A stretch of 63,639 nt of DNA, filler included, from Craspedostauros australis (lineage: Eukaryota): the NCBI GenBank assembly GCA_030167865.1. It is 15 parts of 15 records of this genome, joined end to end, with 100 filler letters (N's around TTAATTAATTAA, not from the genome) between each part and the next. Parts side by side here need not be neighbours in the genome. Positions count along the whole stretch, not along the records: positions 25,371 to 50,071 come from JALAGF010002243.1; 14 more parts are not named here. One strand, given 5' to 3'. The notes under the pieces were generated by a model that searched no databases, was not told the DNA's origin, and saw only the letters and a list, made by a program, of their open reading frames with translations. A program made the translations under genes and the position numbers. Below, piece by piece: positions 1-63,639 of this stretch (positions within the stretch are counted from its first letter, which is position 1; every line of letters begins with the position of its first letter).

Positions 1-1
1 T

Positions 2-562
2 TGTTTGAAAGGAAACATGAGAACTCCCCTCGTGTTGTGGACATCGGTGTCTTCGTGACCTGTCGCAGACATCATTGCGTTCCCGCCCAATAAGAGCTTT
101 GACATAACGCCACGAACCAACCAGCCAATCATGATGGTCGGTTCATGCAACGCCATAGTTATTGTTAACTGATGACGCCTTCGGGCTTCCGAAGGGTTTG
201 TCCGACACGTCACGTTGATCATGTCGTGAGTTTTCCTTCTCCATTTTTTACGTTTCGAAGCCAATTTTTTTGTGTTGTCGTTTTGGTTGCGTCGTGAAAA
301 CGTGATTTCTGACTGATTGCAGCACTCATCCATTTCCCGAATCGTGTAATTATCGTGCTATTTTCATATTTTTATGGTTTCTACTGACAAAATGCATGGT
401 GTTGTCCAATTGCTGTCTGAATTTGTCAGTATCGTGTGTGTTGTGTGTATGATTTCGTGCTGATGATGGATTCGTGACTACGGGGTTGTGATGTTGTTTG
501 TTGTGTCAGCTGTTGCTGCTGTCGATGACATCTGTCATCGTACATGTGTACAGATGCCAACA
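2..562 (-). repeat. Possible 3' LTR of the degenerate copia element
   Basis: On the minus strand, downstream of the RNase H, a degenerate purine tract (GTGTGGGG, 570-563) is followed directly by TGTTG at 562. The far end is uncertain; AAACA lies at the window edge. Confidence 0.35.
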
Positions 563-649
563 CCCCACACGCTTGTGTTAGCTAGCGGAAACATCCCACT
601 CTGTCGTACAGAGAAGACTGGGATCACCGCACTCCACTGGCGGCATTCA

Positions 650-1612
650 CTGACGAACGTAGAATGATGGAATGCATCCCATGAGTAGGTCCGTATGTCA
701 AAAGATCAGAATCACAGGCATCTGCTTGTTGCACAGATCCGAAGCATTGGGGTTGGATGACACATCGGCAATGAGGATGAGATCTCTGTCCACCCAATCG
801 CAGACCGCAAATGTGTGTACATCGATATGCCTGGAGNTCCTCAGCGGTTGGTTGGCGTTTGCCATCATTCTGGCNCCTTNGTTGTCCTTGTAGATAAGTA
901 TGGCATGCTGTTGGCACATGCTGATCTTGTCCAGGATGGACCGAAACCAGAGCACCATCTTGCCATTGTTGCTGGTGACATTGAACTCGGCTTTAGAGGT
1001 AATGAGAGAAACAGTGGGTTGGACGCAGGTTTTCCACGCAACAGTGGGGCTGCCAAGAAGCAACACCATGCCTCTGGTGGATTTTCAATGCCTTGTATTG
1101 GCACCCCAATTGGCGTCCACATATACGTAGAGGAAAGTTGCCTGGATGGTGGCCTGGTCTGCTGGGCTGTGGTGCTTGTTGTTGGCAGGCANNAGTTGTT
1201 TCAGTGCTGCCACATCTGCAAGCTGCGGGACAGGAGACTGTCACCAGTAGGTGATCTCAAAGTCCCTGGTGGATGCAACATACCTGAAGAGGTATTTGAC
1301 GGCTTTGTAGTGTACACGTGCAGGGTTCATCAAGACTTGGCTCAGCTTCACCACAGGGAAGAAGATGTCAGGGTGACAGGAAACCATGGCCCAGATGAGC
1401 TTGCCAATGGCTTAGTGGTAGCTGAAGGACTTGGATTGCAGACCATGATGCTTGGCTTCCATGTTGGGTAAGACTGCCTGATCCAATTGCCACACATGTC
1501 CATTGTCTGTGCGCATGGGTAGGCATTGTGTAGACTTCAATCAATGCCAATTGTGTTGCTTGAGCGCCTTGTCGATGTATGTGGAGCAGTGCACATTCAC
1601 ATGTCATCAGGC
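650..1612 (-). mobile_element. Degenerate Ty1/copia pol fragment (RT C-terminus and RNase H)
   Basis: Minus-strand translation gives AIGKLIWAMVSCHPDIFFPVVKLSQ...HYKAVKYLFRY, then RNase H motifs AEF...IYKDN...SRHID...NASDL. Stops and frameshifts are present. Confidence 0.85.
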
Positions 1613-1712
1613 NNNNNNNNNNNNNNNNNNNNNNNNNNNNNNNNNNNNNNNNNNNNTTAATTAATTAANNNNNNNNNNNNNNNNNNNNNNNNNNNNNNNN
1701 NNNNNNNNNNNN
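1613..1712. other. Artificial contig-joining spacer (N44-TTAATTAATTAA-N44); first of 14
   Basis: The same 12-mer, with stops in all six frames and flanked by N runs, occurs at about 1657, 3068, 5574, 14079, 15585, 18340, 19944, 21301, 25315, 50116, 56785, 59146, 60695 and 62225. Confidence 0.97.
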
Positions 1713-2435
1713 GAACCAGCCGCATCATCTGGCAAGTACAAGATATTTGGACCAGCTCTCTTGCGAACATTCCGATGTTTGTGGATACTGGAAGAACTGG
1801 GTGCTGACTACGAGCATCTCGCAGTCCTTCCACACTCAGAGGAACTCAAGAAGGCGACCGGGCTCCGCAGGGTGCCCGTGCTGATCACGCCAGACGGATT
1901 CACTTTGTGCGAAAGCTCCGCCATCAACACGTACCTGNGCGACACGTTCTGCAACGAGCATCCGACGCTGGTCCCTCGTGCTGGCAGCCATGAGCGCGCG
2001 AGGTACGATCAGACCATCTCCGTGCTGACATCAGACCTGGATGCACAAGGCATTTGCGTTCAACTGAAATACGAGCATATGGGAGAAATATACGGCTACA
2101 TCCCCGAAGCGGTGAAGCAGGCGAGGAAGCACTTCAACAAAACCAATCGCTCTTTGATCAAGCAGCTGCAACAGGAAGGCCCTTACCTGATGGGAAAGCA
2201 TTTCACGCCCGCAGATCCGATATACGTGCACCTGTTGCAAGCAAGCCAGGTGATGGGTTGGGATGACAAGTGGAAAGATGTGGAGTGCATGCGCAACTAC
2301 ATGGCGCTTTGCACGCAACGGCCTGCATACAAAAAGGTGCATGCCGTGAGAGTCAAAGAAATGGAAGGCGCATCCCGGTACGGAACACGACAAAACGTGC
2401 GATCAGCAAAAACCAAGCAACGCAGCAAGCTCTAA
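1713..2435 (+). CDS. Glutathione S-transferase (5'-truncated at contig edge)
   Basis: GST N-domain motifs RCLWILEELG, RRVPVL and TLCESSAINTYL; C-domain GPYLMGKHFTPADP and RPAYKK. The frame is open from the contig start. Confidence 0.9.
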   Translation, partial: EPAASSGKYKIFGPALLRTFRCLWILEELGADYEHLAVLPHSEELKKATGLRRVPVLITPDGFTLCESSAINTYLXDTFCNEHPTLVPRAGSHERARYDQTISVLTSDLDAQGICVQLKYEHMGEIYGYIPEAVKQARKHFNKTNRSLIKQLQQEGPYLMGKHFTPADPIYVHLLQASQVMGWDDKWKDVECMRNYMALCTQRPAYKKVHAVRVKEMEGASRYGTRQNVRSAKTKQRSKL

Positions 2436-2692
2436 TAATAATTCGATCTCCTACATTCAACGACTGGATTATTGTGTTCTACATACCTCAAGCATAGAGA
2501 CATCATCAAATCCTTGCGTTTGCACATTACCAGTGCGTATGGCACGATCATACCATTTCTACAGGTAAATAAATATATAACCCACTGATTAGCTGTTCCA
2601 TACCCACGGCTGCGTCGTTGATGCTTTTCTCCGCCTCCTTTCAACTTCGCATGGCACGCGAAGGGGGAACGGACTCGGGTCGATTGTGTTCC

Positions 2693-3023
2693 TTATGTTG
2701 ATGTTGGTGCCGGTGTCGGTTTGCCCTGTGCTATCCTGAAGCCGTTGGGTGTACCCACCTTCTTCCACTTGTACAAGGGCCCGCTAGCAACAGGCTCCTG
2801 TAGGATTGCGGCGGTTTGCTCCATCCACATCGCCAGGCCCGACGCTGGGGCTTGCCTGCCTGGGTATGCGGATTTGGCATGGCCTAGAGCTGCGTCATTG
2901 TTGCTCAACTGATCGAGGATGGTCTGCACGCATTCCTGCATTGCTTGAAGCATGGCTCCTTCCGCAGAGTCTTGACTGGTGTGCATATCATCATTGCATG
3001 AGAACCATTGGTCCCATGTGATG
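2693..3023 (-). CDS. 3' end of a hypothetical protein (5'-truncated)
   Basis: Frame is open from the contig edge to the stop at 2693 and converges on the GST. No recognisable motif. Confidence 0.4.
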
Positions 3024-3123
3024 NNNNNNNNNNNNNNNNNNNNNNNNNNNNNNNNNNNNNNNNNNNNTTAATTAATTAANNNNNNNNNNNNNNNNNNNNN
3101 NNNNNNNNNNNNNNNNNNNNNNN

Positions 3124-5529
3124 GTCTGGCTCGATCATTCGTTACTTGGCTCGCAGTGATGAAGTCATCCAGCCTCATCTTTCCGTGAGTGGTATCAATC
3201 ATCATGCTTGCGACGTCTCTGTTGAACATCGACCCGTCTGTGTGGAAGCTAGGTCCCCCTGTCGCCGCTGTTTCAGCTTCTGTCTCTTGGGCAGTCTCTT
3301 GCTTCTCATCGTCAGATTCCGATGTCTCGCTGGATCCGTAGTCTCTGTCCTCCTTAGCAACAGGCGAATTGTTATACCCTGCGAGATCTCTGACCATTCT
3401 CGGTACGTATGCAACGGGTGTTGCAACTGGAGTCGAGGGCGGTTCTTTTTCTGCCGTTCTTTCCTCACTCCTTCCATCCTCGTCCCTTCCGGATTCATCG
3501 CCGACGTCATCGTCTGGTTCCTGATTCTCCTGGACGGGTAGCAGGTCGTCCTGCTCTAGCGCGGCATCTTCTGAATCTCTTTGTTCTCTCAATCTGCTGC
3601 GCTGCTCATCGTCATCGGACTCTATATCATTCATGCTATCCGATTGACGAAGCCAAGTCACGCCTCTCTCTGGAGACGAGTCTCTTGATGAGGAATCGTC
3701 GTCTGTGTTCATCACTCTGGATCTGTTGGCATCCTTGATACCCTTGAACTCTCCATACGACTTATTCAACCATGTCACNNNNNNNNNNNNNNNNNNNNNN
3801 NNNNNNNNNNNNNNNNNNNNNNNNNNNNNNNNNNNNNNNNNNNNNNNNNNNNNNNNNNNNNNNNNNNNNNNNNNNNNNNNNNNNNNNNNNNNNNNNNNNN
3901 NNNNNNNNNNNNNNNNNNNNNNNNNNNNNNNNNNNNNNNNNNNACGCAGGTCATTTGCATACTTCGGGATTTTTCCGTTTAACAGTATACATGCTGGTTC
4001 CCTTGACTTCGTGCCAATGATGTTCTCCAGCTGCGTCGCTGTGTGGGCAGCCTCTGCCCACAGTTTGCCTCGCGTTGACTTTGGTAGATGGGTTTGGTTC
4101 AGCATGGCGCGTACTTTGCCGTAGAGTGTCGCGAATTTCCTTTCGACGCGACCATTCTGTTGGGGAGTCGATGNNNNNNNNNNNNNNNNNNNNNNNNNNN
4201 NNNNNNNNNNNNNNNNNNNNNNNNNNNNNNNNNNNNNNNNNNNNNNNNNNNNNNNNNNNNNNNNNNNNNNNNNNNNNNNNNNNNNNNNNNNNNNNNNNNN
4301 NNNNNNNNNNNNNNNNNNNNNNNNNNNNNNNNNNTTCTCTGTGATGAAGTAACTCCAGCAGTAGTCACTGTAATCGTCGATCACAAGAAGCCAGTATTTG
4401 CCCCTTCCCAGGCTGTGTGTCTGAACGCTTGATGTGTCCATGAATAATCGATCCCCGACTCCTTTCGCCCGTTGTTGAGTCGCTTTCGACATCGGTCTCT
4501 GTCGCGATTTCCCAACCGCGCAGTCAACACACACGTCCAGTTTTCCTGTCACGTTCCAGCCGTACCTCCCAGCTGTTCGAGAGATGGTGTACGCGTCAAC
4601 GTGGCCTAACATTTTATGAATTGTGTTGATGTCGACTGGTGCGTCGGTTGACNNNNNNNNNNNNNNNNNNNNNNNNNNNNNNNNNNNNNNNNNNNNNNNN
4701 NNNNNNNNNNNNNNNNNNNNNNNNNNNGCCATGATGCGGTCGAAGCTGATGCGCACGCTGCCCTTCTTCAGGCTTATCACGATGCCGCGGTTGCTAATGT
4801 CGAACCCGTTTTCGAGAGCTTTATTGATGCTCAGCAGGTTCACCCACAGCTTCGGCACGTACTTCACTGATTTGAGTACAACGATGGATGTCTTTCCATT
4901 CTTCTGCATGACGGTCATACGTTTGTCCCCCACCTTGGTTGCTTTGAGGAAGCGTCCGCTTCCAATCTTCACCGACTGGTCGGAGACTTGGACGTTGGTC
5001 ATCCCCTTGTCACAGTTGGTGAGATGGCACGATGCGCCTGAATCGCCCAGCCAGGTGTTGCTTTCGTAGTNNNNNNNNNNNNNNNNNNNNNNNNNNNNNN
5101 NNNNNNNNNNNNNNNNNNNNNNNACCATAGCCACCTCGTGGTCTTCACCGTGTTCCGAGAAGAGCGGTAACACCGAGAGCTCCGCCCTTGAGTCTCGAAC
5201 CCCCTTGTCGCTTTCATGATACATCCAAAGGATGGAGTGCGTAGCGTGGAGAGTCATGCACGAGAGCAGGTCGCTGGGGAAAGGTTGGAGGTGGCGAGAC
5301 TCCAAACTGTTGTTGATGTTGCAGGGGTTGCGACAGACGCTCACCGTGTTGATCATTCCTATCTCATGTAGCTTGAAGTACACGGAGCGCGGCTCAATTT
5401 GTGGAGTGTGGTCCCCTGTGTGGGTATCCACAGCATCGTAACACAATAAGGCCAGTTCAGATCGCACATCATTGGCCGGGAGCACGTTGCTCAGCGACGC
5501 TCGGATAGCGTGGCGGAGGGAACCAGCTC
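3124..5529 (-). mobile_element. Ty1/copia pol fragment: protease, GAG-pre-integrase, integrase and acidic linker (family A)
   Basis: Protease WLGDSGASCH; HKMLGH...CVDC zinc motif; integrase LFMD, IDDYSDY and PQQNGRVERK. Closely similar to 15641-16890. Confidence 0.95.
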
Positions 5530-5630
5530 NNNNNNNNNNNNNNNNNNNNNNNNNNNNNNNNNNNNNNNNNNNNTTAATTAATTAANNNNNNNNNNNNNNN
5601 NNNNNNNNNNNNNNNNNNNNNNNNNNNNNC

Positions 5631-7000
5631 GCAACAGATCCCAGCACATCATCACAAAGGGCGTCGACCAGTCTAACCGCGAGCATCACAACTGGCCCAA
5701 GTGGCAGCATCGCGGATGAAGGCTATCTGGACACCACCATCCTCTCCGTCAACGATCTTCCAGCGAGTCGTCAGCCCATCGCGGTGATCATGAACATTGG
5801 CAACTTGACTGTTTCCACAGGGCCTCCGGTTGCCAATCACATGGATCGCAACTCCTTTCGGTTCAGCACCGGCAGCCGTATCGTCCAGCATGCGCACTTC
5901 ATCAACAGAGAGTGAGAACAACGTCAATACGAAAAGCCCTTTCCGCAGCTGCGCAGATCGACCGCGACGATCTGCGTGATCTATGATGATCCAGATCTCA
6001 ATCTGGAAACGAGGCTCTCGCTCAACGATCTGCGCATTCACTAAACATCCTGGCAGATTCTCAATTTCATCCAATCGCCATCACCACCTGAAGCAGCAGT
6101 AGCAGCAACAACAGCAACAACTCGAAGGATGCCGAATGCTGCAGGCAATCTGCAACTACTCCTACGGCGGCAGCATTGGCCGCGGCAAGATCATTCGCTT
6201 CATCGGTTGGCGACGACACCAGCGACGATCCATCGCCAACCATACGAGTCAAGGTTCATCTGGATGCCCCGTACCGACTCGAAATCGCAGCGCTCATCGC
6301 CATCGTGCAATGGTGGTCCCATCTCGTCGATCGATCAGAGGATTGGATACGCGACGATGCATCCAAGATATGCGTACCGACATCCTCAAACATGCTTCTC
6401 CTACCGTTGATTCTGCTCATCATGGCCATCGTGGTGGCGTCACCCATCATGATGGACAAGCTCCTCGTTCTCCTGTCCGTCGCGTTGCCGTTCTTCATCA
6501 TCGCGATCACCTCGATCGTCGCGTCCAGCCTCGTGATGTATTCTGGCACACAACATGGACGCGAGCGTATTGGCGGTGCGGTGTTCATCCCCTTCGCCGA
6601 CTCGTTGCTGTTGTCATCCAAGGCAGGGCAGCGACTGATCTACCAAACCGAACGGCGCCCAACACCCGTCAGCCTCGTGCGGCATGTCCTGTCGACCGAT
6701 CCCAACTCCCTCTGGGTGTCGTTGGCGATAGACTTCGTGGATTCATCGTCGTACCTGTTGCCAGTCGTCGGCGAACTGTGCGATGTGATATGGGCGCCGA
6801 TCCAATTCATACCGGTGATGGCCATGTACGACTCCGTCCACTCCGACTTGAAGTACGTGAGCCTCGTGGAAGAGCTGGTGCCGTTCACAGATATCGTGTC
6901 AACGGCGACAATTGGATGGACCATGGAGCAGCACGGTGTTCATTCGGAGGCCACCCACGGGTCAAAGATGGAGGAAATGAAGCAAGCCACGAGACCCGGC
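5631..7000 (+). pseudogene. Probable pseudogene of a conserved membrane protein of unknown function
   Basis: A protein-like frame from 5631 has in-frame stops at 5913 (TGA) and 6042 (TAA), then shifts into ORF 6176-7204. That ORF has transmembrane stretches and a conserved-looking D..SYLLPVVGELCDVIWAP...EELVPFTD C-terminal motif. I found no GT-AG intron that repairs it. Confidence 0.5.
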
Positions 7001-7564
7001 CATGGCCGCCGGTCGTTTGCGTTGCGACTCCATGCGGCATGCGCAGATTTGACGATGCTACCATTCTCCGACACGAAAATACTGTGGAACCGACAAGTGA
7101 TATCTTCTCTCTCTCTCTCTCTCTCCAGAGACTTCCAACGCTTCCAGTTCCATTCTTTTCTCCTGGTCCATAATACTATTGTATTATATGAATGTTGGGT
7201 ATGAGAATGGATTTCATGCAGTCCTCGTACCCGGAGCGTATCACCACGGAATAAACATGAATCCGATCAAAATGGTAGCAAGCACACCTGCCATACGCAC
7301 AAGAAATATTCTGCGAGCGGTCTGCATACGACGGGCTATGCGGACGGATGAGATTGGTAATGCACGTATGTATGTGCTTCTGTGAAGACGTTATAACATG
7401 TATCATATCATGGAGTAGATCGTTCATTCTTCAATCCTCGAGCTTCGATGGTATCCCTCATCCCATGGTCAAGGATTGTACCACAGCCTGGTGAGAGACC
7501 ACCATCTGCCTTCATTGCTGCAACAGGAGCTGGATGCACGAGTATCCATACTCATTGAGTTGTG

Positions 7565-10500
7565 TCATTTGGGGCTCTTCGGCGACTTGCTTGATTTGGA
7601 TGACTTGGGAGACTTCGTCTTGCTCTCCTTTGATGACTTGTCCGATTTGTATGATTTCGCCCCCTTCGTGCTGCGCAGGTAAGATGGTTGGGAGGAAGGG
7701 AAGGACGACGGTGTGGATGACAGTGTGAACGACGGCGTGGATGACGGCGTGGAGGACGGCATCATCGAGTTGCCGTTGCAGAATTCCAGTGAACCCATGA
7801 AGTACTCAAAGACGCCACCGTAGAGAGGAGGAGGATTATCACCGACAACACCGCTCGCCGTTCCCGTAAAGATAGTGAATGGGCAATTGTCGCAATCAAT
7901 CCAGTCTGGAGGGATGGGAATGATGTTCCTCGAGAAGTCATCCCCTGCGTTCGTTCGTGTATCGATGCGGATGGAGATCGCGCCGTCGCTTTCGGACAAA
8001 GCCAAAGGTTGGTCGAATGCAATCACGTCTGTGAATTCACCATCACCTCTGGCCTCGATCATTCCCGATGCAAGTTCTGTCCAATTCCCGGGTGCATCCC
8101 ACGTACTTGGGCGATAGAAGATTGTGAAAGTTTGGTTCCCCATCGATGGCAGGACAAGCCTCATGCCTGTGATGTCGACACTATCCAGAATCTGAATGTC
8201 GTGTCTCACTGAAGCGGCCGTGTCGACATAGAATGATCTTGGGAGACCTGCTGTTTTTGCGTCGCGGCAGGTGTCTGTTGGTGCCTGTGTGGGGCCTGCG
8301 GATGGTTGGATTGATGGCAGTGTCGTCGTAGTGGGGGAAGCAGATCTAGTTGGCATCTCGGTGCTCAAATCTGGACAGAATTCGAGGATGCCGTAAAAGA
8401 CGGGGAATCGATCGCGGAAATTGGGCGGGTTGTTTCCAACTTCGAGGCTACCTTGTCCGGTGAATACCTCGATTGGGCAGTCTGGGCACTCGACTATACC
8501 AGCTGGGATCACAATCGGAGATGGTGAAGACAAAGTCCTCAACCTGTCGGCCATGTCAATGCGGAAGGATACAATGTCATCCTCCGCAGACACCACCACG
8601 GGCTGGTCGAATACGAGGGAGGGGGAGAAGCCAGACAAGGCAGGGCCAGATGGTTCCTTTCCCCCGTTGTTTCCTGATGCAATCTGAGTCCAGTTGCCAT
8701 CGGCATCCCAGGTGCTTGGGCGGAAGAAGATCGTGTATGGCATGTTGGTGAATCCATCAGCCACGACGACCTTGATGGCGGTGAATTCGATGCTGTCCAG
8801 TATGCGAACATCGAATCTGAATGACTCAGTGCGCTCAGCTGAGCGAGGTTCGTTGAACGTTAAGAGCTCCCACGCTTCGCAATTTTTGGTTGGAACATTC
8901 GATGGGAGTGATGACATTGATGGTGCCGCAGAACCGGATGGTGTCGCGGTTGGTGGTTGACTGAAATCCAATTTCACGCTCACTGTCGCACACATGGGTG
9001 TGGCCGAGTCATCATCGATGTTGGATACCGAAATGACGATCCCATCCAGCAAAGACGACTGGGCATCAATTCTGTACGATGGTTGTGTCATGTTCAGGAT
9101 GGCCTCCAGATGAGAGAATCGGTTCTCTGTAGTGTTGTGGTCTTGTGCCCTTGTCACGAGGACCTGATCCCTGCCCAGTGGAGAATCGGCGTTGAAGCCA
9201 ATGGCTCTGTTGAAGGCGATGTAGTAGTTCAATTCACTCTCAGGATCGTCAATTNGGATGATGACNTCGAANCTGGTGTCAGCGGGGTCATAATCGACCA
9301 CTCCGCAGAGCCTTCCCTCGAAGTCGATGTCTTGACCTCCGGTGAGCAATGTGGTCTGGTCGGAGTACCACCCCATCACCCAACTCTTGGCACCTAGGTG
9401 TGGTGGAGGGGCAGGCGCATGAGTAATGATATTGAAGGGGTAGGTTTGCAGCATGAACATGAGGGTGTGAAATGATTTGGCGTGGACGTAGAGAACGAAA
9501 CGATGGAAAAGGTGACGATTGCTGAGGCAGTGTACGTAGAGTGTCGCATTGTATCGCATCGCATCGGATGCGATGCGGTGAGAAGGCTCCTCCTGGAACG
9601 GAATCATCTGGGTCCTTGCTCTCCACAAGACAACGGCTGCATAGCACTTACCGTTGTATCCCACCTTATCGATCAGCGATTCATTACGAAATCGACTAAG
9701 CGCTGCTCCGCCCATTATGCCGCTGCGCAATAATAGTCGATGTTAGGGTCGGAATCCATTGACCGGAGGACGTCAACAACGAGGAAGAGGATACACGAAG
9801 ACGGGTTAGATGGACTTCGAACGATAAACAGGTTTCCTGCCATGTGATGAGGACCAGAACATGGCAGCCGCGTCCAATGTGCTCTCTCCAGAGTTTGATT
9901 GTGTGCGTTCTTGTGTTCATTTGTCCGTCCGTCCACAAAGATTGATGCGGAATGTCACAGATCGTCTTCAACCTCTCTCTCTCTCTGCTGGCGCATTGAC
10001 TGCGCTTACCTGGAATCTTCGTACTCTACCCCATCCCGATTGGAATGACCAAGCCCGAAGTTGTGACCGAGTTCGTGGATGATGTAGTCTACATTGGCCG
10101 CCCAGTGCGTGCCTGGATAGTTTTCGACACCGTTGTACATGCTGATCTTTTGGTCGACATAAGCGTACGCTGTGAATCAGTGGTGTGTCGGTTACATCGG
10201 TGCGCACATTGAGAATCGGGAGAGTTTTATTCGCACGGAAGAAAGATGGTACGACACGATGGAGTGAGATGGGTTAGATAGGAGTGTGAGCACGGGTAGA
10301 GCTCATCACGATACCAGTGCGTAATGTTGATACGGAAGATACGAGCTGTGTGGTCCTTTTCGGCACTTACCACCCCAACCACTCGAGGAATCCAACCCGA
10401 ACGGGACCACGATCAAGAATAAATCAAAGTCATCATAGATCTTGACCTCCTGCTTCAGATATTGTGAGATGAGATTATCAACTGTTCTTGCCTCGAGAGT

Positions 10501-11448
10501 GGTGGGATCGACGTCAGGGGGGAACTCATATGTCAGAATCCCATCATCTGTCCCATTCGTGGGCATGGTGGAGAGCTTCAGCTTGTCAAAAGACATGGCC
10601 GCGAACTGGTCGGTGAAGTTGGGTTGAGCGCCGAAGATCTCGTCTTTGATGAGGGATTTGGGAACTGTGTAGTTGGTTTGGAAGACGACCTGGATGAAGA
10701 GGAACTTCTTGTCGCCAGAACCAAGGACATCAGGAGTGGTCAGAGAACGACCATGTCCATGGCCATCGCTTTGTTCGCTTCGTTGATGATGCCCGATCGT
10801 CATGTCATCGATGATCTTCAAGTCCGGTAGCTTCAAGGAGAAGTCGGTGACATCGATGATGACATTCTCCAGAAACAACGTGGATTTGGAAGAGGAAATT
10901 GGCCATGCTTGGTTGTTCTTGGCCCATTCCGGCGTCAGCCCTTCGATGGCCATATGCACAGGCCCATGCTCTTCCTCATCGGAGCCTTGGAGCATGCAAG
11001 ATAAGTCAGTTGCATCCGTTCCGTCGGCAGCGCCAATGATACGTGCCGAGACGAGGCATGGCTCCTGTAGGATACTGTGTTCGCCCGAGGCAGCGTCATG
11101 CGTCTGAATTGAGTTCGATTCAGTTGTTGGTATTGTGGCGAAGGACGTGGCGTGATGTGACGTGACGTGATGCGTTGTGATGTATTGCATAATACAAGGT
11201 GCAGATACAAGGTTGAGTTGAGGATGAAGTCATTGAATTGGATGCACGTACGCGTATGTCTTTGGACGTGGATGCGGCAAGGCGAGAATGCCAGCAAAGA
11301 AGGAACTCCCACGCGTCGAGACAACAGTGACAGTTGCCATCTTGCTCGTACTCACCAACCACCTTGACATCGGGGACGCCGCTGCCGTAGCGACAAGCGC
11401 CGTAAGCAGCACAGCAGCAAGGATTCGTTGGTAGAAGTGAGAATGCAT
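7565..11448 (-). CDS. Secreted gametolysin-like (peptidase M11) metzincin; 5 exons: 11448-11356, 11103-10371, 10169-10010, 9722-9652, 9393-7565
   Basis: Signal peptide MHSHFYQRILAAVLLTALVATAAA; prodomain ending in RSL; zinc motif HELGHNFGLGH at 10077-10045; Met-turn GIMG; YNGAKSWVMGWY motif formed by splicing. All four introns are GT-AG with compatible phases. Confidence 0.9.
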
Positions 11449-12686
11449 GGCTTTTCGTCATCAACGAGATGAAGGATTTATGAGATGATTTGGAGTCCTT
11501 TGAAGGAAAGAGCGAGCAGAAACAGGAACTGCTGCCATTCCTTCGCCAGCCACCACCTTCGTTGATTTTCGCGTGCGGTGAACACTCCCCTCTTGTGTGG
11601 GTGGGCTTTTCGGTTGACTCTTTTCGCAACTGGGGTTGATGGCAGGTTGGGGGTGTGTTCATGATCGGTGGTGGAGCACTCGTATTGGCACGGTATCCAT
11701 GGAGAAGACGGGGAAGTGGATGGGCGGGAAAGCATCTGTCGCAGAATAGTGGGGTAGCCATGCATACACCTGTGGGTTGCTGTGTCTGAGTGCACGAGTC
11801 GCTCGCATGCGCATCACGTGTTATGGTGTGGTGTTGTCTCTGTGGCCGTTCGCTGGAACTGTGTGTGCCGAGGTTGCTCAACTCCATCACGTGATTGTGT
11901 GGAGAAGTCATCCCCGACAGTTCGCTTGGAAAGATCTGATCAACACCAATTTTGTGGAAGAACAGAACAACGTTGTCGTGTTGATGTCGCTCAGAACAAC
12001 CCATTTATGGACCAATCTCGTGTCGCACGTTGTCAACGGAACTCAAGTTTGCGAGTGGAACTACCCTGAGCGCACTTGAGAGATTGTGACATCGGATTTG
12101 CGGCATTTTGCGCCCTTTGGGTCATCGAAGTGACGATCGGATGACGCCATCCGCGTTTGGGCGCTTCGCAAAAAAGTGTCAAGGAATCCCGGATGAAATT
12201 GACTCACTCGACTTATCTCAGTCGTGGAACGAGCCAAGATCGATGATCTTCGTTCCGAATTTCATCTTTTTCGGTTCCGCATGTTTGGGACTGATGTTCT
12301 GTTGGTTGGTAATGGAATCCCAATGCTCTCACAAAAGGTTGTCACCACACCACATATACAAGTACTTGTAGATGCATTGCCATAACACATACTTCCAGGA
12401 ACGGCACTTCTCTGTCCTGCAACTGGTTCACTCTATTCTGTGCTCTATCCCATCAGATTCCACAACATAGTCGTACAGCACCTCTGCCATCCATAAATCC
12501 ATCCATCCATATATCCGTCCATCCAACATGAGCCATCATCCAAACTCCCGCAACGGTCAGCATTTGACGTTGGAAGCCGAAGAGGATTGGCTGCGCTGCA
12601 ATGGACTGCATTCGCACGCGCATCAGCCTCCACCATCCGCCAAGGTTGATGCTGAGAAGCGTGCGCAGAAGCAGAGTGATTATGCC

Positions 12687-13489
12687 TGTCAAGATGTACA
12701 TGTGAGTATATGTCGAAATGTACGTGTATATGTGCATCGTTCACTCGTTATTCTCTCGTACGCACTTGGACGGTATAACTACATTCGTGCCAATAGTATG
12801 CTGTGATTCGTCAGAATTACAGTGGAAATGGAACACATGAAAATGAGCAGAATTTCTGGAGGAAATTTGCAACCGACGATTTCTGAGAGAATTGGAAATA
12901 TCGTCCGTCCATCCATCAATGGTACCAAGAGAATCTCGAGGTACTTCCCAACTAAACCTCAGATGACAATATCATCTGACAGACTGCTGCATCACTGATG
13001 GAACGTGACATCTGGAGAGCAGAAGGATGCCTACTGATGTCGACAGGATGTCATCGTGTCACCATGTCGACATCTGTCTCCATGTCAGAGCAGGAGGCAA
13101 AGATCCAATGACCGAAGGGCATCAAGATCATGGATAAGGAGGTGAAGTTCAAATGGTAAGTACTCATGGAGTAGGAACCAGTAAGGAACAAATGGAGTGT
13201 TGAATGCGGAGTGCGCATCGAACACGAAGCATGGTGTAGCATGAGTACACGATGCTGAGACAGAGACAGAGAGAGAGAATACGAAGAGCAGCGAGAGAGC
13301 ATCTTGCACACCAACTCATAGTTGGAGACCGAATCTACAAAACAGATTGAAGCGCCGAGAGCATTGGGTAAGAGAACAAACGGACACCAAGAGGATTGGA
13401 GTGCCAACGTAATGAAATAGCAAATGACCGACTATCAACCAGTACCATCTTCCACGATTGTAGGCTTCCGTGAGCGGAACTTGCCAACA
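12687..13489 (+). repeat. Candidate solo LTR
   Basis: Starts TGTCAAGATGTACATGTGAG exactly where similarity with the copy at 15459 begins. A possible end is ...TTGCCAACA. No target-site duplication is evident. Confidence 0.45.
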
Positions 13490-14599
13490 CGTACCTCACT
13501 TTGTGGTGTACTCTGTGCAGCTCTCCTCCACGCTACTCTACTCTACTATGCAGTCTACGCACAGTGCGAGGTCGCAATCTCAACTGAATTAACCACCTTG
13601 AACCATATTTACCGCAACCTTTAGGCTTAGTTGAGATTCAATGAGGGACAGACTAGTACCGAACACGGTATCAACCCGATGGGAGAAATTCCTGTTTTGG
13701 CGCGAAATCTTCCGACTTGATTGACCACCAAACCTTTTTCTCCTCCTTTCTCTCCTCCATTCACGAATCCATCATGACTCAAACCTGACCGACCTGACTC
13801 ACACCCCACCTGGGAACTATATGCTCTTCAGATCCTCCTTACTAAAACTTATCTCGATTCCTTCATTGCTGATGACNNNNNNNNNNNNNNNNNNNNNNNN
13901 NCATGCGTATCCAACTTGCTTCAACTCAAGCAATGGAATCCGAGTGTCAGCTTCAGCCACAGCCACTGCTTCATGACCGTCACCACTGATTGTCATGACC
14001 TACACTGCAGTGTAACTACATGTGCGGAGAGCAANNNNNNNNNNNNNNNNNNNNNNNNNNNNNNNNNNNNNNNNNNNNTTAATTAATTAANNNNNNNNNN
14101 NNNNNNNNNNNNNNNNNNNNNNNNNNNNNNNNNNCATTCCAGTAGATCGAACGGACACTTCGCCGGACCCCACGTTTGGAGACAGATCCAGAACCTTGAA
14201 GCAGATCTTCGGAATTTGTGTCAGGGAACCAATGGGGTTCCGATAACCAAGTTTCTGACACCCACCATTGCCAAAACGCCGACACACGGAACCAAAGCCA
14301 CAACAACGAGCATCACCGCCCATTGTCTCTCACAGAACCCAGACGACGGATCTCGACCCACGGTACTTGGGCTACACAACCCACACGCATTGTCATACAG
14401 GACATCACAGGAGATTCCCCCCGAAGAGAAGAACCATAGCACTAATCTCATAATCCGCACGTTTCTTCACCATCTACCAGTATTCTCAATTGACTACTTG
14501 TGGAACAGAAGACTCTCGTCCGGATCGCTTGTCAGTCAAGCCTCTACAGCCAACAGCTAAAGAACAGCCAACAAGACAACAGCCATTACGTTTGGGCTC

Positions 14600-15458
14600 T
14601 ATTAGGTCCCACACTGATCCGCTCAACGTGTTCCAATGGAGCCAAGTCCGGCTGAACCTCCCTGGATCGGTGAATTACAATCCATCTCTTCCTTGGGTTT
14701 CGAAACTGGACAGCAACGGCAACATTGCAGCAGATGCCTTCATCTACGTGAACGATGTCCGTCCTACTGGAGGCTCACAAGACATCTGCTGGCGAGCTAC
14801 CAAGCGAGTGGGACACGTGCTGGCCTACCTCGGTATTCAGGACGCGGCCAGAAAGTGTCGAGCTGCTACCAAGACCCCTGGTCCTTGGACTGGGGCAGTG
14901 GTGGTGGCCCATGACTCAGGTGTGTACGCCACGGCAACACAAGAAAAATGGGACAAGGGCNNNNNNNNNNNNNNNNNNNNNNNNNNNNNNNNNNNNNNGA
15001 GTGACACCATCGAGCGAAAGAAGCTGGAACGCATACGAGGATTCTTGAACTACCTTTGTCAGACCTACAAGCCAATGACACCCTACCTGATCGGATTCCA
15101 CCTCACCATAGATGGATGGAGAGAAGGAAGGGATGCAGACGGCTGGAGAATCCTCAACTACATCAACCAGACAACATCAACACATGTCGCAACAGGTGGT
15201 GCCACTCCTCCACCTGAGTACGTCAAGCCTGCTCTGCGTCTTGCTTCCGACCTTGAGGCTCTTCATCAGTTCTTCGCACCATCAGAGCCACCACTACGTC
15301 TTATGCGGCCTGGTCATTCCATTCGAGCCTGGTACGGTTTTGCAGATGCATCACAAGCCGGATTTGGTGCTTCCCTTCAGGTTGGCAATGAGATTGCCTT
15401 CCAGTACGGCGAATGGACCTCAGAAGAAAATGAAGCCAGCACATCAAACTGACGTGAG
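14600..15458 (+). mobile_element. Degenerate RT-RNase H fragment, probably a tyrosine-recombinase (DIRS/Ngaro-like) retroelement
   Basis: RT core IYVND (decayed YxDD), LGIQDAARK and GFLNY; DIRS-type RNase H start ADASQAGFG...GEW...SN*RE. No copia motifs. The superfamily assignment is inferred. Confidence 0.65.
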
Positions 15459-15540
15459 TGTCGAGATGTACATGTGAGTATATATCAAGATGTACGTGTA
15501 TATGTGCATCGTTCACCCGCTATTCTCTCATACGCACTTG
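15459..15540 (+). repeat. 5' end of an LTR-like repeat inserted in the DIRS-like RNase H
   Basis: Starts with TG and closely matches 12687-12768; truncated by the contig end. Confidence 0.65.
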
Positions 15541-15640
15541 NNNNNNNNNNNNNNNNNNNNNNNNNNNNNNNNNNNNNNNNNNNNTTAATTAATTAANNNN
15601 NNNNNNNNNNNNNNNNNNNNNNNNNNNNNNNNNNNNNNNN

Positions 15641-18295
15641 TTACAGTGACTACTGCTGGAGTTACTTCATCACAGAGAAAAGCGACGTGGGGTCGAAGAT
15701 GCTTTTGTTGTTCCAATGGCTCCAAGCGAATCAGCGAGTAACGGTTCAAAATGTCAGATGTGACAACGCAGGAGAGAATCGTTCTGCAGAGAAACTCTTA
15801 CTTAACAAGGGATTCGCCCCAACCTTCGAGTACACTGCNNNNNNNNNNNNNNNNNNNAATGGTCGCGTCGAAAGGAAATTCGCGACACTCTACGGCAAAG
15901 TACGCGCCATGCTGAACCAAACCCATCTACCAAAATCAACGCGAGGCAAACTGTGGGCAGAGGGTGCTCACACAGCGACTCAGCTGGAGAACATCATTGG
16001 CACGAAGTCAAGGGATCCAGCATGTATACTGTTAAACGGAAAAATCCCGAAGTATGCAAACGACCTGCGTGTGTTCGGTGAGATGGGGATGGTACACATC
16101 GGTGGACAGNCTATCAAGGCCAANCTAGACGACCGCTCCAAACCTGCCATGTTCGTGGGATACGGACAGTCGCACGCGAAAGGAGTGTANCGCATGATGA
16201 ACCTTGCTACCTCGAGAATCCTGATGACTCGAGACGTAACATGGTTGAACAAGTCATATGGAGAGTTCAAGGGTATCAAGGATGCCAACAGATCCAGAGT
16301 GATGAACCCCGACAACGACTCCTCATCAAGAGACTCGTCTCCAGAGAGAGGAGTGACTTGGCTTCGCCAATCGGATAGTATGAACGATATAGAGACCGAT
16401 GAGGATGACCAGCGCAGCAGAACCAAAGAACAAGGTGATACAGAGGAAGCCGCGCTAGACAAGGACGACCTGCTACCCGTCCAAGAGGATCAGGAACCAA
16501 ACGATGATGTCGGCGATGAATCCGGAAGGGACGAGGATGAAAGGAGTGAGGAAAGAACGGTAGAAGAAGAACCGCCCTCGACTCCAGTCACAACACCTGT
16601 TGCGTACGTACCAAGGATGGTCAGAGATCTCGCAGGGTACAACAACTCGCCCGTCCCTAAGGAGGACAGAGACTACGGGTCTAGCGAGACCTCCGAATCC
16701 GACGATGAGAAGGAAGAGACTGCCCAAGAGACAGAAGCCGAAACAACGGCGACAGGGGGACCTAGCTTCCACACAGACGGGTCAATGTTCAACAGAGACG
16801 TCGCAGGCATGATGATTGATACCACTCACGGAAAGATGAGGCTGGATGACTTCGTCACTGCGAGCCAAGTAACGAATGATCGAGTCAGACCCGAGCAAGC
16901 AAGCGTAGCTATGATGCTAGACCCTACCACTTTCGAAGAATGCTGGGACCATGCAGATCCCGAGAAGAGAAAGAAATGGAGAGAGGCCATCAATAAAGAG
17001 TTCAACGATATGACCAGAAGAGGAGTATGGGAGAAGATCAAGAGAAACCGAATGCTGAGAGATTGGCGATGCGTGAAGACCAAGTGGGTATTCAAGGAGA
17101 AGAGGAACGGAGTCTTCCGGGCCAGACTCGTCGCCTGCGGCTACTCACAGATCGCAGGAGTGGACTTCTCAGCACACCACGCACCAGTGATTCATGATGC
17201 AACCTACCGCATCATGCTCACTATGAAGATGCTGTTGCACATGGATAGTATAATCATCGACTTCGAGACAGCATTCTTGCATGGAGAACTCGATGAAGAG
17301 ATCTACATGCAATGCCCAANNNNNNNNNNNNNNNCTACATGCAATGCCCAAAGGGCATGAGGCATGAGGCCGACGAATGCTTGCTGCTCAAGAAGACCAT
17401 CTACGGATTAGTGCAGAGCGCCAGACAATGGAACAAAAAGCTGGTCGACATTCTACTCAAGCTGGGATTTCGACAGAGTAAAGTGGATCCATGCCTTCTG
17501 ATTCGGAATCAGGAAGGGAGACTACTGCTAATAGGCACGTACGTCGACGACTGCCTATGCATCGGAGAAAAGGAGGAGTTGAAGCAACTGACGATCGACA
17601 TTAAGGCTGAGCAATTCGGAATCAAGGTGGAGNACGACCTCGAAGACTACCTCAGCTGCAAGATCATCTTCAACAACGACCAGTCGAATTGCTGGGTGAA
17701 CCAGCCACACATCATCAAGAATATCATCAATACATTCAAGGATGACGTGCTGACTCTACAACGATACGGAACCCCAGGAACACCAGGACAGGGTATCCAG
17801 AGAAACTGCGACCTACCCAAAGTGGACAGTGACCGACACAGCAGATACCGAAGCGGAGTAGGTATGCTGCTATACTTGGTGAAGCACTTGCGACCCGACA
17901 TTGCGAATGCGGTGCGTGAGCTTACCAAAGTATTGGACGGACCATCAGCTGCTGCATACAAGGAGATGCTGCGAGTAATGAAGTTCGTATCGGACACGAG
18001 GGACTACGGACTACGAATGCAACCAATCCCACTGGAGAACGACGCATGGAAGATCGAGATCTACGCAGACAGTGAGTTTGCGGGAGACAAGGATAACCGA
18101 ATCAGTGTCGGGGGACATCTCGTCCTATTGCAAGGGGTGCCCATCGTATGGAGATCGAAGGCACAACGAAGTGTAACTCTCAGCTCAACAGAGGCGGAAT
18201 ACGTCGCCCTGTCAGAAGCAGGAAAGGAGATTCGCTTCCTCACGCAACTAATGAAGGACATCGGCTTGACGATGACCAAACCAGTGGATGTGCAT
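15641..18295 (+). mobile_element. Ty1/copia pol fragment: integrase, RT and RNase H (family A)
   Basis: Integrase RCDNAGEN and NGRVERK; RT KWVFK, RARLVACGYSQ, AFLHG, YGLVQSARQW and YVDD; RNase H YADSEFAGD and SSTEAEY. The apparent frame break at ~17330 is a gap or overlap artefact. Confidence 0.97.
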
Positions 18296-18395
18296 NNNNN
18301 NNNNNNNNNNNNNNNNNNNNNNNNNNNNNNNNNNNNNNNTTAATTAATTAANNNNNNNNNNNNNNNNNNNNNNNNNNNNNNNNNNNNNNNNNNNN

Positions 18396-19582
18396 ACACT
18401 CTCAGAGACATGGGTTTCACCCAATGTCGTTCTGACCCTGACGTCTGGATGCATGATGCTGGCTCCCACTGGGAGTACATCTGCGTCTATGTGGACGACT
18501 TGATGGCAGTCATGAAGGATCCCCATTCCTTCTTTGACGCATTGACATCCAAGTACGGCTACAAGCTGAAAGGCGTCGGTCCCATCGAATATCATCTGGG
18601 AGCTGACTTTGGTCGAGATCCAGATGGCACTCTGAAGATGAGTCCACATTCCTACATCAAAAGGATGTTGACGAACTTCGAACGCATGTTTGGCGCACTC
18701 CCAAAGAAGGCAAGCTGTCCTCTGGACAAATCNNNNNNNNNNNNNNNNNNNNNNTCACCAGAGCTCTCAGAATTGGACAAGAGGAAGTTCATGTCCTTGA
18801 TCGGTGCCCTTCAGTGGTGCATCTCGCTTGGAAGATTCGATATCTCCGTTGCCGTGATGACCCTGGCTCGATTTAGAGCATCTCCTCGTCAAGGCCACCT
18901 CGACCGGGCCAAACGAATCTACGGCTACCTTCGGAAGCATCCGGACGGTTCCATCCGCTTCCGCACCGGAATCCCACAGCATGAAGACCACTTCAAAGTC
19001 CCCAAGCATGACTGGCTCTACTCTGTGTATGGAAACACAGCAGAGGAGCTTCCCCATGAGATTCCGTCGCCCAAGGGCAAGCCTGTGCGCATGACGTCCT
19101 TCGTCGACGCCAACTTGCTACACTGCAAAGTGACCGGCAGATCCGCAACTGGAGTGCTGCATCTGATGAACCAGACACCCATCGAATGGTTCAGCAAGAG
19201 GCAAGCAACCGTTGAGACAGCCACCTACGGATCAGAGTTCGTGGCGGCTCGTCAAGCCACCGAACAGATCATCTCCCTTCGTCTTGCACTTCGAGAGATG
19301 GGCATCCCTCTCGACGGTCCAAGCTGGATGTTTGGTGACAATCAATCGGTCATCACATCGTCCACAATCCCGATGAGCATGCTATCCAAGCATCACAACG
19401 CCCTCGCATACCATCGCGTGCGTTCGGCTGTGGCATCAGGAGTCCTCGTCTTCATCAAGATCCAAGGAACTCAGAACGTGGCAGATGTGCTCACCAAGTT
19501 CCTACCTTGGGCCATGTTCTGGCCTCTGGTTCAGCCTATCCTCTTCTGGAAGGGCAACACCTTTCGCACGAACATGGATTGA
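18396..19582 (+). mobile_element. Ty1/copia (CoDi-like, family B) RT C-terminal half and RNase H
   Basis: YVDD, GRFDI, DWLYSVYG, FVDANLLH, ETATYGSEFVAAR, GDNQSV and NVADVLTK. Confidence 0.95.
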
Positions 19583-19602
19583 ACAGATACGAGACACGCT
19601 TT

Positions 19603-19899
19603 GGGGAGTATCAGATCAAAAGTCTATATTCACCTTAGTCTATGTCTAGTCTTGTTCTCCGTAGACTGTNNNNNNNNNNNNNNNNNNNNNNNNNNNNNNN
19701 NNNNNNNNNNNNNNNNNNNNNNNNNNNNNNNNNNNNNNNNNNNNNACGGCGCTCAGATACCTGTCTTGGTATCTGAAGATGGTAATGAGTTGAAGGATGG
19801 ATGTCAGGCCCTGCTTGTCATCCTCCTTATGTGCACATGAACATACATGTCTACTGTCTTGGTGAGTGAATGTACCTGAGCATCTTGGCTCAGATACAA
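19603..19899 (+). repeat. PPT and partial 3' LTR of the family B element
   Basis: GGGGAG lies 20 nt after the pol stop and is followed by TATCAG at 19609. The layout is the same as at 62968-62980. Confidence 0.65.
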
Positions 19900-19999
19900 N
19901 NNNNNNNNNNNNNNNNNNNNNNNNNNNNNNNNNNNNNNNNNNNTTAATTAATTAANNNNNNNNNNNNNNNNNNNNNNNNNNNNNNNNNNNNNNNNNNNN

Positions 20000-21256
20000 T
20001 TCATCGGATATGCACACCAACATGCATCAGGGGTCTACAACATGTACAGACCATCAACCAAGTCACTCATTTGCTCACGCGACATCAAGTGGCTCAACCA
20101 ATCATACGGACAGTTCCGTGGCTGGGCACCAGCACCGAACATATCCAACGAAGCAGGAACAACGGACGCAGACGGCTTCACAACCATCGGACGGAAGGGA
20201 GCAACGCCAAGGACGGCGACGCGTCAAGCATCGAAAGCAAAGAGAGTATCTTTCGCTAACAGTAACATGTACCATATCCTATCGGACAGCGACGATGAGG
20301 ATGATGAGGACGACGGAGTAGTAACTCAACTAGTCCATGACGACGAGGAAGACAGGAGCGAATCCAATCATGAGGATGACGAGATTATACCATCCGGCGA
20401 CGAAGCCGACGATGACACAGGCGTCACTCCTCCGAACACACCAGCAAGGTCTACACATGACACACCATCCAGACCTCCACCGAGCAAGCCAAGCAAACGT
20501 GACATAGATAGAAAGGAGAGGATCCGACGTCATGAAGCACGAGGCAGGAAGGGAGAAGTTAATCCCAAATCAACTACGGGGGAGAGTATTCCCAGAGCTC
20601 TGCGTGAGCTCGCAGACTTCAACGAACGAGGTCGAAAGGAAGAAGGCTATGAGAGCGATCCATCATCCGATGACGCGAGTGACGAACTCAGCGACGAGAT
20701 GATCGACGATCCCAACAACGAGACTACAGATGACGAAGAAATCGCAGATGAAGAAGAAGAGATCGAGATCACTCACCATAGCACAACAGGACTATACGGG
20801 ATGAATGCAATCATCATCGATGCACCAGCGATCGATATCGGACTATTGATGCAGGACGAGAACAAGGAACCAGAGAAGCACATCGAACCAACAACATTCG
20901 ATGGAGCCTTCAATCATCCAGATCCCATCCATCGAAAGGGATATCGAGCAGCCATCAAGAAGGAGTTCGACTCCATGGATACACGGAAGGTGTACAGCAA
21001 GATCAAACGAGACGCCATCCCACGCGGCCGCAGATGCTGCAAATGCAAATGGGTCTTCAAGCTGAAACGTGACGGCACACATCGAGCGCGGCTCGTTGCA
21101 TGTGGCTATTCACAAGTCGCAGGAGTGGACTTCCAAGAGCATTACTCACCCGTCATCCATGACGTGACCTACCGAGTCATGATGGTGATCATGCTGATCA
21201 AGAAGATGGACTGCGCACTCGTCGATGTCGTAACGGCATTCCTACATGGAGACCTC
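20000..21256 (+). mobile_element. Ty1/copia pol fragment: integrase C-terminus, acidic linker, RT start (family C)
   Basis: SRDIKW, EPTTF, KWVFK, RARLVACGYSQ and DVVTAFLHG. Homologous to 59202-60650. Confidence 0.92.
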
Positions 21257-21859
21257 NNNNNNNNNNNNNNNNNNNNNNNNNNNNNNNNNNNNNNNNNNNN
21301 TTAATTAATTAANNNNNNNNNNNNNNNNNNNNNNNNNNNNNNNNNNNNNNNNNNNNAACTCCCAACATTATTTGTCACACCTTTGGATATTATTCGTCAC
21401 ACCATTGAATATTGTCCATTCCACCCACGACACGAATCACGCGGGAATGACCTCAGTCTTACCAAGCAAACAAGCATGTCCTCTATGAATCAAGAAAAGG
21501 CCACGACATCTAAATCATGTGAAGGAAGATGATGACCGACACATTGATGATCACCCCATCTGGAGATCATGGCACGTGTCAGCCACGGACTAGAACAACT
21601 CAGAAAGGGCATCAACCATGACATCAATCATGACACCAATCGTAAAGTTCGGTGTCAGGAGACCAAGAGAGAAACGCATGACTGTGGAATCGTACCACAG
21701 GGAATGTAGAATGACGATATGCATAGCGAAATGCATGACAAAGATGCCTGCAGATATGATCTCATGTATGCAAGCGTAGAAGCATGAAGATAAGATGCAT
21801 GAAGGCAACAGTACAACGTGATGCTGCTGCAGGAGATGCTATATGTGAAATGAAAGGCA

Positions 21860-21952
21860 AAGGAGCTGAAGAGAATGAACTCACAGTTCTAAAACAGTAC
21901 GATCTAACAACCAATTAGTTCTTACTAACACATTACCCCCGGATTTCCAACA
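21860..21952 (+). repeat. 3' end of an LTR-like repeat (5' boundary not determined)
   Basis: CTCACAGTTCTAAAAC...CCCCGGATTTCCAACA is shared with 57067-57142, and similarity ends at CAACA in both copies. Confidence 0.6.
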
Positions 21953-22555
21953 CGAACATGGCATCACACACGCATCAAACCATCTCTCAGCCTTCTCTCT
22001 CAGCCTTCTCTCTGAGCAACATCATTGAACCAATGGATGAAGCTTGTTCGAAGACACCCATCAAACTTAAGGATTATGCGCTGCTAAGACAGCAAGCGAG
22101 GCAGCATCCTGATTCGAAGCAATGGATACAACGGTGGAGTTGAGTTGAGTACTCCTGCGTGATGGTGGCGTGGGCCAAAATCAAGTGGATTTTGCGGTCA
22201 CTTGACGCGACGTGGATGACTGTTGCAAAACCACCAACAAGATCGTCACCGACCCTCGATGGGAAGGATCGTTGCCTGTGCGTCTTGGGGTCACTTGTGT
22301 GCATCATCTTCCAACCAGAGGCACCCTGACGTTCCCTGCGATGGGGATTGTTGTTGGATGATGGGAAGCATGATGGCGGCAGGTATCCCTCCGCGGCTAG
22401 TTTTCGGCCTTGCCGAGAACGCACAAGTAGGATTACTGGAGTCAAACTTGTGCGATATTATTCCTTCATTCTGCACAGTTGAACAGAGTAGAGTGGTTCG
22501 TAGATTGGTATGATATTGTATGGTATGCTGCCATGATAGGTGTCGTACTCTCTGC

Positions 22556-24025
22556 TCACCCATCGAATCCACAGCACCGTTGCCACTGATCAACCTGAAT
22601 CTTCACAGCATCGATCATCGGACGTGCAGGTGCACACAACAACTTCGAGCGGATACCTTCGTCCTTTAATGTGCCTTTGACGGGAAGGGTTTCCGCATAC
22701 GGATCCTTTCCAAGGTAGACGTACGAGTGATTCACGCCGGACAGTGCTGCCAGCGTACCGAAGTATTCGTTCCAGTCGTAGGCAAACGGAAACACCTCTA
22801 TCACTGAGCTGCAACGAGGCATGAATAGGATTGACGTCAGTTGCGCACCGTGCGGCGACAACAGAATATCGATGTTGGAGAACACCTCTATCTGTTCTTG
22901 CAATGTCATGTTGTCGAGAAACACGACCGGCGGTCTGTATGGAAGGTGGAGTTCATCCTGCAACATCATGGAGACATTGTGTGCCCCCTTCAACCGCCTT
23001 CTACCCATGCGATTGATGATTACGATACGCGGCGTGCGAAGTTGCTGCGTACTTGAGCTGTCGCTTCTCTCTGAATCATCATTGTTTGTAGATCCTGCAA
23101 GTGACGCGGTGTGCCCATCGGATGATGATGGCATCCCGCATGACCTTGGTTTGTTTTCATCCATGCCCAGCACCGACAAGAAACTTCGCCGCAGATGCTG
23201 CAGATCATCTTCGTTGACCACTCGAAAGCCACTTGATAGAGTCATGTTTGCATACGCAATGATGAGAGGGCTGTCGACACCCGCGGCATTTTCCGAAAGT
23301 CGATGTTTCTTCCTGCGTTTGATTTTTACTTTGTGTGTACGCAACAGACGGAGGACCCCCTGACTGTACACCGATGAAGCGGCGTGCTTTCTGTATCCTC
23401 CGTCAACAGACAAGATATGCTGAGCGTCTGGGAAGCGCCGCCACAACGACCAGCATCCTACAAGAGCTTGCATCAAATGTGGGAAGTGCCAATGGTACTC
23501 TATGCCACCTACGGCGCATGCAACAGTCTCGATTCGCGTGTGGGGAGTTTGTCCATTAATCGTGCTTGGAAGGTTTGTCGGATTGGCTTCATTTGTGATG
23601 CCGCCAACTTGATCCCATGCTTCAGCAAGATTGCCGTTCTGGACGACTATGGTTTCGTCTAAACTGTATGATGCGGGATAGTGAGTTGTGATGAAGACAT
23701 GCGGCATTGAAGTGTCGAGGATGTTGCACTCATCAGGTTCAAAAGGATCAGCCGGCCATCGCAGCATGGAGACAGGAAAGCCTGTGATGTTGTGGGCCCA
23801 TTGGTATGGATGTGAATCATCTCCAGTTGCCTTGGTGGGAAAGTCGACAGCATCTCTCTCCAGATCATCGAGAAATTGAAAAGATACCACTGCAAGTGAA
23901 GAGAAGTTCCAATTCGTCAATGCGATTATGACGCCGATGGTGAACGCGAAAACTCGCTTGTTGTTCACGATGCGAGATGCTGAAGCTTTCGTGGCCGGAG
24001 GTGTGGTAGTCGTTGACTTGGCCAT
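22556..24025 (-). CDS. Glycosyltransferase family 61 (DUF563) type II membrane protein
   Basis: N-terminal transmembrane anchor; WHFPH; PRIVIINR..RRL; MTLQEQIEVFSNIDILLSPHGAQLTSILFMP...VIEVFP. Confidence 0.9.
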   Translation of the reverse strand: MAKSTTTTPPATKASASRIVNNKRVFAFTIGVIIALTNWNFSSLAVVSFQFLDDLERDAVDFPTKATGDDSHPYQWAHNITGFPVSMLRWPADPFEPDECNILDTSMPHVFITTHYPASYSLDETIVVQNGNLAEAWDQVGGITNEANPTNLPSTINGQTPHTRIETVACAVGGIEYHWHFPHLMQALVGCWSLWRRFPDAQHILSVDGGYRKHAASSVYSQGVLRLLRTHKVKIKRRKKHRLSENAAGVDSPLIIAYANMTLSSGFRVVNEDDLQHLRRSFLSVLGMDENKPRSCGMPSSSDGHTASLAGSTNNDDSERSDSSSTQQLRTPRIVIINRMGRRRLKGAHNVSMMLQDELHLPYRPPVVFLDNMTLQEQIEVFSNIDILLSPHGAQLTSILFMPRCSSVIEVFPFAYDWNEYFGTLAALSGVNHSYVYLGKDPYAETLPVKGTLKDEGIRSKLLCAPARPMIDAVKIQVDQWQRCCGFDG

Positions 24026-24553
24026 GGTGTTGAGAAGGTGTTTGAGTTGTGGTTGTGGACTTTTTTGCCTCGAGGTCGTACAACAGCAACAGCCACTGCG
24101 CGTACTCTCACTGGAGTATGCCAGGTGCGTGGTGTGAAGTGGTGGAGTGTCGCGAGGCTCTGCACTGATAACGCTGCGTGTGAGTGACTCGTCGTTGCTT
24201 GCTGAGAATTATGAGAACATGTGCATGGGTTCGAGGTGTCCGAAACTTGCCACTTGACTCTGTGGCTCGCTCAGGAGTCATTTGCATTCTCGTCCCCGTT
24301 CAATCCAACTTCGCCGAATGGGTGTTTTGGACGACACGCAACTTGTGTCTCGTGGCCAATTTCCGGTTTTTTGGCGCTTTTTGGCAATTAATGGTAACTT
24401 TTGGTGACGATTGGCGCGCAGATTTAGCGCCAATTCCTGAATCTGGTCATTTCTTGACGAGATATGTCGACGGACAGACGGCGCCGCACAAACAACGAGT
24501 AGGATCCACATCGAGCAAATGACCGCCCACATGAGAAATCTACACAATTGCCC

Positions 24554-24960
24554 TATCGCCGATGGCACAAGCTGCCTTTCGATGAGTTGACGGCCGTTTC
24601 CCAACATCTTCACATCATGAGAAAGAGGAGAGCGAGATCTCTCTATTGATGTGTGCATTGTTGGCAAACGGTCTCCGCTTCCTGTTCATCTCGATGCCTC
24701 TTTTGACCCTACGACCTTCAGATCGTAGTTGATGCACTCGCGATGACACTAGTGTCTCGTGGCTAATTTCCGGTTTCTTGGTAATTATTGGTAACCATTG
24801 GCATATCGCCGACGGCACAAGCAACCATTCGATGAGTTGGTGGCCGCTGACCGACATCTTTGCATAATTAGAAAGAGGAGAGTGAGAGCTATCTGTTGAT
24901 GTCTTCATTGTTGGCAAACGGTCTCCGCTTGATGTTCATCTTGATGCCTCTTTTTACCCT
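24554..24960. repeat. Imperfect direct repeat with 250-nt period (24554-24710 and 24804-24960)
   Basis: Shared blocks TATCGCCGA.GGCACAAGC, GAAAGAGGAGAG and CATTGTTGGCAAACGGTCTCCGCTT. GTGTCTCGTGGC.AATTTCCGGTTT also recurs at ~24346 and ~24753. Confidence 0.85.
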
Positions 24961-25370
24961 TTATCGGCCTTTTTCATACGGACGACGTACGGACGTGATT
25001 TTGGTATTTTTTCGTTGGTAACCATTGGTAACCGCGTAGAGTCTACGACATTCTGGTACAGAAATTTGGTGCTTCTTCGTCCAATCTCGATCAACCGTCT
25101 TCCAAAGACCCGCATCCAATTCTGTTTCGTCTATTGGTCAAGTGAATGACATGGCTGTATTCGTCACTTCATTCTGCTTCGGGTGATGTGCTGGTCAGCG
25201 GTCCAGATTGCTTTTGTGTGTTGTCTTGGGTGTTTGAAGTCAGTCACTAATGCTCGTGACAGCCATGATCNNNNNNNNNNNNNNNNNNNNNNNNNNNNNN
25301 NNNNNNNNNNNNNNTTAATTAATTAANNNNNNNNNNNNNNNNNNNNNNNNNNNNNNNNNNNNNNNNNNNN

Positions 25371-26107
25371 ACTTCTCTATGCGACAGTCTGGTGAGTCTC
25401 CTCTGGATGAAGTCGTCGAGTGTTTGTTCAGCATCGTCCAACCAATCGTGGATCTTGTCAACGACATCCTGCGCTTGGTCTTTGCCGCCTTTATATCTGG
25501 TGGCGATCCATTGGAGGATTGGCCTGTCTGCATCCGTTGCTTTGTCCCAACTTCTCGCGTCGGTTTCGAGACCATAAAAAGTGAACTCGTCATCTTCTTT
25601 GACGGCCGCAACGATATCTGTTCGTACATCGATTAACGGTTTCCACAGTTCACCTGCAGACTGTCCTTGTCCCAACACTCTCTCATCGAGCAGTTCCATG
25701 ACTGCTGCATCCTCCAACTCGGGGTCCCAGAAGCTGGCGTCGCTGAAGAGGTCCTTGTAGTTGTCGATGTCGAGTGGGATCGCAGGTGGCACTGCTGTTG
25801 CTTCGACTGGTTCGGGTGCTGCTGCATCCTCGTCGTTTGTATTGTCAGAAAACAGACGAGAGCCAGACCACCATCGTCGTGGTTGGTGTTGAAGTGGCGA
25901 AGTTGACACCAATGGCAAGGATGAGGGTGGTGATGAGGCTGGTGCGAAAGGGATCGAAGAGATGAATCTGGAGGCCGAGGGCAGTGGCAAGCATGTGCGT
26001 GGGACGATGAATCCCATCGCGGGGGTCACGAAGGTTGTCAGTGACACCATTGATGACATCCTCATCTTTCCCCTTGTTGGTCCACCGAGGCGGAGAGCGC
26101 AATACAT
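25371..26107 (-). CDS. Hypothetical protein, possibly organelle-targeted (3'-truncated)
   Basis: Long ORF with a Ser/Pro/Arg-rich presequence-like N-terminus (AMGF...SRLFS) followed by an acidic region; runs off the contig. Start codon uncertain. Confidence 0.65.
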
Positions 26108-26616
26108 GGCACGAGTATTGGTGGTGGCTGGCTGGCAGTTTGGTTGGAAGTTTGGTTGCTTGGCTTGTCGTCTTGCTGGATGCTTGTTTCGATGTGTGCC
26201 TACTTTGTGGGCAGAAATGGAGTCCTACGATGCATGCAGATGTATGGTCATGTGGAAGATGCGAGTGGTACTGTCATCGTCCGCGCTTTTGTTTGCTTCT
26301 TTTGGGGTTTTGCTGTGCTCCGTTGTCCAGAAACGATGACTTTTGTGCCTCGTCGCGATCTTTCGGATCGGTGGGCGATTCAAGGTTGCGGCGAACACTA
26401 ACTCGTGACTCGATAGACGTCATGATCTGCTCCGCACGGTATCATTCAGCTTTGGCAACACCTCATGGCGTTCAACGCCCTTCTCTGGCTTCAAGTGTTG
26501 CGCTACGTACGGTTACTACCTCATCAGCACTTCTCTGCGCCGCAGTGCTCCTATGCAACATGTCATGGAACAGCATTGATAGAGTACCCATGGTATGCCT
26601 TGTACGACTATCAATC

Positions 26617-27642
26617 TCATTCGGCCACCGCCAACGACGCCAACCTCTCTTGCACATCCTCCAACTCCGGAGCCTCACCCTTGACGTTAACAACCGCGAA
26701 GTCCATATCGCGGGCATAGTCGCCTTCGCAGATCTGCGCCGTCACTTCGGCCAGCGTGCTGCGCAGCGTGTCACCCAACAAGGTATCTCCCTGCGCGACC
26801 TCCACGTCCTGCGTCTGGACGTCCTTGTCGAGCTGGAACAGCGTGCCCAGGTAGTAGTTGTTATCGTACGGTCCGCCGAACAGCTGACCAGGACGCACGA
26901 TGGTGTAGGAATAACCCTGCGCCTCAGCCGACGACTGAATCGCGGCTTCTCCCGCCGCCTTGGCTGACAGCACGCCGCACGTGTTGAGGATTGGGAATGG
27001 CATCTGCTCCTTGCGTTGCACACCGATGGAGCTCAGCATGATGATGCGCTTTTGGGTCGTGCGGCATACCTTGTTCCACGTCTCCACCAGCAGCTGGTTC
27101 GACTTGTCATCGACATTGTTGGGCGTGTTGTAGCCTTGCGCATCCAAGCTTGCGATGGCATCCTGGATCTTGAATCCATTCTGTGTCAGGGCCTGCAGCA
27201 CATCGCCGCCGATTTCCGTCTCACCGCTGCGCGTCCAAGCCTTCGTGGGAAACGCCGTCGTGCCCGTGCAAATGACAACGGCGTTGGCCTTTTCCAAGGC
27301 CGGACGCAACGTCTCGGCAGCAGCGTCGGCGGAGCCGCATTGCAGCAGATCGGCCTCGAACAAGTCCACGCGATCGTCGAGGAAGGATGCGACGGACGAT
27401 GCGTCGCGCACGATGCCGTTGACCTTGTAGGTATCGGCCAATCGCAAGGCGACGAGCTTGCCGACGTTGCCCGAGGCTCCGACGACGGCGATGGTGTCGC
27501 CGGGCTTCAACGCGCCACCTGCGTTGGAAGATGGTGACGCATTGTTGCCGAATGGGAACTTGAATTCAAATGCCGTCGCGCGTTGCAGCACGAGGCATGC
27601 AAGCATGCCAGCGAGGAGGCGTTGGGATGATGCTGTCATCAT
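26617..27642 (-). CDS. Plastid-targeted atypical SDR / NAD(P)-binding Rossmann protein (TIC62-like family)
   Basis: Signal peptide ending ATA-F; VVGASGNVGK; ICTGTTAFP; LSSIGV; K..GE; YTIVRPGQL.GGPY. Confidence 0.9.
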   Translation of the reverse strand: MMTASSQRLLAGMLACLVLQRATAFEFKFPFGNNASPSSNAGGALKPGDTIAVVGASGNVGKLVALRLADTYKVNGIVRDASSVASFLDDRVDLFEADLLQCGSADAAAETLRPALEKANAVVICTGTTAFPTKAWTRSGETEIGGDVLQALTQNGFKIQDAIASLDAQGYNTPNNVDDKSNQLLVETWNKVCRTTQKRIIMLSSIGVQRKEQMPFPILNTCGVLSAKAAGEAAIQSSAEAQGYSYTIVRPGQLFGGPYDNNYYLGTLFQLDKDVQTQDVEVAQGDTLLGDTLRSTLAEVTAQICEGDYARDMDFAVVNVKGEAPELEDVQERLASLAVAE

Positions 27643-28172
27643 GTTGGGATGGTGTAGCGCACGTGGAGGCACAGTTCGTCTTGTGTGAAGACGACGGTGC
27701 TTGTGGAGGTTGAATCGAGGTTCGGGACGAGGACTTGTCGGCGTCGCTTTTGGGAAACGCACTCGTGTTGGAGATGTTGTTGTGTGACGTCACTGACAGG
27801 ATAATCGATTGGAGATCGTTTCGTGTTCTGTGCAATCGTGATCGGAGGTATCCGTGTTTGACAACTTCACAACATCGAAATCAAACCAAACCAAACCAAA
27901 TCAACCACAATGACAAATACTGCCATGATCCCAATCATCAGCAGTCGACCATCTCCGGACTGCTCCATGTCGCATCGCAACGCCAATACCAATGCCAACG
28001 ATAACAGAGTCGAATAGGTGATGATTGAATGTATCTCTATTTATCGCTTCGAGGAGGTGTATTCCATTGCCAACACCGTTGCAATGCCCTCGGGCCAAGT
28101 CTCTGTCTCACCTTTGTGTTGCACTCGAATACTCTGCCTCGAGATTCAACATCCACATGTGATGCCACTAGC

Positions 28173-31100
28173 TCACAAGTTGAAGAGATCGTTGGCCGTG
28201 AACAGAGTGCCGGAATCAAAGCTGTCGCGGTTGGGGAGGACGACATCGAGTCCTTCACTCGACTCCACGCCCATCCATTCCGCGATGGCATTCCATGGAC
28301 TCTCGTACGGCAACGTGGGGATCAGGTGCCCACGGCCAATGTTGTACGGACCGTCAGGAGACAAGTCATCTGGGTATGTTCCACGGATGACACCACCCTT
28401 GATGCTGCCGCCCATCATGAAACCGTTGCTGGCCCATCCGTGATCAGTGCCACCACGCGAGTTGGGGGTCAAGGTGCGTCCGAAATCAGAGCCGGTCATG
28501 ATCACGACGTCGTCCCATACATTCTGCCTCTCCATTTCAGCCACGAAGGACTCGAGGGCCCCGTTGACTTCCTGGAGCTTGGTGTTGATGTTGTTGCTAT
28601 TGCTCACGGCGTGATGATCGTATCCACCATGAGAAACGAAGATGACTTCGCGTTCGACATCTCTGTCGCCACGTGATTTGATCCATGTCGCGATCGACTC
28701 GAAAGAATCATTCAACCTTCCAGCCTTGAAGCCTTCGACCTGGTGGTTGCTGTAGAGATCTGCCATGATCTCTGTGTCGTTGATGGCATTCACCATCTGA
28801 GTTGACCAAACGTCACCGAAGAGACTGCTGTCATGCTCACTCGCGCTGTTCAAGGAGTTAAGCAGATCATCCATGTCATCAACTTCGGCACCTCTGTTGA
28901 ACGGCGCTGGGTTGCCTTGGGGAAGCTGCGTCACCGGATGATTCTTCTTCGGTGATCCCTTGACCACACGAGAGTTGCCACCAATCATGTTTGCCGAAGT
29001 CCTGTATCCAAGACCTCTCAAGGTATCGAGCATTCGCCCACCGACCCCAGATTCGCTGAGCTCCTTCTCGATGTCGAGCCGCTGTACCTCCTTCTGTTGG
29101 ATGTTGTGGGCAAAGAGCGACGTGCGCGTCTTGGACCTCCAGTCTTGCTTGGTGACGAGCTCATCCAGGACGCCGATGTTGGTGAAGAACATGGCTTCGT
29201 TGCGATTGTACAGTGTTCGCGCAAATGGGAATGCCTTGTTGATGCCGAAGTGCTCGCAGGGTTGATTGCTAGCGTTGATGGTGAGAAGGTCAGACTGTGG
29301 GAGGGCCACCGAGCCACGGATATCGCTGTACTGCTGGTACATATTCGTGGAACCACATCTGGACTTGGGAGCCAGCATGCTGAAGGAGTCCATGCCGCCA
29401 GAGAACATGAGGTAGATCACTGCCTTGTACGTGTTGGTCTTTCGAGGAATGGGCGGCTCAGCCAGGCGCGGTTCGCCGGTCAATCGGACGATGTTGTTGG
29501 AATGGAACTCCGGAGTGGTGACGAACAGCTGCTGTGCCAGTCGAATCGCCTTGTCCTCGTCTGTGTCCATGAAGGGAGAGATGGCATCGATGATGCGTTG
29601 GCGGTTCACCGATTGCAAACGCCCCGCTGTCAGCAAAAGCGAAAGCTCATCAATCAGATCTGACGCTGCAGTCGCGGTGGATGAAAACTGGAGCGATCCA
29701 AAGGACCTGGATGTATCGCCGACGTTTTTTCGGGACTCGCATCGTCTCAAACCGTTTGGCCTCAATTCTCCGAAACCACCGAAGCATTGTCTTGAGGTGA
29801 GGCCTGTAGTAGTAGATGAAGGGAAATGGAAGAAATAGGAGAGACAGCAGAGATTGTTTGGAAAGAAGATATTGGTGAGAAGGTGAGAAGAGAGATATGC
29901 ATATGAAGACAATAGTTGGGGTTCTGATGTGGAATGCCATCGCGTGGTAAGCTGTGAAGCACATGAACGTCAACAGAGTGCTCCGACTCCGACCTACCAT
30001 ACTGAGTCATGCTGAATAGCCCATTGAGCATGCCGGTGACTGTCGATGCTGACATGGCTTGAGCCTCCGGCGAATACAGAGATGCATCTGAGACTCCTCC
30101 AGATGGAACGAAATCGGAGAGGAAGAATGAAAACACGCTCGGGGCCTCGTAGATGCCTTCACCGATCTTGCTCCCCATACCTGCAAGGAATGGCCACATG
30201 ATCGGGCTGTCATTTTCGTACGACATGGATCGCAGGACAGCGATCACCTTGAGCAGCGGCTCGCGAAGCTGACCGTGTGCTGGGTCCGAGTCCAGAGCTA
30301 GAGATCGTGACTCTCTGTCCAGCAAGATGGCTGCCATCAAGGCACCGATGTCACCGTACTGCGCTGAGCCGATTCCGGAATATATGCCCTTCTTGTAGGC
30401 ATTCGAAACTGACTTGACGAAGCGTGGAGATGGGTTAGAGAACCCGAATCGTTGGAGCATTCGAACTGCCAAGAAAGGAGCGTGGCTTGGGTGGTAGAAG
30501 TAATGATCCAGAGCGGCATCGGTCTCATGGTAGGCGTCGCGGGCCTCGGGGTTGGCGAAACTCATGAAGTGGACTGGGTTGCGGAAGGAGAAGTCGTCAT
30601 TTCCAATAGCGACAGTAGGCTGGACGTTCTTCAGGAATAGAACTCTTTTCTTGTCGACAACGCGGAATACAGTTTCCTCGTTGAAGTTGCTGCATGTGCT
30701 TGATCCCCCTCTCGTGTACGCAGTGACTCCCGCTGGCAGCTTCTTCGAACAGCGCCCACGGGATCTATACACTCCCTGAGGCATGGATGTTGGATCTGGG
30801 GCTCCAATGGGGAGATTTCCCAGGATACTGCTCAGAGAAATTGTAGAATCAGTTGCGGAGCTGAAGTATGGGTTGAATGTTGTGCTGGTATCACAGATGC
30901 ATGATGATCCCATCTTGGTGCACGTTCCGCTCGATCCAGAGCAGTTGTTGGATGCCTTGGGGAAGTCGCCATCCTTCCACGATACCTTGAAGAAGTTCTT
31001 CGTGTCTTTTCCAAGACCTGACAGGATGGACTGATCACCTGTTGGATCGGCCTCTATCGATGGTAGTGACGGAGTCACGATCGATTATGATCATATCAAC

Positions 31101-34100
31101 ATGAGTGGCGGGAGTGTAGCATGATGTTCACATGGATATGGATGTAAAGCAAGCAAGCAAAGCAAGACAATGCAAAATCATGGGTTGCGCAAAGGTGTGA
31201 GAGAAGGAAAACGTTGGCCTGTACATACTCGTATGTGCATACTCGTGACCAATCCACAATCTTCTCTTGCATGATGACATTCATACATGCACATACCTGG
31301 ATTGTGAACAATGGCAACATGACCTTCCGTATCGACCTTGGCTTGGATGGCGCAAGAACCTGATGTCCACCTGTATGACAGCGGAAGCCGCTCGCTCATT
31401 GCGTTGCTATCTTTGGCACAAATACCTGCAGTCCTGCTTTGAATCAACGCGATGTCGCATTGCACCTTTCCAATATCAGCGCATCTCTGCTCTGCTGTTG
31501 CGTACTTCACCCTCTCGCCCTGGTAGGCACAAGTCATGGTTGCCCTTGGAATAATACCGGAGTTGAGATCGGCTTGATCACAGCAGCTTGCTTGTGCTAC
31601 TTCGGTGAGAGGGTTAGCACAGAGCATGTTCCTCGTCGCTCCTCTGCTGTTGGAGGAATCCACAACGCGCTTGGCGTCGTCGTAGAATGCATACTCAGCG
31701 CAGGCTGGTCGGACGTACTCGTAGTAAATCGGGGTGGGTGATGCATCGACCCTGATGGTGCGAATAGTGTCGACGTTGAGCTCGTCGCTGTCTTGGTGAT
31801 TGGTGTAGTCCAAGTTCTCTTGCAGCACCACCTTGCCCGGGTAGGTGCAGGCACTGCCATCAATCTGGCTCGCACAGAGCTTTGAATAGAGCGGGCTGGA
31901 GCTGTCGAGGCTGAGGCGAATGATTTCTGGATCGTTCTCCCATGATGCCATATCCTTCTGGAGTTCGGGCGAGGCCTTTGATCCCAGCAGGCGGTACACC
32001 GCTCCCTTCCGGAGGAAGTGCTGGGGTGGAAGGTCAGAGCAGAGCGGGTACTGGTCGCCAAGGAAGCCGTTGTACAAGTTTGATTTGGGGAAAACATCGC
32101 GCCATCGACTGTGGTTTGGGGTTCAACAAAGAGGTTCGTCGAGAGATAGGTGGATAGAATGGAAGCGAAGTGACGTTTGATGAGAGAGCCACGCAGACAA
32201 CAGAATGCAGAAAGCAGAAAGAAGAGAGATTGTAAAGGAGAGTGAGAAGATTGAAGCGGGCCAAGATGTCGGGCTGGGTGGTAGGACGAGGATGCACATG
32301 GGAAGTGACATGGCGTTTCTTTGATGAGATGCATGTCATTTGCAACCTCCATTTCGCCAAGCTTCGATGGACACCTCGCATTCGCATAGTACTTACGCAT
32401 GGATGATCATTGGATCAACCCTGTCGCCGCCCATTTCGTAGTTCCCACGCGTTTGCTGACGTCTCATGCCTGTCCACGCCCTTGCAAATGATGTGATGTC
32501 GTCGTTGTCGTACGTCTGGATCGGTTCACCCTGAGAATCCAGCTTGGCAGTTCCATCCATGTTCAACTCATACAGCCCAATAGAGAAGAGCTGCATGATC
32601 TCTCGTGCGAAGTTCTCATCTGGATGCGACGTGCGGCCGAAGTCTTTGGAGTATTGGAAGCTTGTTGATCCGATCGATGACAGCATCTCACCCATTCGAT
32701 CGTGGAAGGCGACTCTCTTCAGGATGTCACGGTAGCTGCCAAAGGCACCCCGGACGAAGATGTCGAAGTAATCCAGATTGTTCTCAGTACTCTCGGTCTC
32801 ACCCAACAGCTGAGGACTCACCACCAGAATCTGGCTCAAAGCAAAGGCAACCCGTTGCCGCAGTTGATCGGCACTGTTGAGGGAGATGTGCGCCCAGATG
32901 GTCTGTCGTTGTGCGCGGTAGATCGATGTGGGAACTGGGTTGTCGGGGAAGCGATCATCATCGAAAGATTCGACGAAGAATCCTGATCCCAACGATGGAT
33001 CGTTCGCAACTTCACCGATGGATCCACAGACGACCACGCCGTTGCCACTTGGATTGACGGGGACGGATCCAAACTCTTCGCGGAGGCTGTCGGTTTGGAG
33101 GTTCTCTGGAAGCCTTGAGAATGGAATCATATCACCCAGCTTGCCAAGGAGCGGACGCTGCTTGGACTTGTTCACGATGTTTGTGTAGAACCTAAAATTG
33201 CCGTTGGAGTGGTGGCTATTTGGGAACGTGAGTATGGCCAGGTCATGCTCGGCCCACTTCTGGATATTGTATGCGCCGCCGTTGTGTTCAGATGCCCAGG
33301 TGGTGAGATCGTAGACGTTGAGGTTGAGGCTGTGGACATGCTGCCAGCATTGGCCATCCAGTCCCTTGATGTAACCCAGTGAGGTCTTGTCTTCGTCGGC
33401 TTCGCTGCAGGTTTGAGTTTCGAACAATCGAACGTCCTTCTGAAGCGGTGGTTCCTCCATGTTGCCATCAAATCCTGGTTGGAGAAGCGTGGCGAATGCG
33501 GCCTCTGTCTCATCGCCGACATGACGGTAATCGTTGCCCGCGCAGAAGGAGTCGCCCACACGCATCCAGCGAGAATATCGATTCCTGAACCTGGCGCATG
33601 GCGGTGGCTGGTACCGTTGCACTCGTCCTCTCTTGTCGGTGTATGTCTCGTCATTGAGTGGGAGATTTTCAACGGCATAAACCTGCTCGCAGAAGTAGTA
33701 GCAGTAGCAATATGGACGGCGACGATTGTGTGTCGATGAAGTGAGTCACAAGTGGAGCAGGGTAGAAATGAACGAATGCAGCGATGAATGAATCGATGGA
33801 TGGGCAAAGTAACCATGGAAGAACGGTGAGAGAGATATTCGGTTTCGAGGGAAGTGCACTGTTAGATTCGGCAAAGAGAGGAAGCAGCGCACGATGAGCG
33901 TCCCAAAGCATCGACTTACATATCGTCCTTCGATACTGTACACCCTCTTCAAGAAGTCTTCGGTAAGCTTGACAGAGAAGACAGGCGGTTCGTCGGCGCT
34001 GCAGGCTGTCGGAGCCGTGCTCAAGACGCAGTGATCCTCGTTGATGAAAGATCGTGCGACGTTGGGACACTTCACCTTGTTGTCCGAAGACAGGGCGACG

Positions 34101-35464
34101 GCGCCACCTCCATCCGCAAGCGGATTCTCGAGGGTGTTCTCCAGCAGAACCAAGTGAGGATCGTAGAGCAAGTACTCTGGCATGCCGTTCTTGACGGTTC
34201 GGCCGAATACGGTGGGGGTGATGGTGTTTGGGTTGATCTCGATGGCGTCGCAAGCGGTATCGGCGAGATCTTCTGTGAGGCGGAACTCATCGTCGGCTTG
34301 GAAGGCCTCCCATAATTCGCTGGTGTAGGTGTTGTCGTCGACGTTTGCGATTCCGATGAAACCGGCATCCAAAGCTGGGAGGTCGACCATATATGCGTTA
34401 TCGCCACCGCTGCCGCCAGAGAGGGATGCTGGATCAATGTAAACGGGTGGATTTCCATTTCTGAACTGACGGCACTTGGAATCGTTTTGGCCGGACTTCT
34501 TGACGCGGAAAGGAGCAGAGACGCTCTCTTGATAAAAGGTAGCACTTGTTCCGCAAATGACGTATTCTGTATCGAGCTCTGCGTCGGTTGCGGACCCAAC
34601 ATTGATGGTTCCGGTGTTGTCCGAGAACTTGACCAGCTCGATCTTGGAGAGGACCAGTGTGCGTGGCACACCGTCAACCTTGAGGAGGTAGTCGCCCCCT
34701 CCAGCAGATTCGATCGTCAAGGACTTGCCAGTGTCCTGAGAAGTGAAGGCGAAGTTCCTCCAGCGGGATTCCTTGGAGCACGGGTGTGGGCCCGCCTCAC
34801 CAGCAGTCATGGGCGTCTCGGTTCGTTCGTTGGCACGCTTGCGGTAGAACTCGCGATGAGAGGTGATGGGGAGCTCCATCTGTCTGATGACCCATCGCTT
34901 GAAGCTTGCGGCAGTGTGCGACAAGTCCGAGCTTGTCAAGTCGGCTGGTGTCACACCAAACGATGCCTTCTCCAAAAAGCGGACGATGACGGCCTTCTTG
35001 CCTTCCTCTCTGCCAGTGCGTGCATATCGGCCGTACGAAGTGAGGACGTAGGCCTCCGAGTCGCCTAGCGGAGGCAGAGTCATGCGGCATCCAGTGTTGC
35101 CAGCTTCTGGATTGATTCCGGAACAGTCGATGGAAAACTTCCCAGCTGCACGACCAGCGGAGACCTCCCAATTTTTGTTGTCATAGCTGCGAGCGATGGG
35201 TGCGAAGTAGGGATCTTCGGGATCGGTGGAGACCGCCGTGACGGTGCACACTCCGTATCGAAACTTCGTCAATTCGACGCTTGTCTCGGTGAGTTCGATG
35301 GGGGCATCTCCGACGCTGGGGCAGTCGTACGCAGTGAACTGCGCAGTGGCGGTGGTCGGAAAGGCGATGGCGAGCGCCATTGTCATCAACGCCATGCGGC
35401 GAAAGACGCCACCAAAGGTGGTGAATGTCTTCACCATCGGATGATGGAGATGCTTGGATGGCAT
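28173..35464 (-). CDS. Secreted DUF1800-DUF1501 fusion protein, ~2104 aa; 5 exons: 35464-33920, 33682-32397, 32108-31297, 31038-29998, 29803-28173
   Basis: DUF1800 motifs RFLEKASFG, QLRQRVAFALSQILVVS, PDENFAREIMQLFSIGL, SNPSP and GQLREP; DUF1501 motifs LMFSGGMDSFSML and SDFGRTLTPN..GTDHGW. The GT-AG introns give a continuous 6315-nt frame. Signal peptide MALAIAFPTTATA; exact start codon uncertain. Confidence 0.9.
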
Positions 35465-37504
35465 GGTGGTAATCTCTCTACTGTTTGTGCACGTGTCCAC
35501 CAGTATGTCGAGATGTGAATATGAGCAATGGACAAGAGGTTGGTATTATGAAATCGATGAACGATTCGGAAGGATGGCGTTGATGATGTACGGGTACGTA
35601 TGGTACGGAGCTGTGTGAGAATGTGTTTGCTATCGAACAAGTGTTGGAAGGGGTGGGTGTTATGCCGACACTATCCGATACGAGTGTTGGCAGAGCGCAG
35701 CGGATGAACGTGGACATGTTTTTCTGCCGACCCTCCCGCGCCACATCAGCAAATTGTCGGCTGTTGTTTCCCACCGCAACCTCGTCTCGATGTTCTCACG
35801 GAGACGCGCCGCACATTCCATCACTCGCAATGACGCTGTCATCGTTGGGGTACTGTTGGGCTATTGCGTTTTTCGACGACTGAATCTTACATGGGAGCCG
35901 AAGTACGGTCACTGTTCTGTCCAGTACCTCTGTTGTAACTTTGGTCTTCGGCTTCGCTCGGCGCAATGGGACGCAATGTTGATGATGAGGACGTCAATGC
36001 GGGGCTTGTCGATGATGTGCTCTTCCTTCCACTCTTGTATACGTATGTGTATGCGTATGCTTCTGTTTGCCGTGTATAAAGTGTGGTCAAGTACGAGCTC
36101 GAGTAGAGTATAGTAGAGTGGAGGACTCCTTGCTGTCTGCTGGTGGTTTCACTTTTGCAGGCGAGGATGGATTGTGAGCAGTTGCATTTTGTGAGATCAA
36201 TCAAACCACCTCCAAGTATTCCTCGGGCTGGCTTCCACCACTGGCATCATCAACGGTTGCGAAGGACTGGCGGAGATGAGGCGCAGTGACCATCTTGATG
36301 TTGTGAATAGCCATTCGGCATTGTTTCCAAACACAGAAAGCATTGGGGCGACAAGAGGGAGTCGTGGTCATGTTCTCCCATGGCATTTGCGAAATGGGAG
36401 TGGGGGTTCGCAAGAGTAAACCAAGAAGTCATTGTGCGTGACCTCGAGATCACAACATGACTACGTTGGCGATGCTCCATAATAATTGGGAGGAAGGACA
36501 CGAATGCTGTGTCACATCGTATTGTAAATGACTGGAATGATGACACCGATACCTGTGTCAATTTCTCAGCAACAACGAACATGGTCTTCCAACACAATCA
36601 GTCACCTCACATTTCGCCAGTGGTCGCCACGAAACAAGAACAACCGTGTCTTGTCGAAATGCACATTGACGCAGCGCATGTACGATCGATGGTATGTATG
36701 TATGTAGTGAAAACATATATAATACCGTCCATCTGTGCTATGTTCTCCTCTCCTCTCTCATACTGTCATTTGCTCAGATCTGCCGTGACCCACTCTGGAA
36801 GAGCGCTTCCACGCGAAACATCACAAGGCCACAACAGCCATGTGCGCCACTTATCACCTTGGCCCATGTGTCCGCATGTGGTTGTTGGATGAAGTCACCG
36901 CTCGTGCTGCATGTTCAGACTCCGACGAAGAGCAGGCACATGCGACTGTCAACCCCACCAGTCGCTAGTCCTTTGCAGAAGTTTCTCCCTGAGAGGTGCA
37001 CTATACTCTTTATGTGCGATCTTGGTGAGAGCAGGTACTGGTGCCGGATTGGCGTGAGATAGCTCGTCTGCAGAATACAAATAATCTGCCTTGGTGCGAA
37101 GGACGCCAAGTCCTGTGCTCCCGACTTCGCTATCAACAGCAAGGTCCGTTCCTGTCTTCCGTCGTGTGATGATGAAGAGCCTATTGCAAGTTTGAAGAGC
37201 TTCATCAGAAAGACAGACAACACAAAATGTCATGTTCATCGACAGACAGACAATCGAAAATCCATACAGACAGACCAGACTGCTCTATCTACATAGTCTA
37301 GACCAGCTCGCTCCGTCTCCTTTCTTTCATTCACTCCTCTCGCCCTCGTTTGATCATTTGCTGCCATTCCTGTCCTTGCTCGTATTCTGAGCCTAAATCA
37401 TTGTGCATTGCATTGCGTTGCATTGCCTTGTTGAATTCATTGCAGAATAGTTGTACAGTTCTCTATTGTTTTAGGCAAGTCGATAATTCATTCAGCAATC
37501 TCAT

Positions 37505-39202
37505 TCACCTCCTTCTGTTGCTGCTGGTTGTGGCGCGTGCGTCGATCGGCAGTTCCTTTGCCACCGATCCTTCGGAAGATGTCGCAGAGTCCATCGTGAA
37601 TGGATGCCCCATGTCCATCTGCACCTCCTGGCTCAAATCCCCCGGATGCTCATCATCTCCATCAGCAGCTGTAGCCGCCGCATCATTGAACGAAAGCACC
37701 TTGTGAATGTCGGCGGACTTCAAGCCACTCACGACGCAGGCCGTGACCATGAGCACTCCGCCCACCACATCGTTCGATCCGAAGCTCTCACCCAGCAACC
37801 CCGCCGCAAACAAGGCGGCCCACATGGGCTCCGTCGCCAAGATGACGGACGCTTGCGCCGAGGGAACGCGGCTCAGCGCATTCATCTCGATGAGGAAGGA
37901 CAGCGCCGTCGACACGAACCCCGTCCAGGCAATGGCACAGGCCGCCGTTCGCAGGCTGGGCTCGAAGAAGATGCCTGGCAGAGTGTAGGATTGCCAATCG
38001 GCCATGCCCCACATCCAGCCATCCGCGACGCACCATATGCTGGAGACGGCGGCGGCCGTGGCAATCAGCGTGGCCGTGACCGGCAGGGCCTGATCGGGCT
38101 TCTCGGCGACCATGCGTTCGGACAAGTAGACTTGCGTGCCGAATGAGACGGCCTGCAGCAAGGCGAGGGCGTCGCCCATGCCTCCGTTGAAGGCCATCGA
38201 TGTGACGCCGCCGCCCGTGTTGCCGAAGAGTTCCAGACAGGCCACGCCCATCATGCAGAGGATGGCCGCCATCCAGGTCTGCGGTGCCTCCTTCCAGGAC
38301 ATGGGTTTTCCGTCGATCGCCCATGCGAGGAAGGGGCACACGAGGACGGTGGCCGAACCCAGGAAGGAGACGGTGGCCGGGCTGGTGTCGACGAGGGCCA
38401 TCGATTGCGTGATGTATCCCGCCGACGTGCAGAGACCGGCGAAGACGGACATGCGACGCAAGGACGGATCGAGCTTGGAGAGGAAGGGGGACAGCGCAAG
38501 TGCCGCCAGCACCATGCGCGCCGACGTGGCGGCCGCGGGCGAAGGCATGGTCTCGGCCATGATGGTGCCCAACGGGAAGTTGGTGGCGTAGAAGCAAGCG
38601 ATGGCGGCCAAGACCAACCGGGGTCCCCAGAATCCGGACAGGAGGTCTTCCAGGAAGGCGCCGATCGCGTTGGGCTGCTGCTGCTGCTGATTCGAGAGGA
38701 TCGGGTCGTCGCTGCTGGGGTTGAAGACGTAGTCACCGTTGGCGTTGTTAGCGTTGTTATTGCTGTTGCCGTTGATGGAAGCACGCGCGGGATCCATGTC
38801 CATGAGATCCTGTCCAATGACGGAGCCGCTGGTGGACGAGGTCACGTGCAACGAAGACGTCGCATTGCGAAATTGCTTGCGGTGGGCGAAGAAGTCCTGG
38901 GGCGAGGACGACTTGGAGGTGGCGAAGAGCGCAAATGGCGATTGGTTGGCGGAGGTGGCGTGGCTGGCACCCAATCCGGCAGGGACGGAGAAGGCACGCA
39001 CGCAGAGCGGACCGCCCAGTTGCATAATCATGACCGCCACCACGAGGCTGCAGAAGGTCATGGATCTTGCAGATTGGCGAGGCTGCATGGGTTGGGTCAT
39101 CGTCCGTCTTTTACTTCCTGTTGGCTTGTCCATGTCCATGTTCATGTTCATGTTCATGCTCATTGTTGTTATTGTTGTCGTTGTCGTTGTCATCTTTGGC
39201 AC
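37505..39202 (-). CDS. EamA/DMT-family transporter, probably plastid-targeted
   Basis: About 10 hydrophobic segments in two EamA halves (GYITQSMAL..TS; GD.L.LL.A; ASVILATEPMWAALFA..LLGE). Signal peptide ending VRA-F followed by a Ser/Thr-rich transit region. Start codon uncertain. Confidence 0.88.
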   Translation of the reverse strand: MPKMTTTTTTITTMSMNMNMNMDMDKPTGSKRRTMTQPMQPRQSARSMTFCSLVVAVMIMQLGGPLCVRAFSVPAGLGASHATSANQSPFALFATSKSSSPQDFFAHRKQFRNATSSLHVTSSTSGSVIGQDLMDMDPARASINGNSNNNANNANGDYVFNPSSDDPILSNQQQQQPNAIGAFLEDLLSGFWGPRLVLAAIACFYATNFPLGTIMAETMPSPAAATSARMVLAALALSPFLSKLDPSLRRMSVFAGLCTSAGYITQSMALVDTSPATVSFLGSATVLVCPFLAWAIDGKPMSWKEAPQTWMAAILCMMGVACLELFGNTGGGVTSMAFNGGMGDALALLQAVSFGTQVYLSERMVAEKPDQALPVTATLIATAAAVSSIWCVADGWMWGMADWQSYTLPGIFFEPSLRTAACAIAWTGFVSTALSFLIEMNALSRVPSAQASVILATEPMWAALFAAGLLGESFGSNDVVGGVLMVTACVVSGLKSADIHKVLSFNDAAATAADGDDEHPGDLSQEVQMDMGHPFTMDSATSSEGSVAKELPIDARATTSSNRRR

Positions 39203-40156
39203 TTGTTGCGTTGACCACGAGAGATCAAGTCGGAGACAGAGAGGGGATCGGGTTGCAGCCGCAGCACGAGTTATTCGTACAGTACAGCAGAATGGATGCT
39301 TGACTGCGATTTGTGTCTGTCTTTGTTCTGCCTCCTTGCAGGGAATGGACGTGACGCGTTGGAGAACACGAATTGGAATGTGGTCGTTGGTGGTGATTTG
39401 TGTCCAACGTCACACACAGAGGGAGCAGTTGGAATGCAGGAATCCACACAACTCAGGCAAGGAAGCTGAGAAAGGAGCGGAGGGGTCGAACGATCGCGCG
39501 GCGCGAGGAGGAAGAAGAAACCATCAACGACCACAAACCCAACAACCGGCGGACCAGCTGACCCACCCGCCACCCGTCATGATTGCCCTGCCTTCGCTTC
39601 TCCTTTTCTCTTCCTTGTTTTTTCTTTTCAATGGTTGTTGATGTTGACGACGTGTTTGATTTTGTGATCGTGTCTGTTTGTTGGTGCAGTGTGTGTCCAC
39701 AGAGAAGACACCGACGAGGTCACCAACAGATGGAGGAGCAATTGCAGATGGAGATCTTGTGCAACGTCAGCCAATCACAACGGGACACACCTTCGCGAAT
39801 CTCGTGAAATTGCGCCGAATGCGTTCTTTGCAGTCAGACAGATCACTAGTTGAATACTCATCTCATATGGTACCCATATAGTATATCGCATTGGTATCGA
39901 TTGTAACTCTGTTGATACTGTATTGAATAAGGACACACTGAACGCAATCATCTCGCGCCAAATCGCCCAACCAACACCATCGTCCGCGTGGACATGATGG
40001 TTGATCTTGGTGTGGATGACACACAACCTTCAACAATCCAAGAACCCAAGCAAGCTCAAGCCAGGCAGAGCATACACGTATTACGCTATACTCCATCGAC
40101 GACTTCATCCGGATGCAACGCAGAGAAGAGGAACGGCAAAGACAACACCGACAAGC

Positions 40157-40603
40157 ATGACTGACGATCAGACGACCACCCCCACCACAACCACCACAAA
40201 CCAAAGCAACTCATGCGAAGTCGAGATCCAATTCCCGCTGGCGCTGCAAGCGGAACAGACCATGCGAGTGCTGCAAGTGGACAACGAGCCAACAACGAGG
40301 GTCACCAAGTCCTTTCGAATCTCCGAATCCGATCCGACCATCATGATAGCGTACGTCTGGTCGTTGCGAACGAGTGCTTGAAGAATCTCTGTTGCTCAAT
40401 GCGCAAACTCACGCCATCAATTCCCGTCTCCTTCCATTCGTTGTCACCCGTTCTGCCTTGGCAGGACCTTCCAATCGAAAGAGCTGAAAATGCTGCGCGT
40501 GGCGTTATCGTCGTTCTCGGATTACGCGACGGTCGTTCTGCGTACAATGAATGAATTCGGCAGCGAAGAGACGTGGTCGCAACAATCTCAGGTGCAATCG
40601 TGA
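40157..40603 (+). CDS. PCC1: EKC/KEOPS complex subunit Pcc1/LAGE3; 2 exons: 40157-40350, 40465-40603
   Basis: The spliced product reads CEVEIQFP...AEQTMRVLQVDNEP..RVTKSF...MIATFQSKELKMLRVALSSFSDYATVVLRTMNEF. The GTACGT...GCAG intron keeps the frame. Confidence 0.85.
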
Positions 40604-40888
40604 TCCGTGGTGCAATCCAGGCGATCGTTGTTATTGTAGTAGATTGGTGGGTGGATCTCTTGCTCATGTAGAGTAGAACAGCGGCTGCGGATGGAGGGTG
40701 GTCGATGACATCCATTCATCGATTGACCGCATGATTGACCGATCAAGGACTCGTGGAACGAAGCGAATGTTCAGCAACGAGGCAATATTAATGAATGAAT
40801 GAATGAATGAATGAATAACATGCCCGTTCTAAGAGGATAATGAAGTAATATCCCACCATAGAGTCGTCTACTTCACGCATCTCAAATT

Positions 40889-42196
40889 CTAACGCCGCAG
40901 ATCCAGCTGGTAGAAGGAGGGATCACGGTTCATGGAATCCTCCGCGTAGTCCTTCCAATCGACATGCTCATCGACCGACAGCCGGATGCCGCCGGTCATC
41001 TTCTCCATCGGCAGAATCGAAAAGGGCTCCTCCATCTGCGCGGAAAGTTCGTCGATGCCCAGCAAGAAGTACGCGATGATCACCGACGCCGGGATCATGC
41101 CCCAATGATTCCACGACGACGCGAACGGCTGATACAGCGCCAGCGGCAGCAGGAAGACCCACACCACGAGGTACCGCGCGGTGTGGCGCGAGTAAAAGAC
41201 GGGCACGGGCGACGTGAAGATGCGCTCGCAGGCGCCCAGCGAATCGCACAGCACCGTCACGGCCTTCTCCACTTCGGCCTGGTACACGACGGAGCGGTAG
41301 TTGATGCTGTCCAACGTCTCCGTGATCTCCTTCAGCGCGCGGGTTGGTTTGTGCCGCACGGCCAGCAGGTCTTCGGCGAAGCCTTGGTCTTTGAGCTGCT
41401 GCAGATCGCGCGAGTAAGCGGCGGCGTCTTCCAACGGGCCCAGGAGGTGGTACATCAGCGAGCGCGGGAAGGCCCAGACAGCGTCCGCCAATCGTTCCAG
41501 CTTCTGCTTGTGGTACGGATCGTTGGCCACCACGTCGGGTTCCATCTCGGCCCACGTCGTACCCGTGCGCAGGCAGGTGCGGCAGCTGTTGATGATGGCG
41601 CCCCACGCCTTGCGACCTTCGTCCCAGCGTTGGTAGGCGGTGTTGGTTCGGAACACCAGCAGCAGCCCCAATGCCGACGACGACAAGGTGAAGGGATCTG
41701 TCGGAAGCCTGAGGATGGGCATCAAGGAATCCGCGCCGAAGATGGGATCGTGCATGACGCCCGCGAGGTCCTGGTATCCCACGGAGAAGAGGGCATTCCA
41801 AATGACGATGGCCGTGCTGATGCCAGTCACGACGGTAACCTCCTTGGCCAGCTGGCGGGCGATGCCCGAGGAAGGCAGCGTGATCAGGTACTTGAACTTA
41901 CGGTTCGTATCGCGGGCCCGCATCCAATCGGATTGGGAGAAGTAGGAACGTCGGTACTGGCGGCTCGCCTCACCGTAGGCCTGAAATCGTTCGAGGTCTC
42001 TGTCGGATGGAGTCGCGGCGTTCAACCGGGTCGTCTCCGATGGCACCTCCACACCTGGGATTGGGCTCTTGCGGATGATGGATTGCTTGCTGGTGGAGAA
42101 TCCATCCACCGACTTTGGCAACGACGACGACAGTGTTGCTGTGAACAGTGCAACGGCGGCCGTCAGGCCCGCGGTTGTGGCGTTGCGAAGTTTCAT
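40889..42196 (-). CDS. Plastid bestrophin-like anion channel (UPF0187/BST/VCCN family), paralog 1
   Basis: LGLLLVFRTNTAYQRWDEGRKAWG, GACERIFTSPVP..YSRHTAR and GIDELSAQMEEPFSILP. Bipartite presequence ending VDG-F. Confidence 0.95.
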   Translation of the reverse strand: MKLRNATTAGLTAAVALFTATLSSSLPKSVDGFSTSKQSIIRKSPIPGVEVPSETTRLNAATPSDRDLERFQAYGEASRQYRRSYFSQSDWMRARDTNRKFKYLITLPSSGIARQLAKEVTVVTGISTAIVIWNALFSVGYQDLAGVMHDPIFGADSLMPILRLPTDPFTLSSSALGLLLVFRTNTAYQRWDEGRKAWGAIINSCRTCLRTGTTWAEMEPDVVANDPYHKQKLERLADAVWAFPRSLMYHLLGPLEDAAAYSRDLQQLKDQGFAEDLLAVRHKPTRALKEITETLDSINYRSVVYQAEVEKAVTVLCDSLGACERIFTSPVPVFYSRHTARYLVVWVFLLPLALYQPFASSWNHWGMIPASVIIAYFLLGIDELSAQMEEPFSILPMEKMTGGIRLSVDEHVDWKDYAEDSMNRDPSFYQLDLRR

Positions 42197-42700
42197 GGTG
42201 GCGGTTGGCAGTTGGTATAATAGTTGGCAGTCGGCAAGTAAGAGAGTTGAGTTGGCGCTGGGTGATTGATGGGTTGATGCCGGATGGTTGTCGCTGTGGT
42301 GATGCTATCCCTTGTTTGCCAGCAATCAAATGTGCGTGGCCTTCGCAACCAGAGGGTAGTTCCGTTTCGAGAATGATGAGGACGGCTGAGAGTCTACTCT
42401 ACTCTGGTCCTTCACTTGTTGTCTGTTGCAATTACAGCAGTAGCAATGGCGACGACGATGATGATGATGGTGGTGGTGGAGATGAGACAGATGGCGCTGG
42501 TGGAGAGAGGCAGGGCTGTTGCCGTTGCTGTTGTTATCCCCAGACCTCCGTGTGTGGTCGATGAGACAGGAAGCTGGCCGCGGCGAGAGGATCATACTCT
42601 CCCCGGGGACTTGTCCTCTGTTCCGTTTGCTCAGAAAGAGTGATGCGAGTTGATGTGTTCTGCGCAGCCATCAAATCTGAAAAATCTTGATTGTCAAACG

Positions 42701-42822
42701 TGACGTCAATGACATTTTTGAATGCCACATGGTACACTTCACTACTACTTGTTGACTAGAATGATTGAAGTTTCATGTCGCATCGAATCAAATCGACGTC
42801 ACGCACTTACGTATACTGACGT
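42701..42822. promoter_or_regulatory. Cluster of CRE/CCRE-type bZIP motifs in the bidirectional bestrophin promoter
   Basis: TGACGTCA at 42701-42708, ACGTCA at 42796-42801 and TGACGT at 42817-42822. The midpoint between the two ATGs is ~42721. Confidence 0.6.
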
Positions 42823-43245
42823 TTCGCGGACAGATTCCAAATCCGGAACCATTTGATGCTGAAGATCGGAACACCCAACCGATCTTTCTTTGGATGGGTG
42901 GTGGCAGCATGCCATCAACCTTCGATGATCATGGGTCATGATGGTGGCTACGATAGTGCGCTGGTCTGTTCTGCCAAGGGGCATCAATCAAACCAAACGG
43001 AGAGAGAGAGAGGCAACGTATCAATCAGTACTGTCATCATCAGCAACGGCCATCATCCTCAGCCACACCACACCAAAGCACTTCGAGTGAAGCCAAGACA
43101 AGTCGTCGCTCGCCAACTCTATCTTTCAAAGTTACCGAACAATCAGATCTGACGGGCTGACAAAGGACGTTGCGACCATACACTCTCTCTCTCTCTCTCT
43201 CTCTCTCTGGAGTATCAGTAAGAAGAGCAAGCAGAGCGAGAAGAA

Positions 43246-44475
43246 ATGAAGCTGCTCACAGCCACACTATCTTTGGCCTTCGTGTCGGCGGCATTCATGC
43301 CGAATGCCGCCTCAGGGTTCAGCACGAAGATCGCTGGCGCAACCAAAGCAGCATCCCTTCCAAGGACGGCGTTGCATGCCGCCACTCCGACCGAGGAGGA
43401 CCTGCGACGATTCCAAACCTACGGCGAGGCGAGCCGCAAGTTCCGCCGTTCCTACTTCTCGCATTCCGACTGGCTCAAGGCACGCGCCGATGATCGCTTC
43501 CTCTACAACCTCTCCTCCATCACCCGTTCCGGCATCGTGCGCCAGCTGACCAAGGACGTTCTGGCCATCGCTGTGATCTCCACCTTCATCGTCGTGTGGA
43601 ACGCCCTGTTCGTGGCAGGATACGACGATCTGTTCGGGTATCACCATCCCGCGTTCATGGATCCCACCTTCCCGCTCCTGAAGCTGCCGAAGGAACCATT
43701 CCAGTTCACCTCCCCCTCCCTGGGACTGCTGCTGGTGTTCCGCACCAACACGGCATTCAAGCGCTGGGACGAGGGACGCAAGGCCTGGGGCGCCATCATC
43801 AACAGCTGCCGCACCTGCCTGCGACTCGGCACGACCTGGTCCGAGCAGACCACGGACGGCAGCAAGCTCCAGCTGGAACTGCTGGCCGACGCCGTGTGGT
43901 CCTTCCCGCGCTCCGTCCAATTCCACATGCTGGGACCGCTGGAGGACGGTGCGCCGTTCGCGCGCGATTTGCAGCAGCTGCGGAACCCCAAATTCGCCAA
44001 CGAGCTGCTGTCCGTGCGGCACAAGCCAACGCGCTCCCTGAAGGAGATCACGTCCGTGCTGAACCAGATCAACTTCTCCTCCATCGTCTACCAGGTCGAG
44101 GCCGAGAAGGCCGTCACGGTGCTGTGCGATTCCATCGGCGCGTGCGAGCGCATCTTCACGTCGCCGCCGCCCGTGTTTTACTCGCGGCATACGGCACGAT
44201 TCCTGGTGCTGTGGATGTTCCTGCTGCCATTCTGCCTCTACGAGCCATTTGCCAACACGTGGAATCATTGGGGCATGATCCCCACCTCCGTCGTGATCGG
44301 GTACTTCCTGCTGGGCGTGGAGGAGCTGGCGGCGCAGATGGAAGAGCCGTTCTCAATCCTGCCCATGGAGAAGATGACAGGCGGCATCCGATTGTCCGTC
44401 GACGAGCATGTCGATTGGAAGAACTATGCGGCCGACAGCATGCAGCGGAATTCAGGGTTCTACCAGTTGAATTGA
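43246..44475 (+). CDS. Plastid bestrophin-like anion channel (UPF0187/BST/VCCN family), paralog 2
   Basis: Same family motifs (LLVFRTN, GACERI, EEPFSILP). Signal peptide ending ASG-F. Collinear with paralog 1. Confidence 0.95.
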   Translation: MKLLTATLSLAFVSAAFMPNAASGFSTKIAGATKAASLPRTALHAATPTEEDLRRFQTYGEASRKFRRSYFSHSDWLKARADDRFLYNLSSITRSGIVRQLTKDVLAIAVISTFIVVWNALFVAGYDDLFGYHHPAFMDPTFPLLKLPKEPFQFTSPSLGLLLVFRTNTAFKRWDEGRKAWGAIINSCRTCLRLGTTWSEQTTDGSKLQLELLADAVWSFPRSVQFHMLGPLEDGAPFARDLQQLRNPKFANELLSVRHKPTRSLKEITSVLNQINFSSIVYQVEAEKAVTVLCDSIGACERIFTSPPPVFYSRHTARFLVLWMFLLPFCLYEPFANTWNHWGMIPTSVVIGYFLLGVEELAAQMEEPFSILPMEKMTGGIRLSVDEHVDWKNYAADSMQRNSGFYQLN

Positions 44476-44711
44476 AATAGCGATGGAACGTGAATGCGAC
44501 TGCATGACTTTAGGTGCAGAGGGCCTCGAAGAAGCAAGCTTATTATAATGGGAACGTATGGTATTAGTACGCCATGATCTCGATTTCACTCCGCTACACT
44601 TGACGTCACTTTGTGTTTGTCAAAGCCATTCCATTCCTTCTCCTCCATAATCTGTAGCACCCCTCCACCTTGCGGCACTCTGTAGCAAACTAAAGTGCAG
44701 GTGGCGACACC

Positions 44712-45290
44712 TCACTCCAACCGAAACACCGCCATCGTACCGCGGCAGGTGTCCGCGAACTCCGACTTATCCTGATCCGGCAGAATGGATTCCAACACGC
44801 CGCCATTCTTCGTGTACAGCACGCTCTCGTCTCCGGCTTCCTGCGCCACGAACAGCCTGGCCAATTCTTCCCACCGCGTCGCATCGCATTCGTGCGCCTG
44901 CGCCGCAGCCCACTGCGACAGCCCATGCAAGGTGGAATGGGCCAGGATGGGAGCCGGATGATCCGCGACGGCGGCTTGCAACAATGGCTGACACACGTGG
45001 GCCGTGCTGCCCAACGTGCGTTGCACGACCTTGGCATCCTTGACGATGTGCGCGTCGTCGGCCGTGCGCGTCGCCGTCAATCGGGCGAGATGCAGCTGCG
45101 GCACGCTCTTGACGATGGCCGGCTCCGTGCCGCGGGGTGCCAGGACGTACTGCGTCGTGCGGTCATCGAGCCGCAGCTTGTGGATCTCGGCCTGGCCCAG
45201 CAGCGTGGTGTGGTCCGTGGAACTGGCAAAGAAGGATCGAGTCCATGCCGAGTACCTGTGGAGGACGGGTCTTGCTCTCATTGATATCAT
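44712..45290 (-). CDS. Hypothetical protein, possible mitochondrial presequence
   Basis: GC3-rich ORF with an Arg/Ser-rich, acid-free N-terminus MISMRARPVLHRYSAWTRSFFASS. No recognised domain. Confidence 0.6.
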   Translation of the reverse strand: MISMRARPVLHRYSAWTRSFFASSTDHTTLLGQAEIHKLRLDDRTTQYVLAPRGTEPAIVKSVPQLHLARLTATRTADDAHIVKDAKVVQRTLGSTAHVCQPLLQAAVADHPAPILAHSTLHGLSQWAAAQAHECDATRWEELARLFVAQEAGDESVLYTKNGGVLESILPDQDKSEFADTCRGTMAVFRLE

Positions 45291-45688
45291 TGTGATGGCA
45301 GGTTGGAATAGAGTAAAATATATGTCGAGTACAAGTTGCGTTGTTGTGGTGGTAGTTGAATTGGCGCCAAAATCAGCCATCGCTGCCGACGTCATCATAG
45401 GAAGTCACTGTTGGAGGCAGCCCAAACCACACAAAATCTGCACGCAGTACGTAGAATGGAAACAGAGAAGCTCACATCGCAACACATATCACTTTAGTTG
45501 TTCTGTCCATGCTCTGATCGCAGTGTCGCTACTACTCAAGATGACAGTGCATATCTTATAATATAAGAATAGTATAATACGACTTTGCTAATATAGATAA
45601 TAGATTATTGTGAAATGCTTCCAGCCTAGAGCCCGAATGCATGGGATTATACGGATTGAGCAAGCGCCGCGGTCGCGCTGCAGTAGTT

Positions 45689-47812
45689 CTACAACATGGT
45701 ATAGGATTCTTGGCTTGAGTCGTCCGCCTCTCCCCAACCGTTCTCCTTGAGGAGAGCTTCGGTGGACTGAATGCAGCGAGCCATGGCTTGCTGTCCAAGA
45801 TTGGTGTGACCAAAGCGCAGGTTATCATTGCACAGGATGATTGGATCGGTCAGGCAGTAGGTGCCATCCTCCTTCTTGATGCCCTGCAGGTCTGTCACCA
45901 TGAGGTACGCTCTGGTTTCCTGGAAGACGAATTTGGTGAAACGGAGCAACGTCTCATCCAAGTGTTCCTGTGCCCAGTACCCGGTGTTGTTGCTGAACTT
46001 GATGAAGTCTTTCTTGTCGTTCATGGGAAGGAGCTGCTCCGCGCAGAAACGACGGTTGCCAGCGTTCTCGTTCGTATCATTTTCCTCTTCGATGACAAAG
46101 CAGTCGAGGAAACTGATCTTTCCGCAACGGAGGGGGCGGTCCAAGGACTCGTTATATTTGTTGGCGAGGAACTGCGCGATAGTGGACTCCTCCATCTGCT
46201 TGAAGTACTTCGAGCGGCTGTTCAGACCTTCGCCGACATGCTTGAAGCATTTGAGCACGAACTCAGACTCTGAAGACATAAGCGTCTCTTGCGTTCGACT
46301 GAGATGGCCATGGTAGGCAAGACGGCATTCGCCTTCCGCAAAGGGTTCCTTGGCACGAAGGACGAACGTCTTCCCTTCGCGGGTCTTATCTGTCTCCTTC
46401 TGCTTTCTGCCGGTGTTCTTGAAGATCACCATTCCCACCCCCAACGGAGCCTTGAGGTCATGCATGTCTTCGATGGGACAGTTGTAGAAGACCTTGGCGG
46501 AGACAACGGGCTTCCATTTGTTCGCGCTCGCAGAGCTATCAGAGCTCGGCGTGATGTTGTACTTCTTCAACATGGGGGAGACGCTGGGAAGCTTGTTGCG
46601 AGTCTTGGGCATACCAAATGCTCGACCGCTGCTGGCGGCGCTGCCCTTGACTGGGCCCGCTTGGACTCCCTTGGCCACGCCGGTGGCAGTCATGGTCTTG
46701 TGGATCGACAGCCGTATGCTGGCCGTCACGGCCTCCACCACCTTGGTTTCATCGTCGAAATCGACGGCGCGGAGAAAGAGGTGGCATTCCGCGAAGCGAT
46801 CGAGCATGGTCTTCGTGTGCGGCGTGATCTTGCCGAAGTTGACAGTCATGGAGCCGTCGCCATGATTGGACATGAGCGTCTTGAGCTCCGCCTTGATGTC
46901 GATATCAGGCGTGCCGTCCGGATAGTCGTCGGGAAGGTCGTGGAATTCCTTGCCGTGGCAGGGGCAGTCGGAGACGATGAAGACCACGCGGGTGGGCTGA
47001 TTCCACGAGAGCTTGTTGGCACTGGCGATGCCGATGGCCATGTCCTCCGGGATGTCGCCGCCTCCGACCGCAGCGACGCCGTCGATGTATGCTTCAAATT
47101 CCGCGACATCGTCCACGAAGTCCAGCGTCTGCACGCGCTTGTCGGAGTCGTGCAAGTCGCGGTATGCGACCAAGGCGAGGCGCACGCGCAAGTGCTGGTT
47201 CGTGGCCTTGACCTTCGTCACGACGCTGCGGACGCAGTTCTTGACGGCAGCAATGTGCCGGTCCATGGAGTACGTTGCATCGATGATGAATGCCAGATCC
47301 ACGGCTTCCGCCTTCTCGACGATGTTGATCGTGCGCTTGATCGCCTCCGCCTTTTCCGCGCGACGGATCTCCATGAGCGCCTCCCGCTTCGCCTGGAACT
47401 TGGCTTTGGCCGCTGCTTCTTCCGCCTTGCGTTGCTCCAGCTCGGATTTTGTTGCGTCCACTTGTTGCACGAGACCTTGCAGAGCCTCCGTGCCAGCGCT
47501 TGTGGCGGAGGTTGCCATCTCCAGGCCCAGGGTCTGCAATCTGCCTTCGAGCTCCTTGGCTGCCTGCGTTGCCGCAAGCTGCTCTCGCATCAACGCCTTC
47601 GCTTCTTCATCCATTTCGAACTCGTTCTCGTCCGGATCGGCGGCGCCCTGGCCATTGGTGGCTGCTGCATTGGGTAGCATCAACCGGTTCAGCTTGTACA
47701 CATCACGATTGGGCTCAAACAGGCTGTCTTCGAGCAAGCTCACCGTGTCATCGTCGGGTTCCTCGACATACGCGCCCAGCAGATCGGGTGTTTTCGGTGG
47801 GCCCGTCTTCAT
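45689..47812 (-). CDS. VwkA-like alpha-kinase: coiled coil, vWA domain and alpha-kinase domain
   Basis: vWA MIDAS DLAFIIDATYSM, VAYRD, GGGDIPED and DCPCHG; alpha-kinase PFAEGECRLAY, FVLK, KFSNNTG, VTDLQG, LTDP and FGHTNLG. Confidence 0.92.
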   Translation of the reverse strand: MKTGPPKTPDLLGAYVEEPDDDTVSLLEDSLFEPNRDVYKLNRLMLPNAAATNGQGAADPDENEFEMDEEAKALMREQLAATQAAKELEGRLQTLGLEMATSATSAGTEALQGLVQQVDATKSELEQRKAEEAAAKAKFQAKREALMEIRRAEKAEAIKRTINIVEKAEAVDLAFIIDATYSMDRHIAAVKNCVRSVVTKVKATNQHLRVRLALVAYRDLHDSDKRVQTLDFVDDVAEFEAYIDGVAAVGGGDIPEDMAIGIASANKLSWNQPTRVVFIVSDCPCHGKEFHDLPDDYPDGTPDIDIKAELKTLMSNHGDGSMTVNFGKITPHTKTMLDRFAECHLFLRAVDFDDETKVVEAVTASIRLSIHKTMTATGVAKGVQAGPVKGSAASSGRAFGMPKTRNKLPSVSPMLKKYNITPSSDSSASANKWKPVVSAKVFYNCPIEDMHDLKAPLGVGMVIFKNTGRKQKETDKTREGKTFVLRAKEPFAEGECRLAYHGHLSRTQETLMSSESEFVLKCFKHVGEGLNSRSKYFKQMEESTIAQFLANKYNESLDRPLRCGKISFLDCFVIEEENDTNENAGNRRFCAEQLLPMNDKKDFIKFSNNTGYWAQEHLDETLLRFTKFVFQETRAYLMVTDLQGIKKEDGTYCLTDPIILCNDNLRFGHTNLGQQAMARCIQSTEALLKENGWGEADDSSQESYTML

Positions 47813-50171
47813 GTTGCCAGAATACTGTCGTATTGGATTGGATTAGATTAGATTATAGAATATAATGTAATATAATATCAGATTAGATGACTCCATACAA
47901 TATGATGCACTCAAAACGGTGTATCCTGTGCGTGCGTGCGTGTTCAGAAGCTACTATTGTGTGTCCTTGCCTCTGGGTTTGTCACAAGAACGAGTATCAT
48001 GGATTGTGTGCATGCGTCTCCGGATTCTGCCCGATTTCTCGCGGTATCCAACGCGAGAAACAGATCTTCAGGTTTTTGCAGGCCCAGCAAAGGAACAACA
48101 AAATCCGTGCCGAACATTCTTTCGCTGCGTGTTGGTGTCAAGCGACCACTCAAAACAATTGACGCGCTGTGTTGTACACGGAGAAATTTTGATGCGAACA
48201 CGCACACAACACGCAAGAGTGCGGACAGAGAGAGAGAGCACATGGTACATGTAGGTGGGATGGGCTGGAGCGTCCACGGCCAACTCTCCAATCGTGTGGT
48301 ACTGTTCATACTTATCGTACCTGCGTATTTCTGCAGGAATAATGTTTGGCAACAGCAGTCTGGATGGAGTATGCCTTTATATTATATTCCATGCATACTC
48401 TACCTTCATGATTCTCTATACTTGAAATCGTAGAATACGAGAAGTTCGTCGCGTCCTCTTGATCGCACCCCTGACGAAACAGAACGAACTATCTGCACCA
48501 CTCGAACACCTCCATTCCCGCCCCCACTCATTCTTGGAAGCCCATGCGCAATGACGGGACATGTCACCATGCGTGCACCTGTCAACTTTCAAACCAAAAG
48601 TCGCATAGCTCACACAACTTCGTGGAGTATTTCTTGCACAGTTCCAATAGAGGTCATCGAGCCGTCCAACATTCCGATCTTCCGCACCATCATGTTTGTC
48701 CCCCTCATCTCCACACACGCATGAGTAGTCGTATGTCATAGCTCGTCCAAGTGCCCATCCATGCAGCTGGGGACGAGTGTAGACAGTCATCCATCTTTTC
48801 CTTCCATCATCTCTTTGCCATGTTCGCAAACAGTCGCGGTAGTCGAAGATGTCATCTTCTTTTCCGACTGTCAGTCACGAGTGATTCTCGTTTGTGTCTT
48901 GGTCGCGATTCCGTGCGTGATTCCCATCCTCCCTACATACACTTTATCTAGCATACGAGTACCATACATCTATTCTCTGCCGCTAAGATCGATGCATGCT
49001 GTTCGTGATTCAGCCTCCTACTGCCCATTGACGTATTCTCCGGAGCGCTCTCTATCCGTGCGACGTCCCTTCCTCGTCTCGCGTGCTGCAAACGTGTTTT
49101 GAAGCAGCAGACTGCGCGTACAATACGACGTGGACGTCGCACCAAGTCGTCATCTACGCGTGCGCACGTGGTCCATGATGTCTTCCTCTCTGCGAATAGA
49201 CACAGGTTTCATCTGGAAACCATAGTAACAGCCAAGATGTTCATGCGAGCGTCTTGGAATGTGAACAGGCCGAAATCAACACACGCAGACAAAAGGTCAG
49301 GGTATGTATTATATGAACCATGCTCGTGGAGTCGAGCACGATCATGAGTGTGTACTCCACTGGCAAGGTGGATCACTCTGTTGCGACAATGTGCTGGCAA
49401 AGCTGGACCTGTTTGCACCAGCACCACGCATCCAACACGCCTGCTGACCAATACAAACAGACAGACACAACGCGATGGAATAGACAGATAGACTATGGGT
49501 ATGTGTGTCTTTCACACACTGACTGATCACAAAAAGCCAATCGTGCGAGTAGTTTGGCGCTACCGCAGACGCCAACACAGGACCGATTCTCATTGTCATG
49601 ATGACAATGGTTCACGCAACTTTCGGCTCGTGACCAATCTGTAAGCATGGAGCACGTGTGCGAGTGATATTGGGTGCAATCACGAATGTCAACACACCCA
49701 AGGCCACACATCGCGAACACCGTCTCTCCACGAATACTTGTGCAGAGACAGTTGAAGTTCATCTAAAGAACGGACTACTTTTCACTCAGTGTGTTCCTTG
49801 TCGCACCTTGAAATTATTTTGGCGCGAAATTTTGGCNNNNNNNNNNNNNNNNNNNNNNNNNNNNNNNNNNNNNNNNNCCCTCCTTCTCCCACACTCATTC
49901 ATGAATCACCACTGACTCAAACACTATCCGAAGTCAATGAGATCAAGATACCCTGGGAACTATGTGCTCTCCTGAACTATTGCAATGCAACCAACCTGAA
50001 TTCCGTTGTCAGCTAAACAACCTGACAACCTTGCATGACAACAGCCAAGAGATCCTCCCTGCTTCAACACANNNNNNNNNNNNNNNNNNNNNNNNNNNNN
50101 NNNNNNNNNNNNNNNTTAATTAATTAANNNNNNNNNNNNNNNNNNNNNNNNNNNNNNNNNNNNNNNNNNNN

Positions 50172-50400
50172 CGCCATTCTGCTGTCGCCATTCTGCTGTC
50201 GCCATTCTGCTGTCGCCATTCTGCTGTCGCCATTCTGCTGTCGCCATTCTGCTGTTGCCATTCTGCTGTCACCATTCTTCGGTTGCCATTCTTCGGTTGG
50301 CGTCTTGGTTGCCATCTCGGTTGCCGTCTCGGTTGCCGTCTCGGTTGCCGTCTCGGTTGCCGTCTCGGTTGCCGTCTCGGTTGCCGATGCAGTCGCCATT
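50172..50400. repeat. Adjacent 15-bp (CGCCATTCTGCTGT-type) and 12-bp (GTTGCCGTCTCG) minisatellites
   Basis: Tandem units are directly visible and share a GCCRT core; truncated by the contig edge. Confidence 0.9.
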
Positions 50401-50999
50401 CTGCTGCTGCCTTGCTACCGTCGTGGTTGCTATCGCTTTTGTTGCCGTCTCCGCTACCATCGCCTTGCTGTTGCCTTGATGCCGTTGCTGTTGCCATCCC
50501 TGTCACCGCTGCTCTCGTCGCTGCCGTTGAGGCCACGGTTGTCATTGTGACCACTCCATCTGACGAAGCGGCGACTTGTGTGCGGATGGCACTGCCCCTC
50601 CTTGTCTGCGGGTCGAAAGCTGCTGGCGCTGTGTTTGGCCTCAGTTCAAGGGGAGCAACGGCAAAAATGAAATTTCCATAGCTCGTAAATGAATCTGAAA
50701 TGAAACACGTGTGCTACGGCAACTTGGAGTGACAAACATGGCGGCAACAACCAGCTCTGAACTCCGGAGAGTTTGGTCACCAGCAAACCTGAGAAGTACC
50801 ACTCCAGTGTTGTTGGAAACTTTCCATATGAAATAGCAATTGAAATCGTAGCAACAGCACCACCATTGTATACAGTGCAAGAAGTGTCTGTGCATGGAAC
50901 TTGCCAACACCAATAGCCTTTGTCTTCTTGAACTGGCGTCAAAAATGTCTGCAGATCCCAAAATGCTTCAGAAGTGGATTTGGCTTCTTATGGATGAAA

Positions 51000-52951
51000 T
51001 TCGGAAGGGATACAACGGTATGAGAAGTGGAACACAATTGTTGGAAATCCGGGGTTGTAGTAGCAGACTAATCTGTTATCAGTCTGTACCGTTTTAGAAC
51101 TGTGATCACAACATGCTCATCTCCTTTCGATTCCGATTCCATGACAAGCAAAATCTGCAGTAGCTGCCCACGATCACACTCTCGTGCATGGCTGCTTTCA
51201 TCTGCATCCTCATCTTACATTCACGTTGGTTCATTGCCTGCTTTGTTTGATGTTGGTGAGCACCTACATTCGTCTGATGCTCCTTGTAGACCTGTAGGTA
51301 CCTTGCCTCTGGTCTCATGTCAGTTCACTGGTCCCACTTTGGCTTCATGTCATTGCATTCCTCTTCTGGTCATCTCGATGGCTACCTCTTCATCTTTGGA
51401 ACTTATCGTTATCTGGATCGTGGTCTTGGGCAATTAGGGATCACCTCTGTTTCGCTTTCTCACATTAGGTTCTCAGGGACGCATCGACTTGTTCAGATAT
51501 ATTGGCTGTCGTGCTCATTCGATTCACTCATGGGCTGATGTATTGTTGTTGACATAGATCTCTCGGTTCCCGACCGTTATCGGGACATGACCGAGTAGGC
51601 CACTGGATGAGGGTGCTTGGACGTCGCATAAGACAGGTAAGGCCATTGGGCTGTCCGAGTGCAACTGGTCGATTGCTGTGTTGCAGATTGTCTGAAAGAT
51701 GCTATTGGGGGTTGCAGCAATCATGGGTATCTTTGCACATAATACCATCGTGATTGCAGTCAGTCTGGGTGGGAGCTGCGGTAGAACAAGGTATCTTTGC
51801 AAAGTCGTACCCCCGATTCCTGACACATGTTGATGAAAGTTCGCAGGGAAAGTTATTTGTGCCTGTGACGAGCCCCAAGATGATACGTATAAGCCTCCAT
51901 TGCATCCACGACAGTGATGGCGAACAAAGTCATAACCAGGTGAAAATAGTCGTCCCTTGTCACCCAGATCCTCTCAAGGCCCAACACATCTTGGCGAACA
52001 TGGTTGTGGGTGTCCACAGCATTGGAAGCACCGAACTACTTACTGGCCACCTCGGGTCTTGGAACCTCCTTCGTCTGATGCCTGCGTTCGTCATCGATCC
52101 ATTTCGCGACGCAGGATGTGGATGGCCCCAAATGACCTGATCCAGAGGAGAACAAAAATGGAATCACGGACGTGCGCGAGTATTTGTATCCCATGGCATA
52201 TATCTCTGTTGGGGTGTCATTGCGATTGACATCCCCATCGTCATGGTTGCGTTTCAATAGTAGCTGTGTTCCAGAGGGCCAATCGCTCATCTTTTCTTGT
52301 ATAAACTTGAGGGGGAAGCCAGCGGACGAAGTCTTGATGATGCCAATAAATCCTGATTTGGTCTTTGAAGCAATTTCCAAGCATGTCTGCACAGATGCGA
52401 ACCACGAATCTCCCAAGAAGATGCTGTTGGGGAGGGCAAAGTCTGACGTGTCGATGTGGATGTTGTTGCGCCCGATGTCATGTGTTGCCAGCGCCATGCG
52501 CAGAGAACAGGCGACAGTTGCCTTCCCGCAATCTCTGATGTGATCAGCCTGGTCCATCTCTCGCTTTCCGTGTTGAATCTCCAAATGGAGCATGATACCG
52601 GTTTCACTATCGGCAACAGTTTTGAACTCCACCCCAAGCGGTTCTGGCTTGCGCGGAATGTGCGTCAGACGCGGAAGGCTTCCTGTTGGGGACACACGAG
52701 GCTTATACGCGGTCATACTTTCGTCCACGACTTTGACCTGTCCTGGAATGATGGTGTCGCGCCAGCGCTTGTTAAACAACTCCACCCCAGGTTGGATTTG
52801 CCACCATTTATCCTCGTGTTGCCTGGCCGGGTCTGAGAACAAGTACGGGATGAAGTGCTTGCGGGTGTGTTGGAAGCGATGCAAAGGCATGTGTGTCATG
52901 ACATTTCTTACCTTGCACAAAGCTTTCGTTGATCCTGTCGCCCCAGAGCTT
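51000..52951 (-). mobile_element. Degenerate piggyBac-like transposase, family 1 (5' part missing)
   Basis: VVDESM, PRKPEPLGVEFK and GDSWFAS; after a stop/frameshift, AVDTHNHVRQD..LERIW. The lower boundary is approximate. Confidence 0.88.
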
Positions 52952-53660
52952 TGATAATCAGCAATTCAATACAGGACAGGGCACCAAACACTGCACTTAC
53001 TACGCCGCCTGGGTGATCAATCCGTCAGGTGAAGTTGGAATGTTTGGTGGTAGTGTTGTTTGCTAAGTTAGTTGTAGTCAATTGATGATTGAGTTTGGAT
53101 TATGAGATGATGTTCTCATCATTCTAATGATGGTGCCTATTGCATGGGTTTCTAACGTGCTGTTTGATTACCTCGTGGTTTATCTCGCAGTCTTTCCTAA
53201 AACATTGCCCAAGATGGCATGTTGATCTACACGATATCTCGTGTTATTCTNGCCCTTGGGTCTTTCTTCATCTCTCCTGGTCTTGCCTAATCTTGATCTC
53301 TGTTTGATCACATATGGATTGATCCGTCTACGTCGACGAGGTGCATGCATCACCTCTGACGATGTTGTTCTTCCTCCTATTTGTTGTTGCCACATGCTCA
53401 ATGATGCACTTGGCATTGCTAGACAGGTCAGCATACCATGACTAAGATATAATCTCGATTCCGAGGATCACAATGACCGATCCTCTGACGTCATACGATG
53501 ATGTCAGTGCCTACGTCAGGTTCGATGACTGTAGTGACTGAATCGCAATCGTGTAATCAAGACTCAATCGACTATACTCTCAAATCGAGTCGAATCAAAA
53601 ATAATGAATCACGTTTCAGTCATGGGAGATGGGTACCTAATTTCGATCTAGATGTTGATA
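52952..53660 (-). repeat. Solo LTR of a family-B-type copia element
   Basis: The reverse complement aligns along the LTR at 62975-63639 (TRTCAACATCTAGATCGAAA ... TGATCACCC.GGCGGCGTAGT). It starts TATCA and ends ...TTATCA. Confidence 0.88.
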
Positions 53661-55300
53661 TCCTTCACTGCCTTTGGAGGGAAACCGTTCCGATTGCGTG
53701 CTGTGCCCAAGAACCCAATGCCCATCTGTCTCGACCGCTGCAGAATCGTCTTGGTGGTGAAGAAGTTGTCCATGGTGACAACATGATGATGGCTTCAGTC
53801 AAGTTCATTCATCAACTCCTCCACAGTGTTGTTGATTCGTGTGGTCTTGTCAAGTCGACCTGCAGGTAGGATATGGAACATGAACCCAGTGCTTGAACAG
53901 CACAATGCAAAGAATTTGAAGCCTTCTTTGATTGGCTTCTGCTTCATTCGATGTGTCTGGGCTGATCGACCTTTGAACCGCACCATCATTTCGTCAATAG
54001 CACATGCAGCTCCTGGTCTTGTACAGATGCGTTTTGACACTCGATTCGTGTGGTTGAGGAGTGGCTGCACCCTCCGAAAAGTGAATGTTTCGTGCCCTTC
54101 GGGGACACGCTCCCTGAGACGGCCTGTTCTCAACCGGCTCGGAAACTGCTTGTTGTTGAGAGCCAGGCAGGGCAGAGTGAACTGATTGATTGATGTGAAC
54201 TGGCGGTAATTGTAATAAGTTGTAAATTACTATCGAAGTGGATTATGATGGGAGATTGTCCAACCTGAGAAGTCATAGAAAAGTCAAACATGCAAAGCCA
54301 TGGGATAAGCCGTCCTTGGTAGGACCAAACAGAACAGCACCTTTTCCTGTAGAGCAGTTGATGCATATCCTTTCTTTAGAGATCTGACCCAAATCTTCTG
54401 ATTCAGAGCAATGAAGCGTTATTCCGATCTTGCTGAGATCTGCAATCTGATTGGTTGCAGTGACAGATGACAGAAGGAAGCAACGCACTTGCAGATGGAG
54501 GGTTGCTTGTGTCAGAGCAGATGGTGATGGACAGGGTGCAAGACCAGATTGTCATGGGAGCTTAGCAAGTGTCTGATTTTGCACCCCGTCTGGCTCCGTT
54601 ACCCATAGTGTCCTTGTTGCACGTTTCGTGCATGTCAGTGGGTCCTGGTGTCAAGCGAGCAAAATAGTTTTGCTCTCAGGAGGACCCACTTGATTGGACT
54701 CAAGGCTCTAACACGGCTGTGGGGCTAGTGTGTCCCAACTCGAGACCATGATTGGATCAACTGAACCCTGTCACTGTCCACTTTGGCCTTCTTTTGTGCT
54801 GGCGGCTTCGTATCCAAGGCTTCAGATTCGTTCGACTCTGTAGTGTGGATGTTCAATGAAGCTGTGCTCATGGATGGCAATTCACTTCCTGATGGCATGG
54901 TGGTACTGCCTGCAAATGCTTGCATGTCATCTTCATCAACATTTACCTGGATGGGTGTGGCAGAAGATGTTGTTGATCCATTTTCATAGTCAGGAAGCTC
55001 TGCAGTGAAGTGGATGTGGCAGAAGATGATGCTGTATCAGTCCCTGCTCAAGTGAGTCATGAGCGTGTTTGATGGGACAGATACAAGGGTGGCATGCCAA
55101 TAGTCCCTCTTGGATGGTTCAGTCCATACTCCCATGTAGTAATACATCGCCAGGAATATGTAAAGCTTGGAAATGGTGATGGCAGGGGCCATGCTGCTGC
55201 TCTTCCATAGATGGTTGTTGGAATGCCATTGGATTCTTTCCATCAATGTAGATGGAAATATGATCTCCAGAAGGCTGTCCACTGTTGTCTTCACATTTTG
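53661..55300 (-). mobile_element. Degenerate piggyBac-like transposase, family 2 (3' part missing)
   Basis: N-terminal FLAMYYYMG...RDYW...LSRD*Y at 55294-55030; core AIDEMMVRFKGRS, KPIKEGFK, MDNFFT and GTARNRNGFP running up to the LTR edge. Confidence 0.85.
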
Positions 55301-56039
55301 GACACCAGCAAATCTTGGCTTGTGATTTCCAATTGGTAGGGGAGAGTATGGAGGAGGAACTGTTGGATGAAGAAGAGGTACCGGAGGAGTGGCAATATCG
55401 TCTCCTGGGGAGGCTGTATGGCGGGAATTGCAGGGTGGCTTGGTGGATTCGTCGGAGAAGAAGACAGTGTTGTGCTGGAATTGCCCATCTGTATGTGTTG
55501 GGAATGGAGGGAAGTTCAGCTGTGGAATGGTTCTCTGGTTGCTGTCATCACCAGTGAAGAATGCACAGCCATGGCAACTACCTCATGTGGTGGTGCTGTC
55601 CCTGGAGAACTCTTGCGTGCTGCTGCTGTCAGTGTAGGATTTGCATGTTGGTGAAGGGATGGGGCTGACAATGCTGCCATTTGTGGCATTCTCCTGACCG
55701 GACTGATGATTTTGTGTCATTGTCCAATGAGGAGGCAGTGGTACCTGAGGCAGGCAGATTGGGATTGCCCCAAACATTGCTGCTGATGCAGGATTCGTTG
55801 TTTCCAAGGAAGTCTCTGTAGGTTGGACTTCGCTCAGAATTGGATATGTTGTTGTTATCTGCAAAAAAGATGGCACAGGAAGGCATTCCATTGAGGAATA
55901 TGATGTGTGGCCGTGAGCTGCTGTAGGGTGATCCATCGTATGCATGGCGCATGTGTGAGGGTGAGGTGGGTGATGGGCCTGTGGGGGGTGCAGGCTTTCA
56001 TGAAGGATTCTTTCAGAGATCAACCATGATGAAGCTTTT

Positions 56040-56190
56040 GAATTGTGTGATGTAGTGATGATGCAATGCTGTGATGCTGCGATGATGTGATGTCGCGATG
56101 TTGTGATGATGTGATGATGTGATGCTGCAATGGTGTGATGTTGCCATGCTGCGATGCTCACATGATGCGATGCTCACATGCTGTGATGTT
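56040..56190. repeat. Degenerate (GATGT/GATGC)-rich low-complexity tandem repeat
   Basis: Directly visible. Confidence 0.7.
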
Positions 56191-56656
56191 TGTTGCGCGG
56201 TAAGAGAAGCAGGCACCACAACCTGCAAGCAGCACATTGGTAGCAAGAGGCATGCTGATATGTAACATCAAAGGCATGACACGTGGGTGTTGGCAAGGAA
56301 GCGAATTCGAAAAACGAAAATGCGACCTCGCCAATTTGGCGATTCGCGTCTCGCCAATGGAATGAGCGACAGTCCCGCAGCTCAAAATCGATTCACGAGT
56401 ACTTTAGGCAACTATATCAACCTAAAGACAGTAAAAGATATATGAATGTAATAGCATGGTTGGAAAGATCAGCTCGATAGGATTAAGAATATGTAAAGAA
56501 AAGAGGTCTCACTTGTAGGCGTTGGGGTCAAAAGTTCGAATAACTGATTTCGAATTGTTTATCTCCCAATTATTGGGCGATAGGTCGAAAAGGGATAGCC
56601 ATTGTGATACAGTGACTTCTGCTGTGTCTCGTGTGGTGTTTGGTGTTTGGTGTGCT

Positions 56657-56740
<84 letters not shown>
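56657..56740. repeat. Compound microsatellite (TC)n(TG)n at contig end
   Basis: Directly visible. Confidence 0.97.
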
Positions 56741-57049
56741 NNNNNNNNNNNNNNNNNNNNNNNNNNNNNNNNNNNNNNNNNNNNTTAATTAATTAANNNN
56801 NNNNNNNNNNNNNNNNNNNNNNNNNNNNNNNNNNNNNNNNCTCCTCACCAACAACAACGACTTGATCACTCTACGTTCTCGGTGCGGTATCCTTCACACC
56901 CATCTACGATTACGTTCTAACACAAACAGTGTCTTCACTCACCAGCTTGTCACCCTCGTCCTGAAAGACTTGATCTCTCTTGAAGGACTCGTGTGATTTC
57001 GCTGTGTACGATAACGAGATAACACCTACCATGAAAAATGAAGTCGGAA

Positions 57050-57142
57050 GAGAAAGTGAGATTGTGCTCACAGTTCTAAAACGGTACAGTTTCTAACAGC
57101 GGATTAGATTACAGTACTAACTATAACCCCGGGTTTCCAACA
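57050..57142 (+). repeat. 3' end of an LTR-like repeat related to 21860-21952
   Basis: CTCACAGTTCTAAAAC...CCCCGGGTTTCCAACA. Confidence 0.6.
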
Positions 57143-58264
57143 TATCATAGACTAGTGCGCTTGTTGGAATGTACTGGTGTGCGTTGCCAGTGATACAAGT
57201 ACGGAGAGGACAGCACTCCGCCAACTTTCATCGGTGCAAGTTGCCATCAAGACGAGATAAGGCGAGAGGAACACGAGTTTGTGAGGGCGGAATTGCTGCC
57301 TTGCTGATCGACCGTGCGGGGGTCGTTCATCTTTTCCTTGTTACGGACGACGAGAGTGGAAAGACTTGACGGTGCGAGTGGCGACATTATGTGTCCTCCA
57401 TGCAGAGGCAGCTTCGTACTGGGTTCTTGCAATGAGGTGTATCCAGGAATGGCGACCAATGTATCACCTTTTTTGCTGCACATGCACCCTTGCTGATGAT
57501 GTACATATGAGTCTACCTGAGTGAATCTGACCCTCCCCATCATTCCCGTGTTGAGGTTAGCACATGCCTGATCTTGATTGGAATGATACACTACGTCTGG
57601 CACATTCACGAACACTCATTGACCGGGTATCAGAACGAGTCGAACAATGTCCGATTAATTCGATCGTCAAGAATCCCAACAAGGGTATCTCGAAATGTTG
57701 TTTCCATGGCGAATAGTATCACGACTTTTGTACATTTATACAAAGTGGTACTCACTGCCTTTGATGAGATACCAACAGCGTCTCACATGTTCATGATCAT
57801 TGCCGCTGCCTCTTTTCCATTTGGGCACAACTGTCGAGTGCTGATTTGTGCGCATGGGAGGGAGAGAGAGTGAAGGCAGCGAAAGGCGTTTTTCGTCCCT
57901 GATCGTGTTCGGACTCATACATCTTTGATGTATGGCGCAGCCTGCGCGCGGTATGAACTACCTCTGTGGGTGTCGGTGATGTTCGGGCCGGGAGCTCTTG
58001 GCGCCGACATGGATCATACCAGCGCCACAGCAGCAGGGACGAAATCACAACACAGAACACGGATTTCTCAGAAATCCTTCACAAACCAACGAAGCTTGCA
58101 CGAAGTGCCTTGAACTCTTCGTGGATCGCGATTGGTTGTGGCTCCGGCGCAGCTGAGATGAGAGGATTCTTCATCCCACAACAACAACAACAGCAACAAC
58201 AACAACGACGAAGGACAGAACTCCACTTCGCTCCACTGAACTCCACTTGTTAGACGCCACTGTG

Positions 58265-59101
58265 ATGGACGACCGCAAGCCACCACCAAGGAGCCCCGCC
58301 GATGACAAAGAACGCAATGGCGGGATGGAGAAGGAAGACAATGATGGCGCCGCCAGTGCTGCTGACAGCAGAAAGCCTGCAGCCCACCGTCGGGAGGTCC
58401 GCATCGGCCGATACCGAGATGAACAACGTCGCGGCGGTCCATTGACCAGGACCAACTCTACGGCCGACGCTGATGCCAAGGCGAAGGCGAAGGCCAGGGC
58501 TGGAGCGCAACGTGCTGCTGGTCTGGTCTCACCCAGCGGCATGTCCTCCATCACCAGCGGATGCTTCTCCGCCATTGGATCGGAGCACCGCAATTCAATG
58601 CAGTCGCGAGCGTCAGGATCAGCATCAGGCGTTCCGCCACCGCTGCGACCAGGAGCCGTTTCTGTACCGGGCGTTGACGCATCGAGAGAAGACAATGAAG
58701 CTTCCAATGCGTCCAATGCGTCCAATGCAGCGTACACGATGTCGCAGAAGGTCGGGGCTATCCCTACGTCCCTCAGGACTACCGAGGCATCCATTGGCAC
58801 ACGGACCGCCGGTGGCACTGACATCCTCGAGAGGAGCAAGTTCGGATTCCCCAGAGGCACGCGGCTGTCGCAACGGGGTTCCAATCCCAGCAGGGCCGCT
58901 ATGCCCAGTCGCACCTCAGTTGAAACGAAGGAGGATGACGAGGAACTATTGCAGCCAATGGATGATCCGCCTCAGACCGTCCCGAGCCAACCAGGCGCCG
59001 TTTCAAGTGGCGACAACTTGCGCCAGTCCACAGCCTCCACCTTCTCCGCCGATCTGTCCCATACGCCACCGGTCTCGGAGGTGCGTCAGAATGCGCCTTC
59101 C
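58265..59101 (+). CDS. Disordered N-terminal region of a protein (3'-truncated), possibly a membrane-anchored receptor-like protein
   Basis: Open Ser/Ala/Pro-rich frame with repeated PGAVS motifs, which I recall from N-termini of diatom single-pass proteins; runs off the contig. Confidence 0.55.
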
Positions 59102-59201
59102 NNNNNNNNNNNNNNNNNNNNNNNNNNNNNNNNNNNNNNNNNNNNTTAATTAATTAANNNNNNNNNNNNNNNNNNNNNNNNNNNNNNNNNNNNNNNNNNN
59201 N

Positions 59202-60650
59202 ATTCGTCGGATATGCTCCACAGCATGGATCCGGCGTCTACAACATGTACCGTCCATCCACCAAGTCCATTGTCTGCACCAGAGATGTGAAGTGGCTCAA
59301 CAGATCGTACGGGCACTTCAAGGGTTGGACCTACGGCACGGACGATGGGAAGCCGGAAGGGAGTCAGATCGTCGCTACCGATGCCGAACACCCAACGGAG
59401 ACCGACGATGACGGATTCATCCTGGTCGGAAGGGAAGGGACAGCGCCGTCCCACACAGCTCGAACCAAGCCGAAGCGACGCTCTGTGTCATTCGCCGACG
59501 CGAACTCCTACCACGTCCTCTCAGATGACGACGATGAAGACGATGACGACACCAAAAACAACACGAGTGCGAAGGAGGACTCACCAGGTCTCGCGAGCGA
59601 GACGACGACCACACCAGTGGATGAAGGGACTGTGTCCGAAGAAGAGGTTGACGCGATTCCCGTCGACGACGACACAGTGAGCGACATCGAACATGTTGCC
59701 CCACCGAGTGTCCCGCCAAGCATCCTCCGCACTCCGCCAACATCACGNNNNNNNNNNNNNNNNNNNNNNNNNNNNNNNNNNNNNNNNNNNNNNNNNNNNN
59801 NNNNNNNNNNNNNNNNNNNNNNNNNNNNNNNNNNNNCCCAAAACGACCAAGCAAGCGCGACACCACTCGCAGCGAACGACAACAGCGATACATCGAGCGA
59901 AGCAAGCATCAAGCAAAAACGAATGCGAAGTCGCGTGCATCGCTGCCATCCAACGTGAAAGGAAAGAGCGAATTGCGCAACCTTGCGAACTACAACAAGC
60001 CAGGAAAGAAAGAGAAGCGTGAAGGCAAGCGTTTCACAACCAATCTATCCGTCTTCAATAGGGGAAGCGACACCGACGACGACAAGAGCAACACAGACCA
60101 CGACCAGGACAACAGCGAGGAGACCAACGACGATGACGAAACCAATGACGACACCACCGACGAGAATGAGGAGAACGACGAAGCTACGGACGACGAAGAC
60201 AGCGACTCTCCTCCATCGGACATCACCAACGCAGTCACAGATGCTCTATTCGGTATCAACGCAATCAGTACCGACGACTTCGAGACAGAGATCTGCGCAA
60301 CCACCCAAGATGAGACAGGAGAGACACCGACACACATCGAGCCATCAACCTTCGACCAAGCATTCAACCATCCGAATGCAACACACCGGAAGGGCTACAG
60401 AGCTGCCATCGCAAAGGAGTTNNNNNNNNNNNNNNNNNNNNNNNNNNNNNNNNNNNNNNNNNNNNNNNNNNNNNNNNNNNNNNNNNNNNNNNNNNNNNNN
60501 NNNNNNNNNNNNNNNNNNNNNNNCAATGGAACCTATCGAGCGCGTCTGGTGGCGTGTGGCTACTCGCAGATCGCAGGAGTGGACTACCAAGAGCACCACT
60601 CGCCGGTCATCCATGACGTCACGTACCGTGTGATGATGGTGATCATGATG
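59202..60650 (+). mobile_element. Ty1/copia pol fragment (family C-related): integrase C-terminus, linker, RT start
   Basis: YRPSTKSIVCTRDVKWLNRSYG, HIEPSTF and YRARLVACGYSQ. Parallels 20000-21256. Confidence 0.9.
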
Positions 60651-60750
60651 NNNNNNNNNNNNNNNNNNNNNNNNNNNNNNNNNNNNNNNNNNNNTTAATT
60701 AATTAANNNNNNNNNNNNNNNNNNNNNNNNNNNNNNNNNNNNNNNNNNNN

Positions 60751-62180
60751 TCAAGTCAATTCCGCGAGTTGGGTACAGGCTCCAGAGATTTCGTGAGATG
60801 GATGAGGTGCGACCTTCCTGGCGGGGCAATTTTGTTGTCGTGAGTGTTTTGTTTTTACCATAAGTGGAATTTTTCGATTGATTCCAGTGACGACGTTTTG
60901 ATCTGTGATTGCGAGATTTGGTCCGAGCCTGGGGANNNNNNNNNNNNNNNNNNNNNNNNNNNNNNNNNNNNNNNNNNNNNNNNNNNNNNNNNNCATCTGG
61001 GTCGAGACTTTCCATTACGAGATCGTAGAGACTGCGTTTCACGGCTCCATTGAAGTGTGTTGGACGTTTGTGCACTTGCTTGTACCGTTCTTTGACTCGT
61101 GCCTTATTGTAGACTAGGTCAGCAGAGTTGATTGAGTCGGGTCTTCGTGGAGCGTTCGTGTGGAGGAGTAGTAGAGTTACGGCGATTAGCATCCAGGCAT
61201 TTGCTGCCGCGATGTACCACCCGTACTCTACTCCGATAGTAATGACTTGAAGTGAGGCGAAGAGGAGAACCATTCCAACGATGCTACCGAAGTAGTTGAA
61301 GGAAGTGAAGAGGTTCCAGACGAGAGACCACCAGGTGTCTTCGTCTTGACTGGAGACGGCTGTGAAGCATGTCCATGCAGCCATGTCAATGGAGAGGTTG
61401 TCCTGTTTGGGAGCTTGCTTGCCCTTTGCCTTCGCCTTGAACTTGAAGTTGTCCTGATGACTCTNNGTGTTGTGCGAGAGACGCCAGCGGCGGCACTTGG
61501 CGCACCACATGAACGTCTTGTCGTTGACAAGCTTGCGCTGTGGTTCACCGGGTTTGGGAGCTTTGGACGACCAACCCTGGCCGGCGTTGCGTTTGGCGTC
61601 GCGTTCCTTGGGCTTCTTGAAGTTGTTTCTCCTTCCGTCGTTCTTGGAGAAACCCTTGTGTTGCTCGAGAATGTTGGCGCTTGGATTCTGGGCGACGTTA
61701 TTTGCGTACGAGTACCTGGGCACGTTGCTGTCTCTGGTACGCCTGATGGCATGCCAGCGATTTCCGCGCACCTCGTTTTCGTACGACGCCTCGGCCTTGT
61801 TGCAGATTGCCATCCATGTGAGATCTTTTGCGGCAAGCTGGGGGCGAGCGTACTCGTANNNNNNNNNNNNNNNNNNNNNNNNNNNNNNNNNNNNNNNNNN
61901 NNNNNNNNNNNNNNNNNNNNNNNNNNNNNNNNNNNNNNNNNNNNNNNNNNNNNNNNNNNNNNNNNNNNNNNNNNNNNNNNNNNNNNNNNNNNNNNNNNNN
62001 AAGCGACCGGCGTCGTCGAGGCGCTTGCAAAGAGCACGAAGGTGGACTGCCATGAGACCAACGTTCTCGTTTGGAAAACGTCTGCAGTTAACTTCGCGAA
62101 TCTTGGCTGCGAGGGCGTCTTGTTCATCCAAGGAGTTGGCCGAGTTGCTGTTCATGAACTCAACGAAGAGAGTGATGAAG
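60751..62180 (-). mobile_element. LTR-retrotransposon Gag fragment (CoDi-like) with a downstream hydrophobic region
   Basis: FPNENV capsid-like segment, A...Y......RW motif, and nucleocapsid-like knuckle WCAKCRRWRLSH...H, followed by a long hydrophobic stretch in the same frame. Confidence 0.7.
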
Positions 62181-62280
62181 NNNNNNNNNNNNNNNNNNNN
62201 NNNNNNNNNNNNNNNNNNNNNNNNTTAATTAATTAANNNNNNNNNNNNNNNNNNNNNNNNNNNNNNNNNNNNNNNNNNNN

Positions 62281-62949
62281 CGCGCAAAACGTGTGTATGG
62301 ATACCTCCGAAAGCGTTCTGATGCCGCCATCAGGTTCAGAACAGGAATTCCAGATCACGAGCGCCACTTTGAGATCCCTGATCATGAATGGATGTACTCT
62401 GTGTATGGTGACGACGAAGAGGAAACCGCGGACGACGATCCAACACCCAAGGGCAAGGCAGTTCGTATGACGACGTTTGTAGATGCCAATCTCATGCACT
62501 GCAAGGTGACAGGCAAATCTGCAACTGGCGTCCTCCACCTGCTCAACCAGACACCCATCGAATGGTTCAGCAAGCGCCAGACCACAGTCGAGACTGCAAC
62601 CTATGGATCGGAATTCGTTGCGGCAAGGCAAGCAACAGAGCAAGTGATTGCAATGCGCCTCACTCTTCGTGCAATGGGAATTCCACTGGACGGACCTGCC
62701 TGGATGTTCGGAGACAACCAGAGCGTGATCACATCTTCCACCATCCCAAACAGTGTGTTGTCCAAACGACACAACGCACTAGCGTACCACCGCGTGCGTG
62801 CCGCAGTAGCTGCGAAGATCCTGCATTTCTGCAAGATAGACGGAACGGAAAACGTAGCCGACGTCATGACCAAGTTCCTTCCATGGGCAAAGTACTGGCC
62901 GTTAGTGAGGCCGCTTCTGTTCTGGAAAGGAGAGACAATGGCTGGATGA
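62281..62949 (+). mobile_element. Ty1/copia (CoDi-like, family B-related) RT end and RNase H
   Basis: EWMYSVYG, FVDANLMH, ETATYGSEFVAAR, GDNQSV and NVADVMTK. Confidence 0.95.
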
Positions 62950-62967
62950 ACAAGACCTCTCGACTAT

Positions 62968-63639
62968 AGGGGAGTGTCAACATCTAGATCGAAATTTAGG
63001 CTAACATCACACATGACTGGAACGTGATTCGACTCGATTGATAGTATAGTCGAATGAGCCTTGATGATGCGAATGGTGTTCGGGTTCTATTGTCATCAGA
63101 TATGACGTAGGCACTGACATCAGAGAATGACGTCAGAGGACCGTCACTGAGGTCCAAGGAATCAAGAATAAATGTTAGTCATGGTACACTGACTTGTCTA
63201 GTGACGCCAGGTGCATCAGTGAGCACGTGGTAACAACAATTAGGAAATAGTCCTGTGATGTCAGAGATGATGCAGGCAGTCGACTGACGTCGACGGTTGG
63301 GATATATGAGTCCTATGGGATTCTAAGACCAGCCAAGACCAGGCAAGATTAGACAAGATCAGACAGAGATGTAGAAAGACCCAAAGGCGAGAATAACACG
63401 AGATATCGTGTAGATCGACATGCCATCTTGGGCAATGTTTTAGAAAAGACTGCGAGAGAAACCACGAGGTAATCGAGCAGCACGTTAGCAACCGTGCAAT
63501 AGGCACCATCTTTAGAAATAGGAGATCATCATCTCATAATCCAAACTCAATCATCAATTGACACACCAACTAATAGAAACAACAACAACACCAAACACAC
63601 CAACTCCACCTCTTGGCTTGATCACCCTGGCGGCGTAGT
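62968..63639 (+). repeat. PPT (AGGGGAG) and 3' LTR starting TGTCAAC at 62975
   Basis: Purine tract just after the pol stop, then TG. Homologous to the solo LTR at 52952-53660; cut off by the window end. Confidence 0.9.

Follow-up and report, generated by a model that had tools for sequence, protein, structure and literature searches.

Whether two neighbouring bestrophin (BST) genes of a diatom are switched on together from one control element, and by which signal, is the question raised by a locus of Craspedostauros australis. Bestrophins of the thylakoid have been proposed as the step at which HCO3- enters in the CO2-concentrating mechanisms of diatoms. Transcript-level control of BSTs was not seen in T. 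pseudonana, and their control in diatoms outside Phaeodactylum is what this locus touches upon. The locus was analysed within a window, meaning the whole stretch of 63,639 nucleotides in which 15 contigs are joined end to end. A sequence-only reading of it had proposed a single CO2 switch that co-expresses both genes. The features under discussion are collected in Table 1.

Table 1. Features of the bestrophin gene pair and its spacer; positions count along the window.
Feature	Position	Strand	Remarks
BST-A	40889..42196	minus	intronless single ATG-to-stop ORF, 435 aa; A-type paralog (Ala175, Val331)
ATCAAATC, copy 1	42670..42677	plus	copy 2 at 42787-42794; a GACGTCA site follows shortly 3' of each copy
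Spacer between the two start codons	42197..43245		1,049 nt; midpoint 42721
CRE palindrome TGACGTCA, full 8 nt	42701-42708		further GTCA/TGAC half-sites at 42693 and 42710; an ACGT core at 42698 overlaps
Inverted pair ACGTCA (42796-42801) and TGACGT (42817-42822)	42796..42822		TACGTA palindrome (42808-42813) between
(CT)n microsatellite	43183..43210	plus	36-63 nt before the ATG of BST-B; complementary (GA)n at 43000-43012
BST-B	43246..44475	plus	intronless single ATG-to-stop ORF, 409 aa; B-type paralog, with Ser and Pro in the diagnostic columns

Membership of the Bestrophin/BST-VCCN family was assigned by a full-length match to PF25539 (Bestrophin_2) above the gathering score of 27 bits. BST-A matches with E 1.5e-63 (215.4 bits, profile positions 3-287 of 288) and BST-B with E 3.1e-58 (198 bits, positions 7-287 of 288), so that the family identity proposed earlier is confirmed for both ORFs, nearly from end to end. 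In sequence comparison, residues 77-411 of BST-A match the bestrophin-like protein of structure 7ek1, plant VCCN1, with E 2.5e-32, which places them in the same family at low sequence identity, and the KpBest-type structure 4wd8 and its relatives match at about 2e-13. An AlphaFold2 model of BST-A built from a 15-row alignment was of too low a quality for comparing folds (mean pLDDT 57, pTM 0.43). The two proteins are collinear, with 63% identity over 424 aligned positions, and their intact ORFs face each other with their ATGs; the description as intronless, collinear head-to-head paralogs is thus upheld, while the divergent transcription claimed with it would follow from the orientation of the ORFs on opposite strands. 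The exact proteins were not found in a collection of 15 billion proteins, and no PtBST sequence of P. tricornutum is among the 120 matches listed. Third codon positions of both genes are rich in G and C (GC3 of 0.82 for BST-A and 0.84 for BST-B), the two highest values among the 17 ORFs examined in the window, which would be compatible with high expression.

Plastid import in diatoms depends on a bipartite presequence, in which a signal-peptide-like hydrophobic N-terminus is followed by an ASAFAP-type junction with phenylalanine at +1. By inspection, hydrophobic windows cover residues 8-27 of BST-A and 1-22 of BST-B and are followed by VDG/FST and ASG/FST, respectively, while homologues carry SAFAP, NAFAP, or NGFAP at this junction. 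The signal-peptide-like N-terminus with a G/F junction in both proteins would be as expected for diatom plastid import, and the earlier statement that the proteins are plastid-targeted is retained here as a prediction made by eye. A long C-terminal extension like the one that directs PtBST3 to the pyrenoid is present in neither protein. BST-A and BST-B are identified as genes for predicted diatom chloroplast anion channels of the BST/VCCN family that form an old, linked head-to-head pair.

The age of the pair follows from the divergence of its coding sequences. Over 403 aligned codons the nucleotide identity is 70%, no more than 40 of 81 four-fold third positions agree although GC3 is near 0.83, and the inverted similarity between the two halves of the locus ends at the CDS boundaries. 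Judged by these sequences, the duplication is old and its synonymous sites are saturated. A recent duplication or recent gene conversion was rejected on the same three observations.

Both genes belong to a clade of 21 sequences that divides into two types, with BST-B falling in the B-type clade (support 82/87). Two alignment columns are fixed differently in all 10 A-type and all 11 B-type sequences: alanine against serine at A175, where the LGLLLVFRTN helix starts, and valine against proline at A331, in FTSPxP. Three uncultured relatives each have an A-type protein and a B-type protein recorded on contigs of one and the same length (14,257 nt in one relative, 7,990 nt in another, and 18,561 nt in the third), so that linkage of the types appears to have been retained there. 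A metagenome scan yielded 10 further bestrophin loci at 41-55% identity, none of which comes from this clade and none of which holds a second bestrophin, and no relative was found in further scans of genome contigs and viral contigs.

The retention of both types, apparently linked, in three relatives could be explained if A and B had to assemble, or preferred to assemble, with each other into a mixed pentamer, with the shared spacer keeping their stoichiometry. This idea, which is compatible with the other readings of the locus, could draw on the two type-fixed residues in otherwise highly conserved motifs and on Chlamydomonas BST1-3, which are reported to interact (PMC6708349, citing Mackinder 2017). 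We nevertheless regard it as improbable: the two type-specific columns stand against 140 that are conserved across both types, which redundancy or mild subfunctionalisation would fit equally well, and the solved KpBest-type entries consist of five chains of one sequence each. Furthermore, knockout of PtBST1 alone gives a strong phenotype without compensation by PtBST2, and the passages available from the same study do not show PtBST2 to be required together with PtBST1 (PMC11142338). More improbable still would be a conserved two-subunit cassette, in which one central bZIP enhancer would fire both genes at low CO2 in a constant ratio. The products would form an HCO3- channel of the thylakoid, built as a mixed pentamer, and the roles of the subunits would be set by the Ala/Ser difference at the start of the pore helix and the Val/Pro difference in the FTSPxP loop.

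The layout is that of a bidirectional pair, with adjacent genes on opposite strands and their 5' ends facing. Bidirectional promoters are defined by transcription start sites (TSSs) whose separation is at most 1,000 bp (PMC2648788, PMC7817982); with 1,049 nt from ATG to ATG, the pair would come under this definition if its two 5' UTRs add up to at least 50 nt. The 1-kb spacer also offers room enough for two independent promoters, an observation that counts against a shared module. No tRNA and no credible Rfam match was found in the spacer, the sole Rfam match of the locus being a sub-threshold miRNA inside BST-B. With a cut-off of E 0.01, none of three small ORFs in the spacer matched Pfam, the one hit at E 0.07 falling short of it. 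The sequence ATCAAATC, two copies of which lie in the spacer, occurs 5 times in the window against 3.75 expected. Contigs of one sequencing run, presumably of RNA (share of words 0.08), match 40700-40879 and 44517-44700 at 100% and, in addition, a 37-nt piece inside BST-A, leaving the rest of both genes and the spacer uncovered, a pattern which says nothing on expression.

The centre of the spacer is distinguished by its TGACGT-core sites. As proposed from the sequence, and as the coordinates bear out, three such sites, including the full TGACGTCA palindrome, span an interval of 122 nt in which the midpoint of the spacer lies. The region 42693-42822 contains 5 of the 7 ACGT cores and 7 of the 11 TGAC/GTCA half-sites of the spacer. 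When the spacer was shuffled with its dinucleotides preserved, 32 of 20,000 shuffles contained at least three sites of this pre-specified motif within 122 nt, and the triple is the only one of its kind among 42 distinct sites in the 61,310 non-N nt of the window. A similar motif density in random intergenic DNA had been named beforehand as an observation that would speak against the proposal. Approximated on this one window of 15 joined contigs, with a crude annotation of 17 ATG-ORFs of at least 150 aa, the spacer has 2.86 sites per kb, a density 4.5 times that of the remaining non-ORF DNA, where 26 sites in 40,490 nt amount to 0.64 per kb.

These numbers argue against an explanation which we hold to be doubtful on the whole, namely that the cluster is a chance or non-functional one, that each gene has its own proximal promoter, and that the head-to-head order is no more than a trace left when the genes were duplicated in inverted orientation long ago. 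The presence of a perfect 8-nt CRE palindrome together with an inverted pair, and the apparent linkage of A and B in three relatives, also speak against it. Several observations nevertheless fit it. Some cluster of three sites in 122 nt is contained in 86 of 1,000 shuffles of the whole window, in which TGACGT itself is not enriched (49 strand matches against 42.5 expected). In an unbiased ranking of the 6-mers of the spacer the motif comes 23rd of 693 with an uncorrected p of 0.009, and although it leads the 6-mers of the central 200 nt, with 4 occurrences where 0.149 are expected, that interval was chosen post hoc. The distance from the sites to the ATG is 505-621 nt for BST-A and 424-538 nt for BST-B, so that each site is at least 424 nt from either start codon, and the 496 nt adjoining BST-A are devoid of TGAC/GTCA half-sites. 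The spacer also lacks mirror symmetry, the sign by which duplicated promoters would be recognised. Finally, no TGACGT-core site was found in the upstream DNA of the 10 distant BST loci, of which there is at least 900 nt for only three (L006, L007, and L009) and 241 nt for one (L005). The cluster is therefore non-random for the pre-specified motif and this spacer, but not striking across the window or in the unbiased ranking.

The case for CO2 as the signal comes from published precedent. Transcripts of PtBST1-4 of P. tricornutum are induced by low CO2, and PtBST1-3 have TGACGT/C motifs in their upstream DNA (PMC11142338), so that the same motif class recurs in a second diatom, which again argues against chance. 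The CO2/cAMP-responsive elements CCRE1 (TGACGT) and CCRE2 (ACGTCA) were described in ptca1, between -86 and -42 relative to the TSS (PMC7378808). In the spacer both hexamers are present, together in the palindrome at 42701 and singly at 42796 and 42817, and the inverted arrangement of CCRE1 and CCRE2 is that of the ptca1 and ptca2 promoters (Ohno 2012 and Tanaka 2015/16, via the citing papers PMC7378808 and PMC7464044). By contrast, CCRE3 (TGACGC or its complement GCGTCA) is absent throughout 42197-43245, and where the ptca1-type elements include TGACGC, are placed close to a mapped TSS, and serve one gene, the sites in the spacer are far from the ATGs and are flanked by two genes. According to a review citing Ohno 2012, CCREs require a proper distance from the minimal promoter (PMC7464044). 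Moreover, TpBST1/2 transcripts are reported not to respond to CO2, and PtBST4 is induced by low CO2 with no motif in the approximately 300 bp examined (Nigishi et al., PMC11142338). This shows that the link between the motif and the CO2 response is a loose one.

The hexamer TGACGT is a site for bZIP factors in general and also the canonical aureo box, and the sites may be functional bZIP sites that answer to another signal, such as blue light or the circadian clock via aureochromes or another diatom bZIP, rather than a CO2/cAMP switch. Aureochrome-regulated promoters are reported to have at least two TGACGT/NNACGT sites at 100-150 bp (PMC4937327); the sites at 42796 and 42817 start 95-116 nt from TGACGTCA at 42701, which agrees with the aureo-box count and approximately with the spacing, binding by an aureochrome being putative. 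CCRE-type hexamers are listed in the non-coding regions of light-regulated LHCX genes (PMC4915529), and loss of PtBST1 alters NPQ, which ties BSTs to light acclimation (PMC11142338). The palindrome TGACGTCA is over-represented across the window (7 copies against 2.12 expected, a number reached in 8 of 1,000 shuffles), with one copy within an ORF and another between two gene 3' ends, and in this it resembles a general-purpose element. We consider a signal other than CO2 unlikely, as induction by low CO2 is the best-documented behaviour of BST genes. CO2 and light inputs are, however, described as converging on the same CCREs (PMC7464044), so that the two readings are perhaps inseparable.

The cluster is best described as a plausible but unproven shared control region of both genes. 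Of the single CO2 switch proposed at the outset, a non-random central CRE-like cluster and the PtBST precedent remain; the assignment of the sites to CO2/cAMP specifically is weakened by the aureo-box identity of the hexamer, the absence of CCRE3, the distance to the ATGs, and the distant BST loci. The explanation we prefer is a shared bZIP module that co-drives BST-A and BST-B, most likely with a CO2/cAMP-plus-light input, and as a whole we give it a probability of roughly 45%. The compact CRE-like module in the middle of the spacer would be an upstream element bound by one set of bZIP factors, which would drive both genes together. Its most likely input would be CO2/cAMP-plus-light signalling, as for the CCM genes of Phaeodactylum via PtbZIP11-type factors. 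When CO2 becomes limiting, transcripts of both channel genes would rise, and with them the supply of HCO3- to the thylakoid lumen. If the divergent pair with one compact bZIP module is conserved, it would lend itself to use as a natural dual reporter of signalling by CO2, cAMP, and light, and it would hint that the stoichiometry of the paralogs matters.

Among known systems, the bestrophins of P. tricornutum are the closest in kind. PtBST1-5 have been described, with PtBST1 and PtBST2 corresponding to Phatr3_J46336 and J26635 (Nigishi et al. 2024, PMC11142338), and they include plastid bestrophin paralog pairs with about 66% similarity, comparable to the predicted plastid pair of this locus. 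The TGACGT/C motifs upstream of PtBST1 occur on both strands, as they also do in ptca1 and in the spacer (PMC11142338). The motifs of PtBST1 lie within approximately 300 bp of the start codon, whereas those of the spacer are central between two genes, and the available passages of that paper describe no head-to-head shared promoter for the PtBSTs (PMC11142338). TpBST1 and TpBST2 of T. pseudonana (THAPSDRAFT_4819/4820) are likewise two paralogs, with consecutive gene numbers and about 66% similarity; their proteins are reported to accumulate at low CO2 and to be localised to the pyrenoid. Promoters with aureo boxes such as that of dsCYC2 share with the spacer the TGACGT core and the presence of multiple boxes about 100-150 bp apart (PMC4937327); the literature passages available on aureochromes and BSTs contain no link between the two. 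In Chlamydomonas, BST1-3 (Cre16.g662600, g663400, and g663450) are paralogs of the same family with neighbouring locus numbers on one chromosome and are reported to be induced by low CO2 under the control of CIA5/CCM1, that is, not through bZIP factors and CREs, and they belong to the green lineage and have low sequence identity to the pair described here. Clusters of BST paralogs with TGACGT-type motifs upstream are already known, and the locus of C. australis is, as far as its sequence tells, one more example from a previously unsampled diatom and an ordinary extension of what the model diatoms have taught.

The two bestrophin genes, BST-A and BST-B, face each other with their ATGs across a gap of 1,049 nt (42197-43245, hereafter the spacer) and both match Pfam profile PF25539 (Bestrophin_2) over almost its entire length (BST-A at E 1.5e-63, BST-B at E 3.1e-58). 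As the frames are complete and the proteins collinear, with 63% identity across 424 positions, the head-to-head paralogs proposed by the sequence-only reading are borne out. By sequence comparison, residues 77-411 of BST-A match the plant VCCN1-type “bestrophin-like protein” structure 7ek1 (E 2.5e-32), and bacterial KpBest-type bestrophin structures match it at about 2e-13. At both N-termini a hydrophobic segment leads into a G|F junction (VDG-FST and ASG-FST), an arrangement that would fit a diatom bipartite plastid presequence; homologues on metagenome contigs have SAFAP, NAFAP or NGFAP at the position equivalent to the G|F junction. The exact proteins were not found in a collection of 15 billion proteins, the top match among those listed being 69% identical, and the named matches of a neighbouring NAD-binding gene are all from diatoms (59-66% identity). 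Judged by these similarities, the DNA comes from a diatom none of whose near relatives has been sampled.

Coordinates of the bestrophin genes, spacer motifs, palindrome copies and linkers in the window
Feature	Position	Strand	Remark
BST-A	40889-42196	minus	435 aa, complete ATG-to-stop frame
BST-B	43246-44475	plus	409 aa, complete ATG-to-stop frame
CRE palindrome TGACGTCA	42701-42708		spacer
ACGTCA	42796-42801		spacer
TGACGT	42817-42822		spacer
TGACGTCA copies	22832, 27785, 42701, 44601, 53486, 60614, 63128		window
Linkers, part 1	1613-1712, 3024-3123, 5530-5629, 14035-14134, 15541-15640, 18296-18395, 19900-19999		
Linkers, part 2	21257-21356, 25271-25370, 50072-50171, 56741-56840, 59102-59201, 60651-60750, 62181-62280		

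The 15 contigs of the window are joined by fourteen linkers of the form N44-TTAATTAATTAA-N44, designed to give stops in all six frames, which account for the 28 copies of TTAATTAA and make any neighbourhood across them artificial; the bestrophin pair lies within the 24.7-kb piece 25371-50071. On its left, BST-A is convergent with a fragment of a gene for the KEOPS subunit Pcc1 (40016-40381, plus strand, and 40465-40879; E 1.4e-4, profile positions 1-42 of 75), which is probably broken by an intron. One contig of X1, a sequencing run guessed to be RNA, has its end at position 40879, which is 10 nt away from the stop codon of BST-A, and an (ATGA)n microsatellite (40787-40816) lies just past that codon. 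Downstream of BST-B is a vWA and alpha-kinase gene (45689-47812, minus strand). The same contig as these diatom genes carries adjoining DUF1501 and DUF1800 genes (28173-33565, minus strand), a pairing known from planctomycete-type bacteria; the DUF1800 gene has a cytochrome b5-like N-terminal part and is broken over several frames. A PiggyBac-like DDE_Tnp_1_7 transposase fragment (52036-52899, minus strand) is found on a neighbouring contig.

Across 403 aligned codons the two genes are 70% identical in nucleotides, and four-fold third positions agree in only 40 of 81 even though GC3 is 0.82 and 0.84. The inverted similarity ends at the CDS boundaries, with no mirror symmetry in the spacer. By this degree of divergence the duplication is old. 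Two trees were built, one of 56 rows (both window proteins and 54 of the 120 listed matches, namely P0001-P0040, 12 named matches, P0056 and P0107, with 66 omitted) and a careful one with 27. Each tree places the two genes within a fully supported clade of 21 sequences from uncultured relatives, beside the bestrophins of Cylindrotheca/Bacillariaceae. BST-B groups with ten relatives at moderate support (82/87); under outgroup rooting BST-A and the remaining members form a grade, not a clade. Two columns, A175 (Ala/Ser) and A331 (Val/Pro), are fixed by type in 10/10 A-type and 11/11 B-type sequences. Three relatives have one protein of each type on contigs of equal size (14,257, 7,990 and 18,561 nt), equal size being the ground for placing them on the same contig; therefore the pair probably predates those taxa and has stayed linked since. 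The locus is intact and tidy: an A-type and a B-type diatom bestrophin gene, putatively plastid-targeted, that diverged long ago and are still linked. Clustering of such paralogs looks common among diatoms: Cylindrotheca closterium has at least three (P0066, P0072 and P0249) on one contig of 199,526 nt, with accession numbers at most 6 apart, which suggests a tight gene cluster, and P0078 is probably a fourth on it. TpBST1/2 likewise bear the gene numbers 4819/4820, and PtBST3/5 the numbers J46366/J46365 (PMC11142338).

Retention and linkage of both types, together with two type-specific residues within conserved motifs, could be taken to mean that BST-A and BST-B assemble into a heteropentamer, and Chlamydomonas BST1-3 are reported to interact mutually (PMC6708349). 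Such an assembly is nevertheless improbable, as 140 alignment columns are conserved alike in both types against the two that differ and the solved KpBest-type entries each consist of five chains of one sequence.

The sequence-only reading had placed three TGACGT-core motifs within 122 nt around the spacer midpoint, and they are found there. When the spacer is shuffled with dinucleotides preserved, 32 of 20,000 trials give at least three sites within 122 nt. The window has 42 distinct sites in its 61,310 non-N nt, and no other three of them lie so close together. That reading had also suggested a comparison with other intergenic DNA; by a crude annotation of 17 ORFs, core density is 2.86/kb in the spacer versus 0.64/kb in the window's other non-ORF DNA and 0.66/kb in ORFs. 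Region 42693-42822 holds 5 of the 7 ACGT cores and 7 of the 11 TGAC/GTCA half-sites of the spacer, none of which lies in the 496 nt adjoining BST-A. For a motif specified beforehand and for this spacer, the cluster is thus more than chance.

The case is weakened by window-wide measures. Shuffling the whole window produces some cluster of three in 122 nt in 86 of 1,000 cases, TGACGT is not enriched across the window (49 observed, 42.5 expected), and an unbiased ranking puts the motif 23rd of 693 spacer 6-mers (p 0.009, uncorrected), where it is outranked by words of the CAATCA/ATCAAA type and by (GA)n/(CT)n microsatellites. The palindrome TGACGTCA is over-represented in the window, present 7 times where 2.12 copies are expected, a count attained in 8 of 1,000 shuffles. 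A fortuitous cluster between two independent promoters is a less likely explanation that still deserves weight. Of the seven palindromes, a glycosyltransferase ORF contains one and the other six are outside the 17 large ORFs; one precedes the ATG of the NAD-binding gene by 143 nt, one lies between two 3' ends and several are in transposon-rich contigs. Over-represented in such varied contexts, TGACGTCA looks more like a general-purpose CRE of this genome than a marker of CCM genes, perhaps a general element of promoters or LTRs. In region 62392-63290 a looser second cluster, four core sites in 430 nt (62861, 63103, 63128, 63285), takes in the tail of an ORF and the DNA beyond it. The ORF has no Pfam match; to the eye it resembles a Pol of the Ty1/copia type in its C-terminal portion, and therefore these sites may sit in a retroelement LTR.

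The spacer may have a second recurring word, ATCAAATC/CAATCA, the latter with 7 copies against 0.86 expected. On the plus strand ATCAAATC stands at 42670-42677 and again, 117 nt further on, at 42787-42794, with a GACGTCA site just 3' of each copy. Upstream of BST-B are (GA)n (43000-43012) and complementary (CT)n (43183-43210), the latter 36-63 nt from the ATG.

The best single explanation, at a probability of roughly 0.45, is that the central cluster would bind bZIP factors as a module common to BST-A and BST-B, with CO2/cAMP-plus-light signalling as its most likely input. The idea of TGACGT motifs upstream of bestrophin genes is already published for Phaeodactylum. According to Nigishi et al. 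(2024, PMC11142338), PtBST1 has TGACGT/C within about 300 bp upstream (2 sense, 4 antisense), PtBST2 has four, PtBST3 one and PtBST4 none; PtBST1-4 transcripts are all induced by low CO2 (PtBST1 more than 40-fold), PtBST4 despite its zero motifs in the region examined, and TpBST transcripts show no CO2 response. These low-CO2-induced genes give the motif type a precedent. No TGACGT-core site was found upstream of ten distant BST loci, only three of which offer at least 900 nt, and the literature searched on diatom bestrophins, TGACGT motifs and bidirectional promoters describes no BST genes that face each other across a common promoter.

The comparison with known systems is mixed. The long C-terminal extension that directs PtBST3 to the pyrenoid (PMC11142338) has no counterpart in BST-A or BST-B. 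The ptca1 elements CCRE1-3 are TGACGT, ACGTCA and TGACGC and have their effect between -86 and -42 relative to the TSS (PMC7378808); such hexamers are also listed for LHCX non-coding regions (PMC4915529). What stands of the proposed CCRE identity is the hexamers TGACGT and ACGTCA and their both-strand arrangement, shared with the PtBST1 and ptca1 motifs; TGACGC is missing, and the sites lie 424-621 nt from the ATGs, farther than the PtBST1 motifs. TGACGT is also the “aureo box” of aureochromes. A bZIP input other than CO2, such as aureochrome, is a rival that deserves weight, though less probable than a chance cluster; the spacing of 95-116 nt in the spacer compares with the 100-150 bp reported between multiple boxes in aureochrome-dependent promoters (PMC4937327).
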